A stretch of 64,000 nucleotides of DNA from Amphiscolops sp. MND2022 (taxonomy: Eukaryota), in contig OZ076418.1 in the NCBI GenBank assembly GCA_964187785.1, positions 28,644,001 to 28,708,000 on the forward strand. The letters are read 5' to 3'. Below, one piece after another: positions 1 to 64,000 of this stretch. Each line of letters begins with the position of its first letter. Within the stretch, counting starts at the first letter, position 1. The position numbers and the translations under genes are program-made. The notes under the pieces were generated by a model that had not been told where the DNA came from, did not search any database, and was given only the letters and a program-made list of their open reading frames with translations.

Positions 1-2000
1 TGACCCTTTCTGTTGGAAGGTCTGCCATGACTTGATAAGGCGGTTTCAGATTGAATTTTTGACATTTTACACACAGTTTTATTACTGCATTTACTTGATG
101 TTTTCCCGATGTGCACCAATATTCTTGCCTCATTAAGTTGAGTGTTATCTGGCCCCCACCATGATGGGAACCTTCATGAAAATGACGAATTACGAGGATG
201 GTAAAATGCCCAGAGGGTGGAAGAAGAACAGGAAACTTCTTGTTTTCCGAATAATAGGATTGAGCAAGTCGGCCGCCGACTCTTATGACTTTAAATTCTT
301 CATCAAAGAATGGATTAAGATTCAGCAGGTTACTTTTGCAATTAATGGGACGCCTTTGGGAAAGAGCAGTGAACTCGTTGATGAAGTAAATTCTTTGCAG
401 TTGAGAGACGATTAGAAATTTTGCAGTTTGTATTTCAGCAAATGAATAAGAACCTTTCGATATTCTTATGTCTGAGTGAAGAGCTTTGAGGAATATTTGC
501 TTGATGCGAAGAATGAAGCACACAGTGTTCAAAAGGCGTCGAAGTGACGAAAACCGAGAAATGTCGATTAACGGAATAGAATCTAATGACAAATTAGTTC
601 CAGTTAAAGAACTTACAGCCTCTGTATTCGAAACAACTTTTGTGATTCGTGTTTCAGGGGGTTCTGTAGTGTCTAGGGGAAGCTTGGGCCATTCTGAATG
701 CTGTTTCATTAACCACGAAGGACCATACCACCACAGAGAGGATTTTTTGAGGTCGACTGGAGACATGCCTCTGGATGGCAGATCGGCTGGATTAGAAGTG
801 GTTGGGACATGGTTCCATTTGTCTGGAGAAATGCTGTCTTGTATGATGGCTACACGGTTTGCAACAAAAGTGGTCCACTTTCGGGGAGGCTTAGCAATCC
901 ACTGGAGTACAATAGTAGAGTCCGACCAAGCGAAAACTTCATAGTTTTGAAATTTCGTGAGATGAAGCAATTCTTCAATAATCTTGATTAACTTGCAGCC
1001 AAGGTGGGCAGCACATAATTCCAGTCTGGGAAGCGAGATCTGCTTGATAGGGGCAATACGACTTTTTGAAGCTAGAAGGCGAGTAGTTACAACCCCATTT
1101 TCGTCAACAAATCTAGAATAGACAGCTGCGGCATATGCTGATTCAGATACATCAGTAAAAAGGTGAAGTTGGAAACTTTGGTTTTTTCCAGGGGACAAAA
1201 GACATCTGGGAATAGCAAGGTCATTGAGGCTTGGTAGCTGTTCACGCAGTGTCATCCATTGATCTTGGATGTGCGGTGGAAGAAGTTCATCCCATTGAAT
1301 TCCAGTCGTCCAAATTTCCTGCATTAGTACCTTGTACCTGGTAATGATTGGAGCGAGCCAACCCAGTGGATCAAAAAGCTTGGACAAGTCGGATAAAAAT
1401 GTCCGCTTTGTATAGGCAGTCAATTCAAGAAGAAGGACTTCGAAGGTGAAAACATCCAGATTGGGCTTCCATTTGACACCGAGTGTTTTTATTTGATAAT
1501 CATTATCCAAAATTTTGTCTTTCTCAGCAGTTTCGCGAAGATGTGTTGGCAGATCCAAAGTGATTTCTGGATCACTTGATGTCCACTTTCGTAATTCAAA
1601 CCCATGTTTCCGCAGTTCTTCGGAAACACCGAGCAGTAGAAGCTTGGCCTCAGCAGTGGAAGAAGCACCACTTAAGAAATCATCAACGTAGAAATCGTTT
1701 TGAATGGACGACACAAAAAGTGTCTCCCCACATAGCTCGGCAACTTGTTTGAGGCATCTGGTGGCGTGGAAGGCTGAGGAGGCTATTCCGTACGTGACAC
1801 GGGTCATACGAAGGTGCTGTAAAGGTTCGGTCGGATTATCTCGCCATAAGATACGATGAAAATCACGATCGTTTGTATCTAGACCAACTTGTCTATACAT
1901 TTTAGCCACATCTCCACTGATGGCGACTCTGTGGAATCGGAATCGCATTAATGTTGAGAATAAATCCGGCTGTATAGTACTGCCAACCATCAGGGACTCA
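1..2000 (-). pseudogene. pol: BEL/Pao pol remainder (RT, RNase H, start of integrase), frameshifted
   Basis: Manual translation gives RVTYGIASS, FYVDDFLSG (~1690), FDPLGWLAP, LHLFTDVSESAYAAAVY, WSDSTIVLQWI, NPADLPSRG, LWWYGP, RVGGRL, HHGG. Confidence 0.9.
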
Positions 2001-4217
2001 TTCAATGAAATTCCACTTTGACTTTGCGGATCCGTCAAACACAACGCGTAGTTTCGTGGTTGTTGAATCTTCCTTAATTACGCTGTGATGAGGCAGATAG
2101 AAGACTTGGTCACATGGTTTTTCAAGGTCAGCATTGGGAACAAGCTCCAAATGACCGAGGTCACGGAATTCTTGGATAAATTCTTTGTATTTTGTCTTGG
2201 TATTTGGCATTGATTGCAATCGTTTTTCTAGTGAGAAAAATCGTCTTTGAGCTTGCTGAAGACTTTCGCCTAGTTTTGGAGATTCTTTCTTAAATGGCAG
2301 TTTTACAATGAATCGGCCATTGTCGTCTTGAGTAGTGGTAGCGCGGAAATGCTCTTCGCATGCGATTTCTTCTTTAGTGAGTTTTGATTGTGTCGGAATT
2401 TGTTCTAGTTCCCAAAAATTTTTCAAATTAAATTCTGAAGTGACATGATAGGATTGCGTGGGATGATTGGTTCTGGACGAAGTTTGTCCTGATGCTACCC
2501 AACCAAACTCAGTTTTACGAAAGTATAGGCCATTGCTAGTTTTGATTTTTTCATCCAATACAACATCTTCGAAAATATCTGCTCCTAAGATCAGATCAAT
2601 CTCACGTGGATTTAAGTAGTCTGTGTCAGCCAAAGGACTTACTTCAGGTGGTACAACTATCCGTTCTGGATTTTGCACAGAGGGCATGGTTGAAGCTAGC
2701 CTTGGCAAGATGAATGCTCTAACATTGAAAATTTTGTTGGAATCAATAGTTGATTTGATTTGAAATTGAGTTGAGGCAGTTGGAGTTCTTTGTTTTCTAT
2801 CTCCAATTCCAGTTAGATGGAGCATTTGCTTTTTCCTCTTCAAGTTGAGTAATTGAGCGCAACTTTCAGTGATAAAAGAGCTTTGAGAACCACTATCCAA
2901 AAGGGCTCTGCATGAGATGATAGAGTTGTCCGATGAAATGACGTTGACCATAGCGGTAGGAAGAAGTGTACAAAAACTGTCTCCCCACTTCGTGGAAAGG
3001 TTACTTTGAACCTTTTCGCTTGTTTTACGAATGGAATCATCATGGAGCATGGTATGATGCTTTTTCTGACATTTCTGACAAGTATTTTTGGACTTGCAAT
3101 CTTTCGTTTGGTGACCAAGACGTAAGCAATTGAAGCAAACTTTCAAAATTTTGACTTTATCTCGTTTTTCTGTGATAGATAGCTGTTTGAAATGATCACA
3201 CATGAAGAGTTTGTGAGATGCCTTGCATTGAGGACAGCTTTGAATGCCACTGTGGTAATTTTGGACCGGTTTTTCTTGTGAAGTTTTGTCTTGATTTGAA
3301 TTTCTTGTGGACTTACCAGTCGCTTCAAGGGCATTTGCTCGTGCCTCCAAAAATGTTTTGAATTGATTCATTGTCTGGATTTCATCTCTAGTTGAATTAA
3401 GCTCCCATTGACGTCGTGTAGGGTAGTCTAATTTCTGGGATAGAACTCTGACTAAGAAACAGCTGAGTTGATCTTCTTCCTTTACAAGTTCGTTCAAAGC
3501 CATTGTGTTTTCCACAAAACAATTGACTAAGCTGCGAATGCCTTCTGCAGACTCTTGATTCAAGGGCTTGAAATTGAGAATAGCATCGATATGAGCTCGT
3601 GAAATCAGGCGTTTGTTTTCATATCTTTCCTTCAGGAGTTTCACTGCGACTTTGTAATTTGCACTTGTGATTGGTAAATGGGATAAAAGTTTGGCTGGCT
3701 CACCTTTTAAACTTGATTTGAGATAGTGGAGTTTTTGAATCTCTGGCAATCCATCGTTCGAGTCAACTGATCCATTGAAAAGATCAAAGAAGGGTGTCCT
3801 ATTCTGATAATTGCCATCGAACTTTGGTAGATCTAGTTTGGGTAATTTCAAGTGTAATGAAACTCCAACTGAATGATTGGATTCACTCCCTTCGTTTTGT
3901 GTTTGGTTGAATCTATCGATGATGTGTTCCAATTGCTTCTTCAATTTCCTGAATTCGAAGTCTTTTTTATCAATTAGCTCTAATTCAGCTTCAATTTCAT
4001 TTTCATCGGCCTGTTGGATGATTTCATCGTTGAGAGTGTTAATGAGACTTGTTTTTTCGGTGATGCTTTCAAGTACTGCTTTAACTGTAGTGAGATGGTC
4101 AACTGTGACATCGCTTGTTGATAATTCCAAAATTGGAGTAACTTGCTTTGAACTTCTTGTGATAGATGCGAATTGATAGCCACGCTTCTTTTTAAGGTCG
4201 GCTAAATTCTGTGACAT
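1998..4217 (-). CDS. gag-pol: BEL/Pao Gag-protease-RT N-terminal ORF, ends at a frameshift
   Basis: LKLPKLDLPKFDG (Pao gag), zinc knuckles CPQCKASHKLFMC and CFNCLRLGHQTKDC..CQKCQKKHHTMLH, protease RALLDSGSQSSFI, RT start YLPHHSVIKEDSTTTKLRVVFDGS. ATG of MSQNL at 4217; the track start at 4253 is the PBS read as codons. Confidence 0.93.
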   Translation of the reverse strand: MSQNLADLKKKRGYQFASITRSSKQVTPILELSTSDVTVDHLTTVKAVLESITEKTSLINTLNDEIIQQADENEIEAELELIDKKDFEFRKLKKQLEHIIDRFNQTQNEGSESNHSVGVSLHLKLPKLDLPKFDGNYQNRTPFFDLFNGSVDSNDGLPEIQKLHYLKSSLKGEPAKLLSHLPITSANYKVAVKLLKERYENKRLISRAHIDAILNFKPLNQESAEGIRSLVNCFVENTMALNELVKEEDQLSCFLVRVLSQKLDYPTRRQWELNSTRDEIQTMNQFKTFLEARANALEATGKSTRNSNQDKTSQEKPVQNYHSGIQSCPQCKASHKLFMCDHFKQLSITEKRDKVKILKVCFNCLRLGHQTKDCKSKNTCQKCQKKHHTMLHDDSIRKTSEKVQSNLSTKWGDSFCTLLPTAMVNVISSDNSIISCRALLDSGSQSSFITESCAQLLNLKRKKQMLHLTGIGDRKQRTPTASTQFQIKSTIDSNKIFNVRAFILPRLASTMPSVQNPERIVVPPEVSPLADTDYLNPREIDLILGADIFEDVVLDEKIKTSNGLYFRKTEFGWVASGQTSSRTNHPTQSYHVTSEFNLKNFWELEQIPTQSKLTKEEIACEEHFRATTTQDDNGRFIVKLPFKKESPKLGESLQQAQRRFFSLEKRLQSMPNTKTKYKEFIQEFRDLGHLELVPNADLEKPCDQVFYLPHHSVIKEDSTTTKLRVVFDGSAKSKWNFIE

Positions 4218-4234
4218 TTTTGAACTGATAGTTC

Positions 4235-4252
4235 CTGGGTCTCGCGGCACCA
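4235..4252 (-). promoter_or_regulatory. Primer-binding site of the BEL element
   Basis: TGGTGCCGCGAGACCCAG on the minus strand, 5 nt after the LTR end ...CTCAACA; TGG pairs with tRNA CCA. Confidence 0.75.
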
Positions 4253-4257
4253 ATAAA

Positions 4258-4651
4258 TGTTGAGATTTGTTTTAGTTTGTGTAAAAAGGCTTTACAAAAC
4301 TATACTTGAATTGATTGTTTGATAACCAATTGTTTTTAGAAAGCAGTTCAAGCACAGTTAACCGCCAAATTAAAGTAGTGACGAAAAGTTTGAACAAAAT
4401 GTGAACAAGTCGACAAAGATAAAAAGTCACAGAAATGAACTAAATTAAATATCATATATGAATGTTTAGATTCTTTCCAAATCGGATGAACCAAGTCCAT
4501 TTAGGCGGTCAATTAGAGAAATCTCTACCAATACAGCAGGATTCGCAATAGGGCAGATGATAGGTAAGAGAAGCGATTACCGGGTACGAAAATGGTAAAC
4601 CCCGTTTTTGTCAGCGCTTTTAGTGAAAACTAAAATCGCCCGCCTATTACA
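4258..4651 (-). repeat. Probable 5' LTR of the BEL element
   Basis: Minus strand starts TGTAATAGG (4651) and ends ...AACA (4258) next to the PBS. The partner LTR is outside the window, so the right boundary is inferred. Confidence 0.6.
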
Positions 4652-4719
4652 TCCACTTTCCCAAAACAAAACAAAAATGTGACGGAAACAGATAGAGGGT
4701 GATAGACAAAGTTGACAGT

Positions 4720-4785
4720 TGGGCCAGAGCTAAGTAGTCCGACACAGAAGGACGGTGTTCGAATCCCGTAGGTTCAATCTCTTTT
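4720..4785 (+). repeat. Possible degenerate tRNA-derived SINE head
   Basis: B-box-like GTTCGAATCC at 4757-4766, weak A-box upstream, short T-run downstream. Confidence 0.25.
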
Positions 4786-5326
4786 ACATCTCAATGCGAA
4801 TTCATAAACACAAAAATCTGAAACATCTAAAATCTAAAACTCTAATATGAAAATCACTGCAAAAGTCAGACAAAATGCCAATGATCTTTCATTCTCTTCA
4901 CAACTACCGCTTTTTCCCAGGGACAATGTTTACATTTGGCTCTTTTATCATCTTCTGATCGTTCAAATTCGAGCCAAATTGCATCTCGTTTTCTTCCAGT
5001 AATAACAATTGGAGATGCCATTCGTATGTGAAACAAGACTAACGTTAAAATTCAGCTATGTTTAAAACGTGTTTAAAACAACCTCTGTTTTAAACATGCA
5101 AACCCTCTTTTTCAGGAATTCGAAAAATTTAAAGAAACGGCTTCATCATGAGTGCGAACTCAGTAATGTAACAAGCCTTTAATGTCACAAGTATAGACCC
5201 CCAAAAGAACTTGGGAAGGAAACACAAAGGATTCCCTTAGAAAAGCCTGCCTACTGTCTTTTCGGGAGAAGTGTTCGCTTTTTAAAGTTATCAATAAAGC
5301 TGTAAAAGATGTATTTGACTCCTGAT

Positions 5327-5471
5327 AAAATAAATTATTATCATGGGAGTTTGACTTCCTGAGGATCCTGCAATTTCAAAAATAAATTATTATCCAAAAA
5401 TAAATTATTATTCAAAAATAAATTATTATCATGGGAGTTTGACTTCCTGAGGATCCTGCAATTTCAAAAAT
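5327..5471. repeat. Local direct duplication with AAAATAAATTATTAT repeated four times
   Basis: AAAATAAATTATTATCATGGGAGTTTGACTTCCTGAGGATCCTGCAATTTCAAAAAT occurs twice, separated by extra copies of the 15-mer. Confidence 0.9.
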
Positions 5472-7668
5472 TGACATTGCTTTGGTGCCCTAAGTGAGAG
5501 ATCTCGCGAAACTTCCGACAGTAGAGAATGTCGGCTAACTAGATTGTGTCGGGCACTGTGTAAACACAATGAACTTGAAGATAAATGTACCGGCAGCGTG
5601 TTGTTCTAAACTATCTTACAACAACTACGGATATAGCGTGCAGGGACAAATAGGAGCGCTTTTGGGGAACCTCCGCCTCCTTCTTAGTAAAACGCAATAT
5701 AGTACGGATGACTTCAAAAATTCGGATACAGCGCAATATTTTTGAACCCCGACCCTCTTGAGTGAAACGCAACTTTTGCCACTGTAATTGTCGGGCACAT
5801 TTACTTCTAAAAATGCGCCGACTAAAAACACTAGCTAGTAGCAGGGTCCCATAGAGCAAAAGGCATACGTAGAGTATGAATTACTGGCAAGCCCAAACTT
5901 CATCATAGTCAAGCCAACTCTAGAAAACATGCAACAAGCAAAAACGCCAATTTCATGTGTTATGCAACTTTCATGAGCGGTAGTTATAATTTTCCAAAAC
6001 TAAATCACGTTCTACAAAAATTTCAGTGCTAACAGAAAGTCTGAAATCATTGTTTTAACACTTTTCTAGGGTGTTCAATTGAGGCTTTCGACAACAGTTG
6101 GTATTTTAGTTCAAAGCGACGTCAATCTGTGCATTGTTTAATTGTATTATTGGATAATTGCAAATTGACATCATTTTGTGTGCACGTGTCTAGTATTTCA
6201 GATGTTGAACAAATTTACAATTGAGCTATACTCAGACATTTGACCTTCTTCAAAGAAAAAGGACACTTTGTGACGAAAATTGCAATAAATTGATAACCTA
6301 CAGGAATAATTTCAACAGCTATGGCTTCCCTTTCAGGCCTGAATTGTACGAGTTTTGACAGAAACAAGACTAAAACGACCAAGCAGTCGCTTCTAGTCAC
6401 ACAGGAATAATTCAATAAACAAAACGAGGCATCCAAGTACCTAGCAGAAATATGTTCAATTGTTTCAACTTTTTTACATGGCTGAGCACATAAGTAGAGT
6501 GCAGTTTTGTTTTTAATGAGCTTCATTGCACGATTAACTTTCAAAGAGAAAAAGAGGACCATATTTTTGATAATCCACCCCAATATATACCTCATTTCCT
6601 CCTACACGAAAAACATTGACACTTGTAAAGAAACCACGATAAAAAACTTTCCATCGCATATTCTTACACAAGAGATTAAATTCGATTTAAACTAAGGAAC
6701 CAAAGCATATTTTCAAATTTGCACTTATGAAACTGCTTTTCACAAAAGTTGAAATGAAGAAAAAACAGTTCATGTGAACAGAAGTAATTCGTGCCTTCGA
6801 GGTAATTTTCTTAGTGATTCCAACATAAAACGTGAATTATCTCATTCTTTATACAGAAATTTTTTTCAAGATAAACCATCAAAACCCTCTTTGTGCCGAG
6901 CGAAAAAAAAGAAGTCATGTTGACAAACTAGTATGTTGAGACTAATTCAAAACGCAAAAATTTCCAGGTATAAATTTGAGCGAAAACGTACATGAGTATG
7001 ATTCATGCGCAATAACTAAGAGAAGATGTTAATAATCTTCGAAGTTCCAAGTTTAAGCCTCCAAGCAAGCAAAGTAAGCAATAATGCAATACTGTCAATC
7101 ATCGTGCACATTCTGTCTCAAGTAGCAACCCCTCGTTGAATTCAACTAGTCTAAGAAAATGGCTCCACGTTGACGCCAGATGGCGAAGAATGACCATTGA
7201 AATGATGAGAATGGAAATGTGAAATTGAATATGAAATGGCGAAAACAAAACGTTGTTCTCAAGATGCTCCGAAATTCATCAATTATGAACATTACTGGTT
7301 TTCAGTTCACGCCCACATTTAACATGGGAAGGAGAATTCATTCTCTCAGCCGCTTTTTTGAAAAACTAATTTCGCCACGTTTCAGTTTATAGACAAAAGA
7401 TAGAGGTTCTTTCACAGAAAAAACTAGATTTTCAATGAGCACAATATAAGATTAGTCCATTTCGTTACTGTACTCAGCATCTGGCTCAAAAAAATTACTA
7501 GAATCTCCGGTACTTCGGCATATTTTGATACTTACAAAACTAGAATTAATAACAAGACGGAAAGAGCATCTGAACTCGGGACCTAAAAAGATCAAGGAGA
7601 GCGAAAAATCCCAATAGTAGAAGGCACAGTCACGCAAACAACGATAACCAAAACGGTCAATATTGTAT

Positions 7669-7758
7669 TAGTATTTTAACCGGAGTTGTTACGGAATTAT
7701 GTAAAACAAACCAGGGTAGCATGAGCGGTAAAGGAGTCGGAAACGGATTAAAATACTG
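7669..7758. mobile_element. Small MITE-like element
   Basis: Imperfect terminal inverted repeats TAGTATTTTAACCG ... CGGATTAAAATACTG. Confidence 0.4.
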
Positions 7759-7855
7759 ACACAGAGGCGAAGACATCGATTATTTTAATATGCGTATATA
7801 TATATTATTTTAATCGCATGCGTATGTATTCAACAGTTCAACTTTGTTCAATAAC

Positions 7856-7938
7856 GTCCCTATGGCACAGTGGTCAACACTTATGCCGTGCAATCAGGAG
7901 GCTGCAGGTTCGAATCTCTCTGGGGTTTTGGCTTTTTT
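7856..7938 (+). pseudogene. tRNA-like sequence (tRNA-derived SINE head or pseudo-tRNA)
   Basis: A box TGGCACAGTGG, B box GGTTCGAATC, partial acceptor pairing TCCCTA/TGGGGT, downstream T-run; the anticodon stem does not pair. Confidence 0.55.
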
Positions 7939-8079
7939 CTAAAAGGCGCTCATTATGAAGTTGACTATAGTGGAAAAAACTTACTTAGCTGGACTGCAAT
8001 GCACATTGACTTCGTCATGTGCAAAAAACAAATGTACTTTGTTATTTGGTAATTTTCTATCCTAATTTAGGCTGTTTCT

Positions 8080-8510
8080 CAGATCCCAGCAATACGATTT
8101 TGATGTAATTGCACACATAGGGTCATAATATGGTGTAGAACGACTGTAAAAAGTTTCGTTCGAATCATATGGTCAGTTTTTGAGAAAATCGAAAAAAGTC
8201 CAAACGTGGCCGTTTTTTATCGATTTTGGACTAACTTTGGCTATGTTTAACAGATCCTATCCATGCGATTTTGATGCCATTGCACATACAGGACCCTAAT
8301 ATGATGTAGAAGAACGGTAAAAATTTCGTTCGAATCGTATTGACAGTTTTTGAGAAAATCGAAAAAGTCCAATAATGACCATTTTTCTCAGATCCCAGAC
8401 AATCGATTTTGCTGCCATTGTGCGCGCAGGAGCAACTTTGGGTGTAGAAAGTGTCAACTTTTATAAAAATCGTATTGATAGTTTTGGAGAAATTCGAAAA
8501 TTTAACTGAA
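8080..8510. repeat. Degenerate tandem repeat, ~140-170 bp units
   Basis: Units start CAGATCC at 8080, 8251 and 8389 and share CGATTTTG.TG..ATTG, TGTAGAA, TTTCGTTCGAATC and CAGTTTTTGAGAAAATCGAAAAA. Confidence 0.85.
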
Positions 8511-8852
8511 AAGTCGGGAGAAAAAAAACATCACGATTGCATAAGTAGTTGAAAATTTTTTCCGTCCTAAAAACGAACAAATATGAATTCTGTCGTTCAA
8601 AATAAGTAAAAGAAACTTTAAAATAACAAAGTTCCATATGAGTTTTGTGCCAAGCTTTCATAGGCAGTTGAAATTGATGTTGGATTTGCACATCAAGAAC
8701 TTTTTCAACGTTAATAAACCTAATGGCCGATTTGAGAGTGATGTCGCATTTTGCTATCAAAAATTCCACTAGCCTACTGGTATGACATGTATCAAACAGA
8801 AAAATGGACGAGCTTAATATGCAGCCTAATTGATATTTTAAATATGAATAGG

Positions 8853-9258
8853 GGCTCTTTTCTGTTTTCTCCCCCACCACCAAAAGTTTTTTGAAAAATT
8901 AGGGAAAGTCTTATAACAAAAAGACTTGAATACAAACCAGAAAGCTTCAAATTTACATTTATCCTTAGTGCGACAGTTTAGGATTCAGATAAAACTTTTT
9001 TCACGCTTTTTCGCTATGTAGTTACGCATTTTTGATGAAACCAACAGCTTCCTGTTTTGAGTCATCAATAAACACTGAATACGAACACAATTATAGTCAA
9101 AAAGCGTCAACAATGTTTTGTTCAAGCAAAAAACTATTCCAATTGACGTTAACTTCCCATTATGAAATAAGGTTTTACTTTTAATTAGTCTAGTCTAAAG
9201 TTTTTAAGGAAATTTACTTCCAAAAATTTCGGTGGTGGGGGGAAAACAAAAAAGAGCC
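8853..9258. mobile_element. MITE with ~38-bp TIRs and 8-bp TSD (hAT/Merlin/P-type)
   Basis: TIR GGCTCTTTTCTGTTTTCTCCCCCACCACC / GGTGGTGGGGGGAAAACAAAAAAGAGCC, flanked by TGAATAGG at 8845-8852 and 9259-9266. Confidence 0.85.
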
Positions 9259-9264
9259 TGAATA

Positions 9265-9645
9265 GGCTCTGCAGAACTTCACGCGGCGTGAAATCGTGTG
9301 AATTATTGCTCAATGAAATCTCAGTGTAACCGAAGATAAAAGCGTGACATAACTCAGTTTTTCTCCAAAATTAGGTAGTATGGCGTGAAATTGAATGAAA
9401 TATACCAAAAACAATAACTTTGGCAGAAAATTTGGTTTGTCGTTAAGTTTTTGCAGTCAGCTGAAAATTCTGACAAACGAGCGTCAAAATTTAGATTTTG
9501 AAACTCGAAGAAATTGTTATTTTTGTATATCAACACCAAAAAAATTTGGACAAAATGTGTGAAATAAGCGCGAAATTGGACCGGAATTAACGTGACACGG
9601 AAGCGTGAAATTCGATGGTCCTTCAGCGTGAATTTCTGTGCAGCC
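9265..9645. mobile_element. MITE with TA flanks (Tc1/mariner-like) and CGTGAAAT subterminal repeats
   Basis: TIR GGCTCTGCAGAACTTCACGC vs GCGTGAATTTCTGTGCAGCC; TA on both sides; several (G)CGTGAAAT copies inside. Confidence 0.65.
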
Positions 9646-11206
9646 TATTTTGAACCAATCCAATACTCCCCCTGTACCAAAGCGTAGCAACGGTTCTTTT
9701 GGCCCGTAATGAGAAACGAGGTCGTTCAAGGCGATGAAATCTCTTTAGCTCAGTTGGAAGCGCAAACATTATGCAGACATCAATAGTTCACGATCAAATA
9801 CATGACTGTTAGTTAATATCACAACTTCTCGAAGCGGAAATGAGCTTGACTTAAAATACCTACAGCAAGGTAGGTAGTGAAACTAGAAAAGTCATGTTCT
9901 GAACAGATTTTTGATGCAATGATGTTATAAGGTGTAATCTACCGTGTTCCATTTGTAATCACCCGACTTGATTTTTGGGGTACGAAGTACAAAAGCTAAA
10001 AGTCTTGAAACGTTTCATCATACCAGTTTGGTTTGAGAGCGAATGCTACATTTTCTTAACTGCACAATGATTTGACGAGTCAGAGCAAGTACCAATTAAG
10101 GAGATGCAGACACGGTGGCGGTTTGAGAATAACTTTGATTGAGTTAGCAAGTCTTTGAAGAGGGCGGCGAGACTAAATGACGCAATGTTCGCCATTAACC
10201 AAAACATTATCATGGATACTCAAGCGATGTTATGGTGAAAACGAAAATGCTGAGATGTAGGATAACGAGCCATAGTTTTCTCTACCTGGAACTATTGAGT
10301 TAACAGTGTTGTAGATGCATTTTAGATATCAATGATGCCGATTTCAGAGATATACAAGCGATAATCTAACTTTCAAGCTCTAAAATAAGGCCAAAAATTT
10401 TCTTTCAAAAACAAGGCTACTTCTTTGAAGCAGCAATCAAAAAGCGAGCACTGTTAGAATGAAACCAGTCGGCATTCGTGGTGATCGCTATTCTTCTAGT
10501 ACCCATGTAGAATCATTGATATTGGCGCACTTCCATGAATCTCGCCCATCAGACGAGCACTTCAAATTTACAGCAAAGACATTTTGAAAAACGTGAAAAG
10601 TGGGGAGATGAGGAAGGAAAAGAGCCCCCAACGATTGTTTCTCCTATTATAAGCGATGCTTTATATATTGCACTGTTATAAGGTATGCAATGCTATGAGG
10701 TATAGTACCTGTTGTAAGATATGCTCCAAATCTAAGACGTGGTCATTCATAAAACGTTTTACGTCTCAAACGGGGACCTTTACCTACGCAGCAAACCTTA
10801 TAATACCGTGTTTCTCCTTTTATAAAACATGTTCCGACTGTAAGACATCCCGTCATTTTTTCAGTCGCTGTAATAAAATAAGGCATCCCCTAATGAGGCG
10901 TATTTCTGTTTCGCAACCGGGAAAATTGTAAATCAAGGAAGAATGAGTTATGTCAACTGCCAAAAACCCTTCTATTTGATTTTAAATCGATCTAAACTTC
11001 GTCATTCAAAAAAGATCACGTTAGAATACTTATTTTGGAATTACTGGTAAAACCTAATGATTCACTAATGATTTATGAACCCTATTTGCTCAATTGTTCC
11101 ATGCAAAACATCCCCAAAAGTAAGAATCTTGCGTATATAAGATGCAATTAGGCTCATTGTGCGAGTTACAACTTGATGCAAAATGGGCGATACAATTGGC
11201 GTAGCA

Positions 11207-11482
11207 CTAACTTGCACTGTCGTAAGTATCGCCATCACACGTTTCAGCCCTTTGCATGTTCATGTGCGGCATCTGCTGCTCGTGAACCAAGTCTAGGGAG
11301 GTATTGTCGAACTTGTAGTGCTGCACAAAGCCACTGTTGTCTGGTATAACGCCTCCTGTCTTGAAACCCCCGTTGCCGGAAGCTGCCACCGCGTTCCGAC
11401 CCAACCAGTGATGAATGTCAGCTCCTGATTCCCATGTGGAAATACTTCTGGATCCCTGCCGATTTGTGACGTTAAGTTCTCC
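11207..11482 (-). CDS. Exon 4 of the membrane-protein gene (cytoplasmic tail to stop)
   Basis: Acceptor TTACTTTTCAG|GGAGAA; 91 codons then TAG. Confidence 0.8.
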   Translation of the reverse strand, partial: GELNVTNRQGSRSISTWESGADIHHWLGRNAVAASGNGGFKTGGVIPDNSGFVQHYKFDNTSLDLVHEQQMPHMNMQRAETCDGDTYDSAS

Positions 11483-13924
11483 CTGAAAAGTAAAGTCAAC
11501 TCTCATTTATGCCTACAGTCAACTCTGGTTAATTCATATCCAGATAATTTGGATCTTTTTTGATTTGTTTGATTTGTATGTATCTGAAGACCCCCATTTC
11601 GCGATGACCTAAGTAATACCATCTGGTTAATTCGTATTTCTCTATTCGTACCATTTTATTCGCTCCTTTGTGATACGAATTAGGCCGATGCAAATGTATG
11701 TAGAAGCGAACAATCATTTTTTATCAACGTTTCTTTGTTACATTTCAGATATTCAAAGACAAAACACCTCTTTGATTTATATCTATTCAACTTTCGTGGA
11801 CAAACTATATTATAGATTTCGTATCTATTCATCTTTCGTAATTTTGTAATGCTTAATTAAGTTCACACTAGATTTCTATACAGTTTTCCAAAAGAATTGC
11901 GTAGAACATGAATAAAGTTTACACTCAGCAAACAAAATTCAAACAGGAAAAAACGATCAAATAGAGTTCATTTCAGAACACCCTTTCAAGCCAATCTTAG
12001 ATGTGAAAAAGGCAAGAAATAATTCTGTTTGTTCTCACCTGTCCACACTTTGTGCACGAAGCGTGATCAGGACTGGGGTTTGGGTTACTGGGGGGAGGTT
12101 CCTTGATCAGCACCAGCCCCAGTGCCTTGATTTTTCCTTTGTTTTTGATCTGGAGCCACGCGAACCCAAACAGGATCAGTACAAACAAAAAGAACAGCAC
12201 CACCAGCGCTATCATCGCCAGCCTAAAATACAACCACAAATTTGAGAATTGAAATATATACTGAGAGACGTTAAAAACATTAACTGTCTTCCGTAATAAC
12301 GAATTCTCAGAGAAAAAACACCCGCGACTACTCACGGATACCATCCGGAAATGCCAATTATGAAGCGTTCAAGTTCATTTTGATTCCTTTTTGAGTCAAT
12401 GTAATGAGTCTTGTATCACTTGTTTTATTCAAGTTTTGTTCCAAGACGAATAACAAATGTAAATTCTTCCTCTACTGAAAAATCAGTGCTGTTCGAGTAA
12501 AAGTGAACGTTGAAAATATAATTCGCTTCATTAGCGGTTGCATAATTAGCTATTTGTAACACCCCCACGGTGTCTTTAAAGAGACCATGCATATCAGTAT
12601 ACTCAGTACGTATCAGTATACTCAGTACGAGTATCAGCTCGTTGTCAAGAAAGCGGCATATGGTCAAGAAAGAAAAACGAAAACTTTACTGAAACATCTT
12701 ATGAAGGGGTTCTGTCTAGAATGCTCTCATGTTTACCGAATGTTAAAATTGGAACACGTGCACATTAGAAACTCCCTCTAAAATGATTGCACTAATAGTT
12801 TTCAACTGGGTTGAATGTTTTCAAAGTTCTGCATCCTTCCAGACAGAGCATAGAGCTTCTGAGGAGAGCAAAGCTGAGCCTCTTTCTAAATGCTGAAAGG
12901 CATCGAAGAAATGTGATAAAACAAGTGCAACAAACCTAAATGGCGATATAGGGAATGATGGCCCATTATCAGTAGGTGAGTTAGTTTCAGTATTTGCTCT
13001 ACTGGTTTCCTCGTGTTCGCAAGGGGTGGCAAACTTGTTACTGTAGGTCTGATTGAATACAGGGAGATTTCTAGCCGGTAAGAATAGTTTGCCTTTCTTG
13101 GGTTGGAAACAGTTCCCCTTCTCCCAAGATTTCAAAGCAGGCATGGAGCACACAGTGAGCTTCAAAGTTCTCTCTAGCCATTGGGATGGGTTTTCGTCAC
13201 CGAGTATGTCAAAAATGGAACTCAGGGGGATGTCTACCTGCAACAAAAAATTCGTACGTTCGAAAAACTTGACTGGAAAATAATGTAGTTTATTGAACTA
13301 ATCTAATCGGTCTGATAATCGATGACCAAAAATATTGGAAAGCAGCGAGGGTCTTAGAAACATAGATGACGATAGAGTAAATTTTCCGCAAACTTTCAAC
13401 ATTCCAAAAATTATCAAACACTTTTCCACTACATGCTTAGCTTATTTGATGCTTTTTTCATGTAATTATATTCAATACAGTTGCCATACCTTTATTGACG
13501 GGTCATCATAGTGGACTTCTTTAAAAGTGACATTAAGGTGATACGGTGGTGCATTCAACCAAACACCATCAGACATTCGGGACATGTCGATCTCAATGAA
13601 ATATCCGCTCAAGGTTATTGGAGTGAAAGGGTGTTTGATGATGAATCGAATTCCTTCGTATTCCCACGATTTTGAGACGTTATCTTCATTTTTATACAGA
13701 AATGCGTCAACTTCTCGTGGTTTTTCAGGAGGGGCACGAGGCTCCTCTGAATCAGGGTTATCAGACCGTGGCCTAACAGCCGTCACCGAACAAGGAATAC
13801 ATTCATGTCGGTGGTTTGTGAAATCACATTTTGATCCCTTCCAAGTTGCTTCCGAATCATCATTTCGTGCCAGAGATGGAAAGTTCAAAACAAGGCACGC
13901 AACCAAAGACCAATGGATGAACAT
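11207..13924 (-). CDS. Four-exon gene, 398-aa single-pass type I membrane protein of unrecognised family
   Basis: Exons 13924-13490, 13237-12936, 12222-12039, 11482-11207. All introns are GT-AG with matching phases (0, 2, 0). Signal-peptide-like N-terminus MFIHWSLVACLVLNFPSLA, Cys-containing ectodomain with N-x-S/T sites, TM LAMIALVVLFFLFVLILFGFAWL followed by KNKGKIK, and a ~125-aa cytoplasmic tail. Confidence 0.85.
12039..12222 (-). CDS. Exon 3 of the membrane-protein gene (TM helix, Pro-rich and CTKC juxtamembrane part)
   Basis: Acceptor GTATTTTAG|GCTGGCG; donor GGACAG|GTGAGA. Confidence 0.85.
12936..13237 (-). CDS. Exon 2 of the membrane-protein gene (ectodomain, Ser/Thr/Pro stalk)
   Basis: Acceptor TTTTTTGTTGCAG|GTAGAC; donor TTTAG|GTTTGT, phase 2. 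Confidence 0.8.
13490..13924 (-). CDS. Exon 1 of the membrane-protein gene (signal peptide, N-terminal ectodomain)
   Basis: 145 codons ending ...DDPSIK, then donor AAG|GTATGG. Confidence 0.85.
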
Positions 13925-14630
13925 CTGCTACGATTAAAATTTTAAGCTACATCAATTCTGAAACAGGAACGTGTAAGGATCTCCAAAAAATAGAGATTTC
14001 ATTTCTCTTTGGAATAGAGCACTTGGGATCTTGTTTGATAGCCTCCTATCCTATTGCCGGAAAAGTTATATGTCCCCCAGAACGTACGCACAAAATAGAG
14101 TACGCGAAATTGAATCAAATATTAGAACGGAGTGCTCGCATGATTGCACGATGTTGTGAACAAAAAATAGTGGTCATGTAAATAAGCATGTGGTCAGCTT
14201 CGTTTCAGCCTAATTGTCATGACCAACTTATTAAATAGTTTGAGAAACATGTCTTCTACCAGAATAACATCATCCAGTCAAGATGATGAGGGCTCGTCAC
14301 ACCTGATTGAATGTACAGAAAAAGGGCAGAACGGAGAGGGCTGTGTGGCATGGATCCCAATCTGGCTCCCAAGGATTTATGAATCACCTTTTCTGTGTGG
14401 CTTCTGAGGTTTCGGAGCAATCCCAAGACTCCGAGCAATCCGCAATTACTGGTGAACTTTCGAGCCTATTCAATGCTGATTCTAACGACCAGTATGGAAG
14501 AAAGCCGAGATGTCAGAATATTCGGAGTGAAAGAAGCCGGAGAATCTCTACCAAAAAGTTGATATTGCTTTAAAAGTGGGACATCAAATTTCAAAAATAG
14601 ACATCAGCATGTCACCGGGTACCAAGCAGA

Positions 14631-14718
14631 GGATACGGGACAATTTGCCGGAAATTGACTGGGACAATTTGCCAAAAAATTTTCAGCAAATTGTCTTTCG
14701 GCAAATTGGCCCGTATCC
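14631..14718. mobile_element. Small hairpin MITE (GGGACAATTTGCC family)
   Basis: GGATACGGGACAATTTGCCG ... CGGCAAATTGGCCCGTATCC, a 20-bp inverted repeat with 1 mismatch; the same motif recurs at 20876-20994. Confidence 0.8.
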
Positions 14719-14765
14719 GGTTTTTGCTCCTGCGAAGAGTTTGAAATAGATCAGGTACTTCTCCT

Positions 14766-15661
14766 GGTTACCAGTCACTTGGCTTAATACCATTTGGCTT
14801 AATTTTTTCGTCGAGTCATTTGGCTTAAAAATTTTAAGCCAATTGACCACAAAATTAAGCCAACTCCATTCCAACTCCTGGAAATATCAAAATGCGGGGC
14901 ATATGCGGTGTATGCACGCTCGCCCTCACCGTCGCAAAGACCAGCTCCCACTACGATCGCTTCGCGATCTTCGTTCCCGCTAGGTCTTTGCTCCTGTTCG
15001 ACCTCGCTTAGCAAGATGGGAATATAAGCGGCCCCAAGGGGCCGCAGGTCACTAGAGGAAATGGGGACATATCCGAGGGGGGTGGGCGGAAATAGGTCGA
15101 AGTAACGGGATCGAAAATCAGAGTTAGTCCTCAGGTCGACATACTCTGATTTTTGAATGGGATCGAAACAACTCGGATCGAAATTTTTATAACGTAGTCA
15201 GATATGTTCACATACCCCTAGTGCCCTAAATGCAGGAGCGAAGCGAAGCGGAGCGACGTGCCATTATGGCCATGCCTCAATGTTGCTACTTGGCGAAGGG
15301 AGCGAAGCGACCGAGTCATACAACAAATACGATAAAATTCGACCGCATTCCATTCGATCTCTGCAATTCGATCAAAAGGTTCGACCTCTGTCCTTTCGAC
15401 CAGAAAAATTCGACCTATTTACAGCCACCCATCCGAGGGGTACTTGATATGATATGTTATAATAATACGCTGACTACGTTATAAAGATAAATTCGACAAA
15501 ATCTGCCACGTGTTTTCAACTAAGTGATTTTAAGTCAAATGACTTTAAGCCAAGTGACCAATACCCGAGACACTTAGCTTAAAAAAATTAAGCCAAGTGA
15601 CCAATTGTATTAAGCCAAATGACTTTAAGCCAAATGGCATTAAGCCAAGTGACCATTTACC
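14766..15661. mobile_element. Non-autonomous foldback/MITE-like element with TTAAGCCAA subterminal arrays and nested repeats
   Basis: Left GGTTACCAGTCACTTGGCTTAATACCATTTGGCTTAA is the inverse of right TTAAGCCAAATGGCATTAAGCCAAGTGACCATTTACC; multiple TTGGCTTAA/TTAAGCCAA copies. Confidence 0.7.
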
Positions 15662-15829
15662 ATACACGGTGTATGCACGCTCGCCCTCACCGTCGCAACT
15701 AGACAACCTTCACACAAAATCCTGAGAGCTCCACCGCCTAAGATCTGAAGAGATAACTTCTAAAAACTGAAATGTGGGGCATACCCGGTGTTTGCACGCT
15801 GAAGTTTGCAAGTGAAAACGCTAGGTATT

Positions 15830-15987
15830 TGTTGTATCTACTGATTTATGCCTTTATTATATATTGCTGTAATTGATTTATGTTTTATTTTAGATGTCGA
15901 TGTCCCTTTGATATGTGCTTTGATAACTGCCGTCTACAGAATACTAACCTTTATAGAAAAGCGTTTTGATCAACGAGAAACACGACT
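15830..15987 (+). repeat. 5' LTR of the Mag-like Gypsy element
   Basis: Direct repeat of 20718-20875. Confidence 0.95.
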
Positions 15988-16023
15988 ATTGGTGACCAGA
16001 CCAGGATTCATTTCAAGGTTAGC

Positions 16024-16602
16024 ATGCTCAAAATTATTGCTGCCAGTTCCTTGTACAACTCAATTGGAGAACTTCAAATCAAGTTGCGTAAACAACTACG
16101 AGAACTCGTCCACGCCGGTGCCGGTTTTAGCCTGAACCCAGAGTCCGTGAACAAGTCAAAAGACGTTTACAACTATCTAAAGTCCGAAGAACTGAGAGAT
16201 ACGAGAATAATCCTGTGGCACTATCTGATTAACAATACTATCACAACTCACAAAAGTAACAACTATCAACCGCAAAGTGTAAATCAGCTGGTGGCTTCAT
16301 TGAGAAGTCTAACAAACTTATGCGGCATAGTTTATTGCCAACGTACAGGGTCCCCGAATATTTTTGAAGACCTGAGAACATTGGACTGCCCGATCATCCA
16401 AGTCACGACAGATATTTTGAGCAAGTCAGAGCAGCGCAGTGAAGTACTCGTCGAGAAGTACAAAGCCCTACACCAATCCAGCGATCTCGAACTCAGATCC
16501 CTAGGTGTAGTTTTACATTATTATCCGAACCTGCGGAAGATCTTGAAAACAAGAACTCACGAGCAACGAAGAGAGGCTAAGAGAAAAAGAGCAGACAACT
16601 AA
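16024..16602 (+). CDS. 192-aa ORF of unknown function between PBS and gag
   Basis: ATG start, 192 open codons, basic C-terminus RREAKRKR; no domain recognised. Confidence 0.7.
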   Translation: MLKIIAASSLYNSIGELQIKLRKQLRELVHAGAGFSLNPESVNKSKDVYNYLKSEELRDTRIILWHYLINNTITTHKSNNYQPQSVNQLVASLRSLTNLCGIVYCQRTGSPNIFEDLRTLDCPIIQVTTDILSKSEQRSEVLVEKYKALHQSSDLELRSLGVVLHYYPNLRKILKTRTHEQRREAKRKRADN

Positions 16603-16772
16603 AGGTGAGCTTTTAGAGTCTCGAACTCAGAGCCGCTGTTGTTACCTCTTTATAGCTTTTCGAATTAAAGGTGAGCTTTTAGAGTCTTGGACTCAAACCC
16701 CCCTAGTAATTCTTAGCCATTAAGACTCAAATTGTTCGAATTGTGTTTTTTTTCAAGTCATTACCAAAATCA

Positions 16773-19772
16773 ATGGGTAAACCGGAATTTAACCTCAAGG
16801 AACCCGATCAAGCACTTATGTGGCTCAAGGCGTTCGAGGCGCGAGCGCGTGTTGAAAGGAAAAGGGACATCGACGCAACACCTGGAACTAGTGGACCGCC
16901 AGCTGTTGCTGCCATAGCAAAAGATTATCAGGTGACTGATTTCTTTATGAGCCAATGCGGCCTCGAAGCGTTGATAAAGCTCAGTAGCCTCGTCGCGCCC
17001 AGAAACATTGAAGACATGAAATTCATAGACATTCGTAAGGATCTCATAAATTACTTGAAGCCACAAGAGAAACTGGTGGTTGCAGAACGCACTGGCTTCC
17101 TTCAGATGTCTCAAGGGGGAGAAGAAGCAGAAACCGACTACCTTGCTAGGCTCCGAGAGGCTGAGCGTTATTGTAAGTTTGTCGATATGAAAGCTTCTCC
17201 GGATCCTGAAGCTGAAATGATCCGATTACAATTCATCGCCGGACTACGAGACAGCGAATCAAAGCGCAAGTTGCTTGAAGCACTCAGAGCAAACGACAAC
17301 TTGACTGTGGAAGAACTGCTTCAGCTTATTCAATACAGAACCCAGGCCAAGAGATTTGCTGAGAGCTCAGTTCATCAGTCAACTTCAAGTGTAGTGGCAT
17401 ATGCGGAAAAACGTGGCCCCAATAATAAAAAAGATCTGAGTCGCCGTCAGAAGCCAGAGCAGTGTGGACGATGTGGCCGAAAGCCATTCCATTTACTTCA
17501 TGAGTGCCCTGCCAAGGATGAAAAGTGCCACAATTGTTCGAAGCAAGGACATTATTCCAGAATGTGCAAAGCTAAAAGACAAGAAGCCTCGCGAACTGAG
17601 GGGAAAACCTATCGAAAATCAAATGCATCAGTGTACCATACTTGTGAAGAACAAGAATTCGAAAATTCCGCCTCGTCTGAGGAAACCATGTATTATGCAG
17701 AACAAGTCGCAACTGTAGAAGAAGTCCATCACATTGAAAGCAAAGCTGAATTTCATAGCATCAAGATAAATGGCCATGACGTTCGAATGCAGAACGACAC
17801 TGGATCTTCAGTGACAATTATTTCAACAAAAATTTGGCGGGAAATTGGCTCTCCTACCTTGAGCACTCGCCCCCGATGGATTGAAGCATATGATGGACAC
17901 AGAATGCTTTATATTGGTCATCTAAAGTGTGAGATCTCTTGGGAAAAGAAAATTCATAGCGTTGACGTTGCAGTTATCGAGTCCGAGAAAGAATTCGGAT
18001 TGATCGGCAGAGACGTGACCCGAGTTGATCACGTTCACAACGCCTCTCTGTCTGATGTAAAAGTCTTGCCTGCAATTAAAGGAGTTAAAGCAACTATCAA
18101 ACTGAAGCCTGACGCAAAACCAGTTTTCTGTCGCGCTCGAAAAGTTCCACTTGCCATGGAAGACCAGGTCAAGATTGAATTGGCGAAACTTCAGGCACAA
18201 GGAATCATTGCCCCAGTCGACCCAGGAGGTGTCATGAATGCCTCGCCTGTCGTGTGGCAAAGGAAGAAAGACGGATCTTTTCGGCTTTTTGCAGACTTCA
18301 AAGTTCATGTGAACGATAAGATCATGACTGAAGACTACCCCCTTCCCGACATGGAAACATTATTTCACGAGCTGGAAGGATCAAAGTTTTACGTCAAGAT
18401 TGACTTATCATCTGCTTATTACCAAATAATGCTGGATGATGCAGCGCAGGAAATTTGTGTCATCAACACAACGCTGGGTCTCTTCAATTTACTCAGACTA
18501 CCTCAAGGAATGAAAAATGCATCCGGAATGTTCCAGCGAACAATCGAGAACACTCTCAAAGGATTGGCTGGAACTATCTGTTTCCAGGACGACGTACTGG
18601 TACACGGAAGAACGAAAAGTCAATGTGAGAAGCGTTGGAGGGCAGTTCAGGATCGCCTGAAAGACAAGGGGTTCACTATAAACGAAATCAAGTCTGGAAA
18701 TGTCATGGAGAAAACCACTTTTCTCGGTTTTACAATTTCAGGAAGCGGGATTGAGCCCGATGATCGCCTTGTCAATAAAGTCAGGAAAATCCATCCGCCT
18801 CAAAGTGTTGAGGAAGTCGAACAATTTTGTGGATTAGTCAACTTCTACGGCCGGTTCATCTCAAACTTCACGTCGAAAATTGCCCCAATATCTGATCTGA
18901 GGAAGAAGTCGGAGGCTGAGTTCCAGTGGACCGACAAATGTCAACGTGCATTCGAAAGGCTGAAATCTGAGCTAGCATCGAAACCTGTCGTTCAGCCCTA
19001 TTCTCTGAAAAAAGAAGTAACAATCACAACTGATGCGTCTGAGAAAGCTTTTGGCGGAGTCTTATCTCAAGAGGGGCACCCTGTAATTTATGTATCGAAG
19101 ACATTGTCTCAAGCTGAGCAAAGGTACTCTAACATTGAGCGAGAAGCCCTAGCGATTGTTTTTGTGGTAAAACGCTTGAAGCAGTTTTTACTTGGCCGGA
19201 AATTCAACCTCGAAACTGATCATCGTCCCCTGGAATTCATATTTGCTCCAAACAAGGAACTCCCAAAAACCGTATCAGCAAGAATCACAAGATGGGCAAT
19301 TTCGCTTATGGCCTTTGATTATGAGATTAAATACAAAGAAGGTTCCTCGATTCCTCATGCTGACGCCATGAGTAGGCTGAAATTCGATAAGGATGACGAC
19401 GAGTGCAATCTAGTCGACTACTCAAGTTCCAATCTTGATGAATTCTGTGTTCATTATGCCGAGCATAAACTCATTCCATTCGAAGAGTTGAGGAGTGAAT
19501 GTGAATTGGCGAAGCGAATTATCAGGCGGGTAATCGATGGCAATTGGAAAGCATGTACTCAAGTAGAGAGTATTTTCAAGAAAGTATCTGGTTTGCTCAC
19601 AGTCGAGAACGGGCTGCTGTACAACGGAACTAGACCTTACATTCCACCAAGAATGCGAAACATCGTAATTGAACTAGCCCATGACACGCACCCTGGTGTC
19701 CAGGCGACTAAGAACATGGTGAACCTAATGTCTTGGTGGCCTGGGGTTGGAAAAGATGTTGAAAATTCATAA
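16773..19772 (+). CDS. gag-pol: Gag-protease-RT-RNase H polyprotein, broken by a 1-nt frameshift in the integrase zinc finger
   Basis: CGRCGRKPFHLLHEC and CHNCSKQGHYSRMC, protease NDTGSSVTII, RT KIDLSSAYYQI / RLPQGMKNA / FQDDVLV, RNase H TDASEKAFGGVL / NIEREALA / TDHRPL, integrase H..HPG. First ATG (MGKPEF) at 16773. Confidence 0.95.
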   Translation: MGKPEFNLKEPDQALMWLKAFEARARVERKRDIDATPGTSGPPAVAAIAKDYQVTDFFMSQCGLEALIKLSSLVAPRNIEDMKFIDIRKDLINYLKPQEKLVVAERTGFLQMSQGGEEAETDYLARLREAERYCKFVDMKASPDPEAEMIRLQFIAGLRDSESKRKLLEALRANDNLTVEELLQLIQYRTQAKRFAESSVHQSTSSVVAYAEKRGPNNKKDLSRRQKPEQCGRCGRKPFHLLHECPAKDEKCHNCSKQGHYSRMCKAKRQEASRTEGKTYRKSNASVYHTCEEQEFENSASSEETMYYAEQVATVEEVHHIESKAEFHSIKINGHDVRMQNDTGSSVTIISTKIWREIGSPTLSTRPRWIEAYDGHRMLYIGHLKCEISWEKKIHSVDVAVIESEKEFGLIGRDVTRVDHVHNASLSDVKVLPAIKGVKATIKLKPDAKPVFCRARKVPLAMEDQVKIELAKLQAQGIIAPVDPGGVMNASPVVWQRKKDGSFRLFADFKVHVNDKIMTEDYPLPDMETLFHELEGSKFYVKIDLSSAYYQIMLDDAAQEICVINTTLGLFNLLRLPQGMKNASGMFQRTIENTLKGLAGTICFQDDVLVHGRTKSQCEKRWRAVQDRLKDKGFTINEIKSGNVMEKTTFLGFTISGSGIEPDDRLVNKVRKIHPPQSVEEVEQFCGLVNFYGRFISNFTSKIAPISDLRKKSEAEFQWTDKCQRAFERLKSELASKPVVQPYSLKKEVTITTDASEKAFGGVLSQEGHPVIYVSKTLSQAEQRYSNIEREALAIVFVVKRLKQFLLGRKFNLETDHRPLEFIFAPNKELPKTVSARITRWAISLMAFDYEIKYKEGSSIPHADAMSRLKFDKDDDECNLVDYSSSNLDEFCVHYAEHKLIPFEELRSECELAKRIIRRVIDGNWKACTQVESIFKKVSGLLTVENGLLYNGTRPYIPPRMRNIVIELAHDTHPGVQATKNMVNLMSWWPGVGKDVENS

Positions 19773-20695
19773 GTGCCTGCTCTGAATGTGCGAAATTCCG
19801 ACCACGAACTGAGAAACCGATCGATACTTGGCCAGATGCACAACCATGGGAGAGACTACACATGGATTGGGCTTATATTCAAGAAGTAGGCAACACTCTT
19901 ATCATTGTCGACGCTGGTTCTGGTTGGATAGAAGCGTTCATATGCGGCGATCGGCCCACGGAAAAAGTCATACATTGTCTGTCCGCCATTTTTGGGAGAT
20001 TTGGGGTCCCACACACTTTAGTTTCCGACAATGCAAAAGAATTTATCAACGACAAAGTTGTCACGTGGTTACAGGCTCAAGGCTGCACCAAATTAGAGAG
20101 CCCAATCTACAATCCAAGGAGTAATGGACTTGCCGAACGGGCTGTGCAGACTGTAAAGAAAGCAATGAGGGCATGGAACTCGTCTCTTCGTGTCAATTTC
20201 CATGCATTTCTGCAGCGAGTCCTGTTCACACACCGTAACACTTCTTCCGTGAGAGGGAAGACTCCCTCAGAAGTTCTGCTTGGAAGGAAAATGCGACTTC
20301 CTGCTGTCATCAATTATCCCATCGGATAGCGCGTAGTTTTTCGTGCTGGACCTCACACTGAATCTTTTCCTGCAAGGTATGTCGTTCGGAAGGGCAATAA
20401 TACAGCATGGCTCACTAAGGAAGATTCAGACGGGTCCGAGAGAACAATTCTAGCAAGTACTAGTCAAATTGCTCCCTTTGCCAGTCCAACTACCGCTGCC
20501 CCTGATCTAGTGACGGCTAAATCAACTACAGATGGTACTACGACCACGGGCGTGGCGGAACAAACTTCGACATGCGTTTCTAGTAGAGGCCCGTCTTTGG
20601 TTGTAGAGTCTTCTACTACTCCCGAGGTCCCGCTCAGGAGGTCTGCACGAGTCACGAAATCGAACCCAAGATTCAACGACTTCATTTGCAAGTAG
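19770..20695 (+). pseudogene. pol: Integrase core and C-terminus, out of frame with upstream pol and with an in-frame TAG at 20327-20329
   Basis: CSEC...WERLHMDWA...IVDAGSGWIE...SDNAKEF...RSNGLAERAVQTVK, ending LRRSARVTKSNPRFNDFICK*. Confidence 0.92.
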
Positions 20696-20717
20696 CTATG
20701 AACTCTTGGAAGTGGGA

Positions 20718-20875
20718 TGATGTATATACTGATTTATGCCTTTATTATATATTGCTGTAATTGATTTATGTTTTACTTTAGATGTCGATGTCCCTTTGAT
20801 ATGTGCTTTGATAACTGCCGTCTACAGAAAACTAACCTTTAAAGAAAAGCGTTTTGATCAACGAGAAACACGACA
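20718..20875 (+). repeat. 3' LTR of the Mag-like Gypsy element
   Basis: Direct repeat of 15830-15987, preceded by the PPT. Confidence 0.95.
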
Positions 20876-20994
20876 GTCTTCGGCAAATTGTCCCTACAAA
20901 ATTCGGCCAATTAAAAGGGACAATTTGCCGAAAAAAATTCGGAAAATTGTCCTTCACGTTCGGCAGATTGGGTTTCGGCAAATTGTCCCTAACC
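20876..20994. mobile_element. MITE-like repeat of the GGGACAATTTGCC family
   Basis: Several CGGCAAATTGTCCC / GGGACAATTTGCCG copies in both orientations. Confidence 0.7.
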
Positions 20995-21019
20995 TCAAAG
21001 CAGAAACTTGAAAAAAAGT

Positions 21020-22470
21020 TAAAGGACGCTTTGAATATCGATCCACTTGAAATATCTGCGATCGGTAATAAGTATATAAACTCTTTGAAATTGAACTGTT
21101 GAACTTGTTGAACTTGTTGTATGAAAAAATCGTTTCAATAAGCAAAACTTTAGCCGCTTCAATTCCTACTGTCCTTTCACCACTGAAGGATTAGCTGATA
21201 ATGAGAAGCCTTACTTTTTCTATCTAACTGATTCCCTGGAAACATCTAAAGTTCTATGGAACCTCAAGATCCATAAAGCGACCGGATTAGATGGGCTAAC
21301 TGATGAAATTTTAAAAGTGATTAATGATAAACTGACTTACCTTGTCAACGAAATATTATCAAGTGGTGTTTTCTCGAAGACTAAGAAAGCTGCGAAAATG
21401 GTTCTGATCTTTTTAACCGGGCAAAAGAGCAACTGTGAGAATGTTTGACACATATAAATTTTACCGGTTCCGAGCAAAGTCTTTGAGCGGGTAGTTTTCG
21501 AGAGAATGTATAGATTCACGCAAGAAAACAGTTTTTTCTATGGTCGTCAAATTGGATTCACATCAAAAATGAGTAAACTACATGCACTAACGGTCAAAAC
21601 GGAACTGATTTGGGATAATACACATCTTGATGTATCCTGAATGCTATTAGATCTTAGAAAAAGTTTGGTACAATGTATCATGAAACCTTATTCAAATTGG
21701 AGTGCTATGGTGTTAGAAGTAATTATTTAGAATGGCTCAGGTTTGATCCCAATGACTTTACCCAATGCGTTGCTTTTAATCATCAGTCTCAAATACCATA
21801 ACTGTTGAGTGTGGTGTACCAGAAACATTGATTCTAGAATCGCTATTGTTTCCATAATACGTCATTGATTTTCCAAGCTCTTGTGATGATAATGTATTAT
21901 TCTTGCACGCTGAGGATATTAACTGTGTCTTTATTCGACAGAAAAATGCTACGTAAACACTTCAAGATAACGTTGAGCATTTACCGTCGTGGATGGCAAA
22001 AAACTGAGCCTTCATAATGGAAAGACTGAGCTTGTGGACGTCTTGATATGTCGGGATTGAAAGTGTGAGAATGACAAGTACTACCATATCTCCAACCAAA
22101 TCTCTGAATTATCTGGGTTTTCACCTGGAGAAAAATCTTACCTTCGAAGTCCTTGTTCAAAGTGTACTTGGTAAAACGGCTAAACATGTATCAGTGGTAA
22201 TGCGGTTGAGACATATTGGTAAAATTTCAATAGTGGTCAGATATTATAACATTTACTTGAAGCCTATCATCCAATACGGTCTTTTGCTATAAGGTTGCAC
22301 GAGAAAAAGTGAATTGAATGACACACTTTTGCTGCAAAAGAAAGTACTTCGGGTTATCTTTTTCAAAAATCGAAGAGATCCTTAAGATGAACTGTTCGAA
22401 CGAAGCCGTGTATTGAATGTTTATGATCTCTATGTTCGAATTGGTTGTCTTCAAGCAAAAGGGCAACTAC
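21020..22470 (+). pseudogene. Decayed non-LTR retrotransposon (CR1/L2-like LINE) reverse transcriptase
   Basis: KATGLDGL..EILK, ILPVPSKVFERVVFER, LDL.K, decayed GVPQGS.LGPLLF (GVPETLILESLLF), LNYLGFHLEKNLTF, YNIYLKPIIQYG; many stops and frameshifts. Confidence 0.88.
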
Positions 22471-22582
22471 TGAATTGAATTTGTACTTCCCCAAACATTC
22501 GACGTGGATAAAGTTTCTTTCGATGAGTGTTGTTAGTTCTTCTATTGTGTTTACGGAACTCGCCTTGAGTTCATTCTGCTGA

Positions 22583-23093
22583 TGTGATAATCGGCTTCCG
22601 GCCTATTTCCGTCAATCGTGATTGTTTCGTCTAACGCATCATTTGCAAGTGCCAGAGGAGTTGATCGTTGTCTTAGTTCATGTCTGAAAACTGGAAATGA
22701 TCATTTTATCTTTGTCAGTTTGAATATTCGTGTTTTCTCCTAAGAAGTTTGTTTTCTGAGTGAGCAGGACCAGGCCTGTTGTTCTCGGCATCCTCTTCAC
22801 CAGTTGTTAAGTGATTGTTTCTACTTGCTCTGATTTTTTTGAGTATTTCTTCAAATTTGCTGTTTAGTTGCTCTTCAATCGGTGCCATGTTTGGGTTGTT
22901 TCGCTCAGGTTAATCCCTGAGAAATAACTTCTATCTCGTTGCTAGTTTGTGAAGATTCTGTTAGTTCACCACCTAAGTTCCTGTCAAAATTGTTGTTAAC
23001 ATTCTCAGAAACATCAACTGAGAGTCCCATTTTCGTCTTTGTCTGAACACTGAGATCTTACTCTCTTGAGCGTCCGTTTCTTTTGTTTCCCAT
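22583..23093 (-). pseudogene. LTR-encoded Gag leader (MGNKRNGRS...EADYH), element L copy 1
   Basis: ATG at 23093; peptide blocks ELTESSQTSNEIEVISQ, EEQLNSKFEEILKKI and TITIDGNRPEADYH are similar to the element R leader. Confidence 0.65.
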
Positions 23094-24129
23094 GGTGAAA
23101 ACAGTGTTAGGCGCGAAAATCTTCATATTTCAAAGAACTAGGGTGAAATGAACTTATACATTTTTCACAAAAAGGAAAAATGTAAAAAATAAACACTGCG
23201 AGGTTGTTTGGCAAATTAGGAGTGACTGTCTTGTACGAGTGCTTTTTGTTCTTTTGTTGAATGATTGTGGGGGAAACTGATTTTAAAAGTCTCATCTCAA
23301 AGGATTTCAGTGAGCATTTATGTACCATGACCATCAAGTTTTCTCAAATCATCATAACGTCAGGGTTTTGGGGTTAGATGTTAAAAATAAATCATAACAT
23401 CACATTCCCAGAAAATCTAAACATAAGCGCCGTAGAAGCGGTGGATTACCGCGGAATAATTTGCAAATTACTCAGTCCGTTGTTATAGATCCGCATATAC
23501 TGCTTCGTGAAAACCGAATAATTTAGCTTAACACACTAGCTATGTCGCCCTGGTGTCCAATATGCTGTTTTCCAAACTAAAAATGATGCTGTCTCAATGA
23601 AATTTCTACATCTGCTAATTTACTCATGATACTGCATTTACCGTATTATCAACAAAACCGCATTTGCTGTTTTGACAATAATACCGCATTTGCTGTTATA
23701 GCCGCATATGCTGCTTCATACAAACTGCATAATACAGTACAAATTGCAAGCACAGGTACGTACAGTTTCAAGATGCTGCTTTCCAAGGAAATCATCATTT
23801 TCAAACATTTTCCGCTAATGATTTTGTACTTGTCCTATTACTGTAAGAAACTCTGTAAATGCATAGAAAACGGTCTCACTTCGTGAAATTGCTTGATAAA
23901 ACAAGACTTTGGATCAAGTCAAAAAAAATTGTCACCATTTGACTAATTTATTTATTCAACGCGCTCTTTTTCTTCATTTTGAGAACAACATCAGCAAAAT
24001 TATCATCAAAGTAGAAACAAAGAAAACATCAACAATTACAGACCGACAGTATCAAAAATTTTATCCAAATGAAGACAACGTAAATATCGACCTACAGAAC
24101 AATCAATTGAAACAAACATACAAGTTCAT

Positions 24130-25171
24130 AAAGAAGTTTGATTGTTTCTGATGTTTGGATGTGGTAGGTAGTTTTTGTTTGTCTTTGGACTTTCTTAGAT
24201 CAGGTGCAGGATGTTGATCTGGTAAGCTATGCTGCCCGCCGGACATGTCGCAAGGATACCATGGCGACAGTTCAGCATTTCTGATACAGTTCAATGCCGA
24301 ACCAAATCAGTCCACAAGTGCTCTTGATTGCACGATTCTGTCCCTGGTGCTTTTTTCGAGATATTCCGACCATGGAATGTAGTGTGTGAGGGTCATTGCA
24401 GAGATCAGATCATATGTTTTGGAACAACCAGGACAGTACCCTGCAACTTTCGGCCTTACCGGGGGTGCATTTGTAGTACAGACCTTTCAGTGCCCCTCAT
24501 GCTGAATCTGGGTTTGTACGCTGAAGCTTTGTTGTTCATATTGTACGTTGTTCCAATTTTTGGGATAATTTGGAATAGGCCTTAGCAAGTAATGTGCTTG
24601 CATGACTGGAAGTCCGGTCATCTCTGGGACTCTTTGCGGATCAGGGATTACCACTCAGAAAGCACTCCTAATACTAGGTATAATAGGGGGATTCACAGCT
24701 GTCCTTGTTACTGGGGTGTTTTGATGACAGGGGCACCTTTTGGACGGGACGTCCGTAACTGTTTCCATCAGCTTGTTCCACGTTCTCGAAGTTTGCACCA
24801 AAAAATGGATCGTCTTCTTCATCTGATGATTCAATGAAGGTCAGAGTTGAGATGTTAGCAATGTTGTCCATGAGTTTCATTCAGTCTATTTGGATGATTG
24901 AACCTCTAGTATCAATGTGCTGCTCTCTCTCGTCAGTCCCTGCCTCACCGTTGTTTGAGAATGAAATTGCTTCTGTTGCCTCCATGGAAGCGGTTAGGGC
25001 AAACGGGACTACTCTGAATCTATTTTCCAGTTGTGCCATTGTGAAGGGTTCCACTGCAAACTCCTCTCCCGAGCTGCTGGAGAATGTAATTAAATCCATG
25101 GCGGGGCTTGTCGTCAAAGGTTCTTTCCCATTGACCGATTCGGTGTTCAGAGGTGTATTTTCCGTCTTCAC
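24130..25171 (-). pseudogene. Accessory ORF-A (sense to gag-pol), element L copy 1
   Basis: Peptides QLENRFRVVP, NSYGRPVQKVP, LRPIPI, KVAGYCPGCSK, RAIKS and RNAELS..PCD match ORF-A of element R. Confidence 0.7.
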
Positions 25172-25905
25172 TGTTGTATTTTATTGAGGTTTGAGAAGAA
25201 TAGTGAGAAAACCACAACATAACTTTGGCAATTAAACTTACAAATGAATTGCAATCAAGAAACAAACAACTGTTCTACAGAATTGTTTGGTCAGAGTGAT
25301 GATAATTTTTTTTATTTTTTATAGAACTATGGAGTTTTCTTATAAATTACTTCAAAAAATAATTTGAAACACCCGTGTTCCCGGTTACTCGGGCAAATCA
25401 TCGTAGGATCTAAGGGAGGAAACGCCGCTAAAATTTTTAATTCCATATAAACAAACATCAGAACTATGACTTTTCTTTTAAAGATCTTTCATAATTCGAT
25501 TTTTGACTTTCCGTAATTCACCAGACTAAGTTCTTTCCTCATAATCAAATACTTTGCAGGTCATTCAGGTTTATATGGTAATAGTTTTCACACTTTATTG
25601 CTCATTTCTCTTAAAGTGTGAATATTCATTCGTATAATAATCATTGTGTAGTAACTTATACGGAAGTAACAATTGAGGTGTACATCGTATACTCCTCACT
25701 GAAAACATCACTACACGTCAAATTCTCACTAATTAGCAACATTAAAGCATATTGCTATTTCCATTAATTTCCTAAAAATATAATTATGTAGATTTATAGA
25801 GTTTCCGCATATTGCGCAGGTTGAATAGTATTGCATTATCTTGTGCAAATTTTACAAAGACAAAGCCTGTCCATATAAGGAATACGCCTTTATAGCCTAG
25901 TCATA

Positions 25906-25990
25906 CTGGCAGATCTTTCCAAACCCTTGCACATCCTTCAACCAATCAGAATACAGATAGGTCGCAAACGCCGCAAAACTGACGTCAGCT
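25906..25990. promoter_or_regulatory. Promoter-like segment (CCAATCAGA, TGACGTCA) between divergent ORF-A and ORF-B, element L (duplicate at 31598-31680)
   Basis: CTGGCAGA near 25906, CCAATCAGA at 25942, CRE palindrome at 25980-25987; the same motif set occurs at the equivalent position in element R. Confidence 0.5.
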
Positions 25991-26824
25991 TTTTGCTTTA
26001 TTGCCTTTCTGTTAATCGGCACACCTTCATCATTGCTTAATAATATACAACCAGATTTTGTCTCAAGTCCATAAAGTTTCCATTGAAATCGTCGTCTTTT
26101 CTTTCGCTTCTTTGCCGTATTTTTCAATACACATTCATAGCATTTTTCATTCTTCGCAGTTAGCATCGTTCTTCTAGTTCCTTTCGATCATTTTAATTCT
26201 GCTTCCTCTGCAGTTTCTGTTAGCTAGCTGACTATTTTCTCACCTTCGAACGGTGTGGTTTTACCCTGCTCTCCTGTATTATGCACTTCAACTTCGTGTT
26301 CTACCACTCGGAAGGGAAAAGATGTCAGAACAAAACGAGGAGATTGAGCCTTCCACACAAAGTTTGTAATGATGTTTCCGGCCATTTGAAATTGGTATAA
26401 AACGTTTCGATCTTTGACTTCGTATCCTTTTTCATAGGTTCTTTTTTGAAATTCCCGTTCCGACCGATGAACAATCTCTGATTTCACAGCAGCTTTTCAC
26501 AGCCCCATTTTTGGATTCCCTGCTCCAACTTGTGAACAGAATTTCTGGAGTACTCTAGGTTTCAAAGTGTGAATCGATCAGGTTCGCACAAATTTTGATC
26601 CGTTAACTTCCGTTTCAAACTGATTTCCGTTTTCTCTATTCCTTTGTGTTTCAGTTCCTCTCGATCTCCATATTTCGACGCAAACACAATCTTCCTCCTC
26701 CTTTAGAGCAATAACACTGCCTATTTTTTCGACAATCCCCGTGATCACTCTACTCCACCGTGATCCATGAAGGTCATGGTACACACGTTGACACATACGG
26801 GATCAAAAATTCCATAAAAAAAGT

Positions 26825-27342
26825 ATGAGTCTCGATCAAATCGCATCTTCTCCTATCGGATTTGCAAGTTTTCTGGCTCCAACAACCAATATTGCGGCCT
26901 CTCATGAGGTACCAGCAGGAGGAATATCAACAGAATACGATTCCAACAATCGAGAAAAAATTAAAACACCGTCGTTCACGTGGATTTAGATGTATCCAGC
27001 AACACTGACCGCTTCATCGACATTCTTCATGAGACTCCTTCTGATGGACTTACTGCTCAACCAATACAATGTGGATCTTCCGACTTGGTTCTGGAAAAAT
27101 TCCAAACTTCTTTTGCGTCACCGCCAACACAAACTCTAACTAATTCTGATTATGTTACAAATTCATACCTCATGGAACTGGAGCATAGATTGAACGTATT
27201 CATAATTGGGGCCACTACCACCATTGGTTCTCGCTTGTTAGAACAGCCACCTGCTAGTCCAATAAATAGCACTAGACCTAGGACTGCTTTCAACCGTGCC
27301 CAGTTGAGACGACCCGAGGCCACCAGTCTTAACCTCTACCAC
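26825..27342 (+). pseudogene. 5' part of accessory ORF-B, truncated at the duplication junction
   Basis: Copy of 32518-33034. Confidence 0.6.
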
Positions 27343-27355
27343 TTAACCTCTACCT

Positions 27356-28170
27356 TTTGGTACAATGTATCATGAAACCTTATTCAAATTGGAGTGCTAT
27401 GGTGTTAGAGGTAATTATTTAGAATGGTTCAGGTTTGATCCCAATGACTTTACCCAATGCGTTGCTTTTAATCATCAGTCTCAAATACCATAACTGTTGA
27501 GTGTGGTGTACCAGAAGCATTGATTCTAGAATCGCTATTGTTTCCATAATACGTCATTGATTTTCCATTTCCAAGCTCTTGTGATGATAATGTATTATTC
27601 TTGCACGCTGAGGATATTAACTGTGTCTTTATTCGACAGAAAAATGCTACGTCAACACTTCAAGATAACGTTGAGCATTTACCGTCGTGAATGGCAAAAA
27701 AACTGAGCCTTCATATTGGAAAGACTGAGCTTGTGGACGTCTTGATCTGTCGGATTGAAAGTGTGAGAATGACAAGTACTACCATATCTCCAACCAAATC
27801 TCTGAATTATCTGGGTGTTCACCTGGAGAAAAATCTGACCTTCGAAGCCCTTGTTCAAAGTGTACTTAGTAAAACGACTTAACATGTATCAGTGGTAATG
27901 CGGTTGAGACATTTTGGTAAAATTTCAATAGTGGTCAGATATTATAACATTTACTTGAAGCCTATCATCCAAAACGGTCTTTTGGTATAAGGTTGCACGA
28001 GGAAAAGTGAATTGAATGACACACTTTTGCTGCAAAAGAAAGTACTTCGGATTATCTTTTTCAAAAATCGAAGAGATCCTCAAGATGAGCTGTTCGAACG
28101 AAGCCGTGTATTGAATGTTTATTATTTCTATGTTCGAATTGGTTGTCTTCAAGCAAAAGGGCAACTACTG
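27356..28170 (+). pseudogene. Duplicated 3' part of the LINE reverse transcriptase
   Basis: Copy of 21664-22470. Confidence 0.85.
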
Positions 28171-28280
28171 AATTGAATTTGTACTTCCCCAAACATTCGA
28201 CGTGGATAAAGGTTCTTTCGATGAGTGTTGTTAGTTCTTCTATTGTGTTTACGGAACTCGCCTTGAGTTCATTCTGCTGA

Positions 28281-28795
28281 TGTGATAATCGGCTTCCGGC
28301 CTATTTCCGTCAATCGTGATTTTTTCGTCTAACGCATCATTCGCAAGTGCCAGAGGAGTTGATCGTTGTCTTAGTTCGTTCATGTCTGAAAACTGGAAAT
28401 GATCATTTTATCTTTGTCAGTTTGAATATTCGTGTTTTCTCCTAAGAAGTTTGTTTTCTGAGTGAGCAGGACCAGGCCTGTTGTTCTCGGCATCCTCTTC
28501 ACCAGTTGTTAAGTTATTGTTTCTACTTGCTCTGATTTCTTTGAGTGTTTCTTCAAATTTGCTGTTTAGTTGTTCTTCAATCGGTGCCATGTTTGGGTTG
28601 TTTCGCTCAGGTTAATCCCTGAGAAATAACTTCTATCTCGTTGCTAGTTTGTGAAGATTCTGTTAGTTCACTACCTAAGTTCCTGTCAAAATTGTTGTTA
28701 ACATTCTCAGAAACATCAACTGAGAGTCCCATTTTCGTCTTTGTCTGAACACTGAGATCTTACTCTCTGGAGCCTCCGTTTCTTTTGTTTCCCAT
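28281..28795 (-). pseudogene. LTR-encoded Gag leader, element L copy 2
   Basis: Duplicate of 22583-23093. Confidence 0.65.
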
Positions 28796-29829
28796 GGTGA
28801 AAACAGTGTTAGGCGCGAAAATCTTCATTTTTTAAAGAAATAGGGTGAATTGAAATTATACATTTTTCACAAAAAGGAAAAATGTAAAAAATATACACTG
28901 CGAGGTTGTTTGGCAAATTAGGAGTGACTGTCTTGTACGAGTGCTTTTTGTTCTTTTGTTGAATGATTGTGGGGGAAACTGATTTTAAAAGTCTCATCTC
29001 AAAGGATTTCATTGAGCATTTATGTACCATGACCATCAAGTTTTCTCAAATCATCATAACGTCAGGGTTTTGGGGTCAGATGTTAAAAATAAATCATAAC
29101 ATCACATTCTCAGAAGTTCTGAACATAAGCGCTGTAGAAGCGGTGGATTACCGCGGAATAATTGCAAATTACGCAGTCCTTTGTTATAGATCCGCATATA
29201 CTGCTTCGTGAAAATCGAATAATTTAGCTTAACACACTAGCTATGTCGCCCTGGTGTCCAATATGCTGTTTTCCAAACTAAAAATGATGCTGTTTCAATG
29301 AAATTTCTACATCTGCTAATTTACTCATGATACTGCATTTACCGTATTATCAACAATACCGCATTTGTTGTTTTGACATTAATACCGCATTTGCTGTTAT
29401 AGCCGCATATGCTGCTTCATACAAACTGCAGCAGTACAAATTGCAAGCACAGGTACGTACAGTTTCAAGATGCTGCATTCCAAGGGAATCATCATTTTCA
29501 AACATTTTCCGCTAATGATGTTGTACTTGTCCTATTACTGTAAGAAACTCTGTAAATGCATAAAAAACGGTCTCACTTCGTAAATTTGCTTGATAAAACA
29601 AGACTTTGGATCAAGTCAAGAAAAAAATTGTCACCATTTGACTAATTTATTTATTCAACGCGCTCTTTTTCTTCGTCTTAAGATCAACATCAGCAAAATT
29701 ATCATCAAAGTAGAAACAAAGAAAACATCAACAGTTACAGACCGACAGTATCAAAATCTTTATCCAAATGAAGACAACGTAAATATCGACCTACAGAACA
29801 ATCAATTGAAACAAACATACAAGTTCATA

Positions 29830-30865
29830 AAGAAGTTTGATTGTTTCTGATGTTTAGATGTGGTAAGTAGTTTTTGTTTGTCTTTGGACTTTCTTAGATC
29901 AGGTGCAGGATGTTGATCTGGTAAGCTATGCTGCACGCCGACATGTCGCAAGGATACCATGGCGACAGTTCAGCATTTCTGATACAGTTCAATGCCGAAC
30001 CAAATCAGTCCACGAGTGCTCTTGATTGCACGATTCTGCCCCTGGTGCTTTTTTCGAGATATTCCGACCATGGAATGAAGTGTGTGAGGGTCATTGCAGA
30101 GATCAGATCATATGTTTTGGAACAACCAGGACAGTACCCTGCAACTTTCGGCCTTACCGGGGGTGCATTTGTAGTACAGACCTTTCAGTGCCCCTCATGC
30201 TGAATCTGGGTTTGTACGCTGAAGCTTTGTTGTTCATATTGTACGTTGTTCCAATTTTTGGGATAAATTGGAATAGGCCTTAGCAAGTAATGTGCTTGCA
30301 TGACTGGAGGTCCGGTCATCTCTGGGACTCTTTGCGGATCAGGGATTACCACTGAGAAAGCACTCCTATTAGGTATAATAGGGGGATTCACAGCTGTCCT
30401 TGTTACTGGGGCGTTTTGATGACAGGGGCACCTTTTGGACGGGACGTCCGTAACTGTTTCCATCAGCTTGTTCCACGTTCTCCAAGTTTGCACCAAAAAT
30501 GGATCGTCTTCTTCATCTGATGATTCAATGAAGGTCAGAGTTGAGATGTTAGCAATGTTGTCCATGAGTTTCATTCAGTCTATTTGGATGATTGAACCTC
30601 TAGTATCAATGTGCTGCTCTCTGTCGTCAGTCCCTGCCTCACCGTTGTTTGAGAATGAAATTGCTTCTGTTGCCTCCATGGAAGCGGTTAGGGCAAACGG
30701 GACTACTCTGAATCTATTTTCCAGTTGTGCCATTGTGAAGGGTTCCACTGCAAACTCCTCTCCCGAGCTGCTGGAGAAATTAATTAAATCCATGGCGGGG
30801 CTTGTCGTCAAAGGTTCTTTCCCATTGACCGATTCGGTGTTCAGAGGTGTATTTCCCGTCTTCAC
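29830..30865 (-). pseudogene. Accessory ORF-A, element L copy 2
   Basis: Duplicate of copy 1; shares the TGA after IIQID. Confidence 0.7.
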
Positions 30866-32517
30866 TGTTGTATTTTATTGAGTTTTGAGAAGAATAGTGA
30901 GAAAACCACAACAGAACTTTGGCAATTAAACTTACAAATGAATTGCAATTAAGAAACGAACAACTGTTCTACAGAATTTTTTGGTCAGAGTGATGAGAAT
31001 TTTTTTATTTTTATAGAACTATGGAGTTTTTTTATAAATTACTTCAAAAAATAATTTGAAACACCCGTGTTCCCGGTTACTCGGGCAAATCATCGTAGGA
31101 TCTAAGGGAGGAAACGCCGCTAAAAATTTTAATTCCATATAAACAAACATCAGAACTATGACTTTTCTTCTAAAGATCTTTCATAATTCGATTTTTGACT
31201 TTCCGTAATTCACCAGACTAAGTTCTTTCTTCATAATCAAATACCTTGCAGGTCATTCAGGTTTATATGGTAAGAGTTTTCACACTTTAATACTCATTTC
31301 TCTTAAAGTGTGAATATTCATTCGTATAGTAATCATTGTGTAGTAACGTATACGGAAGTAACAATTGAGGTGTACATCGTATACTCCTCACTGAAAACAT
31401 CACTACACGTCAAATTCTCACTAATTAGCAACATTAAAGCATAATGTTATTTCCATTAATTTCCTAAAAATATAATTATGTAGTTTTATAGAGTTTCCGC
31501 ATATTGCGCAGGTTGAATAGTATTGCATTATCTTGTGCAAATTTTACAAAGACAAAGCCTGTCCATATATGGAATACGCCTGTATAGCCTAGTCATACTG
31601 GCAGATCTTTCCAAACCCTTGCACATCCTTCAACCAATCAGAATACAGATAGGTCGCAAACGCCGCAAAACTGACGTCAGCTTTTTGCTTTATTGCCTTT
31701 CTGTTAATCGGCACACCTTCATCGTTCCTTAATTATATACAACCAGATTTTGTCTCAAGTCCATAAAGTTTCTATTGTAATCGTCGTCTTTTCTTTCGCT
31801 TCTTTGCCGTATTTTTCAATACACATTCATAGCATTTTTTATTCTTCGCAGTTAGCATCGTTCTTCTAGTTCCTTTCGATCATTTTAATTCTGCTTCCTC
31901 TGCAGTTTCTGTTAGCTAGCTGACTATTTTCTCACCTTCGATCGGTGTGGTTTTACCCTGCTTTCATGTATCTTGCACTTCAACTTCGTGTTCTACCACT
32001 CGGAAGGGAAAAGATGTCAGAACAAAACGAGGAGATTGAGCCGTCCACACAAAGTTTGTAATGATGTTTAAGGCCATTTGAAATTGGTATAAAACGTTTC
32101 GATATTTGACTTCGTATCCTTTTTCATAGGTTCTTTTTTGAAATTCCCGTTCCAACCGATGAACAATCTCTGATTTCACAGCAGCTTTTCACAGCCCCAT
32201 TTTTGGATTCCCTGCTCCAACTTGTGAACAGAATTTCTGGAGTACTCTAGGTTTCAAAGTGTGAATCGATCAGGTTTGCACAAATTTTGATCCGTTAACT
32301 TCCGTTTCAAACTGATTTCCGTTTTCTCTATTCCTTTGTGTTTCAGTTCCTCTCGATCTCCATATTTCGACGCAAACACAAGCTTCCTCCTCCTTTGGAG
32401 CAATAACACTGCTTATTTTTTCGACAATCCCCGTGATCACTCTACTCCACCGTGATCCATGAAGGTCATGGTACACACGTTGACACATACGGGATCAAAC
32501 ATTCAATAAAAAAAAGT

Positions 32518-34170
32518 ATGAGTATTGATCAAATCGCATCTTCTCCTATCGGATTTGCAATATTTCTGGCTCCAACAACCACTATTGCGGCCTCTCATGA
32601 GGTACCAGCAGGAGGAACATCAACAGAATACGATTCCAACAATCGAGAAAAAATTAAAACACCGTCGTTCACATGGATTTAGATGTATCCAGCAACACTG
32701 ACCGCTTCATCGACATTCTTCATGAGACTCCTTCTGATGGACTGACTGCTCAACCAATACAATGTGGATCTTCCGACTTGGTTCTGGAAAAATTCCAAAC
32801 TTCTCTGCGTCACCACCAACACAAACTCTAACTAATTCTGATTATGTTACAAATTCGTACCTCATGGAACTGGAGCATAGATTGAACGTATTCGTAATTG
32901 GGGCCACTACCACCATTGGTTCTCGCTTGTTAGAACAGCCACCTGCTAGTCCAATAAATAGCACTAGACCTGGGACTGCTTTTAACCGTGCCCAGTTGAG
33001 ACGACCCGAGGCCACCAGTCTTAACCTCTACCACGAGTGCTCAAAGGGAAATGTAAGCGACGATTAGGGAAGCTTTCCAGCAGACCCAGAACGAGTGTAA
33101 CAAGGCCAGTTTAATCGGGTGGGCAAAACTCTATACAAAAGCGGCCTAGGCTTTGGTTGCAATTGTCCGAACAAAGGTTCCGCAAACACCCTGTCAGAAT
33201 CCCCATAAACGGCGATGCAGGGTTTGTCACATTGAATTGTCCTTAGAAACAAAAAGCTCTCTGGAGATTTTATCTCACTGCAGGACAGACCCCCACCTAG
33301 TCCGAGAAAACCGATTCTGTATAGAAACGCCTGTATTACCCTCGTTTGGGCGTGATGACGTGGAACTCGTCCGGATTGCTTTGGACGAAGCGCGGGAGAG
33401 AGCAGAGTTGGAATTCGCTCAGCCTCCCAATTCGGGTCAGTGTTATTTGTTACATAGAGTGCTAGCTCTGGATACTGACGTATTGGATATTGACGTACTG
33501 ACGTTGTCGTATGTTCCCAAATGTGTAGTTTGCTAAATGGACTTCAACATGGTGGAAACTTGAATCTCTTGCACACTCACTGAACGAATTTGGGTCGTGA
33601 AACTAGAGGAGCAACCAGGATGCCTCAATAAGATTGGAATTCGGAACGCATTTTTGTAAGTGTCATTTCATTAAACGTTTCATTCAACCTCCTTATTTTG
33701 TACATAACTATGGCGTTTCGCAGGGTATTCTCGTCTACATGTTCGCGAATTGATGACTTATTCAACTTCTTCAATCAGTCAGTCCGGCCATTGTTCGTTA
33801 TAGCTCAGCACTAACGACAATGTTTCACGAGTAATCGTTGCATTTGGTCCAGCAATGTTCAATATTACCTGTGTCTTGCAGATTTTCCTTACACACTGTT
33901 TATTGCCAAGAAAGCCCTCGAGGCCATCAGTTTCTTCCTCAGTGTTCGACATAAAATACTCCCTGTCTATTCTCTGTTGGGGTTTGACGGCCGATGGCTT
34001 GCAAGGCTCTCGTTGTCGAAATAAATCAGGTTCCTTCGACTTGCATTGTGGCGACGTTTGGTTAGGATGATCTGGATAAAATTCTGGCTGCATCATCACA
34101 GTCTCTACATTTTCCCCTGATAAACCTTCGTACAGCACTTCAATCAACGTGAATCACCAAACTTCCTGAA
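32518..34170 (+). pseudogene. Accessory ORF-B (antisense, spliced; CxxC...H-x5-H zinc finger), element L
   Basis: NPHKRRCRVCHIELSLETKSSLEILSHCRTDPHLVRENR...TP, SQMCSLLNGLQHGGN, DWNSERIF|GTAAGT (donor 33656). Right boundary approximate. Confidence 0.7.
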
Positions 34171-34624
34171 TTACGAAAGGTATGTGTTTGATAGTTTTAC
34201 ATCACTGTTTTCATCTTCATTTTTATAATCATATAGTACTCGCAGTTTTCTGTAGACTGTGCACAGTGTGTATTTTGCTTTTAGGCAGTGATCGGAAAAC
34301 CGCATTGTACAGCATAATTTGTCGAATTCAGCGATATTTTCCGACTTCGCGTCATACTGCCACCCCTCATAATTTCTATTTTTTGCTGTTTTTTTCTGAC
34401 TTTCGTCATGGTGTTTCATGCTGGAAACATCATAAAAACATTCCACGATGCTGTTTCGTTCTGAAATTGCATAAGTGTTTTCATTATGTTGTTTTCTGTT
34501 TAAAACCGCATAACACCATTCTGCCTTTCTCTATTTTAATCATATGTTTCATTTTGGCCCAAAAACCTTGACGAGACAGTGGACAAGGACAAGACTTACG
34601 CTGCTAACATAGTCTTGATCAAAA

Positions 34625-35410
34625 ATGTCTTTCTACAAGGTTAGTTTCTTTCCGTATTCCTTTTCTATGCTTTGTGTCCATGTCCTTTGTTCTCAGTTTT
34701 ATTTTGTTCTGATCGATCCGCTTTCAAGGGAGTAACTGGAGTTTCAACCGAAGGCGTCCGCATCTACAGCGCCTTTGCCACCTTCGCTTACACTCAAATA
34801 CAATCCATCTTTGCCAGACTTTTTTCTTGGGACAGATTTTTATCAATTCGTCACTCTGCTGCATTAGTTCGCCCAACTTATTCACTATCCCACCTGATTT
34901 CGCTGCAACTTTGCCCTCTGAGTTCAATTCGTGTGTCCGGAGCGTGTAATCCTCCTTGGTTGTAGTTCCGAATGTCTCTGGGCTATTTACTAACCCTCGT
35001 ACTGTTACCCCTATTTTCGCCGTATTGGAGAAAGGAAGGACTCTCTTTGATGACGGTTCATTCTTTGTTTGGACGTTACTTCTCCTTGTCCCTTCCAACG
35101 CCGAACTCTCTTGGATAGTATGGATTCACGCTATTCATGTACGGTGACTGATGAAGAAAAACAATGGGCTACCATTCAAACTAGTCCTAAACCCTCTGAA
35201 TCGATTTCAGTCCGGTCGTCTTCGGAATTTGTTTCTGCGTCACCGATCTAATTTGGTCATAGCTCTTCAGGAAAAGCTATTACAAAATCCCCTGTTCTCG
35301 AGACTCCCGTCGTTGCAGTACCCCGTGTTATCTCAGAAACGCCTTTTTTATCTTTTGATAAACCTGATTCCTCCTAGAATCTTACTCTGAAAAAGAAGGC
35401 CTCTGGACAG
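34625..35410 (+). pseudogene. Accessory ORF-C (antisense, adjacent to pol end), element L
   Basis: ATG 34625, 57-nt GT-AG intron 34640-34696, motif FNSCVRSV*SSLVVVPNVSGLFTNPRTVTPIFAVL shared with element R. Confidence 0.6.
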
Positions 35411-35671
35411 AAATGTTTCATCCATTTGCAAAGTAACAATATGCTTTGAATTTGTTATGTCTTGTTTGTATTTACCTGTTCATATCGTATGTACTTCTAG
35501 TGTCACAATTTATACACCCATCAGGCTGAGTACGTCTGATTTGGTATTTTCTATTAAATGATCAGGAAGAGATCTGCCAACTTTTGTTCAAGGAATTAAA
35601 AACGAAAAGAAAGGAGCAACTGAGACCGTCATATTATTAGTTAGGGCCTTTGAGTTTTTTCATCTGTCTTT

Positions 35672-36477
35672 TCAATATCTGAATGAGGCTGAGTAGTTAT
35701 GGTTAGGGTTCGGGCATAGATTGGACTTTTCACTTTTCGCAACAATAGTTTCCTTTACTTCTTGTGCATCTTTTTCTCGATTGTTTCTGGTAATTTTTGG
35801 TGTAATTTTGGATTCAAATATTTTGGAAATGTTCTGGATTTCTTGGCGTTTCCAATGTGGACTCATGATTTTTATTTTCTGATGTTTCTCTGACTGTTTG
35901 GAATTCTTTTTCATCATTAACGAGTTGTGTTGCTGGGGTTCCCCCACTGTTTTTGAAATTATCGTGGGCGGGTGGGTGGTATATTTCGGTTTGAGAAGTA
36001 AGTTCATATTCGACTGTGCCCTCTTGTTGGTAACCGTTATCCTGTTCGGCATCAAATGGGTTAGGTTCAAAATTCGTTGTCCCAAGTGTGGGCATCCAGG
36101 TCATTGTGAGAGATAAGTGTAAATTTTTGGCCATTCCGTTTCTCTGAGAAAAAGGAATTATCTGCGAGAAGAGCTTGCGGTATGTATTTGCGTAATCTGA
36201 TGAAAAGAAGAAGCTGCATTTTGTTTGTTCTAAGTCTACGAACAATATAGTTATTGTTCGGTAAGTTCTTTTCAATTTTATACGGTCCAACCCATCGAAA
36301 TTCACGAAAGGGTACCTTTGTTGCTTGTGTGTCTGCTTTCAAGTTCACAATAAAGCAATAGTCCTCTGTTGTTGAAGGTGCCGCATATGTTTTTCTATAA
36401 ATATTAGCCTTTATATTTAAGACAAGAATGCATTATATTTTTCTTTGGTATGAAGTAATGCAATTAGCCTCTGGAAT
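35672..36477 (-). pseudogene. pol: Integrase C-terminus and tail of element L
   Basis: KADTQATKVPFREFRWVGPYKIEKNLPNNNYIVRR (GPY motif), ending NLCPNPNHNYSASFRY*. Confidence 0.9.
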
Positions 36478-37030
36478 TCCTCTGTAAACTCTTTGGATTT
36501 TAACGATAAATCACGACATGATCACAACTTCACAACCCAATCAAGAACTACAACTCGAATTCTTTCTGAGTTTGAAAACTAGCTCTAAACCCGCGACTTT
36601 GTTGTTCTATGTTAAACCCGAGACAGAAAAGGACAGCTGTCTCAAAACCACTGAAACTCGATTCGGTCGTCTGGATTTTACAGGAATTTACTCCTCGAGG
36701 TCTATGGCCGTTGGGCCGTAGTATTTCTCCTGTCTCTCACGGCAAAGAAGTTGAATTTCCAGGCGAAGGTCAGACAATACAAAGTCCGAACACCGAGAAG
36801 AGAGCAAGTAATTCCAGCTATCCGATTGTCTGTTCTGGAAACTAAAGAATGAAAGATGCTAAATATCATCTATTCACAGTGAGACCAAAAAGAATCCAAT
36901 CGTATCTAGATATGAACTCAAAGTTTCTTGAACTGATTATTTAGGTATCAAACGGTTATCTTCTAGGCAGCTTTTGTTTTCATCCCCTTTTTTCTAAAAA
37001 AAACTTTTGCGGTTGCAAAATGAGGCCGGA

Positions 37031-37372
37031 TGTAAACTATTTGGATTTCAACGATGACTCATGACATAAACAACTCTAAAACCCAATCAAAAACTACTAC
37101 TTGAACTCATTCTGAATTTGAAAACTACCTATAAACTGACGAAGTTTTGTTCGATGATTTACCACCTGGAGAAAACTTGATGAGTTTGAACCTCAATTAA
37201 TAAAGATTCCATTGAATAGAAATGATAGACCCTGATTGATTGGAACGGTCTATCTTTTTTAACGTGTCTTTTGCAAATGAATATACAGGCCTACGAATCG
37301 ATCTGGGACGCTCTAAACGAGCCAACAGCAAGTGAACGATTATATGAAGCAAAGACACCCGAAGATTTCAGA
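37031..37372 (+). repeat. Middle BEL LTR (mosaic)
   Basis: Matches 42638-42982; preceded by the PPT and followed by the PBS. Confidence 0.92.
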
Positions 37373-37699
37373 TGGCGCCCACTAAAAAATCGACCCTGCT
37401 TTTACCTGGGATCAGCCGAGCACACTATCAACAACGGCTAACTCATTTTGCAATGGTGTAAATTTTTGGGAAACGTTTTGCTTCGTTGGTGGTTAAGATT
37501 AAGTTATCAAAGCAGTTTTTTAAAGTTTTAAATTAAGGTTATCCACCCAGTGGTTACTCCCAGATTTTCATTGTTATAATGCCTCTTGATAATCCGGCAC
37601 CTTCAACCTTCCAATAGCCAACAAATTGTTACCGACAGTTTCAAATTGGATTAATCCTAGGACTAATCAGAAGTTTTTTTCCTTCAATTGGCCATTTGC

Positions 37700-40600
37700 T
37701 CTTCCATTTTGAGCATCAATTTCCAGCTATCCTTCTTTTGCAGTGATTTTCTGCAATCTCCTAATTTGGGATCTACCATGCCTTCCAAATGTTACCAGCA
37801 AAAAACTTCGCTCCACAGCGTATTTTCCTTTTCGCCAAAGCTATTCGTCTCTTCAGCAGAATATACAGAGCCATTGATGAAGAAAAAAACCGATTTTGAT
37901 ATCAGCTCTTTCAACGGCGAACTAAAGAAAACCCTCACAGATGTCGACAAATCGACCTTCTTTCTACTCGACCATCTACCCGAGATTACCACCGATGAAC
38001 AATTCATTGCCGAATACACCAAACTCCAAAGTTCTTCAGAATGCAGAAATCTGCAGCTGCCAACCGGCCGATCCGAACCATGGGAGTCTACAACGTGAAC
38101 GACAGTTAACAAATTGTCAATGGAACAAGCGGCGATTCTTCAGATGAACAGAACGTACATTGCAGTATTTCTCATTAAGTTGTTTCCGACAACGAAACAA
38201 ATAATCAACAGCAATTTCCCGATGTATCACAACCAAACACGAGTCTCCATCAACCAACGTCTTCAAGAGCACAAACATCGTCACATGACTCCCTCTCTCA
38301 TTTACTCGACCCAAATTGGAAATTGAACCGTACGATGGAGATTCCACGAATTGGAATTTGTGGTATGGTCTTTTTACAACTCCCATACACAACCAACCCA
38401 CTTCTTTAGCTGAGAAAATGACACATCCCCAGACACTTACGACCAGAATAGCAAATCAGGCTATTTCAGACATTTCCTGCAGCAGCCAAGTGTACGACGC
38501 AGCACTTGCAGAGCTACATTACGCTGTTTCGGAAGACGTGAAAAAATAGTGAAAAAGTTTCTTCACGTCCTCCAGAATTTTCGTCAGCAAGTGATACAGT
38601 AACGTAACACTTTGACGGAGTTTTCAACTTTAATCAATAATCTCGTGGAAACTTTCCCGTAGCTGGGTTTCACCAATGACCCGAATTCGACACTCTACGT
38701 TAACAAACTGCCTCTACTCAAAGATTAAAGTGGACACAGTACGCTGTGAGTAACAATTTACAAAAACCAACATTTGGATCTGAGAATTCGCACTGTGGTA
38801 ACCTTATTTTCAAATTTGACGATCGCGCGACTTCAGCTCAATTTCAAAGAACCAGCTATCAAGAGTTACACCAGTCAAACAACTTCGACCTCTCTGCCCA
38901 TTCGACAAATTGGATCACCACCAAGCGCATCGCTCCACCTACAAGAAAGCAATCCTTGAACAGAGACCGCGAATGGTTTTATACAAAATAGTTTGTCGCG
39001 ATTGTTTAGGACAACACTTGAAGACTGATTGTAAATCACAACACTTCTGCCGCTCGTGCAGCCGCAAGCACCTTTCATCTTCATACGACGATAACTGGAA
39101 TAACCCTCGACAAACCCCTGAACAAACGAACGACAACCCAAATTTCAGACCGACACCAAAAACATTCTGTAGTAAGACGAAACCCAATCAAAGTCCTCAA
39201 TTTCCACAAAGCTCCTCATCCGACAAAACGCTGCCAGCCGCAAAAACTAGCACCGATGCACTGTTGGTGGCAGTACTTGTAACATTGGAAAAAGACAATA
39301 CTTTCGTTTCCTCCTACGATTCCTTTGACACCGGGAGTACATGTAGCTATCTACTCTCCATTTTGCGAACAGATTGAATTGCATTCTCAAAGCCGTGAAA
39401 CTTGAGATTGGAAGTTTTCACGAATCGAAAACCCTGGAAACAAAAAGAGTGTCTCTTACAGTTCGGTAACATCGCGGAATCCTTCAACCTCAGTCAAGTT
39501 TTTGTCTTACCATCCTTCAACCTCGCTGATGTCGATACCCATTCTCTCAACGCCATCTGTCAACAAAACCCACATCTCAGCGGAATTAGGTTTCCTCAGC
39601 TACTGCATAACCAGATTGGACTTATCTTGGTACAAGAAATCTTTGATTTTTCAACAGCTCGCGACAGTTTTCAAGAAAGGTTCAAACGCACCGGGCGCTG
39701 TTCTAACCGACATAGGTTGGACTATTGGCTGTCCCCATGATAGTCGCTACCAACAATCCACCTTTCACGCCACAATGTTCCAATGTCTTACATTTGCCGA
39801 CAAGCACCACGACGATGACGATTTGTAAAAACTTGTCTCGTCGTTTTGGAGAATGGAAAGCTCCAAAAAGTCCTCGGAGTGGATTGGAAACTGTCCACAG
39901 ACGAAATGGAAATTTCGCCTACCAAGCTAATCAGCCAATTCTAAGCCGAACCTACACAACGATCCTTTCTCCGAGCAACATCGTCCGTGTTTGACCCCTT
40001 TGGTATTGCCGCATCCGTTACAATCCGCTTTCGCATAATCCAACAAGCTATCTACAGTAAAGGTTTAAAATGGGAAGACGAAATAACCCCCTCCGTTTTG
40101 CCTGAAATTTTCGACACAATAGCCTAATTGCAAGAACTGTCTGCCGTCGCCATACAGAGATGATTGTTTCCTGACAAATATGACGCTGTCGCGCTCCATG
40201 TCCTCACCGACGCGTCCTATTCCGCACTCGCCGCTGTCACATATTTCATTTATCGACAATCGCCAACACCGACGCGGAAGTTTGTTTTGTACTGAGCAAT
40301 GCCCGAGTTGCGCTTTTGCAGCAACACACCATCACCAAACTCGAACTACAAACAGCCCTTTTGGGTTCGCGTCTCGTTAAGTTCATTCAACGCCAACAGC
40401 GTCAACGCGATCCACCTTTGGACAGACAGCACAACTGTCTTACAATGGATCAATGGATCTCATCAACGTCAACAAGTTTTTGTTGCCAATAGGGTAGCAA
40501 AAATATCCGAGAACACGCAAGCACATCATTGGAATCATTGGAATGAAAGCCCGCTGATGGTACACGTGGAATCCCTTTTTGCGATTTTCACAACGGCACT

Positions 40601-42459
40601 CGTTGGTTTCAACGACCTGAGTTCCTGAAAAAACCATCGTCAGAAGGGCCACTCAACTCTGCAAACCCGCAAGCATGTGTAAAAGTGAGCGCGTCCTTCT
40701 CATCAGACGTCCGAACAGCACAAGTCAATTCCTCTTCGGGAATTGGATTCGCACAAGAAGCCACAGACATAGTCACAGATGACGCCTCAGACGTCGCAGC
40801 AGATGTTGCCGCATCCGTAGCCACAGAAGAAGAAGAAGAAGAAGAAACAGCAGCAGAAGTAGGTACAGAAGAACAAGAAGGAGGAGAAGAAGCAATAGCA
40901 ACAGAAGTAGCCACAGAAGAACAAGAAGAAACAGCAGCAGCAGCAGCAGCAGAAGTAGCCACAGAACAAGAAGAAGAAGAAGAAGAAGAAGAAGAAGATG
41001 AAACAGCACCCGAAGTAGCTAACAGTGATGAAAGAAACCCTGTGCAACAAAGGTCACAGTAGTCGCCACCGTGTCACCGTTGCCCAAAAATACTGCACAT
41101 ATTATTGTTACTCTGGACTGTGTCACTAACATGGTGAATGAGATTAATTGTGGTCAATTGCCTCTATCAATCATACGTCATTATCGGGACATCTCGAACA
41201 CACATCGAGTAGATTGTTTTTTTCTCATGGGAACAATTAGTTCGAGTCACAGCTATCGTCCTCCGCGCAATTCAAAACTTTAAGAAACTTCGCCCTCCTC
41301 AATCACCTCGGACTGATAGTCGTTTACGAAAATCGCCCTTCGATAACTGTCTAAAACATGCTATGATACTGGATGGACAGCACCACATAGTTTGGTGATT
41401 TTCGAATTTCGAACGCCGGATCCATAATAAAGAAAATCATTCGCCACTGTTATGATTGCCGACGTCGAAACTCGTACGCTACATACCCTGAAGTGTCCAA
41501 TATCTCTCCGTTCCGTTTCCGTGCCGACCAACCCTTTCCGTTCCAGCAGACGGGACTAGATGTCTTTGGACCCTTCCCGTCAAAAACAACTTCGCAAACT
41601 TACAGCAAACGCTACTGATTTTAACCTGCCTAACCACTCGAGCAGTATACACAGAAATGTGCCATAATTCTTCCCTCTCTGCAACCATGACCGCTCTATG
41701 CCGTTTTTTTTTGCACGTCGTGGTCCACCACACTTGGTAATTTTCGACAACGGTAACAGTTTTACCGCTTCAGACAAAGAATTGCCTAGTTTTTTCTATC
41801 AACCATCTCTGCAAGATTTCTTCGGTCTACGAGAAGTTCGATGGATCTTTAAACCAACGAAAGCGTCTCATTTCGGAGGGGTCTGGGAACGACTCATACA
41901 TTTTTGCATAGACGCTTTTACGCCAATTTGGGCAGCAAGGCTCTATTAGATTGATTATACGTTTCACACCCTGCTATTTGGAATGGAACATTTCATGAAA
42001 AAGCGACTTTTGACAGCTGTCTTCTCCGACTCTGGAGACATTGAGCCACTAACCCACAATAATTTTTTTTAATGGGGAGACCCTACAGCAAAGTTCCACT
42101 CAGCTCAACCTTTCAGTCGCCTTCATCAATCACTAAACAGTGGAAGTATGTAAACTGGAAGATTACAGTTCCAGTAACCTATGGAACCGTCTTCAAAAAA
42201 GTCCTGTCCGTCCTTAAACGCGAGACAGAAAACGACAGCTGTCTCAAAACCACTGAAACTCGATTCGGTCGTCTGGATTTTACAGGAATTTACTCCTCGA
42301 GGTCTATGGCCGTTGGGCCGTAGTATTTCTCCTGTCTCTCACGGCAAAGAAGTTGAATTTCCAAGAGAAGGTCAGTACAGACAATACAAAGTCCGAACAC
42401 CGAGAGGAGAGCAAGTAAATCCAGCTATCCGATTGTCTGTTGTGGAAACTAAAGAATGA
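37700..42459 (+). pseudogene. gag-pol: Decayed BEL gag-pol lacking RT
   Basis: EIEPYDGDSTNW (gag), CRDCLGQHLKTDCKSQHFCRSCSRKH, FDTGSTCS (PR), then directly VFDPFG, HVLTDAS, HLWTDSTTVLQWI (RH) with no YVDD region; integrase DNGNSF, HFGGVWERLI, WPLGR. Confidence 0.88.
40745..41040 (+). repeat. Glu/Ala/Thr-coding low-complexity repeat with (GAA)n runs
   Basis: Repeated GAAGTAGCCACAGAA (EVATE) units, GAA runs and a GCA run. Confidence 0.9.
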
Positions 42460-42637
42460 AAGATGTTAAAGATCATCTATTCACAGTGAGACCAAAAAGA
42501 ACCCTATCGTATCTAGATATGAACTTAAAGTATCTTGAACTGAATATTTAGGTATCAAACGTTTATCTTCTAGGCAGTTTTCGCTTTCAGCCCCTATTTT
42601 CTAGAAAAAACTTTTGCGGTTGCAAAATGAGGCCGGA

Positions 42638-42982
42638 TGTAAACTATTTGGATTTCAACGATGACTCATGTCATAAACAACTCTAAAACCCAATCAAAAA
42701 CTACTACTTGAACTCATTCTGAATTTGAAAACTACCTATAAAATGACGAAGTTTTGTTCGATGATTTACCCCCTGGTGAAAACTTGATGAATTTGAACCT
42801 CTATTAATAAAGATTCCATTGAATAGAAATGATAGACCCTGATTGATTGGAACGGTCTATCCTTTCTTTAACGTGTCTTTTGCAAATGAGTATAGAGGCC
42901 TACCAATCGATCTGGGCCGCTCTGAACGAGCCAACAGCAAGTGAATGATTATGTAAAGGCAAAGACGCACAAAGATTTCATA
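42638..42982 (+). repeat. 3' BEL LTR
   Basis: Starts TGTAAAC after the PPT; followed by the TSD. Confidence 0.92.
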
Positions 42983-42987
42983 TCCTC

Positions 42988-44990
42988 TGCTACCTCAGTT
43001 TGGAGTTGATAGCGACAATTTGGGTTGTACACAAGTTTAAAATCTAAGATTTTATGCGGAATTCTTCCATGGAAGGATCGTGTTGGTTCACATCCGAGTG
43101 TTGCATGGTACGTTGTATTGTCATTTAAAACCGCCAATGGTAAAATTTTGTGCCAGTCTTTTCTGGATTCTCCGGCTTTAAGGTGTTCTTCGATTGATCC
43201 ATGGGTACGTTCTAACAGTCCAATTGTTTGGCCATGTTTTGTTGTGACAGATTTAACTTCTATGTTAAGGACTGCAGCTACTTCTCCGGTGACCTGTGAG
43301 TTGAATTGGTTCCCCATATCAGTGATGATTGTCGTAGACAAATACGTGTGTTTACAAAGAATGTCCATGACAATCCTTGCCACAACCGGGGCAGTGATCT
43401 TTGTGACTGGGTATGCAAACCAATAGCGTCAAAACACGTCTATTGCTGTGATGATGTTGTGAAGGATATCCATTTGCAAGATTGCTTCTGGACCCAAGTC
43501 CTTTTCAGGACAATTGATGAGTTCAGTTTTGAGAAGGTCAATATTGATGCGTTTGTTTTGGATGCACAATGGACGTTTTGTGACCCAAGGAGAGCATATA
43601 GAATTTCATCTAGGAGTTTGTTTGGGTAAGAGTATTTGATAGTGTGAGATTATACCCGTGTCATTGTAGTGTCTTCTTGTTATAACATCTTGTCTGCTTT
43701 CAATGCTGGTTTTGTTTTGCGGTAATCTTGGTTGAATTCAGTTTTATCGTAGGGCTCAGTCCCGAATTCGGCTCGAAGATTGCGTAGAGCTTGGTATTTG
43801 TTATGTTCTAAGCGGACGTTTGCGTTGTCTTCGAAGTGACCTTTTCTATAGTCGATTGTTCCCGCTGTGGGTTTAAGAAAATTTTGGAGTTCCGACACTT
43901 TATTTTCTGGGTCGTTGTGAGTTTCCTTTTTTGTTGTTTTGCGTAATGTTTCCTTTTTTTCCAACAGTTGTTGTTCCGTGGGGGTGTCTTGAGGGAGCAT
44001 GTAGAAGAGTTCATCTTCAGCAATTCATGTGGACTGTATGTTGCCTTCGATTGCTATAGTTGTAACGTCACTTCTTAAGTTCTTTTCAAGTTTTTCAGTC
44101 GGGTTAACTTCTGCTCTTGATAGAAAGTCGGCAGCTGTGTTCATATCTCCTGCGACATGTGCTATGACAAAGTTGCACCGAAGGATAAAATCACATGCGT
44201 TCCAGTAGGATGGTGGTATTCTTTTGGTATGGAAGAAGCGTGTTACCGAACGGTTATCAGTAGAAACGACAACATGGAAGTCACTTCCCCACATGAAATA
44301 ACCCAATTCGGAAGACGCATAATAACTTCCTAGGAACTCTTTTGCGTATATTGACATTTTGAGTTGTGTTGGTTTGAATGTTTTTGACACAAAAGCAATT
44401 GACATTGGTTTTGCTTCTGGATTGAAGCTTTTGGTTAGGATCATCCTCGATCAAGATGGCATATCCAGCTGCTGTAAAACTAGGATCAGTCATCAAGATG
44501 AGTGGTTTGTTCCTTATCGGTTGTTTGAGGTCAAGACTGAATGATGTTTCCACTGGTTGAATAAAATCATTGAAACTATCTAAAACTATGTTTGGTTAAC
44601 AGAATTGTTTCTTTTAGTAATTTGAAGAAAAGCGATAGCCATTCAGACAAACGAATAATGTCGTTTCAGTAGTGGTTGAGAAATCCAACATACCTTTGAC
44701 AAGTTTTTTCTGATTTCAGGAATTTTAGCTTCCGAAGGAATTGTTTGACTTTTTCGGTTTGAGGCGAAGCTCCTTGTTCGCCCAAGAAGGTGAATGTTCG
44801 TCCCAAGAAGTCGACTTGTTTGACCCCAAAACGACATTTAGGCATCGTAACTTTCAGGCGTGCTTTTCTGATGCATTTCCAATGTCATCAAAGTTTATAG
44901 GTATCGTAAACGTTAGGATTGTTCACAAAAGTGCTTAAGTGATTTAAATTATTTCTGCCCTGTATCATAAAATCAGGATTGAAAATTCTT
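42988..44990 (-). pseudogene. pol: Gypsy pol of element L (RT end, RNase H, integrase core)
   Basis: FDDIGNA (decayed YxDD), LILMTD.SFTAAGYA, KMSIYAKEF, TDNRSVTRFF, NTAADFLSR, TIITDMGNQF, QTIGLLERTH. Confidence 0.9.
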
Positions 44991-46480
44991 ATTTGCGTCG
45001 TTAGTTCGTCACCTTTGTTGGAAACAGGTGAACGCATTTTTGTTCAGGCGAACGCATTTCCTATTTGACTTCTAAAATGGTGGCACAACGAAGTTCCGCT
45101 CAGTTATTCTATCAACGCAGGCACGCCTGCTTGAACAATTAGTCGATTTCTAAGTCGAAAATTTCAGGTGCATCGCGACAGAAGTATGATTAGCAAAAAT
45201 GGCAGCCTAAACGAATTAACTAGTTTTGAGGAATGGAACTTTCTGCAGGTTTGATTAGGAAAGGAAGAAATGATGCTAAGATTACTGTCTATCTGACTTT
45301 CTTGTAGAAAATCGTTTCAGTACAAAACACAAAATTATAGCTTGGACTTTACGCACAATACACTAATACGATTTGGGCAGCATGTTAACCACCTTTTTAA
45401 AATTTTCAGGTGCAACTAATCATAAAACACAACACAAATTAACATATCACAGTATCAACAAACGGCATTAACAATAATATGTACTAATGTTAGCTTTCGT
45501 ACTAGAAGCTCTGAATGCACTTGTTGATTTCGGTATACGTTGATCTTACGTTATTATGCTGAAAAACTTACTGTTTTATCAAATAGCAAAAATGAATATG
45601 ACGTTTACCCAACGTTTATTTTAGGTTGGTTTTTTCACATTTCAAATGAATGCATCAAGAATTGGCAGGTCAAATCTCACTTTACAATGCAGCTTACTTT
45701 CTTTCGATGCGATCTTTCCACGTTTGCTTCGACATTAGAATTTTTAAATATCTTTGTTCCTTAAGCTTAAGGTAGGAAACCTATCTACTTCCTAGTATCC
45801 TGCGTAAAATGTAACGTAGCGCTGACATACGTATCAAGATTAGTTTTATTTCATTGGCGGCCTGACATAGATGCTACGTCAGGTATTCGTGAAAATCATT
45901 CCAACTAGTAGATGATGACGTCACATAACCAATTTTATCTATCTGAGCACAACTGATTTGGCAGAGAAGCGACGTTATTGGCTCGCAAAAGAGCAGTACC
46001 GGTTACTAGCGTAACTGAGTGACATTGCCATAGTGTTGTAATTATTTGCTTGAATTACATGACTGTACTTTAAGTGAATTTCGACTACAGGCTTAGTACT
46101 ATAGAACGCATCAGCACCTTGTTTTGTGTTTTTGTTTTAAATCATAAGTTTTGCGACGGAATCACGTTGTTTGATATTTTCTTATTTTTCAATTCAGGGT
46201 GAAGAAAAGAAAAACGGTTCCCTTTTAATCTTTTTGTCTGTTTCGCCCTTTTAGATCAAAATGGAAATGCAAGAAAAATTGAACCGAAAGTAGGCGTGAT
46301 CACGTGTGAAATGTTAAACCGGAAGTTTTAGTTTATTTTCCCAAAGGTTTAGATTTTGTGTCGCATCTACGTCGACTTGTCCTATTTAAAATCCTTGATG
46401 AGTTGCAATAAGATATAAACTAACTTACGCGGCGTTTGTGCGTCCATGTCTTCTCCCTAGTAGTTGCCTATGAATTCCGT

Positions 46481-46508
46481 GCTGGCGTACGTCCGTACGT
46501 ACGCCAGC
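46481..46508. other. Perfect GC-rich hairpin, 12-bp stem and 4-nt loop
   Basis: GCTGGCGTACGT CCGT ACGTACGCCAGC. Confidence 0.8.
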
Positions 46509-46739
46509 CGGGAGCGGGCAGTGACAATGGCCTAACTGAATGGTTTCATTCTCTCATAAAACTTTGCCTAAACTTCTCTTGAACTGTGAAATACAATGTA
46601 CAAAAAGTCTGTTACATGAAGCATGACAACAATTTTGAACAAATCAGTAATATCGCAATCAATTGCATGAGAGAATGTTGTGGAATAAAGGTGTACAGAT
46701 TATTTGACTGATGAGCACAGCTTTAAAACTAGAATTTTG

Positions 46740-47330
46740 CAGTTCTGTCTACTATACCTCGAAGAATCACTTTTTCAATTTCGGTGTTTATAAAATTTGG
46801 GCAACAGTTCCAGCTCCAACTGTTATGTGGTCAAAGGTTCCCCTCTTTTCCGCCGTCTTGTTGGGTCACAGCTTTTGTTGCGGGGTCTTCAATTGCGAGC
46901 TGTTGGTAGCGCCACCGCTGACCTTTCAAGTGTTTCTCGAAGGAATAGTGGCGGATGATCTTCGTGGCCCCTCTTCCATAGACACATTTCTTTTACAGAT
47001 CTGGTGGTAGAAATTATAAGGATTCTCCTTTGGATCTACTGGTTCGGAAACGTACGTTCGTGTCAACGCGATCCCATCAAAATACACAAAATTTTGCACA
47101 AACGTGCCTTGGGGCTTTCGCCTTGGGGCTTTGATTCTACATTAGAACGAGTTTTGTTTTTCTGACCCCGTTTCCGCATGAGTAGGATGCTTTAACGATG
47201 CTAGTGTTAGTTCGGGTCTGTCAAAAAGTAAAAAATGAAGGCGACCCTTGGTCAGCAGATCCACAGGAGGATTCGCCCTTGTTGGAACTGCTTGAACGTT
47301 TTGCATGTACTTTAATGTTGCCTGCAACTT
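46740..47330 (-). pseudogene. Fragment of a third ORF-B-like zinc-finger gene
   Basis: PKENPYNFYHQICKRNVSM..G / KIIRHYSFEKHL..QRWR across a frameshift; same finger pattern with the first Cys changed to His. Confidence 0.5.
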
Positions 47331-48209
47331 TTATTATGATTTTTTTAAACACTTACTGAAACTCATGCAAAATTAATTACCGGTTGTTTCCGACTTTTTT
47401 CGAGCTCTTTGAAAGATTCATCAAAGATTTGACGGAAATTCTAAGCATTCAAGTTTTGCAGATTGCATTAAGGAGCAGTTTTAATTTTGAAAGCAAATAA
47501 ATCGCTCTCATTCTATCAGACATTTCAATGCAAGATAACTTCAGTCACGTAATAAACTGCAAATTAGCGTCATGTTTAGCGTCCTGTTTAAGAAGCGGTG
47601 ATCACATCAGATGAGAAGTTGAGAAAACAAAGTGTAATTACAAAGTGACCGTGTCAGTGGGTGATAAAGTGGCATTTATTTTCAAATTTGACTGCAGTAG
47701 TGAAAAATGCAGTGTAATTCTACAAAATTTACCCTCTGAATTACCACAGAAATTTCTATGTTTTATAAACAACTTACCCTACATGCAGGCCTGCAGCATG
47801 TAAAAAAGTTGCTGCCGTCTCAACTAGGGCGAGCGGAGAAAGAGCATCCGCTTTAGACGTTTCACTGCCAGAGTTTAACTTCCAATATCTGGGTCGTTTT
47901 CTGTTCATAAAATTTAACAAGTGATAGATTGGCGGAAAAATTACACTGATGAACAAAATGATGTTTCAGCATCAAGATGATATCCAATTTGACAGGCGTT
48001 TTTCTTACTCGACAAGATAATCAATATGTTTTTTTTGGTTATAATAGTGTGCCATTATCTTTTGTCTTTTAGTTCTAGAAAGAGAAAAAGTTTAGTTACG
48101 TTTTTCAGCAAGGTTGATAAAAAAATCAAATCGGTTTTTCGAAGCATGTGTCTTCCCGGATACTCCATAGCTCTAACAACTCATTTGCAATTAAATGCAC
48201 ATGATGCAT

Positions 48210-49309
48210 TGTGGTGATCCTCCTCATCAGATTCTTCGTTTGAATCTATTGTTACATCTACGTCAGATTCATTATGGAATAATGGACTTACAGGATGTTT
48301 TAAGTCCATCATTTTTGAAGTTCTGAGAGGGTAATCGTCATGTTCAGAATTTGAATTTTCGTTATTAGATGCGCGAACTCCAATAGATCTATTTATCCCG
48401 GATTCCGAAGGTTGTGGTCTTCCATTTCATTAGCATCTGACCTCGGGTTTGTTACTTTTGATACACTTTTGTTGTATTTTAGCTCTTTCAAAATTGCTTC
48501 TAGTTTATTGTGCATTTCTTCCCTCGGTTTTCCATTCTCTCAGTATCAATATGTGTCCATACTTGTATCTCATCGCTAATCTGACTGGGTTCTCTCAGCC
48601 GGGTTTCAAATTAGGTTCAACTAAACTTTCCTGAACATTCAGATTAGAATTAGTTGAAGTTATATTACCTGTTTCTAGGGATTCAACTCTAGTTTCACTT
48701 GCTTCTCTTTCGGCTTTTGGGTTCTCTTATTTCCCATTTCGCTCAGTAGAAAACAAGTTATGTCTGCTGGGGAAGAATTTGAATTACTTTTTCAGATTGG
48801 AATCCACACTTTAGAGAAAACAATGAAAACAGCGGAAATGTTAGCAAAAGTTTGATGAAATTATATCAACTGCTCTTGACGGGAGTTTTTTTGTTCTGAA
48901 CCTTTCTATAGATCCTCTTTTCACAAATAACAAAAGAATGACAAGCATTTTTACAAATGTCATAGATAGAATCCTGGAAACCCAAAAATTCAATAACGTC
49001 AACTTTAGGTAATTCTTTTTATATCGCTTGCACAATCACGCAAATGTGACTAAATGGTCTAGAGACCCTAGGACAACACAGCAATTTCACATATTTAATG
49101 TTTGATGATGATCAACTACATAACATTCAAATACGGCACTTTTGCCTGAAAAACGTATAACACCGCATATACGTTATATCTTTGACTGTATAATGACGTA
49201 TAACGCGTATGAACATTATCATCAAAAGTGAACAATAATACATGTATATGTAGTTCAATCCGCATGGTAACTTGTAGTTTTGGTGTGAAAAGCGTATGGT
49301 GACGTATGT
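48210..49309 (-). repeat. 3' LTR of element R (minimum extent)
   Basis: Collinear with 62832-64000; includes ATG GGA AAT AAG at 48737. The outer boundary cannot be fixed within this window. Confidence 0.8.
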
Positions 49310-49699
49310 TCGCCAGTTTTTAAACCGCATAACAATGTATGCTGGTAGTGATGAAAAGTATGTTATCGCATATGCTGGACATCTAAATACGCATAGTGAC
49401 GTATATTCAAAACACGTATGATGACGCATCCTCAAAAGATCATATTACGCCTAATGACGTATATTCGTAATGTCATTTTACGTATAATGACGCATTTTTG
49501 GAACTAGTAAACAGTTCATTGATGCTCACTCGTTGTTCTAATTGCAGTATAGTTACGTATAATGGAAATAAAAAAATTATGAATGGGGGTCAATTGAGCA
49601 AAAACAACTTTAGAGGACCTAGAAAACAGTCCAAAAGCAAATTCATCATCAAGAAAAAACAAATAATTTTCATGGCAAGACATAAACATCCCTAAGTTG

Positions 49700-50790
49700 A
49701 GTTTTAATGGGGTTTAAAGTGTTTGTTTATTGGGTTTCTTCAGATGCTCCTTTTCTATAGCTGCAAAACGGAACCATCGCATCTCGAGGGATGCGACAGT
49801 CCAGCATTTTTGAAAAGGAACAATGCTGCTTCGAAACCATAGATGAACGCTCTGGATTGGATTGCTCTCTCTTTAACTGTCTCACCTTCGTATTCTGTAG
49901 CCACCAGATACTCTCCCAGCGTCTCTAGAGCGATTTGATCTTAACATTTCCCGCAGAGATCGCAGTAATCCGCAACTTTTGCAATCACTGTGGGTACGAA
50001 TCGGACACTTTTGTCTCTCGTGCGCGGGTTTGAGTAGAAAATTCATACTAGGAGTGGTGTTAAAGGAAAACACAATTGTACCGTGGGCTGCATCGGGTGT
50101 GGCACTTGCTGGGTTTCATGGGTAGTCCCACTCATAGTAAGAAGGAAATAGCATTGGGATAGATTGAACCCCGGAACATTTCCATGTGTGGTCCTTTGTG
50201 GTTGAGCCAAATTACCGATGTTAGCAATGTTCCATCGGTTCACTTGTTTGTGGGTGTTTGAAGTTTGCTAACTCAGGCCTGTCATTGAGCGGGTACACTG
50301 GTGTTGGTCGCGGCAGGATTCCTCTATTGTCGGACCCTGCCCCCAGAGTTGGAGGGATTTTAGCAGTTTGGCGACCATAACTATTTGGACTTTCTTCAGG
50401 CCCATTACCCATTGTCCATGGGAAAATATTCCCATCCTCAAACTCACTATCTATAAACGAGTTTGGGGAAGCCACTTGCTCACTCTGGGAGTCTCCAATT
50501 AGTCCCGTAAGGTCTATCTCCAGCTGGGTCCCCGAAGCATTTGTCACTACTTCTTGCTCCAGAGTCACGCTTGTATTAGGGAACAAGGTAGCCGTTGTCG
50601 CCCCAACAAATGCTGACATCAGGTTACTCCCAGACGGGGTTATCCGGAACCTTCCTTCCAGTTGGGTAGTGTCTCCAGGCGGGATGGAGAACGCATCCTC
50701 TGACTCGCTTGAGATGTCCATCACATCGGGTGATATGGGGGAATACAGACAATCTTCGTCAATATTAAATTGAAGCTTGTTCATTTTCAA
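49700..50790 (-). pseudogene. Accessory ORF-A, element R (first 189 codons open)
   Basis: QLEGRFRITP, NSYGRQTAKIP, LPRPTPVYP, KVADYCDLCGK, ERAIQS, KNAGLS...RCD. Confidence 0.72.
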
Positions 50791-51978
50791 AATTACATAG
50801 AAGTTATTTCGAGTTTTGGGTTTTCAAAAGTTTAACAGTGCGAGTGACTTGCATTTTTATGAAGACCATATAGTGAAGCTTCCTCTCAGGTTTTCTTGAT
50901 TTTGATAAAAACCCGCGGAATGATTGAGTGTCATGGTTGCGTGGGTTTAACGAAAACCTTATTTGGGACGGGGATGGTGAACTGCCATACATGTAAGGCG
51001 TTAGGTTTGAGTTTCCTTCCATAAAGGTAAATAAACAAAATAGGTGTGATTTCTTCCACATCTTCTTTTGTCGGTAAATTCCGTTTGATCATCCCAATTT
51101 TGTTCAACAATATTTGAAGTTGACGTAAACAAAATGATCATGGCTTATGATTTTTCAAAAATGAATGAGTCAATTACTGCATGTACTTTTATTTAAAACA
51201 TCAATGGAATTTATATCAAAGAAAAACATTTTACATGAATATCACAGTGTTTCACTAAGTTTTCAAATCTCATGACCATATTATGATGTATCATTGAGAG
51301 TCCCGCACTTGAAAAGTGGACAATCTACTGTGGTGAGTATGGGCACCAAACAATTCGTATATGGTGGAGTTGTGTTAGAATTTACTTTTTAAGTTAGTAC
51401 AGAGCGTGTCTTCACATATCTTTGCATGTGTTATTCCAATCTGTTGACGACGCATACTCATCTTTTTCCAGCACAAACACCGTCGCATACCTGATAGTGC
51501 CAGAATACGTATAGTATCGCATACTTGTCATCACTCGAAGTGAATACAGCGTATGTTTGTTTACTTTATGGCAGCATTTTGCCACATTCCCAATTCCACT
51601 GGTTACGTAATATCCAGCATACTTGGACGTGTTTCCAAAGTGTATATTAGCACATGCTCTTCTGATTATAATTCCGCCTAGCGTCGTATAAGCTGCCTTC
51701 GTGTTTCCGCATACTAACGCATGTTCGTAAGTCATAATTACGTATACATCCGTATATTACTCATCTGTAACTCCGCATGTTTACGCATATTCACAAATTG
51801 TAAATGCCCATGCTACTGTTTATTGTCATTCTTTTAATCCGCGAGTTCACACATATCCACTATTAAGACTTCGCAGGCTGCCGCATATACGCATGAAATA
51901 ATTCCTTGGGCTACTGCATGTTTGTTTGCTTTCGCCATCTTTCATGTTGATCTAGTGCCAATTACGTAATCAGACACC

Positions 51979-52016
51979 CTGGCAGAAGTGACTGACGTTT
52001 AAATTGACCAATCAGA
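51979..52016. promoter_or_regulatory. Promoter-like segment between divergent ORF-A and ORF-B, element R
   Basis: CTGGCAGA, TGACGT at 51993 and CCAATCAGA at 52008; plus-strand acceptor at 52203-52204; AACTTCCG motifs at 52586 and 52609. Confidence 0.5.
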
Positions 52017-52745
52017 TTAGAGTATGTTATACACGTTGGTACAGGTTTCGTACTCATTTGATCTATGCCTTCCGTTTATTACGCCACGCCTTCATGTTGT
52101 ATATTCAGTGATTATAACATTGTATATGATATCTTGGATCAATCATCAACGATTTTTAAGTCTTCGTGTTATTTAGTAAACTTCCTTTTCTCCTTTTACT
52201 CCAGTTAAAAATGTAGTTCGAGTCTTCAAGTCAGAGTTTTTACAATATTTTTAGCAATTATCGAATTGAGATTACCGAATAAAAATCCTTAATCTACACT
52301 TTAACGCATTTGGGGAAACAGCCGTTAGTTCTCCGTACATTATGGGTCCTCAGCTTCCTAGAAAGTCAAGAAAGGACCAGATTACTCGACGACAGGGAGC
52401 TCCGCGGGTGTACAAGTCGCCAACATCCACATAGCCAAGTAAATACAACTTTGGTTTTGCTTAGAGTTTCTTGTTCATTTAATTTTCCGATCGGGTCAGT
52501 TTGGACGATTAGCTGGCCAGGCTAATCGTTTCAGTAGATTTTGATGCTGTTCAGAATCTTGATTTTAAACTCACCGACAGTTTTTAACTTCCGGTTTGTT
52601 TTGTCGGCAACTTCCGCTCAGATTTGAAATAATTCTAGCCCGCGTCCGGTCCAGCAAACTCCTTCAGAACGAATGCTAGATAGTACGAATATGGTTTATT
52701 TGTTTGTTAGTAGCAAATTCGAACGTTTTAGTTGAACTTGGGGCA

Positions 52746-54900
52746 ATGGAGAAGTCTCCCGATCGCTCGCCGTCCAAAATCTACACTCCATTAATGGTCG
52801 CTGCCCCTAATACAGTTGCTGTCCCCACGTCTGCCACTGATGATGGACAAGTCCATGTGGTCACCATTGACAGATCGACCGTTGATTCAGATATCATCGT
52901 GACTGATTCCGCTTCGTCTGTTGTGGATATTATCACTGAAACCCCCCTCAATGCCAGAGAGTCCTGTTACACCAATCGTTGCCGGGATCACTGTGATGAA
53001 TATGGATACTTCTCCAAACGTGGTTTCTGAAAGGCTTCCTGAGAATCCTGTTCTTCCTTCTGTTTTGCAAACTCAATCACCACGTTTGACGCAGATTTTG
53101 CTTCTCTCACAACAGGCAACTTCGCCTCAGGCCTCGTCAGATGTCGCTTAATTGTCTACAGCTATTGAAGAAGAAGATTTCAATATGATTACCGACAATA
53201 TCTCGTCAACCAATGATGTGAATGAACCATTGGGGCTAAATGTCCCCAACATCAGCATAACCCGCTATGAGATCCTAGCTTTGACCAAAGTCCTAGGCAA
53301 GATACCACCGTCCTTTCTCGAAAGTATTGAGCCTGAGACTGGACCTGAGTTTTCCATATCTATAGTTGAAAACCCTCCAAATCCTCTTTTCCAACATTCA
53401 CCAACCGCATGAACTAGTGCACCTGATGCTGATCAATCTTTCCGGGGGCAACTTGAGAATGATTTGGTTGAGTTACGAGTGGGCGCAACAAAAGACAGAG
53501 ACCAAGATGCTCCCTCAAAAGTAGTATGCGGCGCGAACATCCAGTCTTAAAAGTCTCGGCTATTGGCCCCATAGACCGGCATAAGACCCCTCACAAAAGG
53601 TGGTGTCGCGTATGCAGGTTTGAACTTTCCTAGATGAGTCGTGGTGTCGTGGAAGTACTAGCAAAATACAAAACCGACTCACACTCAATCAAAGAGCATC
53701 GTATACGGATGGACACTCCCGGAATGACTTTATCCGGGTAAAATAAAAATGGGTAAGATAAAAATGGGTGCGTACTTCAGAGGTTGGCCCTGTCTGTAGC
53801 CAAGAATGTCTCCAAAGCGACCTATTCATATGTCCCGCAATTAGACTCTTATGGTTTGTTGGTTGGTCAAGATTCAGTACCTGAATTCGGCGCTGAGAAG
53901 AGTCCTGTAGAAACAGTCAGTTCTCAAATCTGTCTACTTGAGATCGGTCTACGCCGTGGTGGAGACATTTTTTGCCTTTCTGACATCTTCGAAGTGGAGT
54001 GCACACCGACATTTTGTAAGTATCCCGTTTATGTTGCTTTATTTGTGTGTTTTTATTGAGTCAATCATACGCGAAACTATATATGTCGTTGCAAGCGTTA
54101 AATGAAGTTTTCTTTCACGCAACATTTTGTAAGGCTGTTAAATTACGCTACTCTTGTTTACCAGGGGATCATCATCCACATGTTCCAGGAGTTAGTCATT
54201 TACTGTGTGACTAATGCAGTCTTTAATGGAACTTATTCTTTATCCCTGATTCATCTGGCTACCGAATCCCATCTTTATTTCAGATTTCTATTTGGGAAAC
54301 GTGTTCCATCAGGTGTGTATTAGAATTGGACTACGAGGGTTTGTGGTTCCCCGAACGATTCTGACTCTCATCGTTTCTCTCATCAGTTTATTCGAGACTC
54401 CCCCGCCTTGTGTATGCTTGATTGTGATGGGAGAGAGATTGAATTTCTGCCTTACTTCCGCACTTCCTGGACAGCAACGCTCTAATCTCATCAATAATTC
54501 GGTATCGAGGAGTTCGAACGGTGTCTAGCGCTCCTAACGGCCAAAATTATCAAAAAGCATGACTGCAGGACTATCACTGACTTTTTGCTGATGAAACTTC
54601 GTACCGCCTTGGAAAAAGACTGGTTACATTCCTTACCACTACTACGAAAGGTATAGTATAATTTCTCTTTATACTGGAGGTTTTTTAATCCTTTAATTTC
54701 ATTTCTGTTTCATTTTTGGTGTGCGATTTCTCCACAATACACACTGGATGAAGCGTCTTCCTTGATTGATTGCTTGTCTCAAAACTGGAACCGAGTATTG
54801 GAGCACCTTACCCATGTTGTCCGTTTACCAGCTCACCAGGTTCACTTGAGAGAAGTATGTAAGACTGGTACAGAGCTTTTGGAGCAATACTGACATCTTC
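52746..54900 (+). pseudogene. Accessory ORF-B (antisense, spliced zinc-finger gene), element R
   Basis: Ser/Thr/Pro-rich N-terminus, PHKRWCRVCRFELS*MSRGVVEVLAKYKTDSHSIKEHRIRMDTP, SQICLLEIGLRRGGD, KWSAHRHF|GTAAGT (donor 54016); further acceptor near 54280. Right boundary approximate. Confidence 0.7.
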
Positions 54901-55581
54901 GATTGTCCTGTTTCATTTTAGCCCAACATTTGAACGAATGCTTTCCTTCGAATACTGCGTATCTAGCACGCTTCTTCATCATCTGATGTGTTTTTGACCA
55001 TTGTTACTAATTTCATTAATTGTTTTGTTCTGTTAGTATAGATTTTTACGAGATCATGCATTTCCAATTTCATTTACTTTTCCAGATAGATCTCGTCTGA
55101 AAATTTCGTCGAAGCGATTCATTCTCAACTCTATTAATCAATCACGATGTTTTGCTTCATTCTGACCACTCAGCGATTATTCTCACGTGCTCTCGATCAT
55201 TTCCGCAGAATCACGCTTATGCGATATACCATAATCCAACCAATATGCGTATATAGCAAAATACTTCACATATACTGACTACCTAAGATCAAACTTGTCT
55301 TCCGCATAATGACATTTACACGTCATTTGAATTTCCGCATGACAACGCATTGTTGAAAACGAGTTTCCGCATAATGAAGTAATTGCGCCCTTTGAAACTC
55401 TTCCTTGTTGCGCATTTTCAACTTTAATCCCTGTGTAGTGACGTACAAACGTCACTACTTGGTTTGTCCGATTACGTTGTATTGGAGTGAATTGCACCCG
55501 TGAATTCGTTTTAGGTGTTGGTTTCTGCATAGCGGCCTATAGTTGATTTCTGGTTCCGCATGCTGACGTGTAGACACAGAT

Positions 55582-55730
55582 GAAGAAAACGTATATTAGC
55601 GTATAGCTGAATTCTGATTCCGCATGGTGACGTATATTCACCCTTGAAAAAAACGTATAACAGCGTTAGCTGAATTCTGATTTCGCATGGTGACGTATAG
55701 TCGCCCTTGAAGAAAACATATAACAGCGTC
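55582..55730. repeat. ~64-bp tandem repeat (2.3 copies) within a CG(C/T)AT-rich tract
   Basis: GAAGAAAACGTATATTAGCGTATAGCTGAATTCTGATTCCGCATGGTGACGTATATTCACCCTT, repeated with mismatches. Confidence 0.85.
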
Positions 55731-55898
55731 TAATCACCATCGATAAAGACGGATGGAGACGGCTAATTGAAATTTCGAATCCGGGAGAACATTTTATATA
55801 CCAATGCATAGGGGATTGGAGACAGGCTATACTATAATGAAGTCCTCTCACTTGTTGTGCTCATTACTCAACTTGTTTTTCATATACCTTTTGTTTAG

Positions 55899-56982
55899 AC
55901 AATTCTTCCTTCTCTGAGGCGTATCGTCAAGTCGACAATGGGTTTAGACAGTACAATCAGGTCTCAGTTTTTACCTATAGTCAGCTCCAAAATTTATTCT
56001 CTGTCATCTTCCTTGAGAATAGATCAGACTGGGATGGATATTTCAAAATCGATCTGACTAATTCTGATTTACCAGTCAAAACTCCAGCGGATTTTGTCTC
56101 ACAGCCTGATTGCCATGCCTTGATTGGCTCTAGCTGATTTCCACGAGCTGGCACTTTTGTGGAACACGCTCGTCCATTCTGTAAATTAAATTGTGCTGTT
56201 TTGCTCAATCATTAAAGTGTCATATCGGAACTCATCCGCGGTTTGTCAGCTTTCGACTATGCCGTAATGATAGATGGGAAAGAGAAGAAATACTAATCTG
56301 CAACTGAGAGTCTCACTGGTCACTTTGTCTCCAATGGATAAGGTTACGTCCGTGAGCCTATATCGCTCGTTTGCCATTCAATTAAGTTCTGAGAGTGGAA
56401 TCATCAGAGACGATTGGATCCAATTTCTCATCAGCCATCATGAAGTGCAAAGTCGTCCTGTGCTCCTACAGATCTCCAAGTACGCTTGTCTCTGTTTGCC
56501 ATCTGTGGTAGCAGAACCTGTCCAATTCCGTATTCCTGTGCCAGGATTAGTGTCGGCGCTTTCAATTCCGTAGTGCGGAGTTTACTGTTGTCCTATGTCA
56601 TTGCTCCCAATGTATCTAGCCTTTACAAAAATTTCAAGACTGTTTGCCGGGTCTTCCGACTACTGGGACGTTGTCCCGGTCTCAACCGCAATAGAAAGTT
56701 CCAGTTTGGAACGTTTTGAAGGGAAACGAGGAGCGAAAAGTTGCTCTAATCGAAAAAATGGAAGTTGCTTATAAGAAGTCCGTTCTGCGGGGGGAAGGAT
56801 TGCCTCTATTCTTGGATATATCTACGCCCAGTGCTAGTAGGTCAGCCAGTACAAGCAATTTTCCGAATTCTGGGCCAAACCTAGGACGCCTTTCTCTGTC
56901 TGTCTCGCGTTGCGAAACTGATTGGGCTGCTGGTAGTTCCAAGAAGGTCGCTCCGAAAACTATCAAGTCGAAGAAGAATTGA
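55899..56982 (+). pseudogene. Accessory ORF-C (antisense), element R
   Basis: Acceptor TTTTGTTTAG| at 55898 followed by ~77 open codons; motif FNSVVRSLLLSYVIAPNVSSLYKNFKTVCRVFRLL; ends in a Ser/Lys-rich tail. Confidence 0.6.
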
Positions 56983-57168
56983 CTTTCAAACTTATGCTCT
57001 TTCTGCTTATTGCGTTGTCTGTTTATGTGATTTGTATTTCTTGTGCTGGTGGTTTCTTGCTACCTGTATTACTGTTGGTAGATAAATCACAGGGAACTGG
57101 TATTAAAGATGCAGAGTCTCTGGATCTCCAAAGAGTAAAGTTGAGAAAAACTTTGTTTACTAGTCATC

Positions 57169-60100
57169 TTAGTATCTGTAAGAGTCTGAATAGTTTGGGT
57201 TAGGGTTGGGATGTAAATTGTATTTTTCACCACGAGTATTCAAGTGTTCTTCTTGTATTGGGGTATTTTAGGGGATTTCTGGGGTTTTTTGAATATCATC
57301 GTCTGATGGATTAGTTGTATCGTTTTGAGTTTTTTGGGTTTTTTTTATCAACCTCACTGATTTGTTGTGGAGTTTCATTCTGGTGATTTTCATCTGGTTC
57401 AGCGGTCTGTTCCATTGGGCGCCGTCCTCTATTTGTTGAAGATTTTGCGGATGGTGGGTGGTTTTTTTCGGTATTTGAATTGGGATGTATTCGGTGTCCT
57501 CAGTATTTTGTGAATACTTTGAGGGACTGTCATCAAAGGTGTTTGAGCCAAAGTTCGTGTTCCATGATTCGGCATGTAGATCGTCATTTGCTATAGGCAA
57601 TTGGTCATCTTTTTGCCAATCGGTTTCCCGAACAAAAATGTCTGCTAATGGGGCCTGCGAATTGAATTTGCGCAGACGATTCTTTTGTAGCAGTTGCATT
57701 TGGCTAGTATCAAGTCTTCGGACAAAATGGTTCTTTTAGGGAAGATTTTTTCAACTTTATATGGACCACCCAACCGAAATGGTTTCTTGTTGCTTGTGTG
57801 TCAGCCTTTGGGTTAAGAATGTAACAATAGTCCGTCGTTTCAAGCGGAGCTGCTTTTGCTTTTCTATCATAATGGGCTTTATATTTGAGATAAGACTGCA
57901 TGATGTTCTTCTTTGTTTGATCGAGAAGAGTTCTCACTCGTTTATGGATTTCTTCAGCAAAGTCAGTTTGTGGTTGATATCTAGGATTTGGATTATAGCC
58001 ACGTTTATAGTCTAGGATATTAAGTGGTATCCGACCATGGAAGACTCGTGAAGGCTCACAACTGAGTGATGCATGGTATGTGGTGTTGTGGTTATGGACA
58101 GCCAAAGGGAAATGTTTACGCCAGTTGTTTCCAAACTCGTTCCGGTTTTTAGAAGTGTTTTTACTGATGCATGAGTTCTGTCAAGGAGTCCTATTGTTTG
58201 GGCATGATTCATCGTTGCATGTTTCAGCTCAATTCCAAGCACCGCAGCATTTTCATGAGGTACATGTGCATGGAATTGTTTCCTAAATCCGTGATTATTG
58301 TTGTTGGTAGGTAGGTGTCTTTGCATAATATATCCCTTATGACTCTTGATGCTGCTGTTGCAGTGATCCGAGTTACGGGATAAGCAAAGAAGTATCTCGA
58401 GAAGACAAATATTGCGGTCATGATATGGCCATAGCCTCGACTCGGAGGAAGGTTTGGCAAAATATCCATCTGTAGGTTGTCTTCCAGTCCAAAATCCCAT
58501 TCTGGAGAATTAAGGAGTTCTGTTTTGCGTTGGTATCTAAAGTCTGTATTTCATCGAAAGAGTCTCCATCTAATTTGGCTCTCAGGTTTCTGAGGAGTAT
58601 GTCATTATTCTGTTCAAGACGAGTTCGTGCATTGTCTCTGAAGTATCTTGGTGATACTGAAATCAACGCCGATGTGGGTTTGTGAAAATGTTGCAGTTCA
58701 GAGACCGCATTTTCGGGGTCATTGTGGGTTTCAGTTTGGGTTTGTTTTCGTATGTTTTGTTTTTCTTTTCAAAGTTGATTTTCCTCAATTTTGTCATCAT
58801 CAAGACGATTATAGATTTGATCTTCTTCGACGATGCCGGATGATTAGATATTTACTTCGATTGCTTTTGTGTGAATATCGTTGCGAATAGTTATTTCAAG
58901 CTTTTCTGTTGGGTCTACTTCTTTTCTGGTTAAAAAATATGCCGCTGTGTTCATTGAACCGGGAACATGGGCGATTACGAAATTGTATTGCAATACATAA
59001 TCGCAAGCATTCCGGAGTGCTGGAGGGATCATTTTTGGTTGGAAAAATCAGGTTAATGATCAATTGTTAGTGAACACGATTACTGGGAAGATGTTTCCCC
59101 ACATGAGATGTCCAAATTCAACAAGTGCGAAATATATGTGAAGGAATTCTTTCGCATAAAAAGACATTTTAGTTTGTTTTGGATTAAATGTTTTGGATCC
59201 AAACGCTATGGGTGCATATGTTTTGCGTTGGGATTGTAGTTTTTGTTTCGGGTCATCTTTTATCATGATTGCATATCCAGCATCTGTGAAACTGGCATCA
59301 GACATGACTATGAGTTGCGTTTTTTAGTGGTTGTTTCAGGGCCAATTCGCAAGAATTTTCAAGGAGTTTGTTCAGGTTTGTGAAGTCTTCTACCATATTT
59401 GTTGGTATATAAAACTTGGAAGCTTCTTTGAGGAGTTTGAAAAACGGGGTGAACTGTTAAGAAAGGCGTGGAATGTAGTTTCGGTAAAAGTTTAAATATC
59501 CGATATACCTCTGTAACGCCTTTTTTGATTTGGGAAAACGAAGCTTTGTGAGGAAGCCTTCCACCTTGTCGGCTTGAGGGGCAACTCCATCTGGTGTGAT
59601 TGTACGTCCAGGAAATCAACTTGTTCAACTCTAAAATGGCACTTTGAAATGGAAAGTTTCAATCCCGTTTTGCGTATGCATTCGAAGACAGTTCTGATGT
59701 TTGTACACAATTGTTTTGTGTCATTCGCTGCTATGACGATGTCATCGACATATTGGGCACATTGGTCCGCTTTGATTGCTTTTTCCAGGTAGTCTCTCAT
59801 GAATCTTGAGAATGCAGAAAATGATCTGCTGAGGCCCTGGGCAAGCCGGCGATAAGCGAATGTTGTGCTTGCAAATTAAAGGCAAGCATTTGAATGGATT
59901 GATAATCTGCCATTTGGAGGCAGTGGTAAGCCTGGGAACAGTCTAATTTGCAGGAAAGTTTTTTACTTCCATGTGGTGGGCTGCATCCGATAAGGTGCTA
60001 AGCGGGTGGTGGTTATTGACATAATCTTCAGTAATTGTTAGTTAGTTCAGAGTTTGCTAAATTTTCGGAGGTCAACAAGAAGTCTGAGACGCACACTTTT

Positions 60101-62832
60101 TTGCGTTGTGCAAAAATTGAGCTTACGTATTTGGAAAAAGGTAGGGTTGTTATGTTATCATACTTGTGTAGGAGTGCAAGTTCTACTGTGATATCATCTT
60201 TGAGATTAATTTGAGTTGTCGGACTTTGACCGTCAGCAGGTTTGTCATCATTGGGTGTGAGTTTTACTTTGAATCCACAATTTATGCTGATATCAAACCG
60301 ATGTCTAGCAAAAATATTGTAGAACTCGATGAGAATCTTTTTGATTTCTTGTCGTTCGTCAGTGTTCGTTCGTTCGTTCTGAGTGTTGTATCAGACCAAT
60401 CGAAGTGTGAAAGAAATTCTGTTCTGGAAGTTTGATAATCATGTGGGTTGAGTTTCTCGCGTTCTTGGAGTTCGAGAAGTTCGTTGTAGATACGTTGCTG
60501 GATTGGAGTGTATGTTGCTGGATCGCCCGATTCTTCAGGAGTAGGGAACCAGTATGTTTCCTGTTCTGGATTTGATTGTGGAACCTTCAAGAGTTCATTT
60601 ATGTAGACCTCCGTTGTTTCTTCATGTTGTATCAGAAGGAAAATAACGCTGGATCTACTGGCTGAAAATGTTTGATTTATGCTGTTGTGAGAATCTTGAA
60701 ATCCGCAAAATGGGTGTCAAGTGTTATTGTGTATGGTAGTTCAGAAAAATTGATGATTTTTTATCAAATTGCATTGTTGTTGACAGTAGTTAATGATGCT
60801 GTGTTAAAGATGCTATCGTGATTTTCAAAATGTTGGGATGTAGTGACTATTCCAGTTGCGTCATAATCCATCAGATGGAGCCTTTTGCTTGCAATGGCGA
60901 GTGTTCCGCCTGGTCGTAAAGTGTAGGTCTTTTCTGCAAACAATGGTGTTGCTGGTCGTATGGATAGTTGGGTGTCGGGTTTGAGCTGCAATGAAAGATA
61001 GGGAATGGTTAAGAAGCCTTGAGTGACATGAAAAAATGCATTATTTGTTCTTACGAAGCACATACCCAACAAGTGGGTATAGTAACTTTTTGATGATGAT
61101 GAAGTTTTTGTTCAACATGAAGTCAACGACTTCAATTCGAGTAATACTGTGCCGATTGGGACCTCTAATTGTCCATTGGCCACCATTATTTGGACGTTTG
61201 ATGGAGGACCAGTTTCTTTGATCGATTCGTTTGCAAGCAACTATGATTTTATTGAGGTCTTGTTCGGAGATTGCACTTGTGAGAGCTCCGGTGTCAATAA
61301 GACCATCAGGTGTGAGTTTTTCAAAGTCCATTGGTATGTAATACATGTGGCGTTTTCTCTTCAGTTTTGAAGAGGTTGAAATTGGGAGATATGACAAGTT
61401 TCGTTCCTTATCAAATTGTATATATTCGTGAGAGCTTTATCTAAAAGGGGTTGTTTTTTTTATTGCAAGATGGTTTTTCTGTGACATAATTTTTTGAGGT
61501 GTGGTGAATTTCTGGGATTAAGTCGATTTTGGGTGGGTTGGTTGTTGTGGAAAGTAGTTGTCAGGTGCATCGTGCAAAAGTTCATATAAGTTTTTGGGTT
61601 GAGTTTCTGGATTTGAGTGTTGAGAATTTTCCGTTTTTAGTTCAGATACAAAAATTGTTATTTTTGAAGGTTATGGGCTCGGCGGATGCTGCCAGTCATC
61701 TGCTAAATTTTGTTTTTGTGGTGAGTTTGTGTAAAGGCGTGGCGTTCCGATTTTAAATCCTTCAAAGAGGATTGTTGTTGTCGTTCAATTTTCTGTCTAA
61801 CTGGCTTATTGGCCTGTTTGTAATCTGTAATAACTTTGTTTTTAATCCTCTGTTAGGTTCCATTTGGGTGGCCTATTATCCATGTTAGCACCAAAGTAGC
61901 AATCTTCTTCGTCATGACCCGGGGCTTTGCAGTTAGCACATTTAGGTGAAGTCCGGGTCTTCTTCAAGTTTACATCGTTTAGCTAGTTTGGGGCAGTCAG
62001 TCATTGTGTGGCTGGCATCTTTGCAATAACGGCATTAATCATTTTTGAGTGTTATCAGATTTTGTTTTTGGCGTTTGTTTTTTGGTCTTTCCGTATTGTT
62101 TTTGTTGTGTTTTTCAGTGTTTTGTTCTTTTTTGGTAACGGTCATTTAAGTTTTAACGAGGGGTACATTTCTCTTTCAAGATGTTTAACGATTTGATCAT
62201 ATGTGCCATTTTCAAGGTAGGCTTGATTAATAGACTTTTTGAGGTGGGGAGGCATTTCACCATAGAGTGAATTCTCTATCATTTGGTGGGCGTAGTCCCC
62301 AAACGCTTTCTCGGAACTTTCTTGGAGCTCTTCTAGGATCCCAGAAGTTTTTGGTTTTCTGAGTCAAATGAGAGCCTGTTGAATCTGTGTTTCGCAGATG
62401 TAGTGGACTCCGGTTTTACATATTTTCTGCAAAAGACCTTAAGAATATCTTCTAAGGTCGTATTTGGGGTTCTTGATTGTATGTTTTTGAATGTTTTGAG
62501 AGCCACACTTCTCAGATGTGCGTGAAACTGGTTAATTTTCTCTTCTGTTAGGTTTGGTTGCATTCGGAGTGTTGTATGAAACAAATCTTCAAAATATTCA
62601 AATTTCTAGTTTTTCTCGTTTTTGCAATTGAAAATGAGTGTGTTCTTGGGATAAAAGAGACTGTGGGGAGTTTTTGTTCGCCAGTTTTTCTATTGCTAAG
62701 GCAATCTAGTTAACTGGGTCAAGTGGTTGTGTCAACAAAATTTGGCAAATTTTGGTGTGCGTGGGATCCTATTGTGTCGTTTAATTTTTGTGAGTTTTCT
62801 CTAAGGAGTTGTCGGTTGGCTCCCGTCACCAT
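57169..62832 (-). pseudogene. gag-pol: Gypsy gag-pol of element R, heavily frameshifted
   Basis: Gag FHTTLRMQPNLT...KYVKPES, knuckle CANCKAPGHDEEDC, PR LIDTGALTSAI, RT QYVDDIVIA, RH SDASFTDAGYA, IN MDILPNLPPS...TIITDLG...QTIGLLDRTH; the integrase zinc-finger segment appears deleted near 58540. Confidence 0.93.
62818..62831 (-). promoter_or_regulatory. Primer-binding site of element R
   Basis: TGGTGACGGGAGCC immediately after the LTR end ...GATTATCACA; similarity to the 48210 copy stops exactly here. Confidence 0.85.
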
Positions 62833-64000
62833 GTGATAATCCTCCTCGTCGGATTCTTCGTTTCAATTAATGGTTACATCTACGTCAGATTCATTATGGA
62901 ATAATGGTCTTACAGGATGTTCTAAGTCCTTCATTTTTGAAGCTCTGAGAGGATAATCGTCATTTTCAGAATCTGAATTTTCGTTATTAGATGCGCGAAC
63001 TCCTATATACTTATCTATCCTTGTTCCCGAAGGTTGTGGGTCTTGCATTTCATTAGCATCTGACCTCGGGTTTGTTACTGTTGATACACTCTGGTTGTAT
63101 TTTACTAAAGTACTAAAATACTAAATTACTAGGCTAGTAGCTATTTCAAAATTAGTTCTAGTTTATTGTTCATTTCTTCTCTCATTTTTCCCATTCTCTC
63201 AGTATTTTTCTGTTCAACAATCAGCGTCCATACTTATATCTCATCGCTAATCTGACGGGGTTCTCCTAGCCGGTTTTCCAAATTAGGTTCACCTAAACTT
63301 ACCTGAACATTCAGATTAGAATTAGTTGAAGTTATACTACCTGTATCTGGGGAATCAGCTCTACTTTCACTTGCTTCTCTGTCGGGAGATGGGGTTGCTA
63401 GTCACCTCGACCTTCGGTTTCTGTTATTTCCCAATTCGCTTAGTAGAAAACAAGTTATGTCTTTTGGGGAAGAATTTGAATTATCTTTTCAGATGGGAAA
63501 TCTAAACTTTGGAGAAGACAATGAGAACAGCGGAAATGTTCGCAAAATTTTGAAGAAATTATACCAACTGCTCTTGATGGGAGTTCCTCTCTGATCCTCT
63601 CTTCCCAAATTACAAAAAAATGACAAGCATTTTTACAAATGTCAAAGAATCCTCGAAACCCAAAAATATAATAACGTCAACTTTACGTAATTCTGTTTAT
63701 ATCGCTTCCACAATGATGCAAATGTGACTAAATGGTCTAGAAACCCTAGAAAAACACTGCACTTTTACATATTTAACACTACAATTGCTGTTTGATGATG
63801 ATTAACAACATAACTTTCAAAGACTGCACTTTTGGCTGAAAAACGTATAACACCTCATATACATTACATCTTGTACTGTATAATGACGTATAACACGTAT
63901 GAACATTATCATAAAAAGTGAACAATAATGCATGTATATAACAGTTCAATCCGCATGGTAACTTGTAGTTTCGCTATGAAAAGCGTATGGTGACGTTTGT
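62832..64000 (-). repeat. 5' LTR of element R (partial)
   Basis: Direct repeat of 48210-49309; encodes the Gag leader. Confidence 0.85.

Follow-up and report, generated by a model that had tools for sequence, protein, structure and literature searches.

Elements L and H and a local tandem duplication

The window (the whole 64,000-nucleotide stretch analysed here) contains two Ty3/gypsy LTR retrotransposons on the minus strand, L and H, and the copies of both are dead. Part of L is present twice, in a 5.68 kb tandem duplication in plus orientation whose copies (21664-27342 and 27356-33034) share 97.0% identity, with 140 mismatches and 28 gap nt. Copy 1 spans flank, the L 3' end, ORF-A, the spacer and the start of ORF-B, within which it ends, and copy 2 is continuous with the remainder of L. 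An earlier note on this DNA placed ends of L at 22583 and 28281, and a terminal TG is indeed present at 22584 and 28282; however, these are one and the same end seen twice, and we reject them as an LTR pair since the duplication also takes in ~920 nt of flanking DNA. The flank at 21125-22583 appears LINE-like by eye and has no Pfam match, and Rfam and tRNA scans returned no matches.

The pol stop does lie at 35672, where the earlier note set the end of pol, but L does not end there. Its pol continues to ~44881 in two minus-strand pieces, the 3' end (integrase C-terminal part) at 35672-36445 (Integrase_p58_C, E 0.004; also found by tblastn with P0016/P0040) and the remainder at 42984-~44881, separated by a plus-strand BEL/Pao element (36612-42983; LTRs 36612-37373 and 42214-42983, 93.8%). 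Only the end of RT, RNase H and integrase are retained, L being 5'-truncated here, and no L 5' LTR was found within the window. The comparator, H (48210-64000, minus strand), extends past the window edge and has, whereas L has only one end, an LTR pair (48210 to 49309 or beyond, and 62832 to 64000 or beyond; 81%), together with ORF-A at 49758-50784, an antisense gene at ~52750-56716 and gag-pol at 57163-62831.

The 3' terminus of L (28282-28291, minus strand, ending in CA; duplicate 22584-22593) has TGTGATAATC in common with the end of the H 5' LTR at 62832, which also ends in CA and is followed by a PBS-like site starting TGG. None of the PPT candidates from a scan of the two elements (L, 6; H, 3) matches between them, and consequently the LTR start is not fixed. 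The Gag leader described previously was recovered as an MGNKR start at 23093/28795: a broken 5' part of gag lies inside the LTR (28282-28795, minus strand; duplicate 22584-23093) and reaches the terminus with DYH, as in H, where the DYH frame leaves the 5' LTR, passes the PBS site and continues into an internal region with two CCHC knuckles. Similarity between L and H in this part of gag amounts to only ~20 bits. In both elements, gag very probably begins within the LTR.

Conservation between pol and the 3' LTR

From pol to the 3' end, the accessory stretch of L measures 7.4 kb and resembles H in protein only. A six-frame search of 28281-35672 against 48210-57169, the tBLASTx comparison proposed in the earlier note, yielded 6 HSPs at E<=0.05. 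Five of these are collinear and in the same orientation (52.0, 40.8, 51.6, 38.9 and 39.7 bits; E 1.3e-9 to 1.3e-5; 26-39% identity) and the sixth is an opposite-strand shadow of ORF-A (E 0.019), while 10 codon-shuffled control subjects gave top scores of 22.3-26.6 bits. Under ungapped tblastx, 5 of 6588 HSPs reached at least 30 bits, every one of them in the same orientation, and the little nucleotide identity anticipated between the two elements is reflected in a top blastn E of 0.056. In all seven accessory blocks (7/7), conservation is lowest at codon position 3, and the called frame far outscores the other five. Identities at codon positions 1/2/3 are 46/46/30 of 79 in the ORF-A C-terminus, 23/35/14 of 46 in the ORF-B finger, and 21/29/13 of 49 and 36/32/20 of 62 in the ORF-C blocks, and in the antisense gene third positions are near-saturated whereas positions 1-2 are conserved. 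We consider this a clear indication of protein-level constraint on the accessory region.

These results support the view that L represents a second family, divergent yet built on the same accessory architecture, given that the same ordered region is present in both elements. Its description as an independent instance is correct insofar as L and H are separate insertions; however, they belong to one clade (83/150 aa of the pol RNase H are identical), implying shared descent rather than independent origin. P0040, the pol of a natural relative with the order protease-RT-RNase H-integrase, maps along both, and the top PDB match of pol is Ty3 Gag-Pol (E 6e-47), ahead of foamy-virus enzymes. As judged from sequence, L and H fall within one clade of Ty3/gypsy LTR retrotransposons whose pol and 3' LTR flank a conserved cassette. 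We regard it as very probable that these elements combine a sense ORF-A, a divergent antisense C2H2 gene with at least 2 conserved introns, a gag that starts in the LTR, and non-coding clusters of CCGCAT type.

ORF-A and the predicted antisense gene

ORF-A was found in sense orientation at ~29927-30859 (minus strand; duplicate ~24229-25165), broken by stops and frameshifts, and consists of a low-complexity N-terminal ~230 aa and a conserved ~75-aa CxxC..C domain. The copy in L has 50% identity to P0144, an intact natural relative. Such intact relatives (alignment taking in 22 of 56 matches) are 315-348 aa long, carry the conserved cysteine domain, and form two subtypes that are 53-58% identical in the C-terminal domain and 26-33% in the N-terminal part. 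The N-terminal 230 aa are mostly disordered (10-11% Pro, 7-8% Gln, 11-13% acidic, 5-6% basic), without a membrane segment, and hydropathy over 19 residues in ORF-A relatives peaks at 1.03-1.13. Searches with ORF-A gave 0 matches in Pfam or among PDB sequences and no usable match in the ESM Atlas; its fold prediction reached a pLDDT of 40.4, and a wide structure search returned generic helical pairs (best Z 5.5) that are uninformative. ORF-A appears to belong to no known family.

ORF-B and ORF-C, previously listed as separate reading frames, were both located on the plus strand, antisense to gag-pol, and are probably exons of a single spliced gene, a reading that formed no part of the earlier note. 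Exon 1 ('ORF-B', 32400-33655, broken, start approximate; P0187 covers 32992-33685) encodes a basic patch, a C2H2 finger (33195-33332) and a helical region. Intron 1 (33656-33723; GTAAGT..CAG, 68 nt, phase 0) corresponds to 54016-54164 in H, with canonical signals in both elements. Exon 2 (33724-34179, broken; H equivalent 54165-54650) starts alike in the two (GILVYMF / GIIIHMF), and at its end 12/23 residues are identical, followed in both by TACGAAAG and, beyond the junction, GTAT. Further downstream, 34556-34639 (H equivalent ~54921-55003) is moderately supported as a candidate short exon, its nucleotide alignment score against H being reached by 1/200 shuffles and its peptide score tying 4th of 127,840 window positions, L's own included. 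A candidate intron of 57 nt (34640-34696, GT..AG, equal phase at both ends) joins it to ORF-C, with non-canonical signals at the matching H sites. ORF-C (34697-35027), probably a late exon, is ~450 nt shorter than that of H, and its blocks match H 55877-56023 and 56480-56665 with 17/49 and 24/62 residues identical. At 34270-34540, L has no similarity to H (190/200 shuffles reach the score), and the middle exons are consequently not fixed.

Among longer proteins, a word-index search for ORF-B gave 0/454 candidates, and a subsequent profile search gave 117 matches at E<=1e-3, of which we count 114 as relatives after removal of L's own protein P0182 and the unrelated P0253 and P0261; the ESM Atlas returned no usable match. 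These relatives read W-x-x-x-R-I-F, then V-S, and then diverge (donor column: W 43/51 at -7, V 43/53, S 33/50), and their tails are short, with a median of 14 aa in the 24/114 that match a strict pattern, and poor in charged residues (8% vs 19%). Since conservation stops at the translated GTAAGT donor, intron 1 would be family-wide. The pattern CxxC-x14-18-H-x4-5-H occurs in 75/114 relatives and the basic patch in 59/114. Relatives of both ORF-B and ORF-A are known without their genomic context.

The predicted structure of exon 1 is confident (pLDDT 86.7), and its predicted homodimer has a score of 0.00. Within the alignment used for folding (71 of the 117 ORF-B matches), zf-BED was detected by Pfam in three members (best E 1.6e-4) and the other 68 did not match it. 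Foldseek gave no match at E<=1e-3 in the PDB or viral library, BED structures lying at E 0.9-1.4 (Z 2.3-2.6), and comparison with PDB sequences gave one chance match only. Spliceosome and TUTase RNA-associated fingers align above BED (Z 3.7-4.0, rmsd 1.6-3.0 A, 44-58 aa), all of these values being weak, and the best Z in a wide structure search was 4.7. Residues 1-66 are structurally nearest to fingers of TUT4, TUT1 and U2 snRNP structures, which we take to be of the U1/matrin type. A likeness to the hAT C-terminus in one H frame of ORF-C, noticed by eye, received no Pfam/PDB support, and that frame is not the one best conserved between L and H.

Motif clusters and candidate regulation

The CCGCAT array reported earlier was recovered as four sites (29192, 29359, 29385 and 29403; cluster 29192-29408, plus strand; duplicate 23491-23707), 400-610 nt upstream of the gag start and partly within a 26-nt tandem repeat, which was detected in duplication copy 1. 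Shuffled sequence contains a mean of 0.18 such sites, and 0/300 shuffles reached four. The corresponding cluster in H lies at least partly within the LTR, and a third cluster of H is located at 55240-55730. Enrichment is on one strand in both elements (L, 8+0 sites vs a shuffle mean of 1.5; H, 12+1 vs 2.4; 0/300 shuffles each) and was not found in three control regions (reached by 91, 138 and 221 of 300 shuffles); among spacer 6-mers, CCGCAT ranks 1st in L and 4th in H. ORF-A and ORF-B are divergent, and the spacer that separates them, a candidate two-way promoter, holds within 31497-31679 the motifs CCGCAT (31497), CCAATCA (31634) and TGACGTCA (31672). The earlier pairing of CCAAT with CRE holds to the extent that both occur in the spacers of both elements, yet their order is reversed and the CRE of H is a half-site, making this the weakest feature common to L and H. 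TGACGT sites are enriched in the spacers of H and weakly in those of L. A bacterial promoter scan performed at chance level and is not applicable.

We tentatively favour, at somewhat short of an even chance, a self-regulatory cassette in which an antisense zinc-finger protein binds the element's own motif clusters in combination with a two-way internal promoter. Because the introns are opposed to the genomic RNA, and are not spliced from it, they survive reverse transcription, and a gene that is antisense requires a promoter of its own; the spacer that separates the antisense gene from ORF-A could supply one that works in both directions. The antisense protein (basic patch, finger and helical region) would enter the nucleus, bind the CCGCAT/CGTAT clusters of the LTR and of the internal promoter, and there activate the element or protect it against silencing, while ORF-A, with its acidic/Pro/Gln-rich region and small Cys domain, may act as a co-activator or second regulator. 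Several observations stand against this cassette. The motifs look like sites for host factors (CRE and CCAAT, and the sites of GCM and Runx), and host proteins could account for them; the order of CCAAT and CRE differs between the elements; CpG observed/expected is 0.79-1.01 (flanks, pol and BEL element), giving no hint of heavy DNA methylation for the element to counter; and the finger aligns better to RNA-associated than to BED fingers, with zf-BED lacking in most exon-1 members.

The main rival, which we consider unlikely, is that the antisense protein binds RNA and either serves in export or packaging, in the manner of Rev/Rex, or suppresses small-RNA silencing, with host factors reading the motif clusters. 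The structures closest to residues 1-66 point in this direction, and an element with antisense transcription yields double-stranded RNA (PMC7264820, discussion); however, Z is just 3.7-4.7, the best Pfam match is zf-BED, and the motif clusters are conserved in both families. It is also improbable, to a slightly greater degree, that ORF-A is a Tax/Tas-like transactivator working via host bZIP or NF-Y at CRE/CCAAT and CGTAT, with the antisense gene otherwise employed (e.g. in repression or integration targeting). The composition and disorder of its N-terminal part, its lack of a membrane segment and the TGACGT enrichment in H would suit such a role, but ORF-A has no family, structure or motif support and the enrichment is weak in L.

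Possibly, the antisense zinc-finger gene is a tamed DNA-transposon gene. That it is instead a hAT-like transposase fragment useless to the retroelement, captured once as a passenger or still mobile, is very improbable: its introns, BED-like finger near the N-terminus, transposase-like total length and a lone, distant ORF-B remnant at ~46770-47165, with no cassette around it, are compatible with such an origin, and transposases can become regulators (bioRxiv 10.64898/2026.08.24.746577), but L and H share its location and orientation, third positions are near-saturated and positions 1-2 are conserved, which needs selection during element replication. Moreover, neither hAT nor any other transposase domain was detected in exon 2 or ORF-C against Pfam/PDB (decayed pieces only), exon 1 likewise has none, and there are no terminal inverted repeats around the gene. 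An env-like identity for ORF-A or ORF-C, suggested by location between pol and the 3' LTR and the sense orientation of ORF-A, can practically be dismissed, since the ORF-A relatives lack a transmembrane segment, ORF-C is antisense, and neither has a Pfam or viral fold match.

The closest precedent for the proposed cassette is found in plant Retand/Tat-type Ty3/gypsy elements (Retand, Grande, RIRE2) with antisense aORFs (PMC7264820, PMC11963269). As in Retand/Grande, where the pol-3'LTR region spans 2.9-6.6 kb, L and H have a long region here, an antisense ORF and tandem arrays, which accompany the antisense ORFs of Retand (PMC11963269). Retand-type antisense ORFs have predicted DNA binding and their own promoter, a likeness that we infer for L and H, and gene23 of Grande is nuclear and has its own promoter (PMC7264820). 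In contrast to these, the antisense gene of L and H has a C2H2 finger instead of TRP28 (PF04195, absent from the 71 exon-1 members and later exons) and conserved introns (the word 'intron' is absent from the main text of PMC11963269, while PMC7264820 urges that spliced antisense transcripts be looked for); additionally, L and H carry a further sense ORF without known family, their gag starts in the LTR, and they probably reside in an animal host.

Complex retroviruses (HTLV-1 Tax/HBZ, foamy-virus Tas) similarly carry regulatory genes downstream of pol and ahead of the 3' LTR, of which one is antisense and spliced, and have CRE-like LTR sites. HTLV-1 HBZ is spliced, Tax acts on CRE repeats, and foamy-virus Tas uses an internal promoter. 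An antisense promoter is noted for complex retroviruses (PMC7264820). Unlike these viruses, L and H lack env, their pol is closest to Ty3, and their accessory proteins have no homology to Tax, HBZ or Tas. The Arabidopsis VANC/VANDAL system also pairs an element's own intron-containing accessory gene with short motifs in non-coding tandem repeats and introns, and VANC binds tandem motifs, introns included (PMC5735166). However, VANDALs are DNA transposons, DUF1985/DUF287 had no match in ORF-A, the exon-1 members or later exons, motif binding in L and H is a prediction, and their window has no CpG depletion. Extra genes are also present in invertebrate Ty3/gypsy elements, namely planarian Burro (PMC6431247), bdelloid Vesta/Juno ORF3 (PMC5408684) and Oikopleura Tor, whose env has an internal promoter (PMC4402516); in the portions of these sources considered, such ORFs are env-like, enzymatic or host-domain, and none is described as an antisense intron-bearing zinc-finger gene.

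Our findings suggest that elements of the L/H type encode their own regulators. The fuller proposition, that a large animal Ty3/gypsy clade has built an env-less circuit like that of complex retroviruses, in which an antisense zinc finger targets the CCGCAT clusters of its own element and is partnered by a second novel protein, is doubtful though conceivable. In plants, it is an unanswered question what the additional antisense ORFs of LTR retrotransposons do (PMC7264820). Two protein families without Pfam/PDB identity, of which many natural copies are intact, and a named candidate motif allow it to be tested directly, probably in an animal. The conserved intron indicates that a retroelement can retain and select a spliced gene by carrying it backwards, and such spliced antisense genes escape ORF-based annotation. 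The findings bear on the origin of regulatory genes of retroviral type, and the proposed cassette, if true, would constitute a VANC/Tax-like sequence-specific system within an LTR retrotransposon.

Relationship and extent of L and H

A six-frame comparison of L (a decayed minus-strand Ty3/gypsy element; 28281-35672) with the related neighbouring element H (48210-57169) recovers five collinear protein blocks in the same orientation (38.9-52.0 bits, E from 1.3e-5 to 1.3e-9), plus one shadow hit, against a maximum of 26.6 bits for shuffled subjects (n=10). Of the 6588 HSPs from ungapped tblastx, 5 score at least 30 bits, all of them in the same orientation, and at the nucleotide level the best blastn E is 0.056. 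The check that the earlier note proposed thus comes out in its favour. L is a real, second divergent element with an H-like accessory order between pol and the 3' end, yet its claimed independence extends only to insertion: given that 83 of 150 RNase H residues are common to both, L and H are separate insertions of one clade. The clade has many members, with 302 of 408 candidates reaching E<=1e-10, and shows Ty3/gypsy pol order, Ty3 being nearest among solved structures; the element is Ty3/gypsy. A conserved segment separating protease and RT (residues ~230-330 of the natural relative P0040; ~60635-61100, minus strand) has no match in Pfam or PDB, and judged by position could be a dUTPase-like insert, which PMC6431247 notes in other gypsy elements.

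The limits proposed for L require revision. Positions 22583 and 28281, read as LTR ends, are a single end duplicated by a 97.0% tandem duplication that also takes in ~920 nt of flank, while pol, said to end at 35672, runs on to ~44881, interrupted by a BEL/Pao element. No 5' LTR of L lies within the window. L terminates in TGTGATAATC, as does the 5' LTR of H, next to which stands a PBS-like site starting TGG. Both elements carry a broken ORF with an MGN.. start ~510-600 nt inside the end and DYH at the end; in H the DYH frame runs on into the internal region, where two CCHC knuckles occur. Since L-H similarity of this ORF is only ~20 bits, the case for gag within the LTR rests on its start, its end and the H junction. 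The H LTR pair matches over at least 1,100 nt, as far as the window edge, and no PPT common to L and H was found, so that neither marks the LTR start.

The surroundings are eukaryotic repeats nested in one another (~39% GC), comprising BEL/Pao pol (2-4271), a gypsy element with short LTRs (15830-20874), the BEL/Pao element interrupting L (36612-42983) and H (48210-64000+). BEL/Pao elements point to an animal host. The first of these, whose gag and pol frames stay open over long stretches (757 and 692 aa), and the short-LTR gypsy (157-nt LTRs, 97% identical; ORF of 1020 aa) look like recent insertions. Immediately outside the left LTR of the second BEL/Pao element, ~130 nt (36483-36611) resemble part of that LTR (77-80%); its flanks have the short word TCCTCTG in common and no clean target-site duplication, and a low-complexity Glu/Ala-rich ORF (GAA/GCA repeats; 40547-41062) lies within its pol region. 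Outside L and H, imperfect inverted and short direct repeats at 14753-15698 contain three copies of CCGCAT (14892, 14903, 15343), and ~155-nt direct (80%) and inverted repeats at 8062-8500 are without explanation.

Introns of the antisense gene

In 7/7 accessory blocks conservation is lowest at codon position 3, and the called frame beats the other five. This places ORF-A on the minus strand together with gag-pol, and makes ORF-B and ORF-C antisense, on the plus strand. Between L and H, similarity stops at GTAAGT (33656 in L, 54016 in H), returns in frame after CAG (33723, GILVYMF; 54164, GIIIHMF) and stops again at an identical TACGAAAG/GTAT (34180; 54651). Among 1.84 billion proteins searched there were 117 hits; 114 were kept after the protein from L itself and two unrelated proteins had been set aside. 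Among relatives reaching the column of the exon 1 donor, W stands at -7 in 43/51, V at 0 in 43/53 and S at +1 in 33/50, and this V-S reads as translated GTRAGT. Tails past the donor are short, poor in charges and unrelated to each other, even in distant members (e.g. P0248, P0263, P0271, P0288); P0199 and P0230 are among the few translated through the donor into a match of H/L exon 2. At the level of sequence comparison, these patterns establish a family-wide intron and predict that the antisense gene is spliced.

A short L segment (~34556-34639) matches H ~54921-55003 (reached by 1/200 shuffles), and between it and ORF-C lies a 57-nt GT..AG stretch of matching phase, too little space in L to hold a separate promoter. 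From the matching segment and the lack of promoter room, ORF-B and ORF-C probably belong to a single gene, although L 34270-34540 does not resemble H, and the H signals matching the 57-nt stretch are not canonical. The ORF-B finger domain recurs as a third remnant, more distantly related, at 46770-47165 (minus strand; closest P0270/P0289/P0263, E ~1e-13), with no adjoining ORF-A or pol and with TGACGTCA at 45916 on its downstream side.

Motif clusters and candidate functions

The CCGCAT array described for L is present, with 8 plus and 0 minus copies in the accessory region (shuffle mean 1.5) and 12 plus and 1 minus in H (mean 2.4), each reached in 0/300 shuffles; three control regions show no enrichment. 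The motif is clustered upstream of gag, within the spacer that separates the divergent ORF-A and ORF-B, and before ORF-C. The third H cluster (55240-55730), between antisense exons and absent there from L, sits in the longer counterpart of L's 57-nt gap and includes a 63-nt tandem repeat (x3) containing CCGCAT and TGACGT. Among spacer 6-mers CCGCAT ranks first in L and fourth in H, where relatives of CGTATA and TGACGT dominate, the H regions having been picked with clusters known. The reported CCAAT+CRE pairing survives as CCAATCA and TGACGT, which each spacer carries, with their order reversed between L and H; this is no more than suggestive. The window shows no CpG depletion, which weakens any anti-methylation reading.

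Coding constraint, orientation, the family-wide intron and motif enrichment are, as sequence features, well established. It follows from retroelement biology that antisense introns survive reverse transcription and that the antisense gene needs its own promoter. We tentatively favour a reading, held at slightly below even odds, in which the spacer would be a two-way promoter, the finger protein would bind the motif clusters and activate or protect the element, and ORF-A would assist it.

The exon 1 product comprises a long stretch of low complexity, a basic patch (59/114 relatives), a finger (CxxC-x14-18-H-x4-5-H; 75/114) and a helical region, and its model is confident (pLDDT 86.7). Structure searches with it are all weak, TUT1/TUT4/U2 snRNP fingers (Z 3.7-4.7) ranking above BED (Z 2.3-2.6); that the protein is instead an RNA-binding regulator seems unlikely, at roughly half the weight of the motif-binding reading.

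The ORF-A profile, built from pieces in the window, picked out 56 of 4127 candidate proteins, two of which come from the window itself. Among the 22 that were aligned are intact ORFs (315-348 aa) of an L-like and an H-like subtype. From one subtype to the other, full-length members are 53-58% identical in the C-terminal domain (CxxC, two helices, final Cys) and 26-33% elsewhere. The N-terminal part is rich in Pro/Gln/acid. ORF-A has no match in Pfam, PDB or Atlas, and its model is poor (pLDDT 40.4), the fold search from it returning nothing informative. That ORF-A is itself a transactivator, with the motifs read by host factors, is marginally less likely than the RNA-binding reading. AATAAA follows ORF-A in both elements (29655 and 49731, minus strand), at differing distances from the stop, and may mark the end of a separate ORF-A transcript.

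Pfam zf-BED matches 3/71 exon 1 members (best E 1.6e-4). The later exons, searched as decayed pieces, have no match, hAT domains included. That the antisense gene is a passenger transposase fragment is improbable. An env-like ORF-A was rejected, there being no membrane segment in its N-terminal part and no database match, and env is very improbable.

Comparison with known systems

Plant Retand/Grande elements (PMC7264820) resemble L and H in layout, but their TRP28 is absent here, so that L and H are not placed with them. Likeness of the cassette to VANC (PMC5735166) and to HTLV Tax/HBZ is analogy only. The multi-exon antisense Copia transcripts of bioRxiv 10.1101/2024.04.02.587720 are non-coding. 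Searches of the openly accessible literature listed no paper on a protein-coding antisense zinc-finger gene with introns in a gypsy element of an animal, and the family could already be held in repeat libraries supplied with genome papers. The main addition to the earlier note is the spliced nature predicted for the antisense gene.

Follow-up and report, generated by a model that had tools for sequence, protein, structure and literature searches.

How does a multi-exon zinc-finger gene come to lie antisense within an element that is copied through RNA, and what would it do there? The 64,000-nucleotide stretch of DNA analysed here (the window) is eukaryotic and repeat-dense, with several LTR elements that seem to resemble those of acoel worms, and one of these, a decayed Ty3/Gypsy element on the − strand, carries such a gene, which we call ORF-B. 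The sequence shows an antisense gene, its finger, its shared introns, its place in two elements, a frame open at insertion and arrays of a short motif. That ORF-B is an element-specific DNA-binding regulator is, in our view, the best explanation of the whole, and we give it an even chance of being right.

The carrier element is framed by LTRs in direct orientation. Its 5′ LTR (62832..64000, − strand) extends past the window edge and matches 48210..49309 (− strand), the minimum extent of the 3′ LTR; the two are 89.5% identical over 1080 aligned columns (K2P 0.113), and this copy is therefore old. Beside the 5′ LTR lies a primer-binding-site-like stretch starting with TGG (62807..62831, − strand), recognised by its sequence; no tRNA genes were found within the window. 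The decayed gag-pol (57163..62800, − strand) holds, in this order, a gag knuckle, protease, reverse transcriptase, RNase H and integrase, identified by Pfam (RVT_1, E 5e-15; protease, E 0.03; zf-CCHC, E 0.13) and through the pol of a sister element, to which the carrier pol is 60% identical over 564 codons. The sister pol has an RT_RNaseH match (E 5e-8) and weak integrase matches in Pfam, and the carrier RNase H and integrase were positioned by way of it. About 7.8 kb separate the end of the carrier gag-pol (about 57163) from the 3′ LTR region at 48210. The sister element has the same 3′ layout, namely pol, ORF-B on the + strand, an intergenic stretch, a second accessory gene (ORF-A) on the − strand, and the LTR. 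Its 3′ part (28281..32500, − strand) was delimited by comparison with the carrier and comprises the LTR end, ORF-A and the intergenic region; the 10 terminal bases at the LTR end, 28281, are identical to those at 62832. The sister is split within its pol by a BEL/Pao insertion: a BEL/Pao-like element (36612-42983, + strand) with LTRs of about 770 bp, 94.8% identical, lies in its integrase and contains a Glu/Ala-rich repeat at 40779-41027. There is also a 5.7-kb tandem duplication (21664-27342 and 27356-33034, 97% identical) that takes in a LINE-like fragment together with the LTR, ORF-A and intergenic region of the sister and the first part of its ORF-B, stopping short of the finger.

An earlier note on this DNA had described an antisense, intron-containing zinc-finger gene carried by an LTR element at 52746..54900. 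The gene, its strand and its start are upheld: ORF-B is a + strand coding region from near an ATG at 52746 (the true start may lie some 10 codons further upstream), antisense to the − strand gag-pol. The proposed end is not. ORF-B reaches about 2.1 kb past 54900, with a second donor shared by both elements (54651 and 34180), a third donor at 54855, and common blocks at 55877, 56480 and 56993-57025; it thus runs from about 52746 to 57030, some 4.3 kb between pol and the 3′ LTR. It has the same place and orientation in carrier and sister (2/2 elements with the region in the window), and in both it ends only about 140-200 bp from the pol stop. The homology of the two genes, also claimed earlier, is strong: against 33150-33533 the local score is 126, compared with 26 ± 4 and a maximum of 43 in 1000 shuffles, and nine collinear blocks from 52875 to 57025 give a sum E of 2.8e-24. 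These blocks, together with the finger and the introns, delimit the sister ORF-B (32500..35472, + strand, start approximate).

Both window copies of ORF-B are pseudogenes. Homologues outline exon 1 (52746..54015, + strand), which encodes a low-complexity N-terminus of about 280 residues, a basic KR-x-RP motif at about 53487, the zinc finger and a helical region, and is 75-76% identical to an intact relative, P0029; an N-terminal SP-x-K-[IV]-Y motif is found in 5/59 matches. The carrier copy is broken in exon 1 by stops at 53149, 53410, 53631 and 53739 and by frame changes near 52916, 53480 and 53993, and in exon 2 near 54272, 54475, 54483 and 54495. With frames picked by best match and one short unaligned insertion left uncounted, it has 6 stops in 628 codons, and the pol of the same element has 7 in 564, for a non-coding background of 5.4%. 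The stop density of ORF-B equals that of pol, and we therefore infer that its frame was open when the carrier copy inserted. Identity between the two ORF-B copies at codon positions 1, 2 and 3 is 0.54, 0.65 and 0.34 over 209 codons of the + frame, in blocks selected by protein similarity. Three other identities were considered and rejected. The longest − strand ORF in the region has 96 codons and third positions of the + frame are the most variable, which argues against a mirror of a − strand gene; the opposite strand and nuclear features do not fit an env gene; and the ligand order CCHH, rather than the HHCC of integrases, does not fit a duplicated integrase.

A search of 1.84 billion representatives (E <= 0.001) returned 59 matches, 58 of which form a many-subfamily, often broken ORF-B group that includes the window's own ORF. 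The single unrelated match, the repeat protein P0053, was discarded as a homologue, with only 22 aligned columns and a probability of 15%. No named cellular protein is among the ORF-B or exon-2 matches. Word-index searches for longer forms found none among 454 candidates (225-2000 aa) or 7998 (824-2350 aa); no annotated full-length protein thus came up, but the search of 454 also missed relatives found among the 59, and the blank weighs little. The linkage of ORF-B to Gypsy elements is that seen in the two elements of the window. A remnant of a distant ORF-B subfamily lies at 47132-46858 (− strand; match to P0060, E 6e-7), and neither an ORF-A partner nor a Gypsy context was found near it.

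Intron 1 (54016..54164, + strand; 149 nt, phase 0, GTAAGT...CAG) is shared with the sister, where it measures 68 nt (33656-33723, + strand) and also has a CAG acceptor. The earlier note had pointed to GTAAGT donors in the same codon context at 33656 and 54016, and these positions are exact: both are in phase 0 after R-x-F codons, with the same residue pattern past the acceptors. The homologue matches are unspliced ORF calls and hence usable as a donor test. A phase-0 GTAAGT donor reads through as Val, Ser, and at the junction the next residue is Val in 26/30 homologue ORFs and Ser in 22/30, after which conservation collapses; the four without Val look frameshifted or misaligned. Exon 2 (54165..54650, + strand; 33724-34179, + strand, in the sister by comparison) was outlined from 10 further ORFs and a structure model, and encodes a predicted RNase H-like alpha/beta domain and helices. 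It is followed by intron 2 (54651..54719, + strand; 69 nt, phase 0, with a degenerate acceptor in this copy), recognised by the donor context at 34180 in the sister, whose own intron 2, by comparison, is 34180-34266 (+ strand). In 9/11 exon-2 ORFs Val follows the last conserved L-H-K and the sequences then diverge, which fits donors at 54651 and 34180. The helical exon 3 (54720..54854, + strand) aligns to the C-terminus of P0061, which runs through intron 2 and stops where the GTATGT donor sits at 54855. Past exon 3 exon limits are tentative. Possible short exons within 54922..55250 (+ strand) are suggested by pyrimidine-rich AG acceptors only, before 54922 and 55086, with no support from homologues; the 3′ exon or exons (55900..57025, + strand) correspond to blocks 55877-56023, 56480-56665 and 56993-57025, which match 34690-35472 in order. 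A candidate poly(A) signal, ATTAAA, lies at 57102 and faces the pol end tail-to-tail. ORF-B is very probably transcribed and spliced. That its introns would escape splicing from the genomic RNA, as the earlier note held, follows from the strand arrangement. Acquisition as antisense DNA would then explain their persistence, the alternative being intron gain after capture.

The finger itself had been described as C-x2-C-x16-H-x5-H. This pattern is intact in the sister ORF-B (33216-33296), which may be the element L of the earlier note, and complete in 44/59 matches; the carrier copy (53604..53684, + strand), the one within 52746-54900, is broken by a stop in the spacer and a Lys as ligand 3 (53664). 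Conservation of the ligands had been named as a check, and it is high, with C in 47/50, C in 52/52, H in 53/54 and H in 50/53 of an alignment of 54 members (P0002, P0012, P0015, P0051 and P0053 left out). Median pairwise identity of the finger core is 56% among members. Two details of the described motifs turn out to be peculiar to these copies: in the PHKRxC motif the residue after P-H-K is W in 33/50 members and R in 3/50, and in SQxCxLxxGLxxGG the Q (26/33) and the glycines (28/33 and 31/32) are family features and the C (4/33) is not. The four spacer residues after S-L fall into groups (MSRG 17, KTKG 8, MTKG 4 of 44), and carrier and sister fall into separate groups, just as their motif arrays, described below, are arranged differently. 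The assignment to BED/TTF-type fingers stands weakly. One of 54 members passes the Pfam zf-BED cut-off (P0049, 22 vs 20.6 bits) and one more falls below it, and the named atlas neighbours in the rows shown (ZBED5, GTF2IRD2, FAM200 and hAT-dimer clusters, scores 0.80-0.82) are all hAT-derived; the finger model is marginally closer to RNA-binding fingers of the U1/matrin type than to BED fingers, and its top structural neighbours are fingers of TUT4, TUT7, TUT1, SF3A and JAZ.

These neighbours, the H-x5-H spacing and the strand bias of the arrays described below are what could be expected if ORF-B were instead an RNA-binding accessory protein (for Rev/Rex-like export, packaging, or against small-RNA silencing) and the arrays were RNA elements, a reading we consider unlikely.

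Does the rest of the protein speak for a DNA transposon? The earlier note had suggested a DNA-binding protein captured from one, and the captured gene seems to encode a complete protein of transposase size and not a finger alone. A search with exon 2 retrieved 11 proteins among 34 candidates, query included. The exon-2 model (pLDDT 42.7) has the element order b-b-b-a-b-a-b-a, as in the RNase H fold, and its Foldseek matches (E 0.02-0.2) are mostly RNase H folds among those listed; we take 41 of the 45 listed to be of this type, with 26 retroviral integrases and 10 Prp8. RNase H folds were not singled out by VIA-align; against BFVD the model finds terminases and integrases (E 0.01-0.2), with no hAT named among the matches; and wide structure searches with finger and exon 2 gave only middling Z scores. 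The helical region has two helices (model residues 120-154, pLDDT 64-69), and its homodimer prediction, run without an alignment, scored 0.01 and weighs neither way. A long helical part and the 3′ exons follow exon 2. The residue spacing of the helix at the intron-1 junction plus strand 1 may resemble that of Buster-type transposases, a similarity to which we give no weight. The order of domains probably parallels that of Hermes, which is BED, dimerisation, catalytic and insertion (PMC10368747). Pfam gave no useful match for 12 window pieces, exon 2 or the 3′ exons, in which the copies are broken; PDB sequence searches with ORF-B gave no relevant match; and an atlas search with exon 2 gave no usable one. 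Each test is weak, and together they make a hAT origin of ORF-B likely.

The absence of a significant hAT match by any method used, and several short introns of the kind usual for host genes, would suit a different origin, in which the regulator descends from a captured host gene or another gene joining a zinc finger to an RNase H fold. We find this improbable: 58/59 matches form a many-subfamily group, often broken as repeats would be, no named cellular protein is among them, and domain order and size fit hAT.

If ORF-B is of hAT type, catalysis has very probably been lost, as far as the model can tell. CxxH after the second Asp is defined as a hAT motif (PMC4763223), and it is absent from all exon-2 ORFs (0/11). 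At the end of strand 1 (model positions 20-25, 10 rows, in the modelled register) Gln occupies 8/10 and there is no Asp or Glu; an Asp stands at the end of strand 4 in 8/11 ORFs, and the third acid was not located. Nor is there an inverted pair bracketing ORF-B at equivalent places in the two elements, among the 25 longest of 66 and of 50 pairs, an ancient eroded TIR being possible. The earlier note had raised a plain hAT transposase with its own TIRs as the alternative, and neither the inverted pairs nor the CxxH position gives any sign of one. A related idea, in which an independent hAT transposon has nested in the element, or ORF-B is a mere passenger without a role, gains something from the frequency of nested insertions in the window, such as the BEL/Pao in the sister pol, and from the orphan remnant at 47132-46858. 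It is nevertheless very unlikely, given the identical site and orientation in two diverged elements, the closeness of the end to the pol stop, the lack of a bracketing pair among the longest inverted pairs, the lack of CxxH and first acid, and a frame that was as open at insertion as that of pol.

When every 6-mer was counted per 500-bp bin, with no motif chosen beforehand, CGTATA and variants of it proved to be concentrated at 49000, 51500, 55500 and 63500. For CG(C/T)AT the counts are 17 at the LTR end, 16 in the intergenic region and 14 within the long intron of ORF-B, where dinucleotide shuffles give 2.0, 3.9 and 2.0 and none of 200 reaches the observed count in any of the three; gag-pol shows no enrichment (8 vs 5.5, 38/200 shuffles). 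The first array (49154..49500, + strand) is at the U3 end of the 3′ LTR, includes a 33-bp tandem at 49414-49495 and lies inside the LTR at least to 49309, with five motif copies in the visible part of the 5′ LTR. The second (51451..51895, + strand; 14 copies) lies between the divergent ORF-A and ORF-B, and the third (55248..55700, + strand) in a probable long intron of ORF-B with a 63-bp tandem repeat at 55538-55729. Strand bias is 16:4, 16:2 and 14:2 across the three. The 45 motifs form 13 pairs 10 bp apart and 14 pairs 33 bp apart, in units of about 33 bp; random placement yields 1.1 pairs at 10 bp and never reached 13 at any spacing in 5000 trials, in a comparison where array limits were fixed after the clusters were seen and where tandem duplication alone yields periodicity. 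Motif and spacing are nevertheless the same at all three separate sites. The equivalent non-coding regions of the sister have CCGCAT as their most enriched 6-mer (7 vs 0.5), and the sister's arrays are weak, with a 26-bp tandem in the duplicated copy and no 10-bp pairs.

Candidate promoter elements of ORF-B, recognised by sequence, are a TGACGT and a CCAAT box, CCAATCAG, at 51993..52015 (+ strand). On the + strand CCAATCAG occurs only at 52008, 31634 and the duplicate 25942, and precedes ORF-B in both elements. A conserved promoter sequence was also sought between the carrier and sister intergenic regions, whose similarity, the CCAAT box aside, is no better than that of shuffles. On the other side of this region and head-to-head with ORF-B is ORF-A (49701..50784, − strand), a second accessory gene in sense orientation that matches 30844-29852 in the sister (E 3e-9). 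It has an acidic low-complexity start and, near its C-terminus, a conserved block with a CxxC, 37-41% identical between the carrier copy and the sister copy (30850-29850, − strand), and no Pfam match.

The proposed sequence of events is as follows. An ancestral Ty3/Gypsy element would have captured a hAT-type gene as DNA, antisense, into its 3′ region; the captured gene would have lost its ends and catalytic residues but retained its zinc finger, its scaffold and the helical region that resembles a dimerisation domain. The introns, being antisense, would stay in the genomic RNA and be copied along with the element. Transcription from an internal promoter between ORF-A and ORF-B, followed by splicing, would give a nuclear protein of about 1000 aa that, as an oligomer, could bind same-orientation pairs of CG(C/T)AT, whose 10-bp spacing corresponds to one turn of the helix, in the U3 end of the LTR, in the divergent promoter and in its own intron. 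It would act as a family-specific activator or anti-silencer, and be autoregulated. Whether the protein binds the arrays we regard as an evenly balanced question, and if it does, activation seems somewhat likelier than repression. More tentative, and to us rather less than an even prospect, is the full version of this account, in which the Ty3/Gypsy lineage domesticated a whole, catalytically dead hAT transposase as its own regulator, with co-diversifying arrays, ORF-A as a possible partner, and VANC/TnpA-like anti-silencing outside plants.

Conservation of the whole scaffold, beyond the finger, and a basic motif ahead of the finger in 33/59 matches could also mean that the dead transposase is an integration or nuclear-import cofactor tethering the cDNA complex to chromatin. 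ORF-A, which is likewise conserved, or host factors would then bind the arrays, and TGACGT does overlap several array units. Arrays in ORF-B's own intron and in front of ORF-B, as with VANC, fit poorly with this, and contact with integrase is without evidence; we doubt that it is the correct account.

The regulator reading has parallels in plants. The motif arrays bound by VANC are in one orientation and lie in non-coding regions, among them an intron of the VANC gene, as the available text reports (PMC5735166), and the array layout of ORF-B resembles that of VANC targets. Both are element-encoded multi-exon accessory genes, and VANDAL arrays are likewise dense, in one orientation, tandem-built and different between families; set against this layout, the arrays are strong in the carrier and weak in the sister. 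VANDAL, however, is a Mutator-like DNA transposon of Arabidopsis and the ORF-B carrier a retroelement, and binding and demethylation have been shown for VANC (PMC5735166), whereas the arrays of ORF-B are candidates. Homology to VANC was sought through Pfam and PDB rather than by direct comparison, and no match of any kind was found. According to the available text, Spm TnpA and other regulators arose from transposases by losing catalysis (10.64898/2026.08.24.746577); such regulators either remain within the DNA transposon they came from or turn into host genes, unlike ORF-B in its retroelement, and that text has no whole-word "retrotransposon" or "LTR".

Plant Gypsy elements, too, can carry antisense ORFs between pol and their 3′ LTR, with origin and function stated to be unknown (PMC7264820). 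In the available texts they also occur in Botrytis Boty, and Retand/Tat examples are Grande gene23, RIRE2 and Retand TRP28 (PMC7264820, PMC11963269). As described there, they share with ORF-B the antisense orientation, the position, a long 3′ region, retention across copies, tandem arrays in the same region and a proposed regulatory role. For Grande an internal promoter and a nuclear protein have been shown in those accounts, whereas the ORF-B promoter is a candidate. Their domain is named Transposase_28, and Pfam found no TRP28 (PF04195) match in ORF-B, which differs from them in its C2H2 finger, its three or more introns and its length of about 1000 codons. The words "intron" and "zinc" are absent from the available main text of the Retand paper (PMC11963269).

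Hermes and Kat1, as well as the domesticated Buster-type proteins ZBED5, GTF2IRD2 and FAM200, probably share with ORF-B the order finger, helices, RNase H-like core and long helical part. Unlike these, ORF-B shows no TIRs, CxxH or first acid, has its long low-complexity N-terminus, and shows no significant homology. HBZ of HTLV-1, a spliced bZIP, is unrelated to ORF-B in sequence. In the available text it is likewise an antisense-encoded nuclear regulator of a reverse-transcribing element (PMC11963269), but its start lies within the 3′ LTR (PMC7264820) and sense genes overlap it, whereas ORF-B has its own 4.3 kb and an internal candidate promoter. As far as the available texts go, BED fingers bind short repeated subterminal motifs (PMC10368747, PMC4763223, PMC3606216), the DDE triad is retained in host ZBEDs (PMC3606216), the ORF3s that rotifer LTR elements capture are in sense orientation (PMC5408684), and the multi-exon antisense RNAs of Arabidopsis Copia elements are non-coding (10.1101/2024.04.02.587720). 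No gene of this design was found in the available text of PMC8220671 and PMC9911081, and no LTR element whose antisense gene contains introns and derives from a transposase in the mostly open-access literature consulted, available in part; Repbase, Dfam and GyDB lie outside that scope.

The ORF-B family offers a candidate origin for antisense accessory genes, an inserted DNA transposon, a route for which a review finds no support in plants (PMC7264820). It also offers a reason why introns persist in an RNA-copied element, and a named candidate target. If ORF-B binds the arrays, one class of transposon has tamed the enzyme of another as a regulator, and sequence-specific counter-silencing extends beyond the DNA transposons of plants. 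The finger-loop residues differ among dozens of subfamilies, which would make co-evolution of protein and motif traceable, and genes of this kind are prone to mis-annotation as host zinc-finger genes.

Some further features of the window are worth recording. The 3′ end of the carrier LTR (63200-62690 and 48450-48211, − strand) encodes an acidic stretch whose reading frame stays open across the primer site as far as the gag leader region, with a weak counterpart at the sister LTR end (28434-28281, − strand; E 0.86). A nearly intact BEL/Pao polyprotein occupies 1-4271 (− strand). A short-LTR Gypsy element (15830-20874, + strand) has LTRs of 157 bp, 97% identical, and a 1020-codon ORF preceded by an additional 210-codon ORF (15970-16602). 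Just before it, 14753-15655 shows 50-nt imperfect inverted arms and 15-bp tandem repeats, and by its sequence may be a small non-autonomous DNA element.
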